Source: Octopus sinensis
Lineage: Eukaryota
DNA: 64,000 bases
Reading direction: 5' to 3'
NCBI RefSeq assembly: GCF_006345805.1
Contig: NC_043006.1
Span: 78,926,001 to 78,990,000 of the forward strand
The notes beneath the pieces were generated by a model. That model was not told where the DNA came from, did no database searches, and saw only the letters and a list, made by a program, of their open reading frames with translations. Of this stretch, positions 1 through 64,000 are shown piece by piece. Each line of letters starts with the position of its first letter. Within the stretch, counting starts at the first letter, position 1. The position numbers and the translations under genes are program-made.

Positions 1-737
1 ATTATGATATCAAACAGTATCTTTAAATCATTATAGCACTGGCCAATCCACTTCTGCCATTGATTTCAACCGGTAATGACATCAGAAACATCATTGAATC
101 ATCATTAAAACATTGACCAATCAGCTTTCGTAATTTCTATCGATGGTGGAGCAGTCAGCCTCATTAAATCTTCGTCTTTTGCTTTTATCGTAAACTCTCC
201 CTATATATACACACACACACACACATATATATATGTGTGTGTGTGTGTGTGCGTGTGTGTGTGTGTGTGTGTAAATACATGTATTTTAAGATTTCACTTA
301 GTCGAGGCGATATTAATAACCTGGTGTTAAAACGCGGTGTACATATACTTCAGAATGATGCATCAGTCGAGTACAGAGGGGTAATATGAAGTTTAAGAAA
401 TGACAAGGGAACAGAAATTGCGCTATCAAATGCGTTAGCTTACAGCTGTTTCTGCTATAAAATGCAGTGCATTCAGAGGTCAATGCGTGCGCATCATCTT
501 ATAGCTTCTAAAAGTAACACTCACACATACATACATGCATACAGACAGACAGGCATACGGACGGACGACGGAGATATGGACTGATGGATTGTATACTTTA
601 TACACAAGAAGGTGACTAACTCTAAAATTAATACGTGAGATTCAGTCCGTTTCATGTTAATAATATTTTTGGTTTTCTATTAAATTTTCATGGATTATTT
701 TCCTCGCTAAACTAAAAAGACCCTTATATTATTTCAG

Positions 738-929
738 GAGTTATGTGTGAGGATCCATTTTTCCCAGTAAATGGAAAAGTCACAGTGAACACCTATGCCA
801 TAGGAGGGAATGCGTCATACAAATGCAATGAAGATGGCTATCAGCCATTTCCAAACTCCATTCGAACTTGTGTAGAAAATAACAACAAAAACGGACTGAT
901 ATGGTCAGGAGAAATCCCAAAATGTCTTG
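738..929 (+). CDS. Exon 1 (in window): Sushi/CCP domain
   Basis: tttcag|GA GTT ATG TGT...TGT CTT G|gtaagt; [10 protein letters not shown]...YKC...RTC...WSGEIPKC; phase 1-1, 192 nt. Confidence 0.93.
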
Positions 930-2975
930 GTAAGTACATACATACAAGACTGACACGCCTTCGTCTTATTTCTGCATTGTTTCGTAGTCTCAGTTATTTG
1001 AAACTGAAAACTTATTCGTCTTCTTCAATGCGTAACTGTGCTAATTCTAGTATTCGCCATGATAGATCGTTAGCTACTTCACGCATTTTTTTCTCTCCTT
1101 GTTTCTCTCTTTGCTTTTTCTGTGTCTCTTTCTGTAGAAGAGCGTAGGCTCGAAATGTAAAAGACTTTTCTATTCTTGAGCGTTATACTAATACATCTCT
1201 TTGTTTTGTACACCACCTGTCTTCGTCTTTTGTTGTTGTTTTTTTCGTAAACGCTGAAAAGGGCATTTATGCGTTCCCAGAGAATATTACCCTCAGGGGT
1301 GCTAGTGTTGTTATATTCGTGAATAAGTCTCTAACCGAAATATGTAGACCTATTGTTTAGGAAAATACTATTTACTTGTTTAAGGGTTGTACTGGATAAA
1401 TTGTGAAAATAACTCTAACAGTTCAAATACTAAGAAATAAGCATATTCAATTTCATTTTTACCAAATAATTTAGGGAAATGGATGGGTTATTTCCCTTGG
1501 CTATATATAAGGATCGTTTCCAGAGGTGAATGGGTTATTTCCCTTTGGTTTTTTAAATAAAATATATTAGATATATAAGAATCCCTTCTAGGGGCCCTAT
1601 TATCGATTTTTTTTTCAGCAATTTGAGTATGCCATGTGGTTTCCAGACATGAGTTCTAGTCATGTGTCAAGTTTCATCAAAATCGATAAAACTATGTAGA
1701 AGGAGCTAGTTAAAAACTCCACACAGACAGAATTTCCCACATATGTAGTAGATAAATGCATAAATATGACCGAAGGTCTTATAACACCTACACTGCTAAA
1801 AATAAGAGCTAAAGGGCTGTATTGTTGCTCTCAACGCACATATAATTGTGTACATACATGCCGACAGCGAACCTAGATGGCCGGAAATTGACGACTATGA
1901 TATCCCTTTGCCGTACAGTTTCAGATTTAGGCCGAAGCATCGTCAGAAGTCGGTACAGTTCACCAGTTACCAGACAGCCTTGCAATGAGGATACATGATT
2001 ACTCCACAGAAATTTATGGATGATTTAGCGAAGTGCTAATGTATATACCAGTAATTAAGTGAGGCAGCTAGTTAGCAGAATGTCACGAAAAAGGAAAACA
2101 ATAAGTGTCATTGAATATGACTAAGGGTGTTAGAACAACTACACTGTCAAAAATAAGGGCTCTGTTGCTGCTGTCAACGCACATATAATTGTATACATAC
2201 ATGGTACCAAGTAGTGGGACTGAACAGCGGACTGAAGTCAGTCAGAAAGAAAAATAAAAGCATATATCTGATGTTTTTATCGTTGTCGTCGTTATCGTTG
2301 TTATTGTTATGTTGTTCCAAGTCAGCCGTGATACTAGCATTTGTTCCATTTATTAAGACAATAGGAAGGATTTGGATGGAGATTTAACTGTTGCTTCTGG
2401 AAGGTCGAATAACGGCGTAGAGATTCCTTCTCTTACTGGTATAAGTGTATTACATATGTTTCTGTGTTTGTAAATGTATTTATTGAGAATATGTTATATA
2501 GACAGATATTTTATATTATTTTTAGATGTTAAAAAGCCAGTTTTGATTCCTGGTACGTGTACTGACTCAGTAACTGTCAAACTGTACAGTTTGTTCAATC
2601 TGACACAGCCCGAATTCACAGATAACTCTGGCAAAGTTCGCATCACAGTTCAACCAGACTACATTAGCGAAGATTTTGTCATCAACAATAACATCACAAT
2701 AGAATACACAGCAACTGATGATGCTGGAAACAACGAGACATGCTCAACTTCTGTTATCGTCGAAGGTAAGAACAAGCCACTTCTTATTACATTTGTAGAT
2801 TGGAAGAATCGTTAGAGCGTCGCCAAAGAATGATTTGTGGATATTCGTTATTTCTTCAAATCCCGCCGAAATCACCTTTGCCTTTAAACTTTTCGGAGGT
2901 CGGTAAAATAAATTGCCAGCCAAGTACTCTACTAACACTTTCTTTCAAAACTGCAGGTCTTGTGCCTAAATCAAA

Positions 2976-3015
<40 letters not shown>

Positions 3016-3431
3016 ATGTGTACGTGTGTGTCCTAACGTTTAATATTTGCGGCGGGGTATACNNNNNNNNNNNNNNNNNNNNNNNNNNNNNNNNNNNNNN
3101 NNNNNNNNNNNNNNNNNNNNNNNNNNNNNNNNNNNNNNNNNNNNNNNNNNNNNNNNNNNNNNTGTTATGTGGCAATTATGCAGCAAAGGACACATGCACA
3201 CATTGTACACAAGCACACAAACATATATTGTAGAAAGAAAGAAAGAGAGAAAGAAAAAGAGACAGAAAGAGAAAGAAAGCAAGGAAGCAAATAAGAAAGC
3301 AAGCAAGAAAGAAAGAAAGAGAAAAAGAGAGAGACAGAAAGAAAAGAAGAAAGGAAGAAAGAAAGAGAGAGAGAGAGAAAGAGAGGAAGGAAGGAAGGAA
3401 GGAAGGAAGGAAGAAAGAAAGAGAGGAAGAG

Positions 3432-3462
<31 letters not shown>

Positions 3463-3472
3463 AGGGAAGAAA

Positions 3473-3514
<42 letters not shown>

Positions 3515-3598
3515 AGGAGAGAGAGAGGAAGGAAGGAAGGGAGAGAGGAAGGAAGAAAGAAAGAAAGAGAGGAAGGAAGAAAGAAAGAGAGGAAGGAA

Positions 3599-3632
<34 letters not shown>

Positions 3633-5669
3633 GAGTAACGGAGGAAGAGTGAGAAAGAGAGAGAGAGAGAGAGATGAAGAGAGATAGAGGAAGGAAGAGA
3701 GAGAGAAGAAGAAAGAAAGATAGAGAGAAGAAGAAAGAAAGAAGCAAAGAAAGAGAGAGAAAGAGAGAGAGGAAAAAAGAAAGAGAGAGAGAGGAAGGAA
3801 GGGAGATAGGAAATAACAGTTGCTACTCACGGACAATTATCGTGTTACCTAGTATTATTGAACTAAATTATTGTTTTTCATTCCAGGATAATTGGATAAG
3901 TTTTCATTCCAGGATAATCCAGACATTTAAATGTTTGGATTTTTTTTTAAACAAATATTTTCCTGTATTGCTTTCTTTTATTCTTTATTATCCATATTGG
4001 TGTATAACACACTCCAGGTCAGTCCCTGATAAAGCCGATCCATGACCCATAACATTCCTGTCGTGGCCTTCGCATCATCTTATGCTTTGCTCATATCTAA
4101 TGCACTCAGTAATGCAACATCAAATCTAACTTTTCTTTTAATTCAATAGAATATGATTTGAGGGAGCTATGACTGTTATTACTAACTAGTTGGGGGAGTA
4201 ACCGCTGATAGTAACTCCATAAATTTTGTGCAGAGGTCGATGGAATCGATAGAACAAAGTGCTAGAAATTAACTGGTACTCCGTCAGTTACGACGTCGAT
4301 GGTTCTAGTTGATCTGATCAAAAGAACAGCCTGCTCGTGAAATTAACGGGCTAGTGGTTGAGCAGTCCACAGACACATGTATGCTTTGTGTAGTTTTCTG
4401 GGAGATTCAACCTGACACAGAATGTGACAAGGCTGGCCCTTTGAATTACAGATACTACTCATTTTTGCTATCTGGGTGGACTGGAGCAACGTTAAATAAA
4501 GTGTCTTGCTCAAGGACATAAAACACCGCCGTATATCAAACTCACGATTTTACAATATCCTAATCACTTAGCCACGTACCCTCACGCCAGCAATTAAAAT
4601 ACTCGGATATCGACTGATATAATAGTCAACTAACACTGCTCACCACCACCAAATGTCACTTGTGATAGAAACAATTATTTCGGATCTTTTCGGTTTGACC
4701 GGAATTTTTTTCTAGCGGTGTCATATGAAATTGTCACCCATTATTATGATCCTAGTCTCAATCTATTGCATTTCAATCTGTTTTAGGGTTAGGGTTAGGG
4801 GTGGGGGGAAGGGTATCTTTTTTTCTTCAGAAATGTATATAACCCCAATCTATTTCTTTATCGAGGGACATATTCATACGGCACAAAATGTTTTCACCTC
4901 AATAGACGTCATTGATTGGCTGAAATTGCAGAAATTGAAGAAAAGAAACAACAAATATCTTGCAAACTATAGAATTTTCTCAATAAAGTCAAGAGAAAAA
5001 GATGTTTTATAAACACAATTCTACCAGTATACGAAGTTTAAAAGTGTTTAGTTACGTGGAAATTATTTTAAAAAACTGCCGGTCAAACCGAAAAGATCCA
5101 TTATTTCTTGTTGCTTTCAATATAAATTAAATTGATACCCACGAAATATATTTCGATTTTTTCTTTTCAGTCATAAACGAGAGAGCGCAATACAGGGGAG
5201 ATATTGTCTTCACTTTTGAACCTGTGAATAAAAATGCTACCATCACGCAGACGTGTATTGATCAATACCGCGAATCTACATTACAGAAACTCAAAGACAG
5301 TACTCAAGACCTATGTGCTTTGGTGGCAGGAAAACCAAAGCCTGAAATTATGGAAAATACATTTGTCGCAAAACTTGAAGGATCACAGGTTATGTGAATT
5401 ATGAATTTCATACTTTACACTGAATAAATGTATTTTTAAGAGAATTGGAATTGTAAAAAATATCGGAGTGCCGAGACAAATATCTTTTAAAATTTAGTCA
5501 CCTCTTTCTAGGAGGGGCTCTGTGGTAAGTAGCTTGCTTACCAACCACATGGTTCCGGGTTCAGTCCCACTGTGTGGCACCTTGCCCAAGTGTCTTCTAC
5601 TATAGCCTGGGGTCGAGAAATGCCTTGTGAGTGGATTTGGTAGACGGAAACTGAAAGAAGTCCGTTGTA

Positions 5670-5765
<96 letters not shown>

Positions 5766-6498
5766 GATGTGTATGTGTGTATTTGTGTGCCTGTGCCCCC
5801 TACCACCACCAGCATCGCTTGACAACCGATGCTGGTGTGTTTACGTCCACGTAACTTAGGGGTTCGGCAAAAGATCCCGATAGAATAAGTACTAGGCTTA
5901 CAAAGAATAAGTCCTGGGGACGATTTGCTCAACTAAAGGCGGTGCTCCAGCATGATCACAGTCAAATGACTGAAACAAATAAAAGAATAAAAGAAAACCC
6001 TACTTTGGTTGATTGATACTTCTTCGAGGAGGAAGGGAATGGATGGCATAACAAAATCAGTACTAGTGAAGTACTGAGACTAATTGAATTGATTGTATTC
6101 CCTCCTCCCAAATTTTCGGCCTTGTTCCAATATTAGAAAGTATTACTAAATCTTCTATATCAATATGAAAATGTAAGTTTGACTGATCGCATCACAGAAC
6201 CATAATACAAATGTTTTGTTGTATTTGTTCCGGTTCTTTACGATCCGATTTCAAATCCCGTTGGTGCCGACTTCGCCTTTCGTCTCTCCAGAGTCGATAA
6301 CAATAATATAACAATCATATGCAAGGATCGATATATTCTACTAACTTCCTCTTACCCAAAACTTTCAGAAACTGCATGGTTGACTTTACCTTTCAACCTT
6401 TCAGGGTCGATAAACTAAGTGCCAGTTATGTACTAGGGTCGATGTAATCGACTTTACCCTTCTCCCAAATTTCAGGCCTTGTGCGCATAATAGAAAGG

Positions 6499-6568
<70 letters not shown>

Positions 6569-8848
6569 CTTTCATCATTTTGGGGTCGATAAATTAAGTT
6601 TCAAGCCTTGAGCCTATAGTAGAAAGCATTGTTGTTGTTGTTGTTGTTGTTGTTTTAATTCTCAGTGCTCGATCTTGTTTGCTCTGGTAGATTCTGTACG
6701 AGGGGACAGCACCCCGTTGTCAGAGGTCTCAGAGGGTCTCTTTCCAGACATTACAAGCTTTCATTGGTTTACTTTGGTTGCTATTTATCGTGGGAAACAT
6801 TCAACATTCAAGTACTAATCTCAAAATCTTAGCTGTCCCCAGCAGCGCAATATTTTGGGCTTGCTCTGCTTTTATATCAACTCCGATTTTCTGACATATT
6901 TCTCGAACTTAGTTGTTAGTGCTCCGAGTGTTCCTATAACTACTGGAATGACAGACACTTTCTTCATAGTACACATTCTTGCGATTTCTTTTAGTAGTCT
7001 GTATTTTTCAATCTTTTCTAGTTCTCCAAGGCTGTTCCGCAGCTCATCTCATTGACAGAGCTGCAGTCATGGGTCCAACGTAGGCCAAAGCCGGGTTTTT
7101 GGCATCTAGAATATTGCCAGACGCTCACTGCATTGTACCAGCTGCTAAAAACCGTTAGCGAAAAAACAACCAAATATTTCTGTAGAGGACTAGTTGAGGG
7201 TGTGATTGAGGATGGCCTAGGATCGAATCTAAGCATTAATGCGAACAGTCAGAGTAGTCTCTTCCAGCGGTCCTTCGGGTCGAAGATCATGAACATTTTC
7301 CATAAGTCTTTGGCTTGCAATGCTACAGAGGGGTATTACTCGTTCGAGACAAGCTCTTCAGGCATGGAAGTGCCAACAGCCTAATCTGCCCGAGATGCTT
7401 GCAAGGGGACAAAACCGTCCTGCATGCAATAATTCAGTGTCTGTGCATTAGAGAGTCGTAGGGTTGTATGGAGCAACTGTTGTCACGTGTAAGACGAATT
7501 CAGCTGTCTGCCGAGTGTATAGTGAAGATCGATGCACTGCCTTCCCTTAGCAGAGAAGAAAGGCAGGTATTTCCCTACTTAGAGGCTGTGGCAGAAGAGG
7601 CTGTGTGGTGGACCCGTCTGAAAGGTTTGAAGATAGGCACATTCCTATCTGGTCAAGCCATCATGAATTTCTTCAAATAGCATTTGAAGAGGAAGATGTG
7701 GGTAGAGAGGGAGGTGCTGCCTTCTGGTGTGTTTATCAAAAGGTGGCCGACAGTGGCAAGACAGGTGAGACTGAATGGACTTCCACTGAATATGATTTTT
7801 TAATCAGGAGGAAAGAAACTGGATAAGGTCACTTTCCTAAACCTTGGAGATGGCAGAGTAATCCGGGATTTTTGTGGGGGTTTATTCCGGGTTACCTGAA
7901 ATGGACCGCCTCCCTATTTGGAATTCGATTTATTTATTTATTATTTATCTCTTTTCTATTATATATCCTCTGTTATATTCTTTAATGTGGAAGAATCTCA
8001 CCTTGATTGATGTTAAACCCACATATTTTTGTTTTTGTAATTTTTTGTGCTGTAGCTTGTCCCGTATTGTTCTCCATGTAATCGTTATAATTATCATTAT
8101 CATTATTATTGAGTGAGAGGGAAGCGCATACCATCAAAGTGGCACTGGAGTACAAATATACGAAACCCAATATACCCATATGACGACTCGTCTAAGGGTA
8201 CATCAGGCATATGCATCACAACCATATGTGCACGACATGGTGGTCTCATATCAAGATAAACAGTGTATGGCCTTGCAGGTGGGGCCCAGTTAGAATTTTC
8301 TTCCGATCAAGTAGCCCATCCCGCACAAAAGTTCCCTTAATAAAGTTTGTCTGAGTATGATGAATAAAATACCAATGTTTCCAAAGGTGAATTATTCAAA
8401 TCCCAAAGAATTCCTCTCAACACATGACTATGATGCTCCCCAACTACGTTTGCTCGAGATCAGAGATGCATTTATTGTCAGCCACAAAGAGACATGTTCA
8501 ACTGGTTAAAGGTCAAACATCTGTCAAGTAAATCTGTGGTGCTGAGCAGAATATTTTAACTGTAGCCCTTCTTTTATACCAAGACAATACAATGTACATG
8601 ATAACACTTTCAATCAGTTAAGATCAGAAGCCATGAGAACCACTGCCTAGTACTACATCAGGGCATACCCCCACCCACCACTTCTATTTTTTTACTTTTG
8701 TATGCTATGCATATGTCTCTTCTTTTCCAGTGTCTCCATTGAATACTTTCTTTCTTTTATCATTTCATTATTATATGTATACGCCCACACTTTGTGCCTA
8801 TCTCTATAGTGTTCCTCTTATCCTGCGCCTTTGTGGTCAATAAATGAA

Positions 8849-8905
<57 letters not shown>

Positions 8906-9073
8906 TTCATGCGAGGTCGACTTTGCTTTTCATCCTTCGGGATCGATGAAATAAGTACCAGTTTCGCACAGGGGTCATTGTAATTGACTATTCCCCTTTT
9001 GGATAGGCTTGGTTGGTTTCGTTGTTTGTGGCCCTTTAGAGACTCAGATCCGAAAAGAAAATATTCATATATG

Positions 9074-9114
<41 letters not shown>

Positions 9115-9615
9115 CAATCATACCTTGATACTCTGTGGTCTAAGATCCCCGTTGACAGGCCGCTGGTAGTTTTAGAGTGTTAAATACTTTGGGTATGCAA
9201 ATTAGGGACTTCTTCATAGAGTAACTGCTGCGTTTATTGAGTATATAAACAGTTTGCTCGTTTCTCTGGAGAATGAGGTAGACGCCTCTGATGAGAACCC
9301 AATAAGGTTCGGATATTGATTATGGTTGTTCATTTTTTTTCAGTTTGCGGAGAAATGATTGAAGTTTGGCTTGGTTATAATTATACCATATGTTATATAT
9401 ATATGTGTGTGTCTGTGTGTGTTTGTCTGTGTGTGTGTGTTTGTCTGTATGTGTGTCTGTGTCTGAATTTGTCCCACTCCCCATCACGGTTTACAACCAG
9501 TGTTTACGTCCCCGTAAATTAGCGGTTCGCCAAATGGTTTTGATAAAATCTTTTAAGGCGGGGCACCTGCATGGCCACAATCAAATGACTGAAACAAATA
9601 AAAGAATGTGTGTGT

Positions 9616-9658
<43 letters not shown>

Positions 9659-12600
9659 GTGTGTGTAATTAGGGTTAACCGCAGCTGTTTCCTCTTGAAA
9701 TTGCTATTACAAAATATTTTTTCAGTGTCTGACTAATATTCTTTTTATTTGCTCTTTTTTTTCAGGTCGTGATATCTTCTACTTTGAGAATAAGCAATAC
9801 TACAGACTTAGCCGATGACAAGCAGCAAACGTGTCTCACCAACTTTATAAAGTACGCTAACGACAAGGATATGGCATATAGTATAGCGATTAATATTTCT
9901 AACAGTGCTGCCTGTGGAGATGCAAAACGGGAGGGATCAAATATAACTCTATATACCTATTGCCATGACGGGAAAATTCCGATCGACCTGCGAGGAGGAA
10001 ACACCCACTGCGGTATGTAGTCTACATTTATTTTATTTCTCGTTTTTGTTCGCTAGTGGTGCTCACTTTAAGGGTAGGTAACTCCCATCTTTTATATTGG
10101 TTAGTGTCTTATTTTTGTATAGTTAGAACCATTATGCTTATCATTTTTCTGATGTAAACTTAACAAATTTGGTTGAATACCTGTAAAATACAACTTAGCT
10201 GTTGCTTCATTGACACAAACATAGAGTAGAAATTCCCAGTTCAAGGTCTTTGCATTCCTTGGGTGGAGCGTGAGAATGGCATTTCAAAAAGCGCAACAAA
10301 GACGGAAAATATAGATGTAACCAAAATATGTGTAACAATTCTTTCTTTTTTTTTTTGTGCATGTTATTTCGTATTTGTTTCTATCTAGAAATCAAAGGAA
10401 ATTACGAGTATTCTCTTCAAACTTCGTTTTTGTGATCTGGACATCGATGTTTTGAAACATACCTATTTTTCCTTACATTTCAACCAGATTCAGCGCTGAC
10501 GCAGAAATATCGTTATAGCAAATATTCTGCTCAATACCACAGCCTTGCTTGTCAGTTGCTTGACCTTAAGCACTTGAGCATGACTCCATGCCAATCAGTC
10601 AAACAGCCTTTTTGTCGGATGCGATCCAATCTTTCCGTGGAATCCACAGCAGTAATACTCTCCAAGGTGAAGAAGCAGGATCTCGTTGTCTTTGTTGTTC
10701 CCACTCTTGAAGAGTTTTATGATCAAGGCTGACCAGCGTCGCATTCTTTTTGTCTTTTATCTCAAAGAGGTCACTAAAATATTTACCAGTTGTCTGTATC
10801 TTCTAGACTGAATAGCTGCTAATATGCGGCTGATCGTTTCTAAAATTACATACGGAAAATAACGAGCTTCAATTCTGATACCCTCAGGCATCCAATAATC
10901 AAATACTTCTGAAGAGGATAAAAAGCTAGTTTATTGCAGACATATCTTTATGGAGGCTAAAGTACTTTCTCTCAAAGTTAGTCAACTTTGATATACAAAA
11001 TAGTGTCGTGTCCAACGGAGACAATTTAATACTTCAGTGAACCTTTAACGCATGAGCCGTCAATTAACTGGTTGCCCAAAACCCAGTGATGAAGTCTCTA
11101 CATGTTTACACAACAGGCGAGAAATAGTAGCCATAGTCTCCCTCATATCACAGTGTGCCGTCTGAAAATAAGGAAGGAACATATTGGAATAATTTAGTAA
11201 GTCCTGCTTCACCTTGCCTTGAGCCTTCAATCACTTGGAGTTGTAGGTGTGCCACCATAATATACGATGTCTTTGATATCTCAAACTTAGAAAGCCCATC
11301 TCTTGTCTTATGTGGCTACAGTTAATTTCTTGTAGAAAGGAATAGAGAGATGAGGAGAAAAAGAAAAGAAGAAAAGGATCGCCCCATCACCACCACAACT
11401 GGCCAGCTGCTTTATTTGTTGACTCTGAAAAGATGAAAGAAAAAACTGACCTTGGTGAGGCTGCAGAGAGCCGGAATATTCACCACATAATGATCTTTCC
11501 GATACTTTAACGACTCTGCCAGTTGACCGCTAGTACGTCCAGCACACTCATCCTGAAAAAATAAAAGATGGTTATATGGTCAAAGCTGAAATGTTTTTCG
11601 CCATAAGTCTACGTAATAAGAATTGTATTGTTGCTAAAAAAATAACAATAAATGTTATTCAAATATCATTTGAGTTTACATCTAGAATGCCTAGAATGAA
11701 ATACGAAGCATGAATTGACATCATCGGTTATACTGAATATTTCCAGAAGTATTACACTTCGGAAGATTAATAACCAAACAAGGGATTTAAATGTTAATAC
11801 GATCTCATAGTTGTAGAATTTAGCTTAGTTTTAAACATTATATTTATTTTAATGGCTTTTATCTATTTTATATTGCAATTTGTGAAAAACTACATCTTTG
11901 GCTTCAGTTTCGTTGGCCAGTCGCTGCTTCCTTGCATTTGTGATGGCAAAATTCGTCAAAGAAGAATCTGTTTTTCAATGCCAACCAATATTTGTGAAAG
12001 ATCTTGTACGCAAAGCCCCGTTATTTCCGACGGGTTTTTTTCCTCGAGGTTTAAATATTTCCAGAAAAAAATAGGGGCTTCCAATGCAAGAATCATTTTA
12101 AAATTAAATATTTTCGCTTTATTTGCAGTTTTCATGGATTTATTTCCTTCAATATTGATTTTTAAAAATGTTAATATGAAATTAATATTAAGCTGCAAGT
12201 GTTGTGTAATAAATTATGTTGCAGACAAAACTACATTTTTCTTATTTTTTGTTAGGGAACATGGGGCAATGAGTTGGTAAAGGAGGCGGTAGTATAAGTA
12301 TTGCAGAAAAAAAGGCTAAAATGTAAAAGACAAATGTACGCTGCTCCCTTCACTTATAGCGATTGCTTTTACTTCTACCTACTCTCTATATACCATTGAT
12401 CATCTACCATGGTACCGTAAATAAAAATGCCAAGGAGTTGTCTCCCGTGCTTGCTTGACCAATCATAATGATATTTATTAATAAGTGTTATTTGGTTGAT
12501 TTGTTTTTAATGTGCACACTCTTAACATCGCAAGACTCTTTTAATTATGGTTAATAAACCCTTTAGTTAATAATCCAACAATTTAAAGTTTGTGACTTTT

Positions 12601-15600
12601 GACACAAACTCGCGTGTATGCGCCTGCAAAAGTGTAGATTTTTTTTCTTATATAACATTTCACAGTTCTCTCTCACTTTCTCACTCACTGTCTCTTTCCT
12701 TCTCTCTTTCTCTCTCTACTCGTTTCTCATTCAACATTTCTCTCTTTCTTCAGTTAAATGTCCTCTTGGTTCTTATGGTACTAAAATTAATGGTGTCACT
12801 GAATGTAAACCCTGTCCAATTGGAGAGTATAAGGATACTGATGGGAACCAAACCTGCACCCCTTGCCCGGCAAATACATCGACACACTCAGAAGGAAGTA
12901 CAAATGTTAACGATTGTAAAGGTAAGTCTTTTTATACCTCTTCTTCCCAGCTAATCTACAAACAATTTTGTTTTGTCCCCCTTTTGTTTTGATTTTGTTG
13001 GGTTTTTTTTGTTTTTTCTTTTATAAATATGTGCTTAAGGAATTATCGTTTCTGACTGTTGCTTAACCCTTCAACGGCGGATATCATCGATTGATGTTTC
13101 ATCAGAGAACAGCAGACATGGTCGATTGATGTTTCAAAACTTTTGCATGGCTACAAGCACCATTAAAAGAAAGTGAATATTTTACGACACTTTTCAATAA
13201 TGAGACTGGAAATTGTATTGCACGAAAGATTAATAATTTTTGTATTCCAAAGTTAATATTTTTGTATATCGTCTTGCCTCACTTGCTTGTCCATACATAT
13301 ACTCCTCTACCTGCTGAAGTTCAAATCTCTTGAGCACTACGAAGTGTATTCTATACAGAGAGTACCTGTCTCTAATCTAGAATCTATATACGAGTTTAAA
13401 TATGCTTGGGGTATACCGGAGCCCATAAAAAAACCATTCACTGTATTTTGTAATAAAGAAAATTTTTCGCTGTTGACAAATGGTGTACATGCACCTAAAT
13501 CAGCACGCAGCGCCACCTCCCCAAATTGTGAGATACAAGCATTTTGGAGTGGTTAACTCCCCTGCGAGCTGATAAGAGAGATTGTCCCTTATGATATTCT
13601 CATCATTGTTGGATGACTGGTAGCGCTAATCGGTGGATCACCGTAAATAAATTACAGGGTGGTATCGCTAAGTAGTGATGTGTATAAATACAAATTTATT
13701 ACCTTTTCAAATATGCTTGGGCCATATTTGAACCTATAAGAAAGCCATTCCCTGTTTTGTAATGGAGAAAAGTTCTCGCTGTAGACAAATGGTGTAAATA
13801 CACCTATTTATTTAAAGTAAAAATAAGTACAAAGATTCTCAAGATGAAAAATATTTTAGGATTCTTGTTCGTTTTGTTTTGGTGCTGGGGGCGTTTGGCA
13901 CACGCACTCATGCGATCCTTTTCCGCCGTTTAAAGGTTAATAATATTATAAACAGATTTAAGGCAGCTCGCAGAATTGTTACCGCGCCGGGAAAAAAACA
14001 CTTAGCGGCGTTACTCTGACTTTCCGTTCTGAGTTCAAATGCCGCAGGGGTAGATTTTGCATTTCATTTCTTCGGGATTGATAACGCACCAGTTGTAATT
14101 GACTTATCCCGTAGTTGCTCGCCTTGTGCCAAAATTTGAAATCAATATTGTAAATAAATTCAGGACGACAGAAAGCGGATTGGCAACGCTGTATAAAATA
14201 TCTTGAAGTCCTGGAGCAGCTGTCTATGGCTTGAGTTCGAATCCCGCTGAGTTCAGCTTTTCCTTTCATCCTTTCGGAGTCGATTAATAAAATAGCAGTG
14301 CAGGGTGGGTTGGACTGATGAACTTACTAAAGCGTCAGAACTGTTTCCTTGTATTATCTGATGGGGTTCTTTGAGTTCAGATTTGTAATTCCACCAACGT
14401 ACCGATGATAGAAAGCAGCATCCCATCCAACAATCAAATGGCCAGAGTGAACAGGTAGGTAGGACTGCAACTAACATTAACAATCCAGCAATTAAATGCT
14501 GTCATCTTGGTCCAACAAGAGATTGACAACGGTTGAAAGGAATTTAATGTAAAGGTGATGAATTAGCAACATAGATAAAGCAGAACGTCGAACAAAACAG
14601 TCTGCGATATTTACCTAAATCCTTTTACGTTCTGAATTCTTATTCTGCCATGGATGACTTGTCCTTTTATCATTCCAGGCTTGATAATATACTAATCACG
14701 TACTGGAAATTAGTATAAATGCTCCTATACGCCTCCCAAGTGATTTGTGGACGTGTTAAAGGATGTGTGAGATTTCTGATATCGGGTTAAATGACAGTAA
14801 ATTGGCAGATGTAGGTGGAGTAGAGGTCGACGTTCTGCTCCTGACACTTCTCCTGCAGCTGTCTAGCAGCAAACACCATATCGATAGTCCCACGCTCTTT
14901 CCGGAAGCGACACTTGCTCCCAGGTAGTAGAACTTGCTCTAAGTGTGCAATGAGGCGGTTGAGCAACACTGTAGCCAGGATCTTGCCTGTGATGGACAGC
15001 AGTGAAATTCTGCGATGATTGTCGCAGACCTGGTGGTTTCCATTTTGCATGTAGAGGTGGATGATGGGGGTGGATGAAGACCGCAGACAAGCCAGGAAGA
15101 ACAGAACTAACAACCCTGTAGCAGGCGCTACCATTCCCTGTCTACACTGTCAAAGATTCTTTCGGGCGCAGATTGGCCTCACTAGCCATCTGCGGACTTA
15201 CAAAACAAGCCCACCCCACCCCAGGATGACTAGATGGTCTTCGTCGCATCGACGAACAAACTACAAATTGGCAGAGTTGTTAGAGCGTCGGGTGAACGGC
15301 CTTTGCAGTATTTGTCCTTAATCTCTGAGTTCAAATCCCATCAAGATCATTTTTGCCTTTCATTCTTTCGTACTCGGGTCAAAAGAATATCAATCAATCA
15401 AGGAAAGTGGCGAGACCATAAGAAAGCTGGACCAGTTTGCCGGCCGGTGGCATCAGCTGTAGTCTTACTGCCACGTGGTGTATCTTTATTTTGCAGTGCT
15501 TCTCCTCTGTTCGTCAATTGCGATGGCTGGAACGAAGGAACAGCATGCTTCAGTGAAATTCTGGTTTCTTGGGTTTTTTTTTTTTTTGCTGGGGAAACGG

Positions 15601-17352
15601 CGGCCAAAACAGTTGTTCTGCTTCAGACAACTTACAAGGGTGCTGCTTTGAAGAAAGCACAAGTTTACGAGTGGTTTTGACGCTTTAGGAATGGTCACTT
15701 GTCGCTTGAAGACTAACCTTGTTCAGGGCAGGGTGACCGTCAACCTCCCGAACGAATGAAAACGTGAAAATTGAGGAACTGATCTTGGAGGACAGTCACT
15801 GCACAATTGATTAACTTGTTGATATGACTGGTGTGTCCTGGAGCTCCTGCCAACGAATACTGAGCCAGGAATTGCGAATGAAAAGGGGTTGCAATAAAAT
15901 TCGTGCCTCGCTTGCTCACGGAAGATCAAAAACAGTCACAATTGAATGCGTATCGTGAACTGAAAGAATAGGTGGAAGTTGATGCGGATCTTTTTTTGAA
16001 GGGCATCACTGGTGCCAAAAGCTGGTCCTACGGTAAAAAAAATGGCGGAAGCATTAAAAGGCATCACTTCGCAAGAGTTTTAGGATTGCTTCGACCAGTG
16101 GAAAACAGATGCATTGCTTCGAATGGAGAATACTTTGAAGGCAGTAAAAGTGTAAATATGTAAAACTAAGTGAATACAATAACATTGCAAAATTCCGTAT
16201 TCTTTTGGGTACCCCCTCGTATATCTCCCGGTTTAGTTACTGTGCTCATGATTCCACTCAACGGAAATTTTACAAAACTTACCACTAACATTATTATAAT
16301 CTTCCTTGTATATAACAATGAAAGTTTATGTTTTCAATTTAACTGAATTCCCTGTCAGTGTATTAAAAATTTTTTTAAAATACAACATTCAGAGATAAAT
16401 AGTTGTTGTTTTCTATACTTTTTGTTACATTCTAGATATATGCAGCAGCGGTAGCGTTTCAAGTACAAAATTACCACCGTGTACACTCTGTGGAACGAAT
16501 TCATACTACTTGAACGCAACCTATTGTGAATCATGCCCACCTTTAACCAAAAACAGAAACTATGGCTCTCTTTCATCAACCAGCTGCGAATGTAAGTAAT
16601 CACGGAAAGTATAACATTTGTCAACTTCTCACATTTTTTTACCTTTCTGTAGCTTCTCGTAAAGTGAAACTGGTTAACACTTCTTATCTATAATGGGAAT
16701 CATGTCCACTGTTAATCAAAAAGAGAACCTATGGCTCTGTATCAGTAAATAGGTGCGAATGTAAGAGTTCACGGAAGGAATAGCATATATCAAGACCTTG
16801 TGCAGTTATATCATTTTTTTTTCTTTCCGTAGCTTTTCGTAGAGTTAAGCTGACCAATACTTCGTTGTAATTCTTCTTCAAAAACCGTCAGGGAATAGTT
16901 AATTTAAACCACTGGTTTTACCTTTTTTAATGCTCTTTCTTTTGCGCAATGCAACTTAAATTCAGTAAAAATTACTGAAAGAATTAGCAAATACTATTGC
17001 CAGGAATAACCCAGATTAATATGTACTGATTCTACCTCAGTAGTAGAAGCAGAAAAGATACAAACAGGTCATGTCACGTCTGTGTGTCCTCAGGCTGGAG
17101 TGTTCTCTCCTACGACTTAAATCATAAACGCCGGTACAGTTATTTTCGCAAACGTTTAAGTATAAAATCTTTCTTATTTTTCAATTATATAATTTTAATA
17201 TATTAGACTATAAGGAAGGCGAGCTGGCAGAATCGTTAGCATACCAGACAAAATGCTTAGCGGTATTTTGCCAGTCTTTACATTCTCAGTTCAAATTCTA
17301 CCATTGACTTTTGCCCTTCATTCTTTCGGGAAAGATAAAATAAGTACCAGTT

Positions 17353-17389
<37 letters not shown>

Positions 17390-17627
17390 GTTCAGTAAAA
17401 TTTAGATTCAGATGAATATGGTACTTAAGTTGAATGCACCAGAATTTAGTATGGTACTATCCATATAATTTAAAATAAGGTGATTATAATCAAAATAAGC
17501 AACAAGGATATCCAGAGGTAATGCAGTACGATCGTTTTATGCGACTCCATTTAATTGAACAATGCAAACATTACATCAATTTATTTATTTATTTATTTAT
17601 ACATACATACATACATACATACATACA

Positions 17628-17658
<31 letters not shown>

Positions 17659-17808
17659 TTTGTGAACCATTAGTGGTTAATAAAGAAATTAATATCATCA
17701 TCATCATTATTATTATCATCATCGTCATCATTGTTATTTTTATTATTAAGTGAGAGAGCAATGCATGCCATCAAAGTGACACTGGGGTAAAATACATACA
17801 TACATACA

Positions 17809-17842
<34 letters not shown>

Positions 17843-18246
17843 CATACATACAATCATGTAAACAGTGTCATTCAATCACTTTTTAAGCCATCTCTACAAA
17901 TATTCAATAGAATTTAGAGCCACTACTGAAAGTTACGACGAACACGTTTATGTAAGCAATGCGATCGGAGATACAAAAATAGGCAATATATGCATATTTA
18001 TTTTTTGGTTCTCGATCGCATTGTTTACATAGACATCTTTGTATACGAAATATCGTAATTTTCAGTGCCGGTTCTTAATTTTATAGAATATCTGTAGAGA
18101 TAATTCAAAGGGTGACTAGACCTTGCCTCTCATCATTTCGAGGTTGATTACATCCACTAGCCCCTTCCCATAAAATTTTAAACTTTGTGCCTATGAGAAT
18201 AACTACCCATGTGGTATTTTGTGAACCCTTAGTGGTAAATAAAGAA

Positions 18247-18293
<47 letters not shown>

Positions 18294-18861
18294 CATCATC
18301 ATTGTTATTTTTATTATTGAGTTAGAGAGCAGTGAATGCCATCAAAGTGACACTGGGGTAAAATATACGAAGCCCAGTATACCCATCATGTCTACCCGTC
18401 TGATACGAGTACAACAGGCACATGCATCACAACCATACGTGCGCGACATGGTGATCTCATACCAAGATAAATAGCGCATGACTTTGCAGATAGGGCCCAG
18501 TTAGAATTTTCTTCTGGTCGAGTAGACCATCCCGCTCAAAAGGTTCTTGAATAAGGGTTCTTCAAGGATGTTGAACAAAACACCCATGTTTTCAAAGGTG
18601 TATTATTTAAATCCCAGAGAATTCCTCTCAACACAAGACTATGATGCTCCCCAACTACTTCTGCTCGTGATCAGTGGGGAACATATCGTCAGCCACTGAG
18701 GGACATGCTCAACTAGTTAAGGTCAAACAACTGACAAGCAAATCTGTGGTATTAAGCAGAATATTTGCTGTAGCCCATCTTTTATACCAAGACAAAACAA
18801 TGTACATTATAACACTTCCAATTAGTAAGATGAGAAGCCATGAAAGCCACTGCATCAGGGC

Positions 18862-18898
<37 letters not shown>

Positions 18899-18900
18899 GT

Positions 18901-18973
<73 letters not shown>

Positions 18974-21795
18974 CATTATTATTAATACTACTACTTCTTT
19001 ACAGCGCAGTGTAGTAAAGGTCATTATTCCTTCGATGGCTTTGAACCTTGTATAAAGTGTCCTCTAGGTTACTATACCGATGTCACAATGCAAACAACGT
19101 GTTTGGAATGTCCTGATGGAACTACTACTATGATTACTGGGGCAACAAATGCAACTAACTGTGTTTCTGTTGGTAAGTAACTCCAATGACAAAGAAAAAT
19201 GTATTTTCTTTAATCTTCTATGCTTTTGTAGTCATTGAACTGCAGAGAATGGTTTTAGTCTGTCGTGAGAACTCCAATGCAATATTTCAGCTTACTACTT
19301 TCATTGAGTAACTTAAATACATTTTCTTTTGTAGTTTGCATTCCTTCTTATTCTCTTTTCCATCAGATTTTAACGTTTGCTTGATACATTTACATGGATC
19401 ATTTACAGCTGGTTATTTTTAACTGTAACACGCCTCACGTTGTTAAAACAAAGATTCGGTGGGTTCATTTATCTTCTACTTGTTTCAGTCATTTGACTAC
19501 GGCTATGCTAGAACAACGCCTTGAAATTTTAGTCGAATGTATCAACCCAAGTACTTATTTTTTTTAGCCTGGTATTTCCTCTATCGGCTTCTTTACCAAA
19601 CCGCTGAGTTATGAGCACGTAATCACACCAGCACCGGTTGTCAAGCAATAGTGGGACTCAAACACAAAGACATAACAGTAAAAGGAAATACTTTTGTCAA
19701 AGATGTAACACAAGATCATACAGTCTATCCCTATGTAAATTCAATCAAAAACAATTTTATATACCGTAAGAGGTTAAAACAATTTTAGGACTAAATTTCT
19801 TGAAAGACGCTCTCAACCTGTTTCAATTTATTATTTAAGAGTATCAAGGTGGCAAGCTGGCAGAATCATTAGCACGTCGGACAAATTGCTAGCAGCATTT
19901 CAACCGTTTTTATGTTCTGACTTCAAATTCCACCGATGTCGACTTTGCTTGTCATCCTTTCGGAGTTGATGAAATAAATACCAGTACAGCACTGGGGTCG
20001 AAGTAATCGACTTACCCTCTTCCCTCGAAATGCTAGCCTTGTGCCAAAATTGGAAGCCATTATTTAAGATTATACACTACATTCTGAGTTCAAATTCTGC
20101 CGAGGTCGATTTTGCCTTTCATCCTTTCGAGATCGATAAATTAAGTACCAGTGGAACATTGGGGTCGATGAAATCAACTAGTCACCTCCCCTAAATTTCA
20201 AACCTTGTACCTATAGTACAAGGGATAATTTAAGCTTATGGAGAAATTTGATAAAATAATAAACGTTTCCATTATACAACTTGTGTTTTGGACCTAACTA
20301 AAGTGTTTGGCATGAGATTTTAATTTGAATTGGATGGTTCTGTATTGTAGAACCAGGAACAAAATTGACTAGATAATTTTTGCAAGTTTTTCATTTTTTC
20401 CTTTATTTTCAGAAGCAAACATATGCAAAACCAATCCTTGTGCTAATAATGGAACATGCGTGCCAAGTGGACACTCATACAGCTGTAATTGTACTAATGG
20501 TTAGTTAAAACAACTATATTTGTTATCTATGGATATGAAAGTGCTTAACTGAAAACAGGTTCTATTAGCCCGGATTTTATCTAATTTAGGGTAGATTTTA
20601 TCCACCTTAAATTTTGGATTCTTATTCGCATACCCGACAACACTGGTTGCCAAACGTGAATTATGAAATAATTTTTTCAGCTTATCGTACTTCGATACTG
20701 GAAACATTTACAACATCCCGCACCAATAAACCACTATTGTTCCTGAAAGTTTTTTTTTCATTTATATTTTCTACGGATAACTTAAAGCTCACTGCCCGGA
20801 TCTAATCTACTCCATTACTAAACTTTTGCATTTTTAGTAAATGTATCTCAATTCAACAGGCTAATATTATGTGAATAGATAATTTGTAAGAGTTTTTTGT
20901 GTTGGAAAAACCAATTCTAACCGTGTGTGAGTTGATAAGAGAGTAATATCTAGCATTCTTTGGAAAATTCCTAATAATAGCTTCACGAAATTGCAAAGGA
21001 AGATTAGATTCCATTTGCTTCCCATAAGGAATAATTGACCAAATGATTTTATTATTAGTCACCTTATTTTTAGTGTAACTATCTTTGAAAGACATAGATT
21101 TACCTTTAGGACGAAAATAGGGAATAAAATATGGGTTATTTCTCTTCCTCTGTTTGATGTTGGTGTATAAATTAAAATTGATATCGCATACATCCTTACA
21201 ACAAGATTTCATTTCTCCATTAGTAAAGGTAGAATAAGATTGAATGGAATTAATGTAGGTAACTTTCTCTGTATAACCTACTTTAAGTAAGGCAGAGTTA
21301 TAAAATTCGACCTTATCATTGAAAATCTCAACACTAGCAGATAACTTAGACAATCTAAATGAAATATTCTTAACTAAGTTCCTAGTAATTGCCCTAGAAT
21401 GATTACTGAATTTGCTAATATACTTAAGATTGGTCGATGGTTTGTGGTATGGGAAGTACGAATTATTGTGTAAGTTAAGTGTAATATCTAAAAAGTTGGC
21501 CTTCGTTACATCATCATCAAAAACTGTGCTTAATCCCATTCTACGGAAACATTTAACTTATTCTTAACTTTTCGTACTTTTTGGTCGGAAACATTTTGAA
21601 AGTAAACAATTATCAAGATATAGACCTCCATTTATGTTTGGGAACAGTTCTGCCATTTCAAAAAGTATACATATACAGACTAAATCAGCTGCTTGTACTG
21701 AATCAGAGCTTCCCATTGTAACATCAAAACCATACACACTTATAGGTATGCATGCATATATATGTGCGTATTTTTATACATATATACATATGTAT

Positions 21796-21877
<82 letters not shown>

Positions 21878-22314
21878 GACCTACACACCCATTATGTATA
21901 TATTTATGTTTGTATGCCTTGTGTATATATTGTAAATAAACTGTAATCTTTATGTTTTGTGGCTTCTTTTTCTGAGTACAGGATTCACTGGACGAAAGTG
22001 TGAGAAAATGGTAGACCTATGTGCACCTAACCCATGTTACTTCAATAGTACCTGTACAGTGAAAGGTTCAACATTTGAATGTAACTGCCCTGCAGGTACG
22101 TAATATTATGTTTATTAGTATTTTATAGCAAATCTGAAGCTTTTGCGTTCACATATCGATCACCGCCTTCCTTGTATGTATATCTATATATATATGTATA
22201 TATATATATATGTGTGTATATATGTGTGTATATATGTGTGTGTATATATATGTGTATATACATATATATGTATGTATGTATATATATATATGTGTGTGTG
22301 TATATACATATATA

Positions 22315-22376
<62 letters not shown>

Positions 22377-22559
22377 ATATATATGTATGTATGTGTGTGT
22401 GTATATATATGCATATACAAGTGTGTGTGTGTGTGTGTATGTATATAGATAGATGGATAAACTGACTTGGAAATGGATGCGTGGCGTTCAATCGTATAAT
22501 AATAGAAATAAAATATATATATATACATACATATATATATATAATATATATATATATAT

Positions 22560-22591
<32 letters not shown>

Positions 22592-22914
22592 ATGCATATA
22601 TGGGTACAGGGCTGCTGAAAAGAACTGGGATCTATCTATGTATATTTTAATAATTTTATGTTTTTCTACCAGGAACCAATGGGACACGGTGTGAAATTAT
22701 ACAGAAAACTTGTACACCTAACTTCTGCTTAAACGGTGGAATATGTATCAACAAGTTGAATTCGACCGAATGTCATTGTCCAAATGGATTTACTGGCGAC
22801 CGGTATGTTTTCTTTAATCTCTTACTTGCTTCAGTTACTGGTCAGCGGCTATGCAGAGGCACCTCCTTGAAGGGTATAGTCAAACAAATATTTACTTGGG
22901 ACCGATATAATAAT

Positions 22915-22980
<66 letters not shown>

Positions 22981-23285
22981 GAGGCGCAATAGCCCAGTGG
23001 TTCGGGCAGTGGAATCGCGGTCTGATGATCGCGGTTTCGATTCCCAGACCATGCGTTGTGAGTGTTTATTGAGCGAAAACACCTGAAGCTCCACGAGGCT
23101 CCGGCAGGAGGTGGTGGCGATCCCTGCTGTACTCTTTCGCCACAACTTTCTCTCACTCTTTCTTCTGTTGGCCTGCTCGCTTAGCCCGTGGGGTGGCGTC
23201 ATTTTAAGGCTAAAACAATGCGAAGCGCATTGTGACCACCGATGTGTAGCAACATCTGATAGCCTGGTCGGTCACTGTGATCACG

Positions 23286-23356
<71 letters not shown>

Positions 23357-23511
23357 GGTTATTGACAATGTTATCTTCATATTTGGCATTAGAATTTTTC
23401 TTTTGCTCTTATTTTGTAAATTATTTATAAATTTAACCTTTAAAGGTATTTTTTGATATGCTGGCCATTGATAAAATTTTTTTCTCGAAAAAATATTTTA
23501 TCCTACATTAG

Positions 23512-23581
<70 letters not shown>

Positions 23582-25007
23582 TAATATATATATATGAATG
23601 ATCACCTGATCAACTAGACTATAAGATGACGTTATACATCTCTGGTCACGATGCGCTTGCATCGGTTTTTCTTTTCAATGATACAACCCTACTGACTACC
23701 CTGATCGTAAAGTTAGTTCGCCGATAATATCTGGCCCAGTTGTTTACCTGGATACGAATCGGCATATTCGTTAGAGCGTTGGAGATAGTATTTCGTGGCA
23801 TTTGATCTGACTCTCTCCGCTTTGAGTTCAAATCTGCCAACGTAACCTTTGCCTTTACCCTTCTAGGATCGATTTTAAAAAGTGCTAATCCAAGGCGCTG
23901 GACCAGCGACACTATATGCCTTCTTTAACTCCACCAGCTGGCACCTTGGATGTCTTTGGCAGAGTCCATTCTGCGGAAAGTACTCAGGCTTTGCATCTGG
24001 CTTGAGGACGTCTTCCTTTTCATCGCCTCACTGTAGTGTCAGAGGCCATGTAAAGTGTCATGAACAATGCCTTTCCTCCTCCAATGGTCTTGTCTACTTA
24101 ACTGTAAATAGATACAGCAAGGGAGAAACAAGTGAGCCTACGAGCTGTGACGAAGATTTTATGATTAATTCGTTATATTTTATGATTAATTCGTTCCGAG
24201 TTCAATTCTTTCTATGGCCAAAATAGCAACCTTACCAACAATGTTGGCTTCTGTGTTATCGCTTAACTTGTAAGAAATAATAAAATGCTTCTGCTGAAAA
24301 ATTGGCTTTTATTTCTAGCAAGTCGAAGATAATTGCCACGGTTAGAATGTCCCTGAACATAGGTCTTCTCAATCAGAGTGAACTTGGAATCAAACAATAA
24401 CAATGATTACCTGTTACAGATCAATGTCCCAGCAGTTCGACTTTAATCTACTTAGTAGTATAAAGATATTGGCACCAGAACATAGGGACTTTGCGGATTG
24501 ATAAAATATTAGTCTATTTTTATACAATGAGATTTTAAAATATGTTTTAAGGATACATGATGTAGCACAAAGTATCGTCATTTTTTAATTCTTTTTCTAG
24601 TTTCAGTCATTGGAAAATGCGTTTAATTATAGGGATTGTTATAGTCAGGAGGGAAGACATTTTCATGACTCTCTACAGAGCCTGCATGACTCCAAGGAAG
24701 GAAGGAGACATGACCCTAATTCTTGTAACAGAATGAACTCCGCTAAATGCAGTCAACGTTGCATGCAGTGACATTGAATCGAGCGACGAATGAAGTCTAC
24801 CACCAAAGTGGATATGACCGATTAAATATCTTAAAGATGTTTTAGTCGATCATATCAACCCCTAGTCTTTGTTTCAGCCTTATATTTATTTTTCTCAGTA
24901 TGTATTTGTCGAACCATTAAATTATGTGACGTACAAGGGTACTACAAATAACAAAATGGTCCTTTTGTTTAGTGTAAACTATGATTACGCTACTCAGTCA
25001 TAAATAC

Positions 25008-25040
<33 letters not shown>

Positions 25041-28000
25041 TGGGGGAGGGAGGGTGATAAAAGGAAGAGGAAGAGTGTAAGTCATGAATTACATATATAA
25101 TGTGTTATTTTCTTACTTTTCATTCCAGTTGTGATACGTCTATTTTGCCGTGTAGTGCAAACCCTTGCCAAAATGCTTCTAGTTGCGAGAATCTTGGTAA
25201 TGAACGCGCTAAATGCAACTGTCTACCCGGATTTGAAGGGGAGAAATGTCAAGACAATATTGGTAAATATATTGTTTTATTTTGTATTATTTTTGTTGGC
25301 CTTTTGCTTTTTGTGAGTTTTTTAATTGGGAGTGGGGTACTTGTGGGACAAATAAATTACACTGGTGAACAAAATTCGAGCTTTTTGCTCTCCCATAAGC
25401 TAAAGAAAGCAAACTTTATAGTACTTTTAATGCAGATTTCGAATCTGTTTTTAGAATTTTTCTATCAGGCATGATTTTTATTTGACAGAGTAATTAAATT
25501 AGACAATAAATGTACTATATTAATGCAAAAATATGACTGACTATTATAATTGGTCAACAGAATTAATGAAAAATTCTGTCCCACTAGCAAAAGTAGGTGA
25601 ACTTAATAGCATTTTATCTACAGTATTCATGTGTGTCTTCTGATTTTTCTTCCATAAGTCATAGTCTTCTTGTGATAGCATATGTAAATTGTTAATTATA
25701 TTTCATCAATTCAAAAACTGGGCTAATATTACAAGGAAATTTGTCTTTAAAACGTTGAACCGTATGATTTTTGACTGTATTAGCTTCTGGGACATCTATT
25801 TTTAATGACCATCTATAATCAGCCAACAGAGAAGAGCTCCATTTTCCTTGGTACCAGGTTTCCATATTCAGAATGTCCCGGTGAAACCTCTCGCCGTCTT
25901 CATCTCTGACAGCCCCAAGATTTGCAGGGAAGTGGATTTTTAAGTTCATTTGCATTCCAAGGCCTTGTATGATGTCAGTAGCTTTTTTCACTATGTCAGA
26001 ATAGTTCTCTGCTCAGTGATTCACCAAAAACTCTCAGCAAACTTTCTTAACTGACAGTCACGCAGCTTTTTCAACATCATTGAGCTTTTCATCAAACCTT
26101 TGGTCTCTCATCAGCTCCCTAATCTGTGGTCCAACAAAAATACCTTCCTTGATTTTGTATCATATACTCTTGAAATTTTCAGCAGTGACCATCCCATCTT
26201 TTTTCCTGTGTACAAAGAGTTGAGGACAATATTATCCAATGTATACTTCTCTAAGACAGTTGTGTATTATTTGAGAGAGATACTGCTACTATATGTAGCT
26301 GATCAAACGACCGTGTAAAGCTAGCATGTCTCGCAGATCGCGTGATGTTATGATCTGTGAAAATCGTTGAGGTCATCGTCATGGAAGATTGTCCAGTTTG
26401 AGATCATTTTCGATGGCTAATGTAATTTCTGATTTGAAATTCTGGTACCATTCATGTCATTGCTCGCGATTCGAGCAGTCCTCAGCATAGGTTTATTGCA
26501 ACATTAGAAAAGTCTTTGTAAAAGTTTTAAAGGATGCTTTCGTTTGGCTTTTTCGAAATTTAAGACAGAATTCTACACAAACACACAAACTAGAAAAAGA
26601 ATTAAAAAATGACGATACTTTGTGCTACATCATGTATCCTTAAAACATATTTTAAAATCTCATTGTATAAAAATAGACTAATATTTTATCAATCCGCAAA
26701 GTCCCTATGTTCTGGTGCCAATCGCCTAACGAACTACACTTACCCTCGCTTTACCACTTTTATAACAATTACTACCTGAAGTGGTGTGTGAGGTGTATTA
26801 AACTGAGGTCGAGGTCAACCATTCACTGCAATCGCACGCTCGCTGCTCCGACCAAATGACGTATCGTTTTAAAACTTCATTTTCTTTTTGGACAGTTCTC
26901 ATGTATGTGTGTATGAGTCTATGTGTAAGTGTGTTCGGATGTATGGGCCTATGTGTAAGTGTGTGCGGGTGTGTGAGTGCTTGTATGAGCGTGTGAGTGG
27001 GTATATAAACTTGCGGCATAGTAACATCATATTTCAGATCAAATATGTAAACAGACTTAGTAACTAATTGTTTAATATATGTATATATACATATATATAT
27101 ATATAAACAAGTCAAATCTATGTATGTATGTATATATATGTATGTATATGAATGTTATGTATGTATATATATGTATGTATGTATATGAATGTTATGTATG
27201 TATATATATGTATGTATGTATATATATATGTATGTATATGAGTGTTATGTATGTATATATGTATATGTATGTATATATATATGTATGTACATATATATGT
27301 ATGTATGTATGTATATGTAGGTATATATATATATATTATATATATATATATATATAATATATATATATATATGTTAGTGTTCCTACCAGTGATTAAGTCA
27401 CAGGGCAAGGCAGGGAATTGAACCAACTGGTTTCAGCTTCTGCTAAGCGTCATTGGTTGCCCTACTTTTCCCTAGTTGCCGTGAAAGCGTAGTGGGCAGT
27501 GCTACCTCATAAAACAAACATCCTTGGAAGCTATATAGTTAACATGCGGTGCTTTTTTCCCCAACGTGGCTATAAAAATGCTTGTTAAATATAAGAGTCT
27601 AAAGCTCTTATCATGTATTAAAACGTTTAATATTGAATACTTTGTTTAGGTGTCCTGTTCAAATTTGAAAATGAATGATTAAGTCTCTATATTACTTTAT
27701 TTTTTCCTTTTACTTATTGCCACTTACGTTTGTTACCCTTTCAGACGATTGTGCAAGCTCCCCATGTCTTTTTAACGGAAGTTGCACTGATTTAGTTGAT
27801 GGTTTTGAGTGTAAGTGCCATAGCGGGTTGTCTGGAAAAATATGCAACGTCAGAGAGAACCCATGCAATGTATCAAAGTGTCATGGAAACGTTTGTATTG
27901 TTAACGAAGAAGCAATGGACAGCATATGCAGTTGTAACGAAGATTATACATACGGTAAGGCTACAAGTTTGGTACATATTTTCATCATAAATTTATTCTA

Positions 28001-29422
28001 ACAACACTTACTAATAAACGCATAGAAGATTTGTCTGCATCTGTGTGGATGTCTATATATATATATATATCCACCACAAATGTGGGAGATTCTGTCTGTG
28101 GCTGCGTTTGTGGGTTTGTTAGGTAATTTTATATCGTTTTATCGATTTTTATGAAACTTGACACGTGAGTAGAACTCATGCCTAGAAAGCGTATGGCATA
28201 CTCAGATTTCTAAAAAAAAAACGATGATAGGGACCCTGGAAGGAATCGTTATATATATCTAAAATATTTCATTTTAACATCCAAGGGAAATAACCCATTC
28301 GGCCAGATTTTAATAGCCAAGGGAAATAACCCATCCATTTTCCTAAATCATCTCTCTCTATATAAACGACAGTTTGTCTGTGCGTGTTTCTGTGTGTCTG
28401 TTTTCTTGTACCCTCACCCTGACCACGGCTTTCAACCGATTCTGATGAAACTTGACACACACATAGCCCAATGTCATAATTCAAAACTAACGCAGCGAAA
28501 ATTTTGAAAAGTTCCCCCAGTTCTGAAAAAAATCGATAAATTCGACATGGGGTCGAGAATCAGAAACACAAACTGCAAACTGTCTAGGGGACGCAACTCC
28601 ACCTTTTTTAACTAAAAAAAAATTTACCATCATTTTTTTCCATCTTTTTGCTATTTTTTGGCTATAACTCTCTAAAAATGCTTTATAGTTATTTCCCTTA
28701 CAAACCTGAGCAATGCCGGGCGATACTGCTAGTTTGGTATAAATCAAATTGAGTATGCTTATTTCTTAGTATTTGAACTGCTAGAGTTATTTTCGCATTT
28801 TATCAACTCTTAAAAAATTAAATAGTATTTTCTTAAACAATAGATCCACTTATTTCGGTTAGTGACTTATCCACGAATATACCAACTCAGTAATATACAA
28901 TATTACACTCAGCTGAGTGTAATATTCTCTGGCAACGCACAAAATCCCTTTTCAGAGTTATTTACTTTGAATTGTCATTACCTCATATCTGATTAGCCTG
29001 TTATTACGTAACATGCTTTACGATTTTAGTACACATACCTTATTAGTATTTCCTCCTATGTTCTATATACTCTGGAAACGCATTAACGTCTTTTCGGGAC
29101 TACTTTGTTTGAATTCTTACTATCGGGTAACTAATTTGGGTATTCATAACTTATAGGGAATTCCTTTCTAGCCCCACTGTATACTTGAAGCCTATCTTTC
29201 TGATCATATCCAGAGAACTGCATGCGGTGAATGAAGTTCTGTATATTTTTTTTTTTCGTTTCATAGGGTTCGCATAGTAAGGACACGTTGTTCATTATCC
29301 TAACTAAGTCTGCTATCAGTATGTTTTCACGTTGTGTGACAAAGCTGGGATGGATCTTGTGAACAACATATTTTGAAGTAATTACATGAAACCCATAAAC
29401 CCATAACCCATGTGTGTGCGTA

Positions 29423-29510
<88 letters not shown>

Positions 29511-32500
29511 GTCCTCGTGCTTGTGTGCTTATTGCTGATAGAACAGTTGGTCAACATGCATATTTCGTTGCTATTTCCAGACAAAATTCGGCCGGCAGAA
29601 TCTGAAATACTTGAAACCGACGGATACACTTACATTTTGATATATGCATGTTTATATACAATGCGGTTTTTAATGATCCTCTCTCCTTTTCAATATTTTA
29701 GCCGAGGTCTGTCAGCTCTCCTATGAATCTAGTACAAAGTATGAGAGTTCAAATCCTTATAAAACAGAAGCTGCTGCATCCTCGAAGGTTTGCACTACCG
29801 CATGTCTCAACGACAATCAATGTCAGTCCGTGACATTTGACAACAACACAAACAGCTGCTACTTTTTCAATGGTAAAGTCAACACCAGTAAAGATGCTTG
29901 CTGTGAAACATTCACGAAACATTGCCAAAATCCAACAGGTAAAAACATATACACTAATCTCAAAATTTATGAAAATGCTTCAAGCATAAATTTAACGTTT
30001 ACTTATAAAAGTCGGGAACGTTCGCCTGATAACAAATTTGACTCTGCTTCCAAGATCAAAAATAACATTGTTATAGCTTATGAAAATTGTTTACTATCTT
30101 AGAATCTACTCCTTTCAAACGTTCAAGATATTTTGATTGTTTCAGAGAATTATTGGAGTCCGTGGTATACTGTAAACGGATCTAGAATACCAGAAGAAGC
30201 AGTAAAGACTTTGCGTGATGTAAGTTTCAAGTTTCAACCAAAGTAAAAAAAATATAAATTTCTTTCATTATTTCATTTTTACAAGAAAGAATTGTAATCT
30301 AGGAGATTAAAAAACAAAACTAATTTAGCGTACATACTTATTTCTTCTGAGTGATGTTTTTGTTTTATTCCGTAGCATTATTTGGGATGAAATTGTTTGT
30401 TAAATTTGTGTAAGAATTTCAGTAACGAATGAATGTTTAGTACAAAACACGATATGCATTTTAGCTGGCGCGAATGCCACTGTGTAATTAAGAAGGTCGC
30501 TTCCCAACCACATGGTTTCAGATTCAGTCTCGCCGCATAGCACTTTGGACATGTATCTCCTGTAAACTCGGACCGATAAAACACTGTGAGTGGATTTGGT
30601 GAACGAAAACTGAAATAAGGCCGGCGTATAAATACACACACACATACACACATGTGTGTTTGTGTGTGTGTATTCGTATTTGCAAATATCTCCTTGTTTT
30701 GAGACACATGATAATATGATAGTTGTAAGCGAGTGTCACTAGATACAAGCGGTGTCCATTCTTTCCAATCGTCGGTGAAAAACGCTACTGGTCATGCAGA
30801 AATATTACCTAACTTGCGAATGTGTGAAGGTTAACGACAGGAAGAGTATCCGATCATAGAAAATCTGGCTCAGCAAATTCGGTTCGACCCATGTGAGTAT
30901 GAAAAATCTGGATGTTAAAATGACAACAATAACGATGGCAATGAAGATAACTTTAGTTGTGACCCCCGCAACAATTCACTCAAATATATGTGTACGTTTG
31001 TGTGTGTGAGTAATTTTATCTAGACTTTGGGAATAGGTGCCAGATGTTTTAGGAAATGTAATCTGAAAGGAATTACATCATATTCACAATATTCATTTGT
31101 TGCTTACATTCTTCATACTGTACAACAATTAATCGATTTATTATATACGTAAGTATACGAGGGGGTGACTTTAGATAAAGAAAATACAGGGGATCAATCA
31201 ATTATGATTTTATTCAACGTATATGTTCCTCAGATTTACACACTTATTGTAGCGATCCTTCAGTTTTTCTAAGTCCTGTAAAAGCACTCGGTAACTTGGG
31301 CCTCCAGCCAAGCTTTTTCGTGACACCCTTAAAGCCAGGAAATTTTCAGCACCCTCTTGTAGATATCGATACGCTCAGTATCAATAGCGGTGTAAATGTT
31401 GCTGGGGCGTTCTTTGAAAGAATTCATTAGCTCTGAATATTTGAATTTACGTCTTTTAAGTTAATCTTAATTCTTTGTGATGTGAAAAAAAAATGGAATG
31501 GATATCCGCCTCGATAATTCTCTTAAAACACAGACAATTCTTTCTGCTGTATGCACAGGGACTGAAATTTTGTTGGAAGGGAGATAGTCGATTGCCCCGA
31601 CCTCATCCCCCGTAATTATTTTAACGACCTGCCCTCGGTGGAATTTGAACTCAGAACGTAAAGAGCCAGAGGAAATGTCTCTAAGCATTTTCGCCCGGCA
31701 CTATAACGATTCCGCCAGCTCACCGTCTTCCTTAAATAGGCGATAATGTTAAATAAGTCATAATTAATAATAAAACTACTACTTTTATTTAACTTTTTTT
31801 TTTCATCATAAATGTAGAATACTACACAATTTTATTCTATCTTTAGGTTGGCGTCGATATTTGCAATGGAATGGTTCCTTTGTTGATTCAGTGCCGATCA
31901 CGTGTTGACAGAGCTCCCTTTCTTTGGCAACAGCAATTAGGGATGTCATTTAACCTGAGTGATACTTGCATAATAAATAATGAAAGCTGTAATCCAAGTT
32001 GCCCACCGTATCAGCTACGTTTCCAGTGTAACGTCAACAAAGGTATAACATTTGAATAATTTCTTTGTTAATTTTTTCTATAATGTGGCGTTTGTTTGGG
32101 ATATTTTTCTGAATATAAAGAACCCCCAGGGATTCCTCACAATAAATTTCCTTCAAATCGTTCCTTGCTGTCTTTCAAAAAAACGGAACACATTGGAGAG
32201 TGTAATCTTAAATGTGTATTACACAAAAAATAAAAAAATTAAGTGCTTATGATCGGAATATTTTTAATAATCCGTAGATCTAAGTAACAACAAAAAGACC
32301 AACGACAGCGACAACATGGCCACAATGATGATTATATTCTCTGATGTGGAGGCGCAATGGCCCAGTGGTTAGGGCAGCGGACTCGCGGTCGTAGGATCGC
32401 GGTTTCGATTCCCAGACCGGGCGTTGTGAGTGTTTATTGAGCGAAAACACCTAAAGCTCCACGAGGCTCCGGCAGGGGATGGTGGTGATCCCTGCTGTAC

Positions 32501-33993
32501 TCTTTCACCACAATTTTCTCTCACTCTTACTTCCTGTTTCTGTTGTACCTGTATTTCAAAGGGCCGGCCTTGTCACTCTCTGTGTCACGCTGAATATCCC
32601 CGAGAACTACATTAAGGGTACACGTGTCTGTGGAGTGCTCAGCCACTTACACGTTAATTTCACGAGCAGGCTGTTCCGTTGATCGGATCAACCAGAACCC
32701 TCATCGTCGTAACCGACGGAGTGCTCCTACTATATTCTCTGATACACGAAACCTGATGATCACAACTGTAAAGCCTTTGATAATTAGTTTTCTTGATCTG
32801 GGATAGTCTACATTCAAAAGAACATTAATCACCTTTAATTTTGTCAACAGATTATTCAACTGTTACAACATCCCAGTAGTCCAGGTACTTTGAAATGATA
32901 TATAATGCCCCAGGCGCATGGGGTAGTGAGTTCGATTCCCGGACAGGGCAGTGTGTTGAGCAAGATACTTTATTTCACGTTGCTCCAGTTCACTCAGCTG
33001 TAGAAAAGCGTTGCGACGTTACTGGTGTTAAGCTGTATTAGCCTTTGCCTTTCTCTCTCCTCTTGTTAATGTCACAGATACAAAAAAATAAACATTGGTT
33101 TATAGACTATGGAAAACCAGGAAAAGAAAATATTTGTGTATGTGTGCGCCCAGTGGTTAGGGCAGCGGACTCGCGGTCGTAGGATCGCGGTTTCGATTCC
33201 CAGACCGGGGCGTTGTACACCACGACATACGTCCACAATCTTTTTGTGCCATAGTTATATAATTTTTGCTGAGATATTTTATTTACGTTTGTATGTGTGT
33301 GTAAACATGTGCACGTATCTCTGTATTTGTCACGCCGTATGACAATCAACGTTGGCTTGACTGCGTCCCTGTCGCTTAGCGGTTCGACAAAAAGGAACGA
33401 TTGAATGGATGCCAGGCTTAAAATAACAACAGTGGGAGATTTCATCAACTAAACACCGTTCGGGTTGTTGGCCAAAAATGCTCGCGGTTCAAAGACTGTA
33501 ATGCGCAAATCAGTGAAGGAATTTTTTTTCTTTTTTAAATGTTCTGCTCAATTATTTAATGTATCTATTTTTCAGTAATGGACCAAAAACAATGTTTTAA
33601 CAAGACACCATGCGGTGCAATACAGTGCTACAATGGTGGTACATGCAACTCAAATATGTGCTCATGCACCAATGGTTACAGTGGAGAGTTCTGCCAAAAG
33701 ATGAATGATAACTGCGATCCAAACCCTTGTGAAGGTGGCACTTGCACAAACCTTATTAATGATTATCAGTGTAATTGTTTCTCAGGATACGAAGGTAATT
33801 TCATCATTAGTCCTCAAGGTTACAAAATTATTTTCTATTGAAATTTATGTTATGTCAAGCAATACATTCTCTCTTCATAGAAAATGAAATATGATTTCCT
33901 TTTTTAAAATCTTATTCTGCAGGAGTGGCTGTGTGGTAAGTAGTGGATTTGGTAGACGGAAACTGAAAGAAGCCCGTCGTATATATGTATATA

Positions 33994-34036
<43 letters not shown>

Positions 34037-34096
34037 ATAGAAATATTAAAATTACTAAGTCTCTATAAGAATGCCATATTAATATGGCGATAACAA

Positions 34097-34136
<40 letters not shown>

Positions 34137-34460
34137 TATATATTATTAGTGAATTGAAGAAATGGAGTTGGACGAAGATTGAACAGAAATCGTTTTATTG
34201 CATTCTATAAATTTTATAGAATGCAATAAAACGATTTCTGTTCAATCTTCGTCCAACTCCATTTCTTCAATTCACTAATAATATTAAAATTCAATTATCC
34301 GCACCGACGCACGGTTGCAACACCATATGGTTGTACCTCCAACCGTGCTGTCTTCTGCTGTGATTTTTGCTACCAAGGTATCGGTTAAACTTTTGATTAA
34401 TCTGCAACAAGATTATTCATCTTTCTATTTCACAAAATATAAATATATATATATATATAA

Positions 34461-34502
<42 letters not shown>

Positions 34503-35133
34503 ATGAATGTGTGTGTGTGTATGTTTGCGTGTCTGTGTTTGCCCCCCCCCCCCTCCAACATCGCTTGACAACCGATGCTGGGGTGTTTACGTCCCCGTAA
34601 CTTAGCGGTTCGGCATAAGAGACCAATAGAATAAGTACTAGGCTTACAAAGAATAAGTCCTAAAGGCGGTGCTCCAGCATGACCACAGTCAAATGACTGA
34701 AACAAAAGAGTAAAGAGTAAAGAGTATACAGACAGCAGAAAAAAAAAGGATGATTTGTATGTTTTACTGTCTTTTTTTTTTTGTTTTGCTTTTTCACAAA
34801 ATTCCTTTAAAGTATAAAAATATCGTTGTTGGAGTGTAACTATGTAAATGACCACGTCCAGACAAATCAACGAATACTTTAACACTGAGTAATCAATGTT
34901 AACTGTTAACTGTTTCCGTGTGTTTTCAAATGGATAAAATGAATCTTCCATGCTGTAATTGTTTTAGTTTCATCTCACGGTCTAAGGTTAAAGTTTGCGC
35001 TGAACTAAATGCTTAGCCAAAGTCGACTTTGCCTTTTATCCTTTTCGGCTGTACCAGTGAAGTACTGGGGTCGATGTAATCGACTATCCCCCTCCCCCAA
35101 AATTGCTACCTTTGTGGAAAAATTTGAAACCAC

Positions 35134-35185
<52 letters not shown>

Positions 35186-35769
35186 GTTATTACTAATGCA
35201 GTGAGCTGGCAGAATCGTTAGCACGTCGGGAAAAATGCCTAGCGGCCTTTCACCCGTCTTTACGTTCTGAGTTCAAATGTTACCGTGGTCGACTTTACCT
35301 TTGATCCTTTCGGGGCGATAAATTAAGTGCCAGTTACGCACTGGAGTCAATGTAATTGACTTAATCCGTTTGTCTGTCCTTGTTTGTCCCCTCTATGTTT
35401 AGCCCCTTGTAGGTAATAAAGAAACGGGTATTTCGTCGGCTGCTACGTTCTGAGTTCAAATTCCGCCGAGGTCGACTTTGCCTTTCATCCTTTCGGGGTC
35501 GATTAAATAAGTACCAGTTACGCACTGGTGTCGATATAATCGACTTAATCCGTTTCTCTGTCCTTGTTTGTCCCCTCTGTGTGTAGCCCCTTGTGGGTAG
35601 TAAAGAAATAGGTATTTCATTCATCTTCACGCTCTAAGTTCCAATTCCGTCGAGGTCGCCCTTGCCTTTCATTCTTTCGGGGTCGATGAAATAAGTACCA
35701 GTTACGCACTGGGGTCGATGTAATCGACTTAGCTCCTCCCCCTAAATTTCAGTCCTATATTTGAAGGAC

Positions 35770-35821
<52 letters not shown>

Positions 35822-36455
35822 GCTGTTGTTGTTGTTGTTGTTGTTGTAATCGACTTAGCACCTCCCACAAAAGTTTCAGCCCTTGTGCCTACAGTAGAAA
35901 GGATTATTAATATCATAATTTTCTTGAACTATTAAATTCTTATTTTAGAATGTACTTTGCAACATAGTAGTGTGGTAAGCCATCTGGCCCAGTAAAATGG
36001 ATTTTGCAATATATTTACATTTTTCATATAAAATGTACTTCGATCGGTTTTGTCACTGAGAATCATCAGGTGTTGTATGCTTTAATATGCATATAGTCCC
36101 ACACTGGATTTAAAGTTTTCCTCAAGAAAGAGTAGAAATAAATGTAATCTTCTACGAGGTTACTTCGCAGATAAACACAAAAACATATAGTCGTGTTTTC
36201 AACATATGTCTGTGTACGTATGTGTTTGAGTACGCGTGTATATATATATATATAAAGTTAATCCAAACAAGAAAGCACAAAAAAACACAACAACGCGAGG
36301 ACGTGGAACAAATATAGTATTATTGGACGCTCAGGAAATAAGGAAAGAAGGAGGGTTTAACGTTTCGAGCGGAGCTCTTCGTCGGAAACATAGGAGAAGG
36401 AAGATCCAGAGAAGGGAAGACAGAGGGAAAAAAATCGACAACGGTACACACGAGG

Positions 36456-36527
<72 letters not shown>

Positions 36528-37983
36528 GTTTGAATTGCATAATAGTGGGTTTTTTCTCTCATTTATATATTATATATTTATATTGTGAAATTTGATTTAA
36601 TACTAAATTGAAATTTTCCCTGTAAGTTTGGAGTTATACTCCCTATTATTATTATTATATATATATATAATTGTTGTCATCCTTCCTTTTTCTATACATA
36701 TCGAAACAAAAGAAAACCAATCATTGTCTTTGAATTTCTCATTTTAGGCAAGAACTGCACAAATATAAATGACTGTGCCAATGCAACATGCAATGTGACA
36801 GGTACACAGCAATGCAAAGATCTCGTAGAAGATTACCAATGTATCTGTAAGCCAGGCTACAAAGGGCAAATGTGCAATGTAAGTATTATTTTCAAATAAT
36901 CTAACAGTACGATCAGGAATACAAGCGATCGAAATGGGATTCTTCTGAAGTAGCATTATTCCATACAATGTTTGGTTGAGAGGTCAGAGTGTCTCTCTAA
37001 GTCGAGCTACGACTTATCTGTATTGAGAGTTCACAACTCTGGTACCACGGACATATTATTAGAATGTCGCAAGAAAGTATCACAGGGTTCATTCTTCAAT
37101 ACAACTGGAGGAAATCCTTAGAGTAGACTAAGAATGAGCTGGTGCTTCATAAACACCGGAAGATATATCGCACTTCTGTGCTAGAGGACAGGTTTCATCG
37201 AACTACGACAATGGTCGTAGAGAGCTCAAACTTTTTATCGGAGCCATAGAAGGAAACTTTAAATCCACCGTAATAAGAGACATTCAATGACCCTTTCACT
37301 TTTAATCTGGAAACTTAAAGACGAGGGGACCAGTCTCGATATCAAATAGTAAATCTTCTCCAAAACCAGACCTTATATTAATGAATAAAAAAAAAATGCT
37401 CAGTACGTTCTCTTGAAAAACAATATCCCTTAAAGAACTTGAGAACGTCAAATGAATACATATATTCCAGGAACGAGATTTTTTCTGTGTATCCGCATTA
37501 CAACAAATACATCTTGTCGGAATTTAAAAGTAGACCACCAGATACTTAGTAAACCATTAACATCTCATCAACGTCTGCTTGACATTCGAATTATTGTAAA
37601 GCTGATTATGTCCCTTGAGTTTGTCTTCTTGTTTTCTTCCTTACCAGCGTCTCTCGTTTAAACCTTATCAGTTCAAACGGCAACTGGCAAACGGTCTTGT
37701 TCTCAACTTGAAAAATGCCGAAATTAAATATTATTTAAACCAGGAAATGCTGGGTAGCTATTTTAACAAGATTTTGGCTTATATATATTATAATAGTGTG
37801 TGTGTGTGTGTGTGTGTGTTAATATATGTTCCTGCGAATGAATACATAAGTATATGCTTCTTCCCAACCACGTTTCCGGGTTCAATCCCACTGCGTAGCA
37901 ACATGAGCAAGTGTCTTCTACTATAGCCTCGGACCGACCAAAGCCTTGTGGAATTGGTAGATGGAAAATGGAAGAAGCTCGTC

Positions 37984-38060
<77 letters not shown>

Positions 38061-38636
38061 TGTGTGTGTGTGTGTGTGTGTGTGTGTCTGTCTGTGCTTG
38101 TTCCCCACCATCGCTTGACAACCGATGGTGGTGTGTTTATGTCCCCGTAACATTAGCGGTTCGGCCAAAGAAGTCAATAGAATAAGTACTACGCTTACAA
38201 TTAATAAGTTCTATGGTCGATTTGTTCGACTAAAGACAGTGCTCCAGCATGACCGCAGTCAGATGACTGAAGTAAGTAAAAGAATAAAAGAATGTGTGAG
38301 TATGCGCACCCCGGTACGTATGTATATACACAGACATGAAAGAAGTAAATAGACACCCTTATAATCATTAAAATTTATTTAAATCTGAAATTATGCATTC
38401 AAATTATTTGTTAGTTGTTATATGTGAACATTTAATATTTAGTAGACACGCTCTTTGCATTTTAGATAGTATTTAGTACTTTGATAATATTTTTGAGCAG
38501 CTGTTAAATAAATGTGTGATGGCTTCCACAGAAATATGACATAATCTACATTGACGGTTGCCTCTTGAAATTCGAAGGGCTTCACTGTCTCTTTTGTTGA
38601 TTATGTATGTATGTACGTATGTACGTATGTATGTAT

Positions 38637-38668
<32 letters not shown>

Positions 38669-40422
38669 TGTATGTATGTATGTACGTACGTACGTATGTA
38701 TGTATGTATGTATGTATGTATGTATGTATGTATGTATGTATGTATGTATGTATGTATGTACGTACGTATGTATGTTCGTACGTATGTACGTAAGTATGTA
38801 TGTTCGTACGTATGTACGTAAGTATGTATATTCGTACGTATGTACGTACGTATGTATGTACGTATGTATGTATGTATGTACGTATGTATGTTCGTACGTA
38901 TGTACGTACGTATGTATGTATGTACGTACGTATGTATGTACATACGTACGTATTTATGTACAACGTATGTATGTACGTATGTATGTAAGTACGTATAATT
39001 ATGGAAATTATATATATTTTAAATATATTTTTGGTATATTTCTTCCGCAGATCAACATAGATGACTGTGCCAGTAATCCTTGTTTGCATGGTGCCAACTG
39101 TACGGATTTAGAAAATGACTTCAGCTGCAACTGTTCCGCTGGCTGGACAGGCAAACGTTGTGAAAACATAGACAGCATGTGCCAAGCTAATACGTGTTCA
39201 AATAATGCCCAGTGCATTGATATTTTCCAAGATTTCTATTGCAGGTACTATATACTTATTATTATTGTTGTTGTTATTGATTTTTTAATGTTTTTGCTGT
39301 TTATGGCGGTTAGCTGACACAATTGTAGAGCATGCGACAAAATACTCGGCGGCATTGCGTCCGTCTTTACATTCTGAGTTCAAATTCCGCCAAAGTCGAT
39401 ATTACCTCGCAGCCTTACGGGGTCGATAAAGAAAATACCAGTCAAGTAGTGGAGTCAATCAAATCGACAGCACCATCTTCCTCAAAAATTTCAGGCGTTG
39501 TATATTTGGCAGAAAGGGTCATTACAATTATTGATATTAAGGTGACAAGTATGGCGGACGAAATGTTTAGCAGCATTTTGTTCGTCTTTACGTTCTGAGT
39601 TCAAATTTCTTTCTGGATCGATAAGATAAGTACTGGTCATGTACTGGGGTCAATGTAATCAACTAGTCCACTATGTATGTATTATGTACGCATGTAAGTA
39701 TGTATGTACGTATGTATGTATCTATGTATGTATGTATGTATGTATGTATGTATGCAGGCGCAGGAGTGGCTGTGGTAAGAAGCTTGTTTACCAACCACAT
39801 GGTTCCGGGTTCAGTCCCACTGCGTGGCACCTTCGGCAAGTGTCTTCTACTATAACCTTGGGCCGACCAAAGCCTTGTGAGTGGATTTGGTAGACGGAAA
39901 CTGAAAGAAGCCCGTCGTATATATGTATATATATGTATGTGCGTGTATGTTTGTGTGTCTGTGTTTGTTCCCCTAGCATTGCTTGACAACCGATGCTGGT
40001 GTGTTTATATCCCCGTCACTTAGCGGTTCGGCAAAAGAAACCGATAGAATAAGTACTGGGCTTACAAAGAATAAGTCCCGGGGTCGAGTTGCTCGATTAA
40101 AGGCGGTGCACCAGCATGACCGTAGTCAAATGGTTGAAACAAGTAAAAAGAGAAAGAGTAAAATAGAATGTGTTTTTATGGTGACTTCGTTCGTTATCCC
40201 ATCAACTAAAAGTCCCATGATGATAGAAGAGTAATGACGTGTGCAGACCCAACCATTTGATAAATACGCAGTGAGTTACATCTTCCGTTTGTCACCCATT
40301 CTTCAAACCGTGCAAATCTGCAATGGGACTGAGATGTCATGGCTTGAAAGTCAGAAATGCCATCCACAATAAACGAGTACAAGGAAATTACAATCAACTC
40401 TGAAGATAAAGCAATCGCATTT

Positions 40423-40462
<40 letters not shown>

Positions 40463-40736
40463 TGTGTGTGTGTGTGTTGTGCGCGCGCGTGCGTGTGTGT
40501 GAGTGAGTGTATGTATATATGTAGCTGAAATTTACAGAAAAACAAAAGACGACGACAGGTGTATAAACAACAAACAGGTGTGTTAGTTTAACGCTCGGGA
40601 AGGTGAGAAAGTCTTTTACGTTTTGTGCCTGCGCTCTTCAACAGAAAGGAATACGAGGAAATTAACAGAGAGAGAATAAAAAACTTTTGGAGCTAGCGGT
40701 CAATCATGTGCGTGGTGTGTGTGTGTGTGTGTGGTG

Positions 40737-40774
<38 letters not shown>

Positions 40775-41049
40775 AACATTGCTGAATGATTCTGAAGTCG
40801 GCTTTGCAATCACGTTTTTTTTACTTTTTTTATTTTATATGTGTGTGAAATATAAAACTGAGTGTTTATATTATTCTGCGTTTTAATATCAATCCTTTTA
40901 AAACTTCAGCTGCCAGTCAAACACTCATGGTAAGCAATGTAACCTCTCCAACTCGGTTTGCTCCAATGCTAATCCATGCATTAACAACGCCACCTGCATT
41001 GATAAACTGGGTGATGTCCATTGTAATTGCACTGAAGGTAAATATACAC

Positions 41050-41089
<40 letters not shown>

Positions 41090-41199
41090 TGATAATAATA
41101 ATAATAATGATAATAATGATGATGATGATGATAATAATAATAATAATCATAATGATGATAATAATAATAATGATAAGAATAATAAGAATAATAATAATG

Positions 41200-41231
<32 letters not shown>

Positions 41232-42947
41232 GATCGCCTTTACCTTCCCAGAGCCCAAGGAGGTCGAGGCCTGATCCAATTTGAACTAGCTTACAAAACA
41301 ACCACAATTGGACTGGCCAAATATCTCGAAATATCGAATGACTGGATGCTAAAGCTCGTGGAAAATCACGAGAGACGAAAGAAGCTTCATTCTATCATCA
41401 AGGAAAGCAAAAAATTTGCTATTGATCTCGTGCAGGATACCCAAACTGAACAACCCGAGGGAAGTACGGCAACTATTGTTGCAAAGAAGGTGAAAATGAT
41501 GGCAATGAAAAAAGCGCACGAGCAATTGGCTGATAGGTGGGAGGAGAAACCTCTGCACGGCAAATATGTGACCCGCAGCACAAAGCTGATGTTGACCAGA
41601 AGCAAACCCATCAGTGGCTGCGGAGCTCAGGGCTAAAAGCAGAGAGCGAAGGTTTCATCCTGGCTGCTCAAGACCAAAGCCTATCAACCCGGAACTACCA
41701 GCCAATGTGATGAAAAATGGAGCAGACCCAAAATGCCGATTCTGCAACGACATGATTGAAACAGTGGACCACCTAATCTCTGGATGTAAAGTCTTAGCAC
41801 CAGTGGAGTATAAATTAAGACATGACAGATTTGGCCAATATCTCCACTGGCTAATAAGTCGGCATTACAATATCAAAACTGCCGACAAGTGGTATAATCA
41901 CCACCCTGAGGCTGTAACTGAAGGAGAAAATGTAACCATTCTGTGGGACTTTCCAGTACATACAGACCGAACCATCAAGGCCTAAACCAGATATTGTTTG
42001 TGAAAGACCAAAACAAAAGTTTGCTTATTGATCGACATGAGCATCCCCTGTGATCATAATATCTCAGCGAAAGAGTTTGACAAGCTCAGAAAATATAAAG
42101 ACCTACTCTTGAAATTGAGAAAATGTGGCATCTCAAGGCGGTTACAATACCAGTGATCGTAGGAGCACTAGGAATGATCAAGAAGGACCGAAATTATATG
42201 AGAATGATCCCTGGCTTACCATCCCTGCAAGAAGTGCAAAAGATTGTCTTAACTGGTACATCACACGTATTGAGAAGAGCATTGTCGATGTGAGAACTGT
42301 TGCTGCTCATGTATTTTAATTTAACTTAAAAAAAAAAAAAAATGAACGAACTACTGAGTTTGGTTTAATGGCCTACCAATATATACTATGAGTTTCTTTG
42401 CCCTAGGAGTCGGGAAGACACTCGGCAAGAAATGGAAGAAAATTTGAAAGAAGAAAAAAAAAGTAATAATAATAATAATAATAATAATAACTCAATGCCA
42501 GCAGAAGATGACAACGTTTCTCTAAAAAAGATGGAGAAACTTTCAAAATACAAAGACCTGGAAATAGAGGTAACTCGAATGTGGAATCTAAAAACAGAAA
42601 CAATTCCTATCATAGTAGACGCACAAAAAAGAAAGAAAGAAGAAAGCAAAGGACCACTGATGAGGTCACAGAAGTGTGACGAAAGAACTCTGGCCGAAAT
42701 ACGATTAATATAAAATAAAGCTGAAGCAAGTGAACACCAAATATATATAGTGCGTGTGTTTTTATTGGCTAAACTGGCAACATGACCGTTCCCAAATACA
42801 ACATATATAATATATATATATATAATTATATATAATATATATATATATAATATATATTATATCTATATAGATATATATATATATAATATATAATATTATA
42901 TATATATATATATATATCTATATATATATATTACATTCATATATATA

Positions 42948-42978
<31 letters not shown>

Positions 42979-43067
42979 CATTCATATATATATAATATAT
43001 AATTATATATATATATATACATTCATATATATATATATATATAATATATATATATATATATACATTC

Positions 43068-43104
<37 letters not shown>

Positions 43105-43982
43105 GACATTCATATATATATTATATATATAATATAATATATATATACATTCATATATATATATATATATTCTATATATATATATATATATACATCATAT
43201 ATAGATACATACATATATATATATATACATTCATATATATATACATACATATATATATAATACATAATATATATATATATATATATATATCTATATATAT
43301 ACATTCATTATTATAATACATACCTATATATATATATATACAATATATATATAATACTATATAATATATATATATTATATATATATATATACATACATAC
43401 ATATATTCATATATAATAGATACATATATATACATATTATATATATATATATATAATATTTGTAAAAATGAAGTTCGAAAATGCTGCTATATTATACAAT
43501 TTTTAATTTTTTATATACATTATAACATGTTTCATTCCTGAAATGAACCTTATCAAAAAGTTATATTATAAAAAAGATAGTTCATGCTATCAATCACAAG
43601 AATTCATTTATAATACACAACGGTGTCAGACATCATAAAGTTCATATATATAGTTTGAAGTGAGTTCGTTCATGCTATATGTTTAAAGTGAATGATGCAG
43701 CGGTTCACGGTGGCGACATGCATCCAATAAAAAAACAGATCAAAGCGGCGATATGTAGTCAATACAAAAACTGATGTTCCTGAAAGAGAGAGAATTCATT
43801 TTACCTTGAGCAACTGTGTTGTTCGCTGGATGATTCTGGCGAATCTTGTGAATTGTTCAGGTTTTATAACACTGGTCAGTCCAGCGTAACGTGACGTCAT
43901 CAACGTTTTGACCATCGTTTATATATATAATATACATATATATATAATACATATATATATATATACATATATATACATATAT

Positions 43983-44013
<31 letters not shown>

Positions 44014-47000
44014 TATATATATTATATATATATAGATATACATTTATATACATACATACATAGATGCCTCTTATTTGAAGCGAACATTTCTATTCTAATA
44101 GTTACAAAAAGTTACAATATATTTCTATCAACTTTTATAGGTTTTGCTGGAGTAGGCTGTGAACTTTCAGTCGATTATTGTAAAAATTCAGTCTGCGAAA
44201 ATGGTGGAAAGTGCACTATTAAAGGAAACGGCTATGAATGTAAATGTCCTACAGGTAATATTGCAAACAGCTTGTGGTTTGAATTTAGAATTTCAACTGT
44301 TGTTTTTTTATGCTTTCTCTTATTAGTATGTGCAGAAATGGTTTATTATTGTAATTGAATATCCGCATATTATTTGTTGCAATAGCTACGATTTTGTACT
44401 TGCTGTTAGTATTTTAGTCTATTTCCAAAGAATATTTTGCTTCATATTACCAGCTATTTAAATATACGGTATTGTAGAATTAACCATAAGGGCCAGTGCC
44501 AAATAAGTGTTACAGGCAGCTCAACATGCTCGTATGGCTCGAAAGAATTATCCGTCAAATGCTTAGGGATATCTCATAAATCGAAAATTTTCTCTGCTTC
44601 GGTCTAGTCTACCATCATGAGCAATTTGTCATATGCATGCTCTTGTGACTGTGTGAGGCATTGATATACAACCGGCACTCCGTCGGTTACGACGACGACG
44701 AGGGTTCCAGTTGATCCGATCAACATAATAGCCTGTTCGTGAAATTAACGTGCAAGTGGCTGAGCACTCCACAGACACGTGTACCCATGACGTAGTTCTC
44801 AGGGAGATTCAGCGTGTCACAGAGTTTGAAAAAGCTAGCCCTTTGAAATACAGGTACGACTCATTTTTGGCAGCTGAGTGGACTGGAGCAACATGAAATA
44901 AAGTGTCTTACTCAAGGACAACACGCGCTGCCGGGAATCGAACTCATGACCTTACGATCTTGTGCCAAATACCCTAACCACAAAGCCATGTGCCTTCATG
45001 ACATTGATTTATAATAGAATAATCAAGTTACATATATATTTACCACCTGACCTAAACTCGTATGCTTTGGATGAAGGTGACCGTTATAGAAACGCAGATT
45101 ATAACAACGACCATTATTTTAAACCACAAAGGTAAAGAAACATTGTTTTGTCCACTAAGAGGCGAATATGGGCGCCTTGACCCCTTGATGGCAAGGACTA
45201 CGAAGAACTATCTTGAAGTTATTGGTTCAGATACATGACATGAAACTGAGAACTACAGGAGAACAGAGATTCGTGGTGAAGTGTGATGAAATGCATCTCG
45301 TTTGCAGTCATTTAGCACTGTGCGCGTGCAAGCGTGCATGTGCGTGTGTGTATGGTTTGTAAGCTATCACAACCATTGATCAGGGGACTTGAGAAAAGCA
45401 GCTGAGCTTTCTTAATGTGCTATAACATATAGATGAATACTGAGAAGATAACAACACACTCCTGTATGTAGACGGAAACCGACGCAACCTGGCTTTATTT
45501 GGTGAGCCTAAAAGAGCTGAACTCAAATCCTGCTTTAAGATTTGAAACACACTACAAGAAATAAATCCAGTATATTTTTCATACAAAATAGATATTAATG
45601 CCAGGGAAATCAATCAACGGAGTAAATCATCCTTCTATTCCTCTTTTTTATTCATTTATTTTGGCGAAGAAGGGTATAAGTCATACCTTATGCGATTATA
45701 TTTCTGTTTCAAAATATGCTTCAATATATTTTGAAAATAATAAAGAATTTGAAGAAATATCTTCATACAATAATTCCTTTGTTCATTATTAAAATGGAGT
45801 TCAGAACTTGCTTTAACCAAGGTTTTTAGAATTCAAAAATTTTTTAATTGGAGGTGCTGATATCATAGAGTCTGTGTATGCCTCAATCATGGTTGTGTCA
45901 AAAAGTTGAAATGAGATTATACATATTTAAAAATATAAGATATACTGCAAGTCCTTTATAAATTTATTATTCTTGCTTGTGGAGTTTTTTTATGAATAAC
46001 TGTTTTGAGGGTACCACAAATAATTAAGTAATCCAACTATCTCAACGTTTGGTTTTCATGCAGGGTTTTCTGGTAAAAACTGTGAGACAAATGACGAAAG
46101 TTGCAAGGAAAACGTATACTGTCAAACCAGTAAGGCAATTAAGAAGTGTTCATCAACGTCTAGTAGTAAAGGTAAGAAAAAGAAAGAGAAAATCCTAATG
46201 GAGGAATAGTTGTTAATATTTGCTTTAATATTCTGATGTTTATTTTTCAGTGTCAGTAGTGCAAATTTTTTGTTTGATTTCTTTTTGCTGTTTAACAGCC
46301 AAAATTATTCCTGATTAGTAAGCATTCCAGGAGTGATCATCCCATATTTTGTATATCTCTTAGTACAATGATCAAAGTATCCTTCCTTTTATCCAAGACT
46401 GAAATGTTTGATTAGAGAGAAATCGGCAGTTGTTTTTATAAGCTCGAAAGATAAGGTCCGGGATCTGCGTTACATCATTGATGAAACTACAATGGATTGC
46501 CATTTCTTATCGTACAATAGATTTGGATTTTCGAAAGGCATTTACCGTTAAGGGGGCAACTGTTTCGAGTGATTCAGATACAAATAGAAGAGGAAATATA
46601 CTGCTTGGTCTAATGGTAAAACATCTGTTATGTTTACAGAAAATTTGGTTTCAAGTCTGATGAGCACTCTTCGAAATTTTCTATCCAAAGTGTTTCTTAG
46701 CCTTAATATTTACACGCTATTATCTATAACTTTTCTACTTCGAGTTCAACCGTTAAAATTAAATCATTTCATATCCTCTCGAAGTTTTGATTTTTATAAC
46801 TTTAACAATATAGATTTGTTTGCATATGTATATAAGTGTTTGTATGTGTGCGTGTATGTATGTGTGCGCGCGCGCATGCATATGTATGCATCATTTATTA
46901 TTACTATTATTATTATTATTATTATTATGATTGTGGCTGTGTGGTAAGTAGCTTGCTTACCAACCACATGGTTCCGGGTTCAATCCCACTACGTGGCTCC

Positions 47001-47301
47001 TTGGGCAAGTGTCTTCTACTATAGCCTTGGGCCAACCTGTGGGTGGATTTGGTAGACAGAGCTGAAAGAAGCCCGTCGTATATATGTATGTATGTGTGTG
47101 TGTATATGTTTGTGTGTCTGTGTTTATCCGCCCCCCCCCCAACATCACTTGACAACCGATGCTGGTGTGTTTACGTCCCCGTAACTTAGCGGTTCGGCAA
47201 AACAGACCGATAGAATAAGTACTAGGCTTACAAAGATTGACTAAAGGCAGTGCTCCAGCATGGCCGCAGTCAAATGACTGAAGCCATTAAAAAAGAAAGA
47301 G

Positions 47302-47368
<67 letters not shown>

Positions 47369-47520
47369 ATTATTATTAATTATTATTATTGTTAATTATT
47401 ATTATTATTATTATTAATTATTATTATTATTAATTATTATTATTGTTAATTATTATTATTATTATTATAATTATTATTATTGTTAATTATTATTATTATT
47501 ATTAATTATTATTATTGTTA

Positions 47521-47551
<31 letters not shown>

Positions 47552-48539
47552 ATTATCATTATTATTATTATTATTATTGTTAATTATTATTATTATTTCT
47601 ACAGCCGTTTCTTTAGATCACGATTTGTGGTTTTATCTTCCGGATAAACGTGGAATGGCAGTCATGAATAATCCATTACTACTTGAGGGCATGGACTTAT
47701 CCATGAGTCTCTGGATTAACTTCGACCGTGCTGGAGACACTGGAACATTTATGAACGTCTTTATGTTGAAGTAAGTCTCTGTATACTATTTCAAGTAGAA
47801 GTATTTGTATTGTTGTTGTTGCTGCTGTCATGTGCTTTTCTTGTTCTTTCAATTTTGTTTCCATTTGTTGTTGGGAGTCTTTGGACAAAGTCTTACTGTA
47901 TACATCGATAGGCCAATTAAATAAAACACATCAGATTGTTCATTTACGAAATCAAATGAAGTTCTGAAAAAAAAAAAACCAACGTTATTTACGTGGAAGA
48001 TCGTCGTTGTCACAGTGGCAATGTTCTTCTCAATAGGTGGAAAGTGTAACCTCTCGAAAGAGCTGTTCTTCGCTCCTGCTCCAGAGCGTCGGCTGCAAGG
48101 TCACTCCGAAAAGCTCTATCTGCGACGATTTCATCTCAATCGAAGGAGAGGGGCTTTCTCCGTCCGGGTTGCGGATCTGTGGAATAAGCTGCCAGACGAG
48201 ATAGTGAAGATGCCGACGACCGCTCGGTTCAAAGTCTCCCTTGACCACAAGTGGCCTGAACTCTTTACATGAACACCACCCTGTACATAACTCCATGTCC
48301 CCCTACATGGCCTTGCTTTTTGCTTTTTGAGCCAAAAAATTAACTAACTAACTAACTAAGGTGTGAAGTACCAGTTAAAACAGGTTTTTGCACTTCTTGC
48401 AGGAATGGTAAGTCAAGGATAATTCTCAATCTTCGGTCACTTTTTTTTTATTCACTCGAAAATAACAGTTAGCCACATAAATCCTACCAAGAATAAGACC
48501 GAACCTGAGCCAAACCAAAATAATAACAACAACAACAAC

Positions 48540-48570
<31 letters not shown>

Positions 48571-50332
48571 TTTTACAATCTGGTGTGTTTATTTTAATGG
48601 CCTACCAATGTATACGGTGAGTTTCTTTGCCCTACTAGTCGGGAAGACACTCGGCACGAAATGGAAACAAAATTAAAAGAATAATGATAATAATAATAAC
48701 TATTTCTTTACTACCCTCAAGGGGCTAAATACAGAAGGGACAAACAAGGACAGACAAACGGATTTAGTCGATTATATCGACCCCAGTGCGTAACTGGTAC
48801 TTATTTAATCGACCCCGAAAGGATGAAAGGCAAAGTCGACCTGGGCGGAATTTGAACACAGAACGTAGCGGCAGACGAAATACTGCTGAGCATTTCGCCC
48901 GGCGTGCTAACGTTTCTGCCAGCTCCGACGACCACAACAACAACAACAACAACAACAATAATTATTATTATTATTATTATTATAATAATAATAATAATAA
49001 TAATAACAATAATAATATTTTTTATTATAGGTCAGAAAAAGATGGTACAGAAAAGAAAGAAATACTGTTTCGCTTAAGCAATACAGGAATGTCCTACATC
49101 ACCGAAAATGGGAGCATGACGACCATAGATTTTTCTAGAATCAATGATGCCAAATGGCACTTGGTCACTCTGGTTATATCTTCAGCAAACAACGAAGTGG
49201 ATCTGAGAGTCAATAACTTTCAGATGATATCTACTTCTAATCAACCAATTCAAAGTCCATTTAATCAAACGTAAGTTACCCTATGAATAAGTGATTTCTT
49301 TCTGTTGGTTAGCACTTTGCTCATTGTGAAGAGTATTCAATCCAAAGCTACAGGTACACGAAGGTGGAGAGTAGTCAAGTGGTTGCGATACTGGATTACC
49401 TCTTAATTTTTTATTTCTTTACTGCCCACAAGGGGCTAAACATAGAGGGGACAAACAAGGACAGACATAGGTATTAAGCCGATTAAATCGACCCCAGTGC
49501 GTAACTGGTACTTAATTTATCGACCCCGAAAGGATGAAAGGCAAAGTCGACCTTGGTGGAATTTGTACTCAGAACATAAAGACAGACGAAATACCACTAG
49601 GCATTTCGTCCGGCTTACTAACAACGATTCTGCCAGCTCGCCGCCTTAAAATTGTTTTAAGTTCAATTCCACAGCAAGCAGTTTTCTTGAAAATTGGGAC
49701 CGCATGGGTTATTTCATATATCTCTATGAGATATATGAAATAACCTGTGCGGTCATTATGCAAGTTATTAGGAATAATTACCAACCTTTTTCTTTGTTTT
49801 TTTGTTCTTGTTTTTCCCCACTAGAATTTCATCTTCATAGCATGAAATCATATCTAGTGAAAGATCTCTCTCTCTCCCTCTCCCTTTCTATCTTTCTTTC
49901 TCTCTCATTGTCTCTCACGCATACATTCCTTCTTTCCATTGCAAGCACATATACACTCAGACACACAAACACACACACAAACACTCACCAAGGCATCAAT
50001 CCTGAACGGTCTTCTTTACTTCTAAGGATATCTTCGTCTCAATGGTAATGTGCCTCCTTTCTGTTTGTTTCCCATTCCACCTGCTGTGTACAGCAAAAGC
50101 AATTAGCTGATATGATTCTTTCATTCTCTTCTCTTCCTCTCTAAACATGTGTGCGTGTATGTACGTGCGTGTGAGTGTATGTGCGTGAGCGAGGATCGTG
50201 GCGCAGAAATTTAGACAAGATCGTGATTTCGATTCCCAGGCAGGCGATGTGTTGTGCTCTTAAGCCAAACACTTCATTCCACATTGTCCCGATCTATTCA
50301 GCTATTGTAACACTGGAATAAGTCTAAAATCA

Positions 50333-50384
<52 letters not shown>

Positions 50385-50518
50385 TCTTTTATACTTTGTA
50401 ACCTAGTACTTATTCTAGCGGTCTCTTTTGCCGAACCGCTAAGTTATGAGGACGTAAACACACTAGCATCGGTTGTCAAGCGATGCTGTGGGGTGGGGAC
50501 AAACAGACACACAAACAT

Positions 50519-50555
<37 letters not shown>

Positions 50556-51560
50556 CGACGGGCTTCTTCCAGTTTCCGTCTTCCAAATCCACTCACAAGG
50601 CTTTGGTCGCCCGAGGCTGTAGAAGACACTTGCCCAAGGTGCCACGCAGTAGGACTGAACCCGAGACCATGTGGTTGGTAAACCAGCTACTTACCACACA
50701 GCCACTCCTGCGCCTTATATATATATATATATATATATACCCTTAACTTAATTCTCAAGGCGATTCGGCGTGACACAGATTGTGATAAAGCTGGCCCTTT
50801 GAAATACAGGTACTACTTATTTTTGCCAGCTGAGTGGACTGGAGCAACGTGAAATAAAGTGTCTTGCTCAAGGACACACTACGTCGCCGTGAATCGAACA
50901 CACGACCATATGATCGTTATCAAAATATCTTAACCACTAAGCCACGTATCTTCAAATATACTTGTAAAGACAAATCAAAGGTAACTCCATTAAACCACTT
51001 GGTATTTCAGGATCATATTTGATTTTTTTTTTCTTCTCCCTATTTCCTACATTACTGAGGCTATAAAGATTCTAACATAAACAATTGTTTCTTAACAGAT
51101 TACTCGTTATACTTGGATGTCATTTTGATCCTATTACCGACACAGCTGTAATCAATAAAGGATTCTATGGATATCTTAGTCAACTTAATATTTATAATAA
51201 ATCACTCGGGATTCAAGATCTTGCCAAGCTGGCATCTAGCCATAAAGAAGTTCTTAGCAACATAGTGTATGGCTGGGGAAACTATTATGTTGTTCAAGGT
51301 GCCAGAAAGAGAGTTCCATCTAAAGTCGGAATACCAAGTTCGAGTAAGAAATTCCTTTTATTCAATTGGTGCAAGTGTGGTCGTGTAGTTAAGAAGTGTC
51401 TTCTACTATAACCTCGGTTACAGTAAATAATGTTGTGGGCGAATTTGAAGACAGAGACTATGCGGAAAATTGTTATGTATGTATGTATGTATGTATGTAT
51501 GTATGTATGTATGTATGTAGTATGTATGTATGTATGTATGTATGTATGTATGTATGTATG

Positions 51561-51596
<36 letters not shown>

Positions 51597-54251
51597 GAAA
51601 TATATGTACGTAACGTATCAATAAATAATAATGAAAACGGTAGTATACTGTTTACTTCTATCACCCCACGTCACTCTATTTTAATATCATATCTTAGTCC
51701 ATTGATAGTACATGGCTTTGTGATGGTATGTGAAGCTCACGATCGCCAGGGCGTGGGTTCCAATTTCGGTTGGAGTGACGTTTTGTGTATTTGAACAATC
51801 CACTTCGTTTCACTTTGTTCCATTACACTCATGAACCAGTGGCACCTGAAAGGGCTAACACTGCAAAGTACCAGCGTCCCATTACGTGGGGTGTATTTGA
51901 ATTTTAAGCTTAAACCATGAGAATATGGATAAACTCCAGCCGTGTGATCTCGTAAGTCCTATACAGGTTTTATATTCCTGTTTGTATGCTAATAAACATA
52001 ACACATAATATCCTTTCTACTATAGGCACAAGGCCTGAAATTTAGAGGGAGGAGATAAGTAGATTGCATCGACCCCAGTACTCAACTGGTACTTTATTTT
52101 ATCGACCTCGAAAGGATAAAAAGCTCTATCTAGTGGACCTCAGCGGAATTTGAACTCGGAACGTGAAGAGGACGAAATGCCGCTAAACATTTCAACCGGC
52201 GTGCTAACGATTCTACCAGCTCACTGCCTTAATCACACATAACGATATCATTAAGCATTTCTAGTTGGCTTCATTACTATTATATGTTCATTATATTTTA
52301 CATTTCATACTAAATGATAATCACATGATAATTACATTTCAATAACATTTTTTTTTATTTGCTATATGTCAAAACATACTTATTTCAGGTCAAAAAACAC
52401 CAGTATCCCTGAAGAGTTGTCCTTCCACAGTACATAACTACGGTTCTGAGAGCAGTATACTATTAAACTGGGACACTCCAGTATTTTCTGATTATTTGGA
52501 GATAAAGGAAAACTACAGACCAGGTATTTATTGTTAGGAAATATATTTGTTCCTATCATACACATTAACAGTTCCTATCATACACATTTAAACACAAACA
52601 CTATTGCAGTGTGGAAGGTATCTATAAGCCTTTTAGAAAACCGTTAGATTTACTTCAACATTTAAATCTGATTTCTGCCAAAATATTTTTGTCGCTTTGA
52701 AACCGCGACCTGTTCACTGACAAAACTTTGTACTGCATCTCTTGATCTTATATATATAAGATCCAGGGATCGAGGTGTAGGAAGTGAGTTAGCTTCGAGC
52801 AATCTGTAGTGAATTTTAAAAAAAAACAGGTTTCAGGAACAATAATGGTTTATTGAGTTGGAAGGTTGCGAATTTTTTTTTCTTTTATCGAAGAACGATG
52901 AGCTGAAAAACGTCCTTTTTATATTCTTCCGTAAGTAACCATGGTTGCCGAGTGTGCGAAAAGGAACACAAGAATTATGGAATGGTGTATGTGAAATCCG
53001 GGCGAGTAGAATTCGGGCAAGTGAAATCATAGCGAGTGGCACCTCAGAAGAGATAAAATCCAAGTGAGGTGTTTACCGCTGGCTACTCTTCAGGCCAAAG
53101 ATATCTTGATTAGATTAAAGGCTACATAAGCTTAAAGGCTACATGTTGACTCAAAGATTCAATCAGATTTTCATTGAATGCTTTGGTCGGCCCGAGGCAA
53201 TAGTAGAAGACACTTGTCCAAGGTGCCATGCAGTGGGACTGAATCTGAAACCATCTGGTTGGAAAGCAAACATCTTTCCACACATCCACGCCCGCGCCCG
53301 CGCCTAAGAAGAATATTTTTTTTTAATTTAATTATATCGTAGATAGAAGCATGGCTGTACGATTAAGAAGCTCACCTTGAAGTCGTGTGATTCCGGGTTC
53401 AGTCCCACTGCGTGGAATTTTAAGCGAATGTCTTCTGCAGCAGCGCTGGTTCGATCACTGCCTTATGAATAAATTTGGTGGACGGAGACTGCGATGACTG
53501 TGTTTGGTGTGTTTATGTTTTCTGCCACCTTTGCTTCACAATTGGTGCTAATTTGTCTACACCTCCAAAACATAGTAGTTCAGCATAAGTAATCAATATT
53601 TAAAAATAAGTCCTAAGATCGATTTACTCGCAACCCTTTTCAAAGAAATGCTCTACTATGTCCGCAATCCAATGGCTGAAATAAGTAAAACGTTAAAAAT
53701 AAAAGACGCAAATCGATACTTTATTTTATTTTATTTTCATATTTTGCTTCTTTACTACATTGTTTCAGGTACCCTAGTCCCCTTGGGACGATATTTCGTA
53801 ACATATCAAGCAAAAGACAAATATGGTAACATGGCATTCTGCAACTTCAAGGTTTACACTAAAAGTAGGTACTTCCATTTACTTTTACGATATTCAATAA
53901 AATTAATAATGAAAATATGTAAACATCAATCGGTAACAAAAATTATTACAGATTCTTAATATTAGGGATACATTATATATATATATATATATAATAAGGG
54001 TGAAAAATTGAATATCAATTTGATTAATATCAATTTAAAACCAGTGGCCTAGCATATTGAAAAAATCTGAAGATTCAGAAAAATTATATTGCATACATAT
54101 AAGAAAGATGACCACTAAGTGGACATCCAATATGCTAGATGTAGACCCCATATGGTCTCTTGAGAACAATCTTTTCTTAGTGGTCAGACCATGCAGGTCT
54201 ACATCTAGCCTATTGGATGTCCACTTAGTGATCATCCCTCTTATATGTATG

Positions 54252-54333
<82 letters not shown>

Positions 54334-55046
54334 CACGGAAGGTGGGTGCTGAAAACCTCCTGGTATTGGGTAAAAGAAAATACTGGAGGATCAGTTAATT
54401 ATGAGTTTATTAAATGTATTCCCCTCTCAGATTCACGCACTTATTGATTAAGGCTGTTTACTTTCTAAACCCTGTGAAAGAATCGGAAGGTTGGGCCTCC
54501 AACAGAGCCTTTCGAGATACTCTTAAAATCAGGAACTTTTCAGCACCTTCTCGTACCTACACAATAGCCTGTTTTACAACCCAACCCCCAATATAAACTT
54601 TCACACATATTGTACCCCTACATACACCACATGCACACATAAAGGCCCCACGAACTTAGCCAATACATAAAAGAAATAAAACACTCTAACGAACACAGAT
54701 GTGTATGTCCACACCTCCTGCAAAGGTTATACATATAGTACCACAACACAAATTAAATTTCCTTAAGGACACATACATTTCTCACAAACACTTCCAGAAA
54801 ACTCTCACTGACATGCAACATAACCACCCTAGTGACGATATATTTTGATACCAAGGAATATAACTCTTATTTACGGATGGAGTGATTCAGTACTGAAAGG
54901 TTGAATCGAATGTATCAATATCAAATTTACAATAAATACATGCACACACATCACACACACACATATATACATATATATATTGATATATATATATATGTAT
55001 GCATGTATGTATGTATGTATGTATTTGTATATATATATATGTGTGT

Positions 55047-55077
<31 letters not shown>

Positions 55078-55815
55078 GTGTAGACATACAAGCATATCTG
55101 TTCGTAGATTGGGAAAGTAAACAGCCTTAATCAAATCCCGATCCTTCTTGAGGTCTCACTACAACTGTTCACATCACTCGACTAATTCCAGAGAAACAAG
55201 CAGCCACCTCCCTTAAATATTTACATCAAATCCAGTAGCTTCAAAAAAGCAGAGACTCTAATTTGTATTCTTACATACGTTCCGTATATACACATAAATC
55301 TTCGCTCCAGATAAGTCTTACCATTTTGGTTTTTCCTAAATAATGTCTGCAATTTTTTCATGTGATTATGCTTAAATAAAAAATAAATGAATTAGCTGAG
55401 ATATTTCTAATCATTATCAATGCAGTCTACAAAATCCTGGAATCATAGATATCATAGCAAAGTGCTTCTATGATCTACACCTGACACATACATTTACACC
55501 GCGCGCGCACACCTACATTTATATATATACATATATGTATATAAACGCATACACTCAGACACATCTATGTTTCTGTTTGTATATGCATTCGAAATTAAAA
55601 GAAAGAATAACAGGACGAAAGACAAATTGAAAACAGAATGTAATTAATTTGGCATTCATTGAGCAATGAAGAAAATAGAAGTGTTTTTGACATTTCGAGT
55701 TTAAGCTCTTCTTCAGAAATGTAAATAATTTTAAAGAAAAAATGAAAACGAGAGTAACCTGTATATATACATGTATGTGTGAGTGTGTTTATATATGAGT
55801 GTCTGTGTATGTATT

Positions 55816-55909
<94 letters not shown>

Positions 55910-56804
55910 TAGTTGTGTTAAATGCTTTTATTTTCGCATTAATATTTACTATCGTTGCTACTGCCCTCTTAAATTTAGTTTATTTGATTCCTTGATAAAG
56001 TACGTTATGAGGGTTAGATATATTTTGTTTTCTACCTATGGATATACTCTTTCTAAATATTTATTACAATGTCGGAAGCAATTATACAACATATATAAAG
56101 CATATACACATACGTGAGTATGCATTCACGCACACGCACAAACACACACATATATATGTAATAAACATCATTAAATATGACTGAGGGTGTCAAAACACCT
56201 ACACTTCTAGAAATAAGAGCTAAATGGCTCTTTTGCTACTGTCAACGCACATATAATTGTATACATACATACGGCAGCGACCGTAGATGGCCGGAAACTG
56301 GCGACTGTGACATCTCTTTACCGTACAGTTTCAGATTTAGACTGAAGAGTCGTCAGAAGAGTAGGTACAGTTTGCCAGCTCCCAGACAGCCTTGTTACGA
56401 GCATATATTTTACTCCATAAAAATTTATGGGTGAGTTATTGAATCGCTAATGTGTATACCCATAATTAAATGACACTGCTAATTAGCAGAGTTTCACCAA
56501 AACAGAAAATAAAAAACGTCATTACATATGTATATTGATATATAAAAATGTAATATATATATATATGTGTGTGTATGAAAGGCGGCGAGCTGGCAGAAAC
56601 GTTAGCACGCCGGGCGAAATGCGTAGCCGTATTTCGTCTGCCGCTACGTTCTGAGTTCAAATTCCGCCGAGGTCGACTTTGCCTTTCATCCTTTCGGGTT
56701 CGACAAATTAAATACCAGTTACGCACTGGGGTCGATATAATCGAGTTAATCCGTCTATCTGTCCTTGTTTGTCCTCTCCGTGTTTAGCCCCTTGTGGGTA
56801 ATAA

Positions 56805-56891
<87 letters not shown>

Positions 56892-56900
56892 TGTGTGTGG

Positions 56901-56931
<31 letters not shown>

Positions 56932-58988
56932 TGTGTATGAAATAATAACGGCTATCAGTGTCGAGTTTAAGTATAGAAACTCAAGAAATCAATACTTTAC
57001 TTTTTTTCTTTCAGATTCAAACTGTTCTTCACCAGAAGCTCCACTGCATGGATCACATCAATGTAATTACAATAGTTGGCCTTACTATTCTTGCACGATG
57101 AGCTGTAACCCTGGACACGTTCCAGTAACAGAATACCCATATCTATACACATGTGGTCCATCAGGCAGCTGGAACCCTAAAGAACGTGCACAACCTTTCC
57201 AGTTCCCGTACTGTGGAGGTGAGTCTCGAATGCAAAGCTACTCATTATTTCAACTCGTTCGATACCATTGAACGTGATCATTCTCCGGTAAAAGATACTA
57301 AGTCTCGTGGTTTCAAACTATTGAGGTCTCATCAACTGAAACACAAATAATTAAATCATTTGCTTTACTTTGTATGGTCCAATTAAAGTTTTCTTCTTTT
57401 TAGATGTATAATAATTGCATTAATACGAAATGTGTAGATCAAATATTTATATAATCAATTTTAGTACAGAATTATATAACCAATATTAACGTAGTAAATA
57501 TGATGCATATTTTTTTTTTTATATTATATCATATGTTGAGATATGGCCTTTCACCATATAGGTTATATTCTTATTTCGGACATTCTTTCTATTTTAGTTT
57601 CTTGTATAACATTTTATAACTTATATGGTGTTGCATAGCCTTTAATGATGCTTCTACTTTTACAAGTTATATATATTTAGGAAATGCATTAATTCATATA
57701 CGAAATTTTCAGCTTATTAGAAATTGAAAAGGGAAAGAAAATAACTGATGGATATATCTGTGGTCTTCAGTTATATTTTGTTATATTGTCAAGTAGTTAT
57801 AGTTCTTTTTTATTTTTTTATATAGAATCTGTGGCACCAACCACTGATATTTCTATGAGATTGTCTTACAAGATTCAGTCAACTAACTGCGGAGCGGCAA
57901 AGGCATCCATGTTACCAAAGCTCAATGAAACCATGACGAAAATCTCTGCAGAAAACAATGGCATTCTTTGCGAACACTCGGACTGTCGAAATGTCGATTG
58001 GAATGTAAACTGTACTTTAGTGCCACCAGGAAGCCAAGCGTTGGACTTTTACGTTAGATTGAAAAATGTTAGGTAAGTTTTTACTTCTTTCACGTTCACA
58101 TTGGTCATATTAATACACTGGCGAGCTAGTAGAATCGCGAGAGTGTCGGATGAAATGTTTAACGGTATTTCCTCCGACTCTTTATGTTCTGAGTTCAAAT
58201 CACGCCGAGGTCAACTTTTCCCTTCAGCCTTTCGGGGTCGTCGAAAGAAATTATCAGCCAATAGGATCGATACAATCGACTTGCTTCCTCCCGTCAAAAT
58301 CAGAAATAATTATTGATATACTGGCTCTAATATTTGCATTCGAGAATGTTTCATCTACTACCGCATGTGTATCACCTGGGGCTTTCCCTCGACGACAAAT
58401 CTTAATGCTCTTGTCTATGCATACGCAACTATTTTCTCTGGTATCACCAGGTCTTATATGTTTGTAGATGTCACATAAGACCAGATATTAACAGTCTTGT
58501 CAGCGCCCACTAACTTCCCATATTGTGCTACACAAGTGACAAGGAACCAACCTATCTTTATATCTTGCATGGTGACCCTCGTATTTCTACGACCTGTAAA
58601 TTGTGGGAGAAACCGATGAGTAAGCGTATGACGCACCTACTCAGTTTTCTTTCTTAATCAGTTCTCATTTCTATATACTATACATATACTTCCATATAAC
58701 CTGCTCTATGCGATACATATAGTTCCATAGACCTTCCCTGCCGCAGACGATTGCGATCTCGTTCTTCATATTGCCCAAAGCTAGCTCCAACTGACCTTAA
58801 CAAAAAGATAATATACTCGCTAAGAAAATGAATATTGGAATTGGACAGATATTACCGACCAAAAGAAATGTACCATCCTATATTCTGTATGTAAGATTTT
58901 TGAGATTTGAAAAAGAAATTTGTTGCCAACAAACCTCAAAATAAAATCCTTACTACTTAAATTGTAATAGCCTTTGGATAATAGAAGA

Positions 58989-59034
<46 letters not shown>

Positions 59035-59967
59035 TAAATGGAGGAAACTCTCAAAATACAAAGAACTGGAAATAGAGGTAACTAGATGTGGAATCTGAAA
59101 ACAGGAAACAATTCCTATCATAGTAGGTGCATTAGGCATGATAAAAAATATTCAGACAAATACATAACAAAAACACCAGGACTTACAAACAAATATAACA
59201 TACAGAAAATGCACTACTAGGCACTGCACACATCCTACGCAGAACACTTTCCATACAATAACCATCAAGCATCACAACAAATCACAGCACATACCCAGGC
59301 ACACAGAGCTGCGCTCGGTAGTGAAGTGAGCACGCTATAAAAATAAAAATAAACTACTGATTAATAATATAATAATATAATAATAATAATAATTATGATG
59401 ATGGTGATGATGATGATGATGATGTTGGTAACAGGCAGTGGCTCTCGTGGCTTCTGATCTTAACTGATTGGAAGTGTTATCATGTACATGTTTTTTGCTG
59501 GTATAGAAGAGGGCTACAGCAAATATTTGCCCAATACCACAGATTTGCTTGTCAGTTGTTTGACCTTAACCAACTGATCATGTCCCTTAGTGGCTGACGA
59601 TATGTGGATCTCTGATCACGAGTAGAAGTAGTGGGGGAGCATCATAGCCATGTGTTGAGAGGAATTCTTTGAGGTTTGAATAATTCACCTTTGGAAACAT
59701 GGGTGATTCGTTCAACATCCTTAAACAACCATTATTCAGGGACCTTTTGAGTGGGATGGGTTACTCGACCAGAAGAAAATTCTAACTGGGCCCGACCTGC
59801 AAGGTCATGCGCTGTTTATCTTGATATGAGATTACCATGTCGCACACATATAGTTGTGGTGCATGTGCCTAGTGTATCCTTATCAGACGTGTAGTCATGA
59901 TGGGTATACTGGGCTTCGCATATTTTACCCCAGTGTCACTTTGATGGCATGTACTGCTCTCTCACTC

Positions 59968-60013
<46 letters not shown>

Positions 60014-60157
60014 TCTTTCCATTTCATCCTCACCATGAAATACGAATTCAAATGATAATTTACCAAAATCAATAAAACCAGTGAACGTACTTCAGGAAAT
60101 GTGACTGCCGAAGATATCCTAAGAAAAGCCGTTATTGACGATTTGAAGTTCGACCTC
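738..60157 (+). CDS. Partial 28-exon gene for a large SVEP1/Uninflatable-like extracellular mosaic protein (CCP, HYR, Ephrin_rec_like, EGF, PAN, WxxW, LamG/pentraxin)
   Basis: 28 exons with canonical AG/GT boundaries. Splice phases match across all 27 junctions and give one open frame of 4718 nt (phase-1 start, phase-0 end). Cys patterns match the named domains. No start or stop codon in the window. Confidence 0.9.
1785..2100 (+). repeat. Unclassified about 300-bp dispersed repeat (second copy about 56195-56500; partial copy about 2140-2200)
   Basis: Shared CACCTACACT..AAATAAGAGCTAAA...CAACGCACATATAATTGT...CCGTACAGTTTCAGATTTAG. Confidence 0.75.
2526..2765 (+). CDS. Exon 2: HYR domain
   Basis: tttag|AT GTT...GAA G|gtaag; [12 protein letters not shown]...FTDNSG...[22 protein letters not shown]; 240 nt, phase 1-1. 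Confidence 0.93.
3063..3162. other. Assembly gap (100 N)
   Basis: Run of N. Confidence 1.
3230..3805 (+). repeat. Purine-rich (GAAA/GGAA/GA)n low-complexity tract
   Basis: About 575 bp almost entirely A/G; source of spurious K/E/R-rich and F/L/S-rich ORFs. Confidence 0.95.
4270..4590 (-). mobile_element. SINE family D (tRNA head + CORE-like block; possibly octopus OR2-like)
   Basis: Reverse strand carries GTGTCCTTGAGCAAGACACTTTA...TTGCTCCAGTCCAC. Other copies at about 44670-45000 (-), 50760-50955 (-) and 32905-33045 (+, partial). Confidence 0.8.
4682..5099. mobile_element. MITE with 21-bp perfect TIRs and 8-bp TSD
   Basis: TIR GGATCTTTTCGGTTTGACCGG at both ends; TSD ATTATTTC at 4674-4681 and 5100-5107. 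Confidence 0.9.
5171..5388 (+). CDS. Exon 3: unnamed (possibly SEA-like) domain, part 1
   Basis: ttttcag|TC ATA AAC...TCA CAG|gttatg; open frame [17 protein letters not shown]...LEGSQ; phase 1-0 fits exon 4; absent from the ORF track (no Met). Confidence 0.85.
5512..5996 (+). mobile_element. SINE family A (tRNA-like head, GTGGATTTGGTAGACGGAAACTGAAAGAAGCCCGTCG block, internal microsatellite, conserved tail)
   Basis: Near-full copies also at about 33920-34730, 37830-38290, 39755-40160, 46930-47295 (+) and 50400-50712 (-). Halves at about 9420-9605, 19480-19670 (-), 60190-60350 and 62960-63180. Confidence 0.88.
6655..7030 (-). mobile_element. R4/Dong-like non-LTR retrotransposon 3-prime end
   Basis: Reverse translation [14 protein letters not shown]...[10 protein letters not shown]...[16 protein letters not shown] (restriction-like endonuclease C-terminus); ends in (AAC)n. 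Confidence 0.8.
7040..8085 (+). mobile_element. Tx1/L1-clade LINE 3-prime fragment (degraded ORF2 C-terminus)
   Basis: Across frames: [22 protein letters not shown]...CPRC...TVLHAIIQC (zf-RVT-like), then [10 protein letters not shown]; stops and frameshifts. Confidence 0.75.
8111..8666 (-). mobile_element. About 550-bp non-coding interspersed repeat (family E) ending in (AAT)n
   Basis: Clearly homologous to 18319-18863 and 59432-59967; partial copies at about 10510-10600 and 17749-17794. Confidence 0.88.
9766..10012 (+). CDS. Exon 4: unnamed domain, part 2, leading into Cys-rich GCC2/GCC3 region
   Basis: tttcag|GTC GTG ATA...CAC TGC G|gtatgt; [10 protein letters not shown]...[18 protein letters not shown]; phase 0-1. 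Confidence 0.88.
12754..12921 (+). CDS. Exon 5: Ephrin_rec_like (GCC2/GCC3) repeat
   Basis: VKCPLGSYG...[39 protein letters not shown]; AG/GT, 168 nt, phase 1-1. Confidence 0.93.
13067..13936. mobile_element. piggyBac-like non-autonomous element
   Basis: TTAA on both sides (13063-13066, 13937-13940); imperfect TIRs CCCTTCAACGGCGGA / CCTTTAAACGGCGGA; internal duplicated block at about 13410-13500 and 13710-13810. Confidence 0.78.
14810..15264 (+). mobile_element. RTE-clade LINE insertion with inverted 5-prime part
   Basis: Minus-strand RT piece ([12 protein letters not shown]...[17 protein letters not shown]) joined to plus-strand C-terminus ([20 protein letters not shown]) and 3-prime UTR; 11-bp TSD AAATTGGCAGA. 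Confidence 0.88.
15420..16221 (+). mobile_element. Degraded mariner (Tc1/mariner) transposon
   Basis: GETAAKT...[29 protein letters not shown]...LRMK (mariner HTH region); right TIR ...TTTTGGGTACCCCCTCG followed by TA. Confidence 0.85.
18319..18863 (-). mobile_element. Family E repeat, full copy between two (ATT)n tracts
   Basis: Same sequence as 8111-8666; (ATT)n on both flanks. Confidence 0.88.
19005..19172 (+). CDS. Exon 6: Ephrin_rec_like (GCC2/GCC3) repeat
   Basis: ttacag|CG CAG TGT; [53 protein letters not shown]; G|gtaagt; same length as exon 5 (168 nt). Confidence 0.93.
20413..20499 (+). CDS. Exon 7: EGF1
   Basis: [29 protein letters not shown]; ttttcag|...G|gttagt; phase 1-1. Confidence 0.9.
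20540..20810 (-). repeat. Unclassified dispersed repeat (second copy about 52780-53050 on plus strand)
   Basis: Shared TTTCAGGAACAATA(G/A)TGGTTTATTG...ATCGAAG(T/A)ACGAT(A/G)AGCTGAAAAA. Confidence 0.65.
20830..21745 (-). mobile_element. Penelope-like element fragment (RT, thumb, linker)
   Basis: Reverse translation FDVTMGS...GLYLD..., [10 protein letters not shown]...YFPYHKP...[11 protein letters not shown]...VRIGFS. Confidence 0.85.
21982..22095 (+). CDS. Exon 8: end of EGF1 and EGF2
   Basis: [38 protein letters not shown]; cag|...G|gtacgt. Confidence 0.9.
22673..22802 (+). CDS. Exon 9: end of EGF2 and EGF3
   Basis: [44 protein letters not shown]; phase 1-2. Confidence 0.9.
22980..23290 (+). 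mobile_element. SINE family C (tRNA-derived head GGCCCAGTGGTTAGGGCAGCGGACTC; possibly OR1-like)
   Basis: A-box/B-box-like head. Other copies at 32348-32727, 33148-33215 (head only) and 63615-63850. Confidence 0.85.
25129..25262 (+). CDS. Exon 10: EGF4
   Basis: [44 protein letters not shown]; phase 2-1. Confidence 0.92.
25581..26480 (-). mobile_element. Degraded Chapaev3-like (CMC superfamily) transposase fragment
   Basis: Reverse translation [16 protein letters not shown]...AENYSDIV...[37 protein letters not shown]...LADY; stops and deletion. The family name is from memory and the left boundary is firmer than the right. Confidence 0.75.
27745..27954 (+). CDS. Exon 11: calcium-binding-type EGF5 and first five Cys of EGF6
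   Basis: [34 protein letters not shown]...[11 protein letters not shown]...CSCNEDYTY; phase 1-1. Confidence 0.92.
28070..28345 (+). mobile_element. Second Helitron-like repeat family (copy at about 1470-1752 on minus strand)
   Basis: Shared ATGTGGGA(A/G)ATTCTGTCTGTG...TGAAACTTGACAC...CCAAGGGAAATAACCCATCCATT between the two loci. Confidence 0.65.
28351..28732 (+). mobile_element. Non-autonomous Helitron-like element
   Basis: A|TC start, GC-rich subterminal motif GCAATGCCGGGCG, CTAG|T end, no TSD. Confidence 0.75.
29702..29938 (+). CDS. Exon 12: PAN/Apple-like domain
   Basis: tttag|CC GAG GTC TGT; VC...[26 protein letters not shown]...CC...KHC, with PAN-type CxxxCxxxxxC core; phase 1-1, 237 nt. 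Confidence 0.87.
30146..30219 (+). CDS. Exon 13: N-terminal part of Mucin2_WxxW-like domain
   Basis: ttcag|AG AAT TAT TGG AGT CCG TGG; [25 protein letters not shown]|gtaagt; phase 1-0. Confidence 0.82.
31156..31361. mobile_element. Mariner-type MITE (about 205 bp); second copy at about 54335-54555
   Basis: TA-CGAGGGGGTG...TTTTCAGCACCCTCTTG-TA termini; internal homology between the two copies. Confidence 0.75.
31847..32042 (+). CDS. Exon 14: C-terminal part of WxxW-like domain
   Basis: [18 protein letters not shown]...C...C...[10 protein letters not shown], matching the WxxW pattern CxxPxxIECR...CxDYxxRFxC; phase 0-1. Confidence 0.85.
33576..33794 (+). CDS. Exon 15: probable end of EGF6 (VMDQKQC), EGF7, EGF8
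   Basis: [24 protein letters not shown]...[27 protein letters not shown]; phase 1-1. Confidence 0.92.
34140..34284. repeat. Perfect palindrome, 72-bp arms with 1-nt spacer
   Basis: 34140-34211 is the exact reverse complement of 34213-34284. Confidence 0.92.
35200..35760 (+). mobile_element. SINE family B tandem cluster (head GGCGAGCTGGCAGAA, central GCCTTTCATCCTTTCGGGGTCGATAAA block)
   Basis: Three head-to-tail units. Dispersed copies at about 17215, 19845, 20090, 39305, 56580, 58115 (+) and 31550, 48700, 49420, 52010 (-). Confidence 0.85.
36237..36470 (-). mobile_element. Penelope-type terminal repeat fragment in (TA)n, carrying a minimal hammerhead motif
   Basis: Reverse strand GTTT-CCGACGA-A-GAGC-TCC-GCTC-GAAAC-GTT-AAAC; (TA)n on both flanks. 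Confidence 0.7.
36355..36390 (-). ncRNA. Minimal type-I hammerhead ribozyme-like motif (U4C variant)
   Basis: Stem I GUUU/AAAC, core CCGACGA...GAAA, stem II GAGC/GCUC, palindromic ACGU stem III, GUU triplet. Confidence 0.55.
36748..36878 (+). CDS. Exon 16: EGF9
   Basis: [44 protein letters not shown]|gtaagt; phase 1-0. Confidence 0.92.
38600..39000 (+). repeat. Compound (TATG/TACG)n microsatellite just upstream of exon 17
   Basis: Direct reading. Confidence 0.95.
39051..39244 (+). CDS. Exon 17: calcium-binding-type EGF10 and EGF11
   Basis: [37 protein letters not shown]...[10 protein letters not shown]; phase 0-2. Confidence 0.93.
40910..41037 (+). CDS. Exon 18: end of EGF11 and EGF12
   Basis: [43 protein letters not shown]; phase 2-1. 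Confidence 0.9.
41231..42445 (+). mobile_element. 5-prime-truncated R4/Dong-like non-LTR retrotransposon embedded in (AAT)n
   Basis: [28 protein letters not shown]...[10 protein letters not shown]...[44 protein letters not shown]; frameshifts; (AAT)n on both sides. Confidence 0.9.
42491..42620 (+). mobile_element. Second R4/Dong-like fragment stacked behind the first
   Basis: [42 protein letters not shown]. Confidence 0.8.
42780..43460. repeat. Long degenerate (TA)n tract
   Basis: Direct reading; similar tracts at about 22190-22600 and 62290-62930. Confidence 0.95.
44141..44254 (+). CDS. Exon 19: end of EGF12 and EGF13
   Basis: [38 protein letters not shown]; phase 1-1. Confidence 0.92.
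46064..46171 (+). CDS. Exon 20: end of EGF13 and degenerate 3-Cys EGF/linker
   Basis: [36 protein letters not shown]; AAG|gtaaga donor, with an alternative in-frame donor after 46129. Confidence 0.82.
47300..47596 (+). repeat. (ATT)n microsatellite abutting the exon 21 acceptor
   Basis: Direct reading. Confidence 0.95.
47605..47770 (+). CDS. Exon 21: LamG/pentraxin domain, part 1
   Basis: [13 protein letters not shown]...[22 protein letters not shown]; phase 1-2. Confidence 0.88.
48030..48359 (+). mobile_element. 5-prime-truncated CR1-clade LINE
   Basis: QGHSEKL...[21 protein letters not shown]...FKVSLD* followed by a (TAAC)n tail. Confidence 0.85.
48582..48680 (+). mobile_element. R4/Dong-like 3-prime UTR only, in (AAT)n
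   Basis: Matches about 42360-42445 (GAGTTTCTTTGCCCTA..AGTCGGGAAGACACTCGGCA). Confidence 0.75.
49031..49270 (+). CDS. Exon 22: LamG/pentraxin domain, part 2
   Basis: ...[26 protein letters not shown], carrying the INDGxWHxV motif; phase 2-2. Confidence 0.9.
51099..51343 (+). CDS. Exon 23: LamG/pentraxin domain, part 3
   Basis: LLVILGCHF...[16 protein letters not shown]...VYGW; TCG A|gtaaga; phase 2-1. Confidence 0.87.
52389..52523 (+). CDS. Exon 24: HYR domain, first half
   Basis: tttcag|GT CAA AAA ACA CCA; [15 protein letters not shown]...[21 protein letters not shown]|gt; the ORF track shows only the antisense frame. Confidence 0.87.
53769..53864 (+). CDS. Exon 25: HYR domain, second half
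   Basis: [32 protein letters not shown]; phase 1-1. Confidence 0.9.
54085..54258. repeat. Imperfect hairpin, 63-bp arms (58/63 identical), 48-nt loop
   Basis: 54085-54147 versus reverse complement of 54196-54258. Confidence 0.85.
55685..55720 (-). ncRNA. Minimal hammerhead ribozyme-like motif
   Basis: Reverse strand TTT-CTGAAGA-A-GAG-CTTAAA-CTC-GAAA-T-GTC-AAA. Confidence 0.5.
55818..55908 (+). repeat. (GATA)n microsatellite
   Basis: Direct reading. Confidence 0.95.
57015..57218 (+). CDS. Exon 26: Sushi/CCP domain
   Basis: [14 protein letters not shown]...CTMSCNPGH...[11 protein letters not shown]...FPYCG; phase 1-1. Confidence 0.92.
57826..58072 (+). CDS. Exon 27: second unnamed post-CCP domain
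   Basis: [22 protein letters not shown]...[17 protein letters not shown]...LKNV AG|gtaagt; phase 1-2. Confidence 0.87.
59040..59360 (+). mobile_element. R4/Dong-like 3-prime end in (AAT)n
   Basis: [14 protein letters not shown]...[12 protein letters not shown]...[15 protein letters not shown] followed by (AAT)n. Confidence 0.85.
59432..59967 (+). mobile_element. Family E repeat, opposite orientation
   Basis: Reverse complement of 18319-18863; followed by (AAT)n. Confidence 0.88.
60082..60157 (+). CDS. Exon 28 (tentative): continuation of unnamed domain
   Basis: ccag|T GAA CGT ACT...GAC CTC|gtaagt; [26 protein letters not shown]. Phase fits exon 27 and the donor is strong, but the acceptor is weak. 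Confidence 0.6.
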
Positions 60158-60409
60158 GTAAGTTTAAATAATAATCACATTTTTTTTAAGTAGGAGTGTT
60201 TGTGTGGTAAGTAGCTTGCTTACGAGCCACATGGTTCCGGATTCAGCTCCACTGTGTGGCACCTTGGGCAAATATCTTCTACTATAACCACGGGCCGACC
60301 AAAGCCTCGTGAGTGGATTTGGTAGACGGACTGAAAGAAGCCCGTTGTTCTATGTACTTTATATGTACTATATATTTATATATTTTTCCCTTATATATAT
60401 ATAATATAT

Positions 60410-60449
<40 letters not shown>

Positions 60450-60450
<1 letters not shown>

Positions 60451-61229
60451 GCGATTACGCATTAAAGAATAGTGGATTCTCTGAGAAGATCCAATACAGC
60501 CAGCTTAATGCTGATAATAATGCTGCACGAAGAACTAGGACCAGGAAAGTTTTGTGGTTCAACCCGGCTTTCAATTTGGCCGTAAAGACTAATATAGGTA
60601 AGGAATTTTTGAGATTAGTCTCTAAGCATTTTAAGCAGGGCCATAAATTCTATAGGATATTTAATAGAAGAACCCTGAAGGTTAGCTATTCTTGTTTCAG
60701 AAATTTCGCCTCTTACGTTAGCCAGCATAATAGGAATCTGATTGAGATTAGACATGGTGCCGAGCCCATTAAGAAATGAAATTGCAAAAACGAAAACTCC
60801 TGTCTGTTAGAAGGGAAATGTCTAGTGAAAGGAGTAGTTTATAGAGCCAAGGTGCAAATAGAAGGCTCATCGGAATACAAGACATATACAGGGGCTTCAG
60901 AAAATTCATTTAAAACACGATTTTATTCACATAAAAATTCATTTAGATACCCAAAGAATAGGAAGAGGACCAGCCTAGCAAAATATGTCTGGGAACTAAA
61001 AGAAAAGGAAACCTCACCTTTCAACGTGACATGGAGCATTCTGGACAGAGCGGCACCATACAGGCATGGAGCGCGCAGAAATAATTTTAAATGCAAGCTT
61101 TGCCTATTAGAGAAACTGTATATTTTATTCAAAGACAATAATTCTTTAAATCAAAGAAGTGAGCTAATGAACTTATGTAGACACGCAACCAAATTTAAAA
61201 TGTCAAATATAAATATACCATATGGATAG
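60450..61229 (+). mobile_element. Penelope-like element: linker and GIY-YIG endonuclease region
   Basis: RKVLWFNPAFN..VKTNIGKEFL..KVSYSC..NC...C.LEGKC..GVVYRA..YTGASENSFKTRF..SLAKYVWELK..CKLCLLEK..LNQRSEL..CRH; one frame with one in-frame stop at 60777-60779. Confidence 0.9.
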
Positions 61230-62288
61230 AGTATATATATTTGTATTTTTGATTTTTGAATTTTGATTTTGATCTTGGACTAGTATGTAACGCGCGATGG
61301 ATTTGTTTCACGCTATGCAGATTTCATTCCGTATAGCAAAGTCTCATGCATATATTTTGCTTTTTTGTTTATATTCTACATATACATTAGGAAAAACCTT
61401 CGGCTTTGTTTATTTCATGTTATTGTATTGTATAGGCTTACCTTGATTTTTAATTTATAGATGATCCAAAATAGGGTGTTATATTTTATATGTCTTTCGT
61501 ATATTTTTCATTATTGCACTCACCTTTTTTTAAAAAGCAATGTTGTCAAAAATTAGAATTTTGATGTAAATATGTGTATAGCCATGGATATATATTTGTA
61601 AGCATGCGTCTCTGTGTACGTGTAAGTGAGCGTATGTTTGTGCTTAAGCACACACATACACGACTGTATGTGTATGTATCCATTCGAACTTGTGTATTTG
61701 TATACTTGTCTCCATATATTTCAATAACGCGGTTACGCAGCTTGTATACATAATTTCTTTTATTTCGTTTTTCCCCCACCCTCCTTTTCTTTTTTCTTTC
61801 TCCCCTTCTTCGTTCCTTTTTCTCTCTCTTCCTTTTTCTTCGTTTTTTTCTCTAACTGATACTGATACAACTTTACGTCCCCCTTACTTAAGCTTTACTC
61901 CGTAAATAAGAACGCTACATTAGCATCGATGATTTTAACTTGCGTGCAAGATAGATTGCGTACATATATGTATGCATGCATTTGTGTGTATATTTTAGAT
62001 TTATATTTATACGTCTGTATATGTATGGCGTTTGCACGCATCCTTCTGTGTATGTTGATATATATATGTACACTTTAATATGAATATGTATTGCAGTGTA
62101 ATATTTATAATGCGTTTTATTTCCATGCATTAATTATATTTTCTTCATTAACGTCCATATGTATTTTATTCAATGTAAGGTTTTTTCCTCGAATTTTATA
62201 AGTTTTATAGTTTTTATAATTTTTTTATATATATATATACATATATTTTTGAGCTCATTTTTTGTTTATCGCTCGAAGATGGCCGTTA

Positions 62289-62319
<31 letters not shown>

Positions 62320-62457
62320 ATGTATATATGTATGTATATATATATGTATATGGTATATGTATATAGTATACGTATTGATGTTTATTATATGTATATATAT
62401 ATATATGTATATATATTATATATATGTATTGTATGTATATATAAGTATGTATATATG

Positions 62458-62490
<33 letters not shown>

Positions 62491-64000
62491 GTATATATGT
62501 ATGTATATCTGTATGTATATATATATATATTATATATTATGTATATATGTATGTATATATGTATGTATATATATATATAATATATATATATATATATGTA
62601 TATATGTATATATGTATTGTATATATATATATATATATATGTAATATTAGATACATAATATATATATATATATATGATATTATATGTATGTATATATATA
62701 TTATTATATACATGCATATATAGATAAATATATATATATATATGTATTATGTATGTATATATATAATATATATATATGTATGTATGTATATATATGTATA
62801 TATGTATGTATGTATTATATATATATATATTTTATGTATACGTATATACTATATATGTATGTATGTATATATTATATATGTATGTATATATATGTATGTG
62901 TGTATATATGTATATAGATATATATATATGTGGTGTGTGGTGTGGTGTGTGTGTTGTGTGTGTGTGTGTGTGTTTGTGTGTCTGTGTTTGTCCCCTAACA
63001 TCGCCTGACAACCGATGCTGGTGTGTCTACGTCCCCGTAACTTAGCGGTTCGGTAAAAGATCCCGATAGAATAAGTACTAGGCTTACAAAGAATAAGTCC
63101 TGGGGTCGATTTGCTCGACTAAAGGCGGTACTCCAGCATGGCCACAGTCAAATGACTGAAACAAGTGAAAGAGTAAAAGAGTATATATTAGCGACAAACG
63201 CAGTATGAACGCCAAGAGGTGATATTTTTGTCCGTCTCAGGTTGTTAAAAGGCAAACAAGACCCAGTAATAATCCTTTCTACTATAGGCAGGAAGTAAAA
63301 AAACAACTAATATTTATTCCTACTTAAGCATGGATGTTGAATTAGAACAAACTTTACTACGGTAGTTACCATGAGATAAACTCTCGTACTGGTTCTTCTG
63401 CTGCAAAATACACCAGACTACAAGTAGGAGACACTTGTCGAAGGTGCCACGCAGTGGAACTGAACCTGGAACAATATGGTTGGGAAGAAAATTAGCAGAG
63501 ATGTTAAAATATCTCAGTAACATTTTTACAGCATTTCATTTGTGTCTCTATATTTGAAATTGAAGCACTACCTACGATTAAGATCGATTTTCGTCCGTCT
63601 AAGTTCGTTAAAGTGGAGGCCCAGTGGCTAGGGCAGCGGATTTGCGGTCGGAGGATCGCGGTTTCGATTCCCAGACCGGGCGTTGTGTGTGTTTATTGAG
63701 CGAAAAGACCTAAAAGCTCCACGAGACTCCGGCATGAGGTGGTGGTGACCCCTGTTGTACTCTTTCGCCACAACTTTCTCTCACTCACACACGTCATAGA
63801 AACCGGGAAACCGGGCCCATGAGCCTGGCTAGGCTTGAAAAGGGCGAAAGAAGTTCGCTAAAAAAACAAATAAGTGCTAGTAATAACCCTTTCCACTATA
63901 GTAAAGGCACAAAGACCGAATAATTGGGTGGGGGGCGTCAAAGGGTCGTATTCTATTACATCGACCAGTGTTCAACTGGCATTTATTTCATTGACCAACA

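What the first reader, a model, noticed from the sequence alone, without database searches (positions are those of the whole stretch)
27745..33794. PAN + WxxW cassette (exons 12-14) appears inserted inside the C5-C6 loop of an EGF domain
Seen: exon 11 ends with only five EGF6 cysteines (...CSCNEDYTY). Exon 15 opens with an otherwise orphan Cys (VMDQKQC) before EGF7. Joining exon 11 to exon 15 keeps frame (both phase 1) and gives C5-NEDYTYVMDQKQ-C6, a 12-residue loop matching the LDLR/cEGF pattern C-x-x-G-Y-x-L-x-x-D-x-x-x-C. The intervening 507 nt (169 aa) encode a PAN domain (8 Cys) and a WxxW domain (6 Cys), both with even Cys counts. Inference: two domains were shuffled into a phase-1 intron within an EGF. 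Either the protein folds as an EGF with a 169-aa two-domain insert, or the cassette is an alternatively spliced binding module. I do not recall this arrangement in SVEP1 or Uninflatable.
Basis: partly seen in the sequence, partly recalled or inferred. Interest (0 to 1): 0.8.

Follow-up and report, generated by a model that had tools for sequence, protein, structure and literature searches.

The report
PAN+WxxW modules nested in an EGF
In a giant cephalopod-only membrane protein, two binding-type domains (PAN and WxxW) are encoded inside an intron that splits one EGF domain of a 13-EGF rod, an old and apparently constitutive arrangement that resembles the globular domains nested in laminin's EGF-like arrays.

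Summary
Exons 11-15 have AG/GT borders. Exon 11 ends after the fifth Cys of EGF6, and exon 15 opens with an orphan Cys. The 507-nt cassette encodes a PAN domain (8 Cys) and a WxxW-like domain (6 Cys).

The window is Octopus sinensis LOC115216258, an uncharacterised ~3,500-aa type-I membrane mosaic protein. It is not a true SVEP1.

Removing the cassette restores a perfect array of 13 EGFs with six Cys each. The orphan Cys then sits 5 residues before EGF7 C1, which matches the usual C6-to-C1 linker. The first Cys of the cassette (AEVC) aligns with the canonical C1 of six-Cys PAN domains.

Seven of the 13 EGFs carry an intron in the C5-C6 loop, so module insertion there is plausible.

The arrangement and all its cysteines are conserved in three Octopus species, Argonauta, a cuttlefish and another decapodiform, so it predates the coleoid split.

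Eleven of 11 full-length cuttlefish transcripts include the cassette, and no skip junction was seen.

Whether EGF6 C5 really bonds the orphan Cys is untested. AlphaFold2 was uninformative, and closure on AEVC (a 9-residue loop) remains a live rival.

It is a new variant of the nested domains known from laminin. Interest is moderate.

The parts
27745..27954 (+). Exon 11. Encodes EGF5 (six Cys) and the first five Cys of EGF6, ending ...CSCNEDYTY plus 1 nt (phase 1).
   Evidence: Exact match to O. sinensis XP_036362858.1.
27933..27935 (+). TGT codon of EGF6 C5, the cysteine whose partner is in question.
   Evidence: Invariant in 5 orthologues (C63).
27955..29701 (+). Phase-1 intron inside the C5-C6 loop of EGF6, upstream of the cassette.
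   Evidence: GT..AG borders.
29702..29938 (+). Exon 12. A complete PAN/apple module in one symmetric phase 1-1 exon with 8 Cys: AEVC, then 26 residues, C-x3-C-x5-C-x11-C, 13 residues, CC, 6 residues, C.
   Evidence: Pfam PAN_1 E = 4.9e-7, above the cut-off. Orthologues give 2.5e-8 and 3.1e-6. AlphaFold2 is confident only for this core.
29710..29712 (+). TGT codon of the AEVC cysteine. It is either PAN C1 or the rival candidate for EGF6 C6.
   Evidence: Aligns with the first Cys of the six-Cys PAN repeats of P0003, 26 residues before C2. It lies 9 residues after EGF6 C5 in all species.
30146..30219 (+). Exon 13. N-terminal part of the WxxW-like domain. The WSPW motif is at 30154-30165.
   Evidence: The motif is W-[ST]-P-W in all orthologues.
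31847..32042 (+). Exon 14. C-terminal part of the WxxW-like domain, with six Cys, ending ...[11 protein letters not shown] plus 1 nt (phase 1).
   Evidence: The homologous exon has the same borders in a decapodiform genome (L001:10067-10273).
32043..33575 (+). Phase-1 intron downstream of the cassette. It contains tRNA-derived SINE-like copies.
33576..33794 (+). Exon 15. Encodes (V)MDQKQC (the orphan Cys), the 5-residue linker FNKTP, a complete EGF7, and the first five Cys of EGF8.
33593..33595 (+). TGT codon of the orphan cysteine (QKQC), the inferred C6 of EGF6.
   Evidence: Invariant in all orthologues and always 5 residues before EGF7 C1.
36748..36878 (+). Exon 16, a comparator. It starts (G)KNC and supplies C6 of EGF8 across another phase-1 intron in a C5-C6 loop.

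Best explanation
SHOWN.
- The region is part of Octopus sinensis LOC115216258. This is a ~3,500-aa single-pass membrane mosaic protein found only in cephalopods so far.
- Its domain order is a lectin-like N-terminus, LDLa, CUB, sushi, calcium-binding EGF, HYR, ephrin-receptor-like repeats, 13 tandem EGFs, a laminin-G-like domain, more ephrin-receptor-like repeats, and a transmembrane segment.
- Exon 12 encodes a complete PAN/apple module. Exons 13-14 encode a WxxW (mucin CysD-like) module.
- Both modules are phase 1-1 units that sit between the fifth Cys of EGF6 (end of exon 11) and a lone Cys at the head of exon 15.
- The layout and every cysteine are conserved from octopuses to cuttlefish.
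- Cuttlefish mRNAs include the cassette.

INFERRED (evolution). The two modules were shuffled into a pre-existing phase-1 intron that split the C5-C6 loop of EGF6. This happened before octopodiform and decapodiform cephalopods diverged. The head of exon 15 is the original end of EGF6, that is, its C6 plus the normal linker to EGF7.

INFERRED (fold and function). EGF6 still closes its third disulfide, C5 to the orphan Cys, across the 169-residue insert. The PAN domain ties its own ends together with its outer disulfide. The 13-EGF rod then runs on uninterrupted, and the PAN-WxxW pair projects sideways from the tip of the small C-terminal hairpin of EGF6 as a constitutive ligand-, glycan- or self-binding module. 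This would be analogous to the L4 and LF domains nested in laminin LE arrays.
For: 1. Deleting the cassette gives 78 Cys, exactly 13 x 6, with regular spacing. The orphan Cys to EGF7 C1 distance is 5 residues, against 5-6 for all 11 other C6-to-C1 linkers.
2. Seven of the 13 EGFs of this array have an intron in the C5-C6 loop. Six of these are phase 1 (EGF1, 2, 6, 8, 12, 13) and one is phase 2 (EGF3). An intronic insertion would therefore often land there.
3. Exon 12 is a self-contained PAN. It scores above the Pfam cut-off. AEVC aligns with C1 of the six-Cys PAN repeats (P0003), with an identical 26-residue C1-C2 spacing. The last Cys lies 21 residues after C5, against 20-24 in P0003.
4. The Cys counts are even: 8 in PAN and 6 in WxxW. 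That leaves EGF6 C5 and the orphan Cys as the only unpaired pair.
5. The joined loop C-NEDYTYVMDQKQ-C has the 12-residue length seen in the cbEGFs of the O. bimaculoides orthologue (CQC-AKGYTLKADNSS-C), and Y, T and D are shared between the two loops. Only the joined version gives weak long-loop EGF hits that end at the orphan Cys (FXa_inhibition E = 0.043, Pvs28 EGF E = 0.087). The AEVC-closed version gives none.
6. Conservation. O. sinensis, O. vulgaris, O. bimaculoides, Argonauta hians, a Sepia-like cuttlefish and a second decapodiform (genomic locus L001, same intron positions and phases) keep all 15 cassette and orphan cysteines.
7. Inclusion in mRNA. Eleven of 11 full-length cuttlefish transcript contigs (11.9-12.7 kb, single ORFs of 3,692-3,693 aa) contain the cassette. 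Two partial ones start inside PAN. There is no skip junction anywhere.
8. Precedent. Laminin L4 domains are inserted between Cys 3 and Cys 4 of an LE domain, and the LF domain is inserted without disturbing the LE array (PMC5338690).
Against: - The distance from EGF6 C5 to AEVC is 9 residues in every species. That is closer to the 8 residues of the 12 sister EGFs than the 12 residues needed for the orphan Cys.
- Exon 12 starts with a split codon, two residues and then Cys. This is exactly how exon 16 delivers C6 of EGF8.
- If PAN uses C1 and its last Cys as the canonical outer pair, the adjacent CC must form a rare vicinal disulfide or pair elsewhere.
- In Argonauta the stretch before the orphan Cys is 19 residues long and poly-Q-rich instead of the 10-residue NVNKVMDQKQ. 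The putative second strand of the split hairpin is therefore not conserved, although this may be a gene-model artefact.
- AlphaFold2 gave pLDDT below 50 for both junctions and for the WxxW part in two runs, and it returns no coordinates.
- A profile of the 12 sister EGFs aligns only as far as C5 plus 4 residues and does not discriminate.
- It is unknown whether the N- and C-termini of a WxxW domain lie close enough together for a loop insertion.
- No orthologue lacking the cassette was found to show the ancestral state.
Confidence: 0.6

Rival explanations
1. EGF6 is an ordinary contiguous EGF that closes on the first Cys of exon 12 (C5-NEDYTYAEV-C6, a 9-residue loop). The PAN domain then lacks its own N-terminal Cys. 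It uses its four core Cys, and its three C-terminal Cys (CC and the last C) pair with each other and with the orphan Cys of exon 15. A long-range disulfide would then clasp the WxxW domain back onto PAN, and the domains would be arranged in line rather than nested.
For: - The 9-residue spacing is invariant in five orthologues and is nearest to the 8 residues of all sister EGFs.
- Exon 12 starts with the same geometry as exon 16, which delivers C6 of EGF8.
- Many PAN domains work with only the four core Cys. Most PAN hits and searches are of this type.
- The total Cys parity also works out.
- The odd CC motif is easier to explain if one of its Cys pairs outside PAN.
Against: - AEVC sits exactly where six-Cys PAN domains have C1, with 26 residues to C2 and a following Q as in P0003.
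- This model does not explain why the orphan Cys lies at the canonical C6-to-C1 linker distance from EGF7 in every species, nor why removing the cassette restores a perfect 13 x 6 Cys array.
- The AEVC-closed EGF6 gets no EGF-family hit, even at E <= 10, while the joined one gets weak ones.
Confidence: 0.25
2. The cassette is a regulated, alternatively spliced module. Skipping exons 12-14 would give a plain 13-EGF rod in which EGF6 closes normally. Inclusion would add a binding module in some tissues or stages.
For: - The cassette is 507 nt with phase 1 on both sides, so skipping is in frame.
- The skipped product would be a fully regular EGF array.
Against: - In-frame skipping is true of most exons in this array and so is not diagnostic.
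- Eleven of 11 full-length cuttlefish transcript assemblies, from separate contigs, include the cassette. Two partial ones start inside it. No sequence has the skip junction.
- The 90% clusters of the O. sinensis/O. vulgaris and O. bimaculoides proteins hold no shorter isoform.
- The splice sites of the cassette exons look strong.
Confidence: 0.1
3. The cassette exons are a gene-prediction artefact, or a decaying insertion that is not part of the mature protein.
For: - Whole-protein Pfam scans do not list PAN or WxxW for these proteins. The precomputed Pfam lists also omit them.
- Other parts of the octopus gene models are visibly wrong.
Against: - Uninterrupted ORFs in cuttlefish mRNA contigs contain the cassette.
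- All cysteines and the W-x-P-W motif are conserved at 38-55% overall identity between lineages.
- Intron positions and phases are conserved in a decapodiform genome.
Confidence: 0.02

Closest known systems
Laminin L4 and LF domains nested in arrays of laminin-type EGF-like (LE) domains
   Same: A globular domain is embedded in a tandem array of EGF-type modules. [quoted passage not shown] In beta chains, the LE modules flanking LF still pack as if contiguous (PMC5338690). The cephalopod case likewise keeps the spacing of the flanking EGFs.
   Different: - The host here is a canonical six-Cys EGF, not an eight-Cys LE.
- The insertion point is the C5-C6 loop.
- The guest is two unrelated small disulfide-rich modules (PAN and WxxW) rather than one CBM35-like beta-sandwich.
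- The nesting here is inferred from sequence, not seen in a structure.
SVEP1 / Polydom-type mosaic adhesion proteins (the name given to the O. vulgaris and O. bimaculoides entries)
   Same: It is a very large extracellular mosaic with sushi, HYR, ephrin-receptor-like, EGF, calcium-binding EGF and a laminin-G or pentraxin-like domain.
   Different: - No VWA domain was detected.
- It also has LDLa, CUB and a lectin-like N-terminus, and a transmembrane segment at the C-terminus.
- Outside cephalopods the best hits are cubilins and Fat cadherins, matched on shared domains only.
- No PAN-WxxW cassette was seen in any non-cephalopod hit. The representatives search found no other protein combining both.
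PAN/apple domains (plasminogen, HGF, factor XI and prekallikrein apple domains, apicomplexan MIC4)
   Same: It has the core C-x3-C-x5-C...C hairpin motif and scores above the Pfam PAN_1 cut-off. It also has outer cysteines at the canonical distances. By established knowledge, these domains mediate protein or carbohydrate binding.
   Different: It has eight Cys, with an extra CC 6 residues before the last Cys. A weak resemblance to the 8-Cys MANEC variant was seen in only one orthologue (E = 0.058).
Mucin CysD / Mucin2_WxxW domain (MUC2 CysD1)
   Same: - It has a WxxW motif at the N-terminus and a length of about 90 aa.
- It ends in the motif ...Y-Q-x-R-F-Q-C.
- It matches the full length of the Pfam profile.
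- MUC2 CysD1 is a small calcium-binding beta-sandwich that makes non-covalent protein contacts (PMC7599080).
   Different: - It scores below the Pfam cut-off in all three orthologues tested: 20.3, 18.5 and 15.3 bits against 22.4.
- It has no sequence match to any solved structure.
- It has six Cys.
- It lies in an EGF array, not between mucin PTS regions.

Membership tests
Canonical EGF-like domain (for EGF6) | C1-C5 pattern: C-x4-C-x4/5-C-x8-10-C-x-C with an aromatic residue after C5. | tested here: met
   The pattern is [28 protein letters not shown]. The same register is found in four further orthologues.
Canonical EGF-like domain (for EGF6) | A sixth Cys contiguous with C5 (8-13 residues away) that belongs to the EGF. 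| tested here: inconclusive
   The only Cys in range (AEVC, 9 residues away) aligns with PAN C1. The orphan Cys is 12 residues away only after the 169-aa cassette is removed.
Canonical EGF-like domain (for EGF6) | A match to a curated EGF-family profile above its cut-off. | tested here: not met
   The joined version gives FXa_inhibition E = 0.043 (14.4 bits against 33.4) and Pvs28 EGF E = 0.087. The AEVC-closed version gives nothing. The profile of the sister EGFs aligns only through C5.
Canonical EGF-like domain (for EGF6) | A C5-C6 disulfide. | not testable with these tools
   AlphaFold2 gave pLDDT below 50 at both junctions and returns no coordinates.
PAN/apple domain (Pfam PF00024) | A profile match above the curated cut-off. 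| tested here: met
   Scores are 29.9, 34.1 and 27.4 bits against 21.4 for the O. sinensis, O. bimaculoides and decapodiform exons.
PAN/apple domain (Pfam PF00024) | Four core Cys (C2-C5, C3-C4) plus an outer C1...C6 pair at canonical spacing. | tested here: met
   The core is C-x3-C-x5-C-x11-C. C1 lies 26 residues before C2, as in P0003. The last Cys lies 21 residues after C5, against 20-24 in P0003. The connectivity itself was not tested.
Mucin2_WxxW / CysD domain (Pfam PF13330) | A WxxW motif near the N-terminus of a Cys-rich module of about 90 aa. | tested here: met
   The motif is WSPW in Octopus and WTPW in Argonauta, Sepia and L001, followed by six invariant Cys.
Mucin2_WxxW / CysD domain (Pfam PF13330) | A profile match above the curated cut-off. 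| tested here: not met
   Scores are 20.3, 18.5 and 15.3 bits against 22.4. However, the full profile (1-88) is covered in all three.
Mucin2_WxxW / CysD domain (Pfam PF13330) | The CysD beta-sandwich fold, or similarity to the solved MUC2 CysD1. | tested here: inconclusive
   There is no sequence hit in the PDB, by single sequence or by profile. The AlphaFold2 model of this part has pLDDT of about 30-45, so no fold search was attempted.
SVEP1 orthologue | A VWA domain plus sushi, EGF and pentraxin domains in the SVEP1 order. | tested here: not met
   Pfam on the 3,176-aa O. bimaculoides protein lists no VWA and no pentraxin. It lists Laminin_G_3 and Laminin_G_2 instead, and also CUB and LDLa. 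No SVEP1 appears among the homologues.
Alternatively spliced cassette | Both inclusion and skipping junctions present in transcripts. | tested here: not met
   Only inclusion is seen in 11 full-length and 2 partial cuttlefish transcript assemblies and in all gene models.
Laminin-type nested domain (L4 in LE) | A globular domain inserted between Cys 3 and Cys 4 of an eight-Cys LE module. | tested here: not met
   The host is a six-Cys EGF and the insertion lies between C5 and C6. The definition comes from PMC5338690. This is an analogy, not membership.

The most novel reading that the evidence does not exclude
A canonical six-Cys EGF domain folds around a 169-residue, two-domain (PAN plus CysD-like) insert in its C5-C6 hairpin. 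Its third disulfide spans the insert, so the EGF rod stays continuous and the pair of binding modules is displayed sideways. This would be the first described split canonical EGF of this kind. It would be a coleoid-cephalopod innovation created by exon shuffling into an intra-module intron, and it has been kept since before octopuses and cuttlefish diverged.
Probability: 0.55. Interest if true: 0.55.

Novelty: new variant of a known kind. Interest (0 to 1): 0.45.

Why it matters
Exon shuffling is usually pictured as adding modules between existing modules. Here the intron that received the new modules lies inside an EGF domain, so the new modules are nested in it.

If EGF6 really closes across the insert, three things follow.
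- Even a ~40-residue disulfide knot can host a two-domain excursion at its last hairpin.
- It would be a natural example of how to graft binding modules onto a rigid EGF rod without breaking it.
- It would extend to canonical EGFs the principle known from laminin L4 and LF domains.

The finding also flags a large, conserved, cephalopod-restricted membrane protein whose PAN and WxxW modules are invisible to routine whole-protein domain annotation.

The biological function of the protein remains unknown.

Tried and rejected
- Word-indexed homologue searches with the cassette alone and with an exon-14 profile found nothing. Only the exhaustive representatives search and a search with the full-length O. 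bimaculoides protein worked.
- AlphaFold2 was run twice on EGF5-EGF8, with 25 and then 28 alignment rows. Mean pLDDT was 47 and 55. Only the PAN core and some EGFs were confident, and both junctions and the WxxW part were below 50. No fold search was run on such models.
- A MAFFT alignment that mixed the exon-14 fragments with the PAN fragments misaligned them, so it was discarded.
- PDB sequence and profile searches for the cassette and for the WxxW part gave only chance-level hits and no MUC2 CysD.
- An HMM of the 12 sister EGFs does not reach C6 in either variant, so it cannot choose between AEVC and the orphan Cys.
- I suspected a missing micro-exon for EGF11 because the O. bimaculoides model has only five Cys there. 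A pattern search found none. The O. sinensis protein showed a normal 128-nt exon at 40910-41037 that I had overlooked.
- I tried to extend the decapodiform genomic locus L001 upstream to reach its exon-11 orthologue. The first 1.67 kb of L001 holds no EGF-like exon. The cuttlefish mRNA supplied the EGF6 sequence instead.
- A literature search for a described PAN + WxxW + EGF arrangement returned only a proteomics paper that lists the domains separately. The perlecan paper was not relevant to nesting.

Full report

- Exon 11 (27745-27954) enters and leaves in phase 1. It encodes a complete EGF5 and then [30 protein letters not shown], which is five cysteines.
- Exons 12 (29702-29938), 13 (30146-30219) and 14 (31847-32042) add up to 507 nt, or 169 codons.
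- Exon 15 (33576-33794) starts (V)MDQKQC. Five residues later comes a complete six-Cys EGF7, and then the first five Cys of EGF8.
- All borders are AG/GT with good pyrimidine tracts.

On its own, exon 12 matches Pfam PAN_1 above the curated cut-off (E = 4.9e-7). Exons 13+14 match Mucin2_WxxW over the full profile but just under the cut-off (20.3 bits against 22.4). Two orthologues give the same pair of matches.

Whole-protein scans do not list either family, and the precomputed Pfam lists of the orthologues omit them too. The cassette is therefore invisible to routine annotation.

**What the gene is.** The 321-aa stretch from EGF5 to the start of EGF9 is an exact substring of Octopus sinensis XP_036362858.1, "uncharacterized protein LOC115216258". 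The O. vulgaris and O. bimaculoides entries are named SVEP1-like. However, Pfam finds no VWA and no pentraxin. It finds LDLa, CUB, sushi, EGF_CA/cEGF, HYR, eight ephrin-receptor-like stretches, EGFs and a laminin-G-like domain. The C-terminus has a transmembrane segment.

A search with the full-length protein returned orthologues only from cephalopods: O. sinensis, O. bimaculoides, Argonauta hians, and a 3,693-aa protein from transcript contigs. The 90% cluster of that last protein contains an Acanthosepion (Sepia) pharaonis entry. After these, the next hits were cubilins and Fat cadherins, matched on shared domains.

**The EGF array.** Taking the array from the O. sinensis protein and removing the cassette leaves 78 cysteines. 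These parse as 13 regular EGFs.

- Twelve EGFs have a C5-C6 loop of exactly 8 residues.
- Every C6-to-next-C1 linker is 5 or 6 residues.
- The orphan Cys of exon 15 lies 5 residues before EGF7 C1, exactly like a C6. The same 5-residue spacing is found in Argonauta, the cuttlefish and a second decapodiform.
- EGF6 is the only irregular member. Its loop would be 12 residues if closed by the orphan Cys, or 9 if closed by the first Cys of exon 12 (AEVC).

Introns in the C5-C6 loop are the rule in this gene. EGF1, 2, 12 and 13 are split two residues after C5 (phase 1). EGF3 is split just before C6 (phase 2). EGF8 is split three residues before C6 (phase 1). EGF6 is split as described above. A module shuffled into an intron of this array therefore had a good chance of landing inside an EGF.

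**Whose cysteine is AEVC?** The exhaustive search returned eukaryotic six-Cys PAN repeats (P0003, P0009) and many four-Cys PAN proteins, which I judged bacterial by eye. MAFFT puts the first Cys of the P0003 repeats on AEVC. The distance to C2 is 26 residues in both, both are followed by Q, and the last Cys of exon 12 lies 21 residues after C5, against 20-24 in P0003.

Exon 12 thus looks like a complete PAN module. It starts three residues before its C1 and ends four residues after its last Cys, in a symmetric phase 1-1 exon. That is the classic shuffling unit. It has two extra adjacent cysteines (CC) 6 residues before the last one, giving 8 in all. The WxxW part has 6. With both counts even, the only cysteines left over are EGF6 C5 and the orphan Cys.

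The joined loop C-NEDYTYVMDQKQ-C has the same 12-residue length as the loop of the cbEGFs in the O. bimaculoides orthologue (CQC-AKGYTLKADNSS-C), and Y, T and D are shared between the two. Only the joined EGF6 draws weak long-loop EGF hits that end at the orphan Cys.

**Conservation and age.** An ORF-like hit to exon 14 (P0004) led to a 100-kb contig from an ENA assembly (L001). That contig carries homologues of exons 12, 13, 14, 15, 16 and 17 in order, with the same phases at the cassette borders. Its exon-15 head reads VMQNNQC-EKK. An A9 run then shifts the frame by one base before SACYDIHC, which is probably a homopolymer error. Its cassette looks most similar to the cuttlefish one (by eye), so I take it as another decapodiform.

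In an alignment of O. sinensis, O. vulgaris, O. bimaculoides, Argonauta and the cuttlefish, identity to O. sinensis falls to 55% (Argonauta) and 39% (cuttlefish). Every cysteine of EGF5 through EGF8 is nonetheless invariant, including AEVC, CC, the last PAN Cys, the six WxxW Cys and the orphan Cys. The W-x-P-W motif and the small motif Y-x-E-x-C-Q-x-S at the exon 11/12 junction are also invariant. The arrangement therefore predates the split between octopodiforms and decapodiforms.

No orthologue without the cassette was found, and no non-cephalopod protein combining a similar PAN and WxxW was found.

**Is it alternatively spliced?** The cuttlefish cluster holds 11 full-length proteins of 3,692-3,693 aa. 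Each comes from its own Logan contig of 11.9-12.7 kb. One of these was inspected and is a single ORF, 269-11350 of 12,154 nt, so it is an mRNA.

- All 11 contain the cassette.
- Two 1,778-aa partials begin inside PAN.
- No sequence has a skip junction.
- The octopus and Argonauta gene models all include the cassette, and their 90% clusters hold no shorter isoform.

Frame-preserving skipping is not diagnostic, because most exons here are phase 1-1. I could not look at octopus reads, so a minor skipped isoform cannot be excluded. Constitutive inclusion is still the better reading.

**How it most likely works.**

- Shown: the exon structure, the domain identities (PAN firmly, WxxW at sub-threshold level), the conservation, and inclusion in cuttlefish mRNA.
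- Inferred: the PAN and WxxW modules were inserted into a phase-1 intron in the C5-C6 loop of EGF6.
- Inferred further: EGF6 still closes C5 to the orphan Cys. EGF6 and EGF7 then stay in register, and the PAN-WxxW pair sticks out from the last hairpin of EGF6 as a binding module.

PAN/apple domains are protein- or carbohydrate-binding modules (established knowledge). MUC2 CysD1, the solved WxxW domain, is a calcium-binding beta-sandwich that clasps other domains non-covalently (PMC7599080).

The closest precedent is laminin. L4 domains are inserted between Cys 3 and Cys 4 of an LE module. The LF domain sits in the array while the flanking LE modules pack as if contiguous (PMC5338690).

**What argues against it.**

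- The spacing from C5 to AEVC is 9 residues in all species. That is closer to the array's norm of 8 than the 12 needed for the orphan Cys.
- Exon 12 begins with the same geometry as exon 16, which supplies C6 of EGF8.
- If PAN uses its C1 and last Cys as the canonical outer pair, the CC needs an unusual solution.
- In Argonauta the segment before the orphan Cys is longer and poly-Q-rich.
- Two AlphaFold2 runs were uninformative at the junctions.
- A profile of the sister EGFs cannot discriminate.

The rival is therefore an in-line EGF6 closed by AEVC, with the orphan Cys clasping back to a spare PAN Cys. I give it about one chance in four.

**Novelty and verdict.** The protein models are already in the public databases, but the nested arrangement is neither annotated nor, as far as two literature searches show, described. 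It is a new variant of a known kind, namely globular domains nested in EGF-type arrays. It also illustrates exon shuffling into an intra-module intron. Interest is moderate. It would rise if a disulfide map or structure confirmed that a canonical EGF can close across a two-domain insert.

Noticed in passing
window 2815-5167 (N run at 3063-3162): About 150 residues are missing from the window between the HYR exon and the exon at ~5167. These are several exons (DYIPFEVSC...SSACTV) that are present in the O. vulgaris, O. bimaculoides and cuttlefish orthologues. A 100-N assembly gap lies in this stretch. The O. sinensis RefSeq model bridges it by reading into the intron ([15 protein letters not shown]...).
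   Followed up: partly
window 40910-41037: A normal EGF exon, (S)[10 protein letters not shown]...CNCTE(G), supplies C5-C6 of EGF11 and most of EGF12. The O. bimaculoides RefSeq model XP_052826892.1 lacks it and instead reads intron sequence ([10 protein letters not shown]), which gives a false five-Cys EGF.
   Followed up: yes
whole proteins P0020, P0025, P0026, P0027: Pfam scans of the whole protein or of the 311-aa segment do not report PAN_1 or Mucin2_WxxW, and neither do the precomputed Pfam lists. The isolated exons do match. Routine annotation therefore misses the cassette.
   Followed up: partly
L001:11716-11760: In the decapodiform genomic contig, the exon-15 orthologue changes frame inside an A9 run between VMQNNQCEKK and SACYDIHC. 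This is most likely a homopolymer error of the long-read assembly rather than a real frameshift, because the cuttlefish mRNA is intact there.
   Followed up: partly
P0026 (Argonauta hians), residues ~1975-2000: Between the last WxxW Cys and the orphan Cys, Argonauta has [19 protein letters not shown] where the other species have a 10-residue stretch (NVNKVMDQKQ in Octopus). This is either a real poly-Q expansion at the exon 14/15 junction or a gene-model artefact.
   Followed up: no
window 32340-32420, 33150-33215, 22990-23080, 63628-63771 and elsewhere: Introns carry several copies of a tRNA-like SINE (GGCCCAGTGGTTAGGGCAGCGGACTCGCGGTCGTAGGATCGCGGTTTCGATTCCCAGACC...), and many (TA)n, (TG)n and (TATG)n microsatellites.
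   Followed up: no
window 14787-15134 (-), 20853-21539 (-), 41346-42319 (+), 60825-61229 (+): Introns contain longer ORFs that look like retroelement or transposon remnants. An example is an RT-like ...[27 protein letters not shown].... They were not analysed.
   Followed up: no
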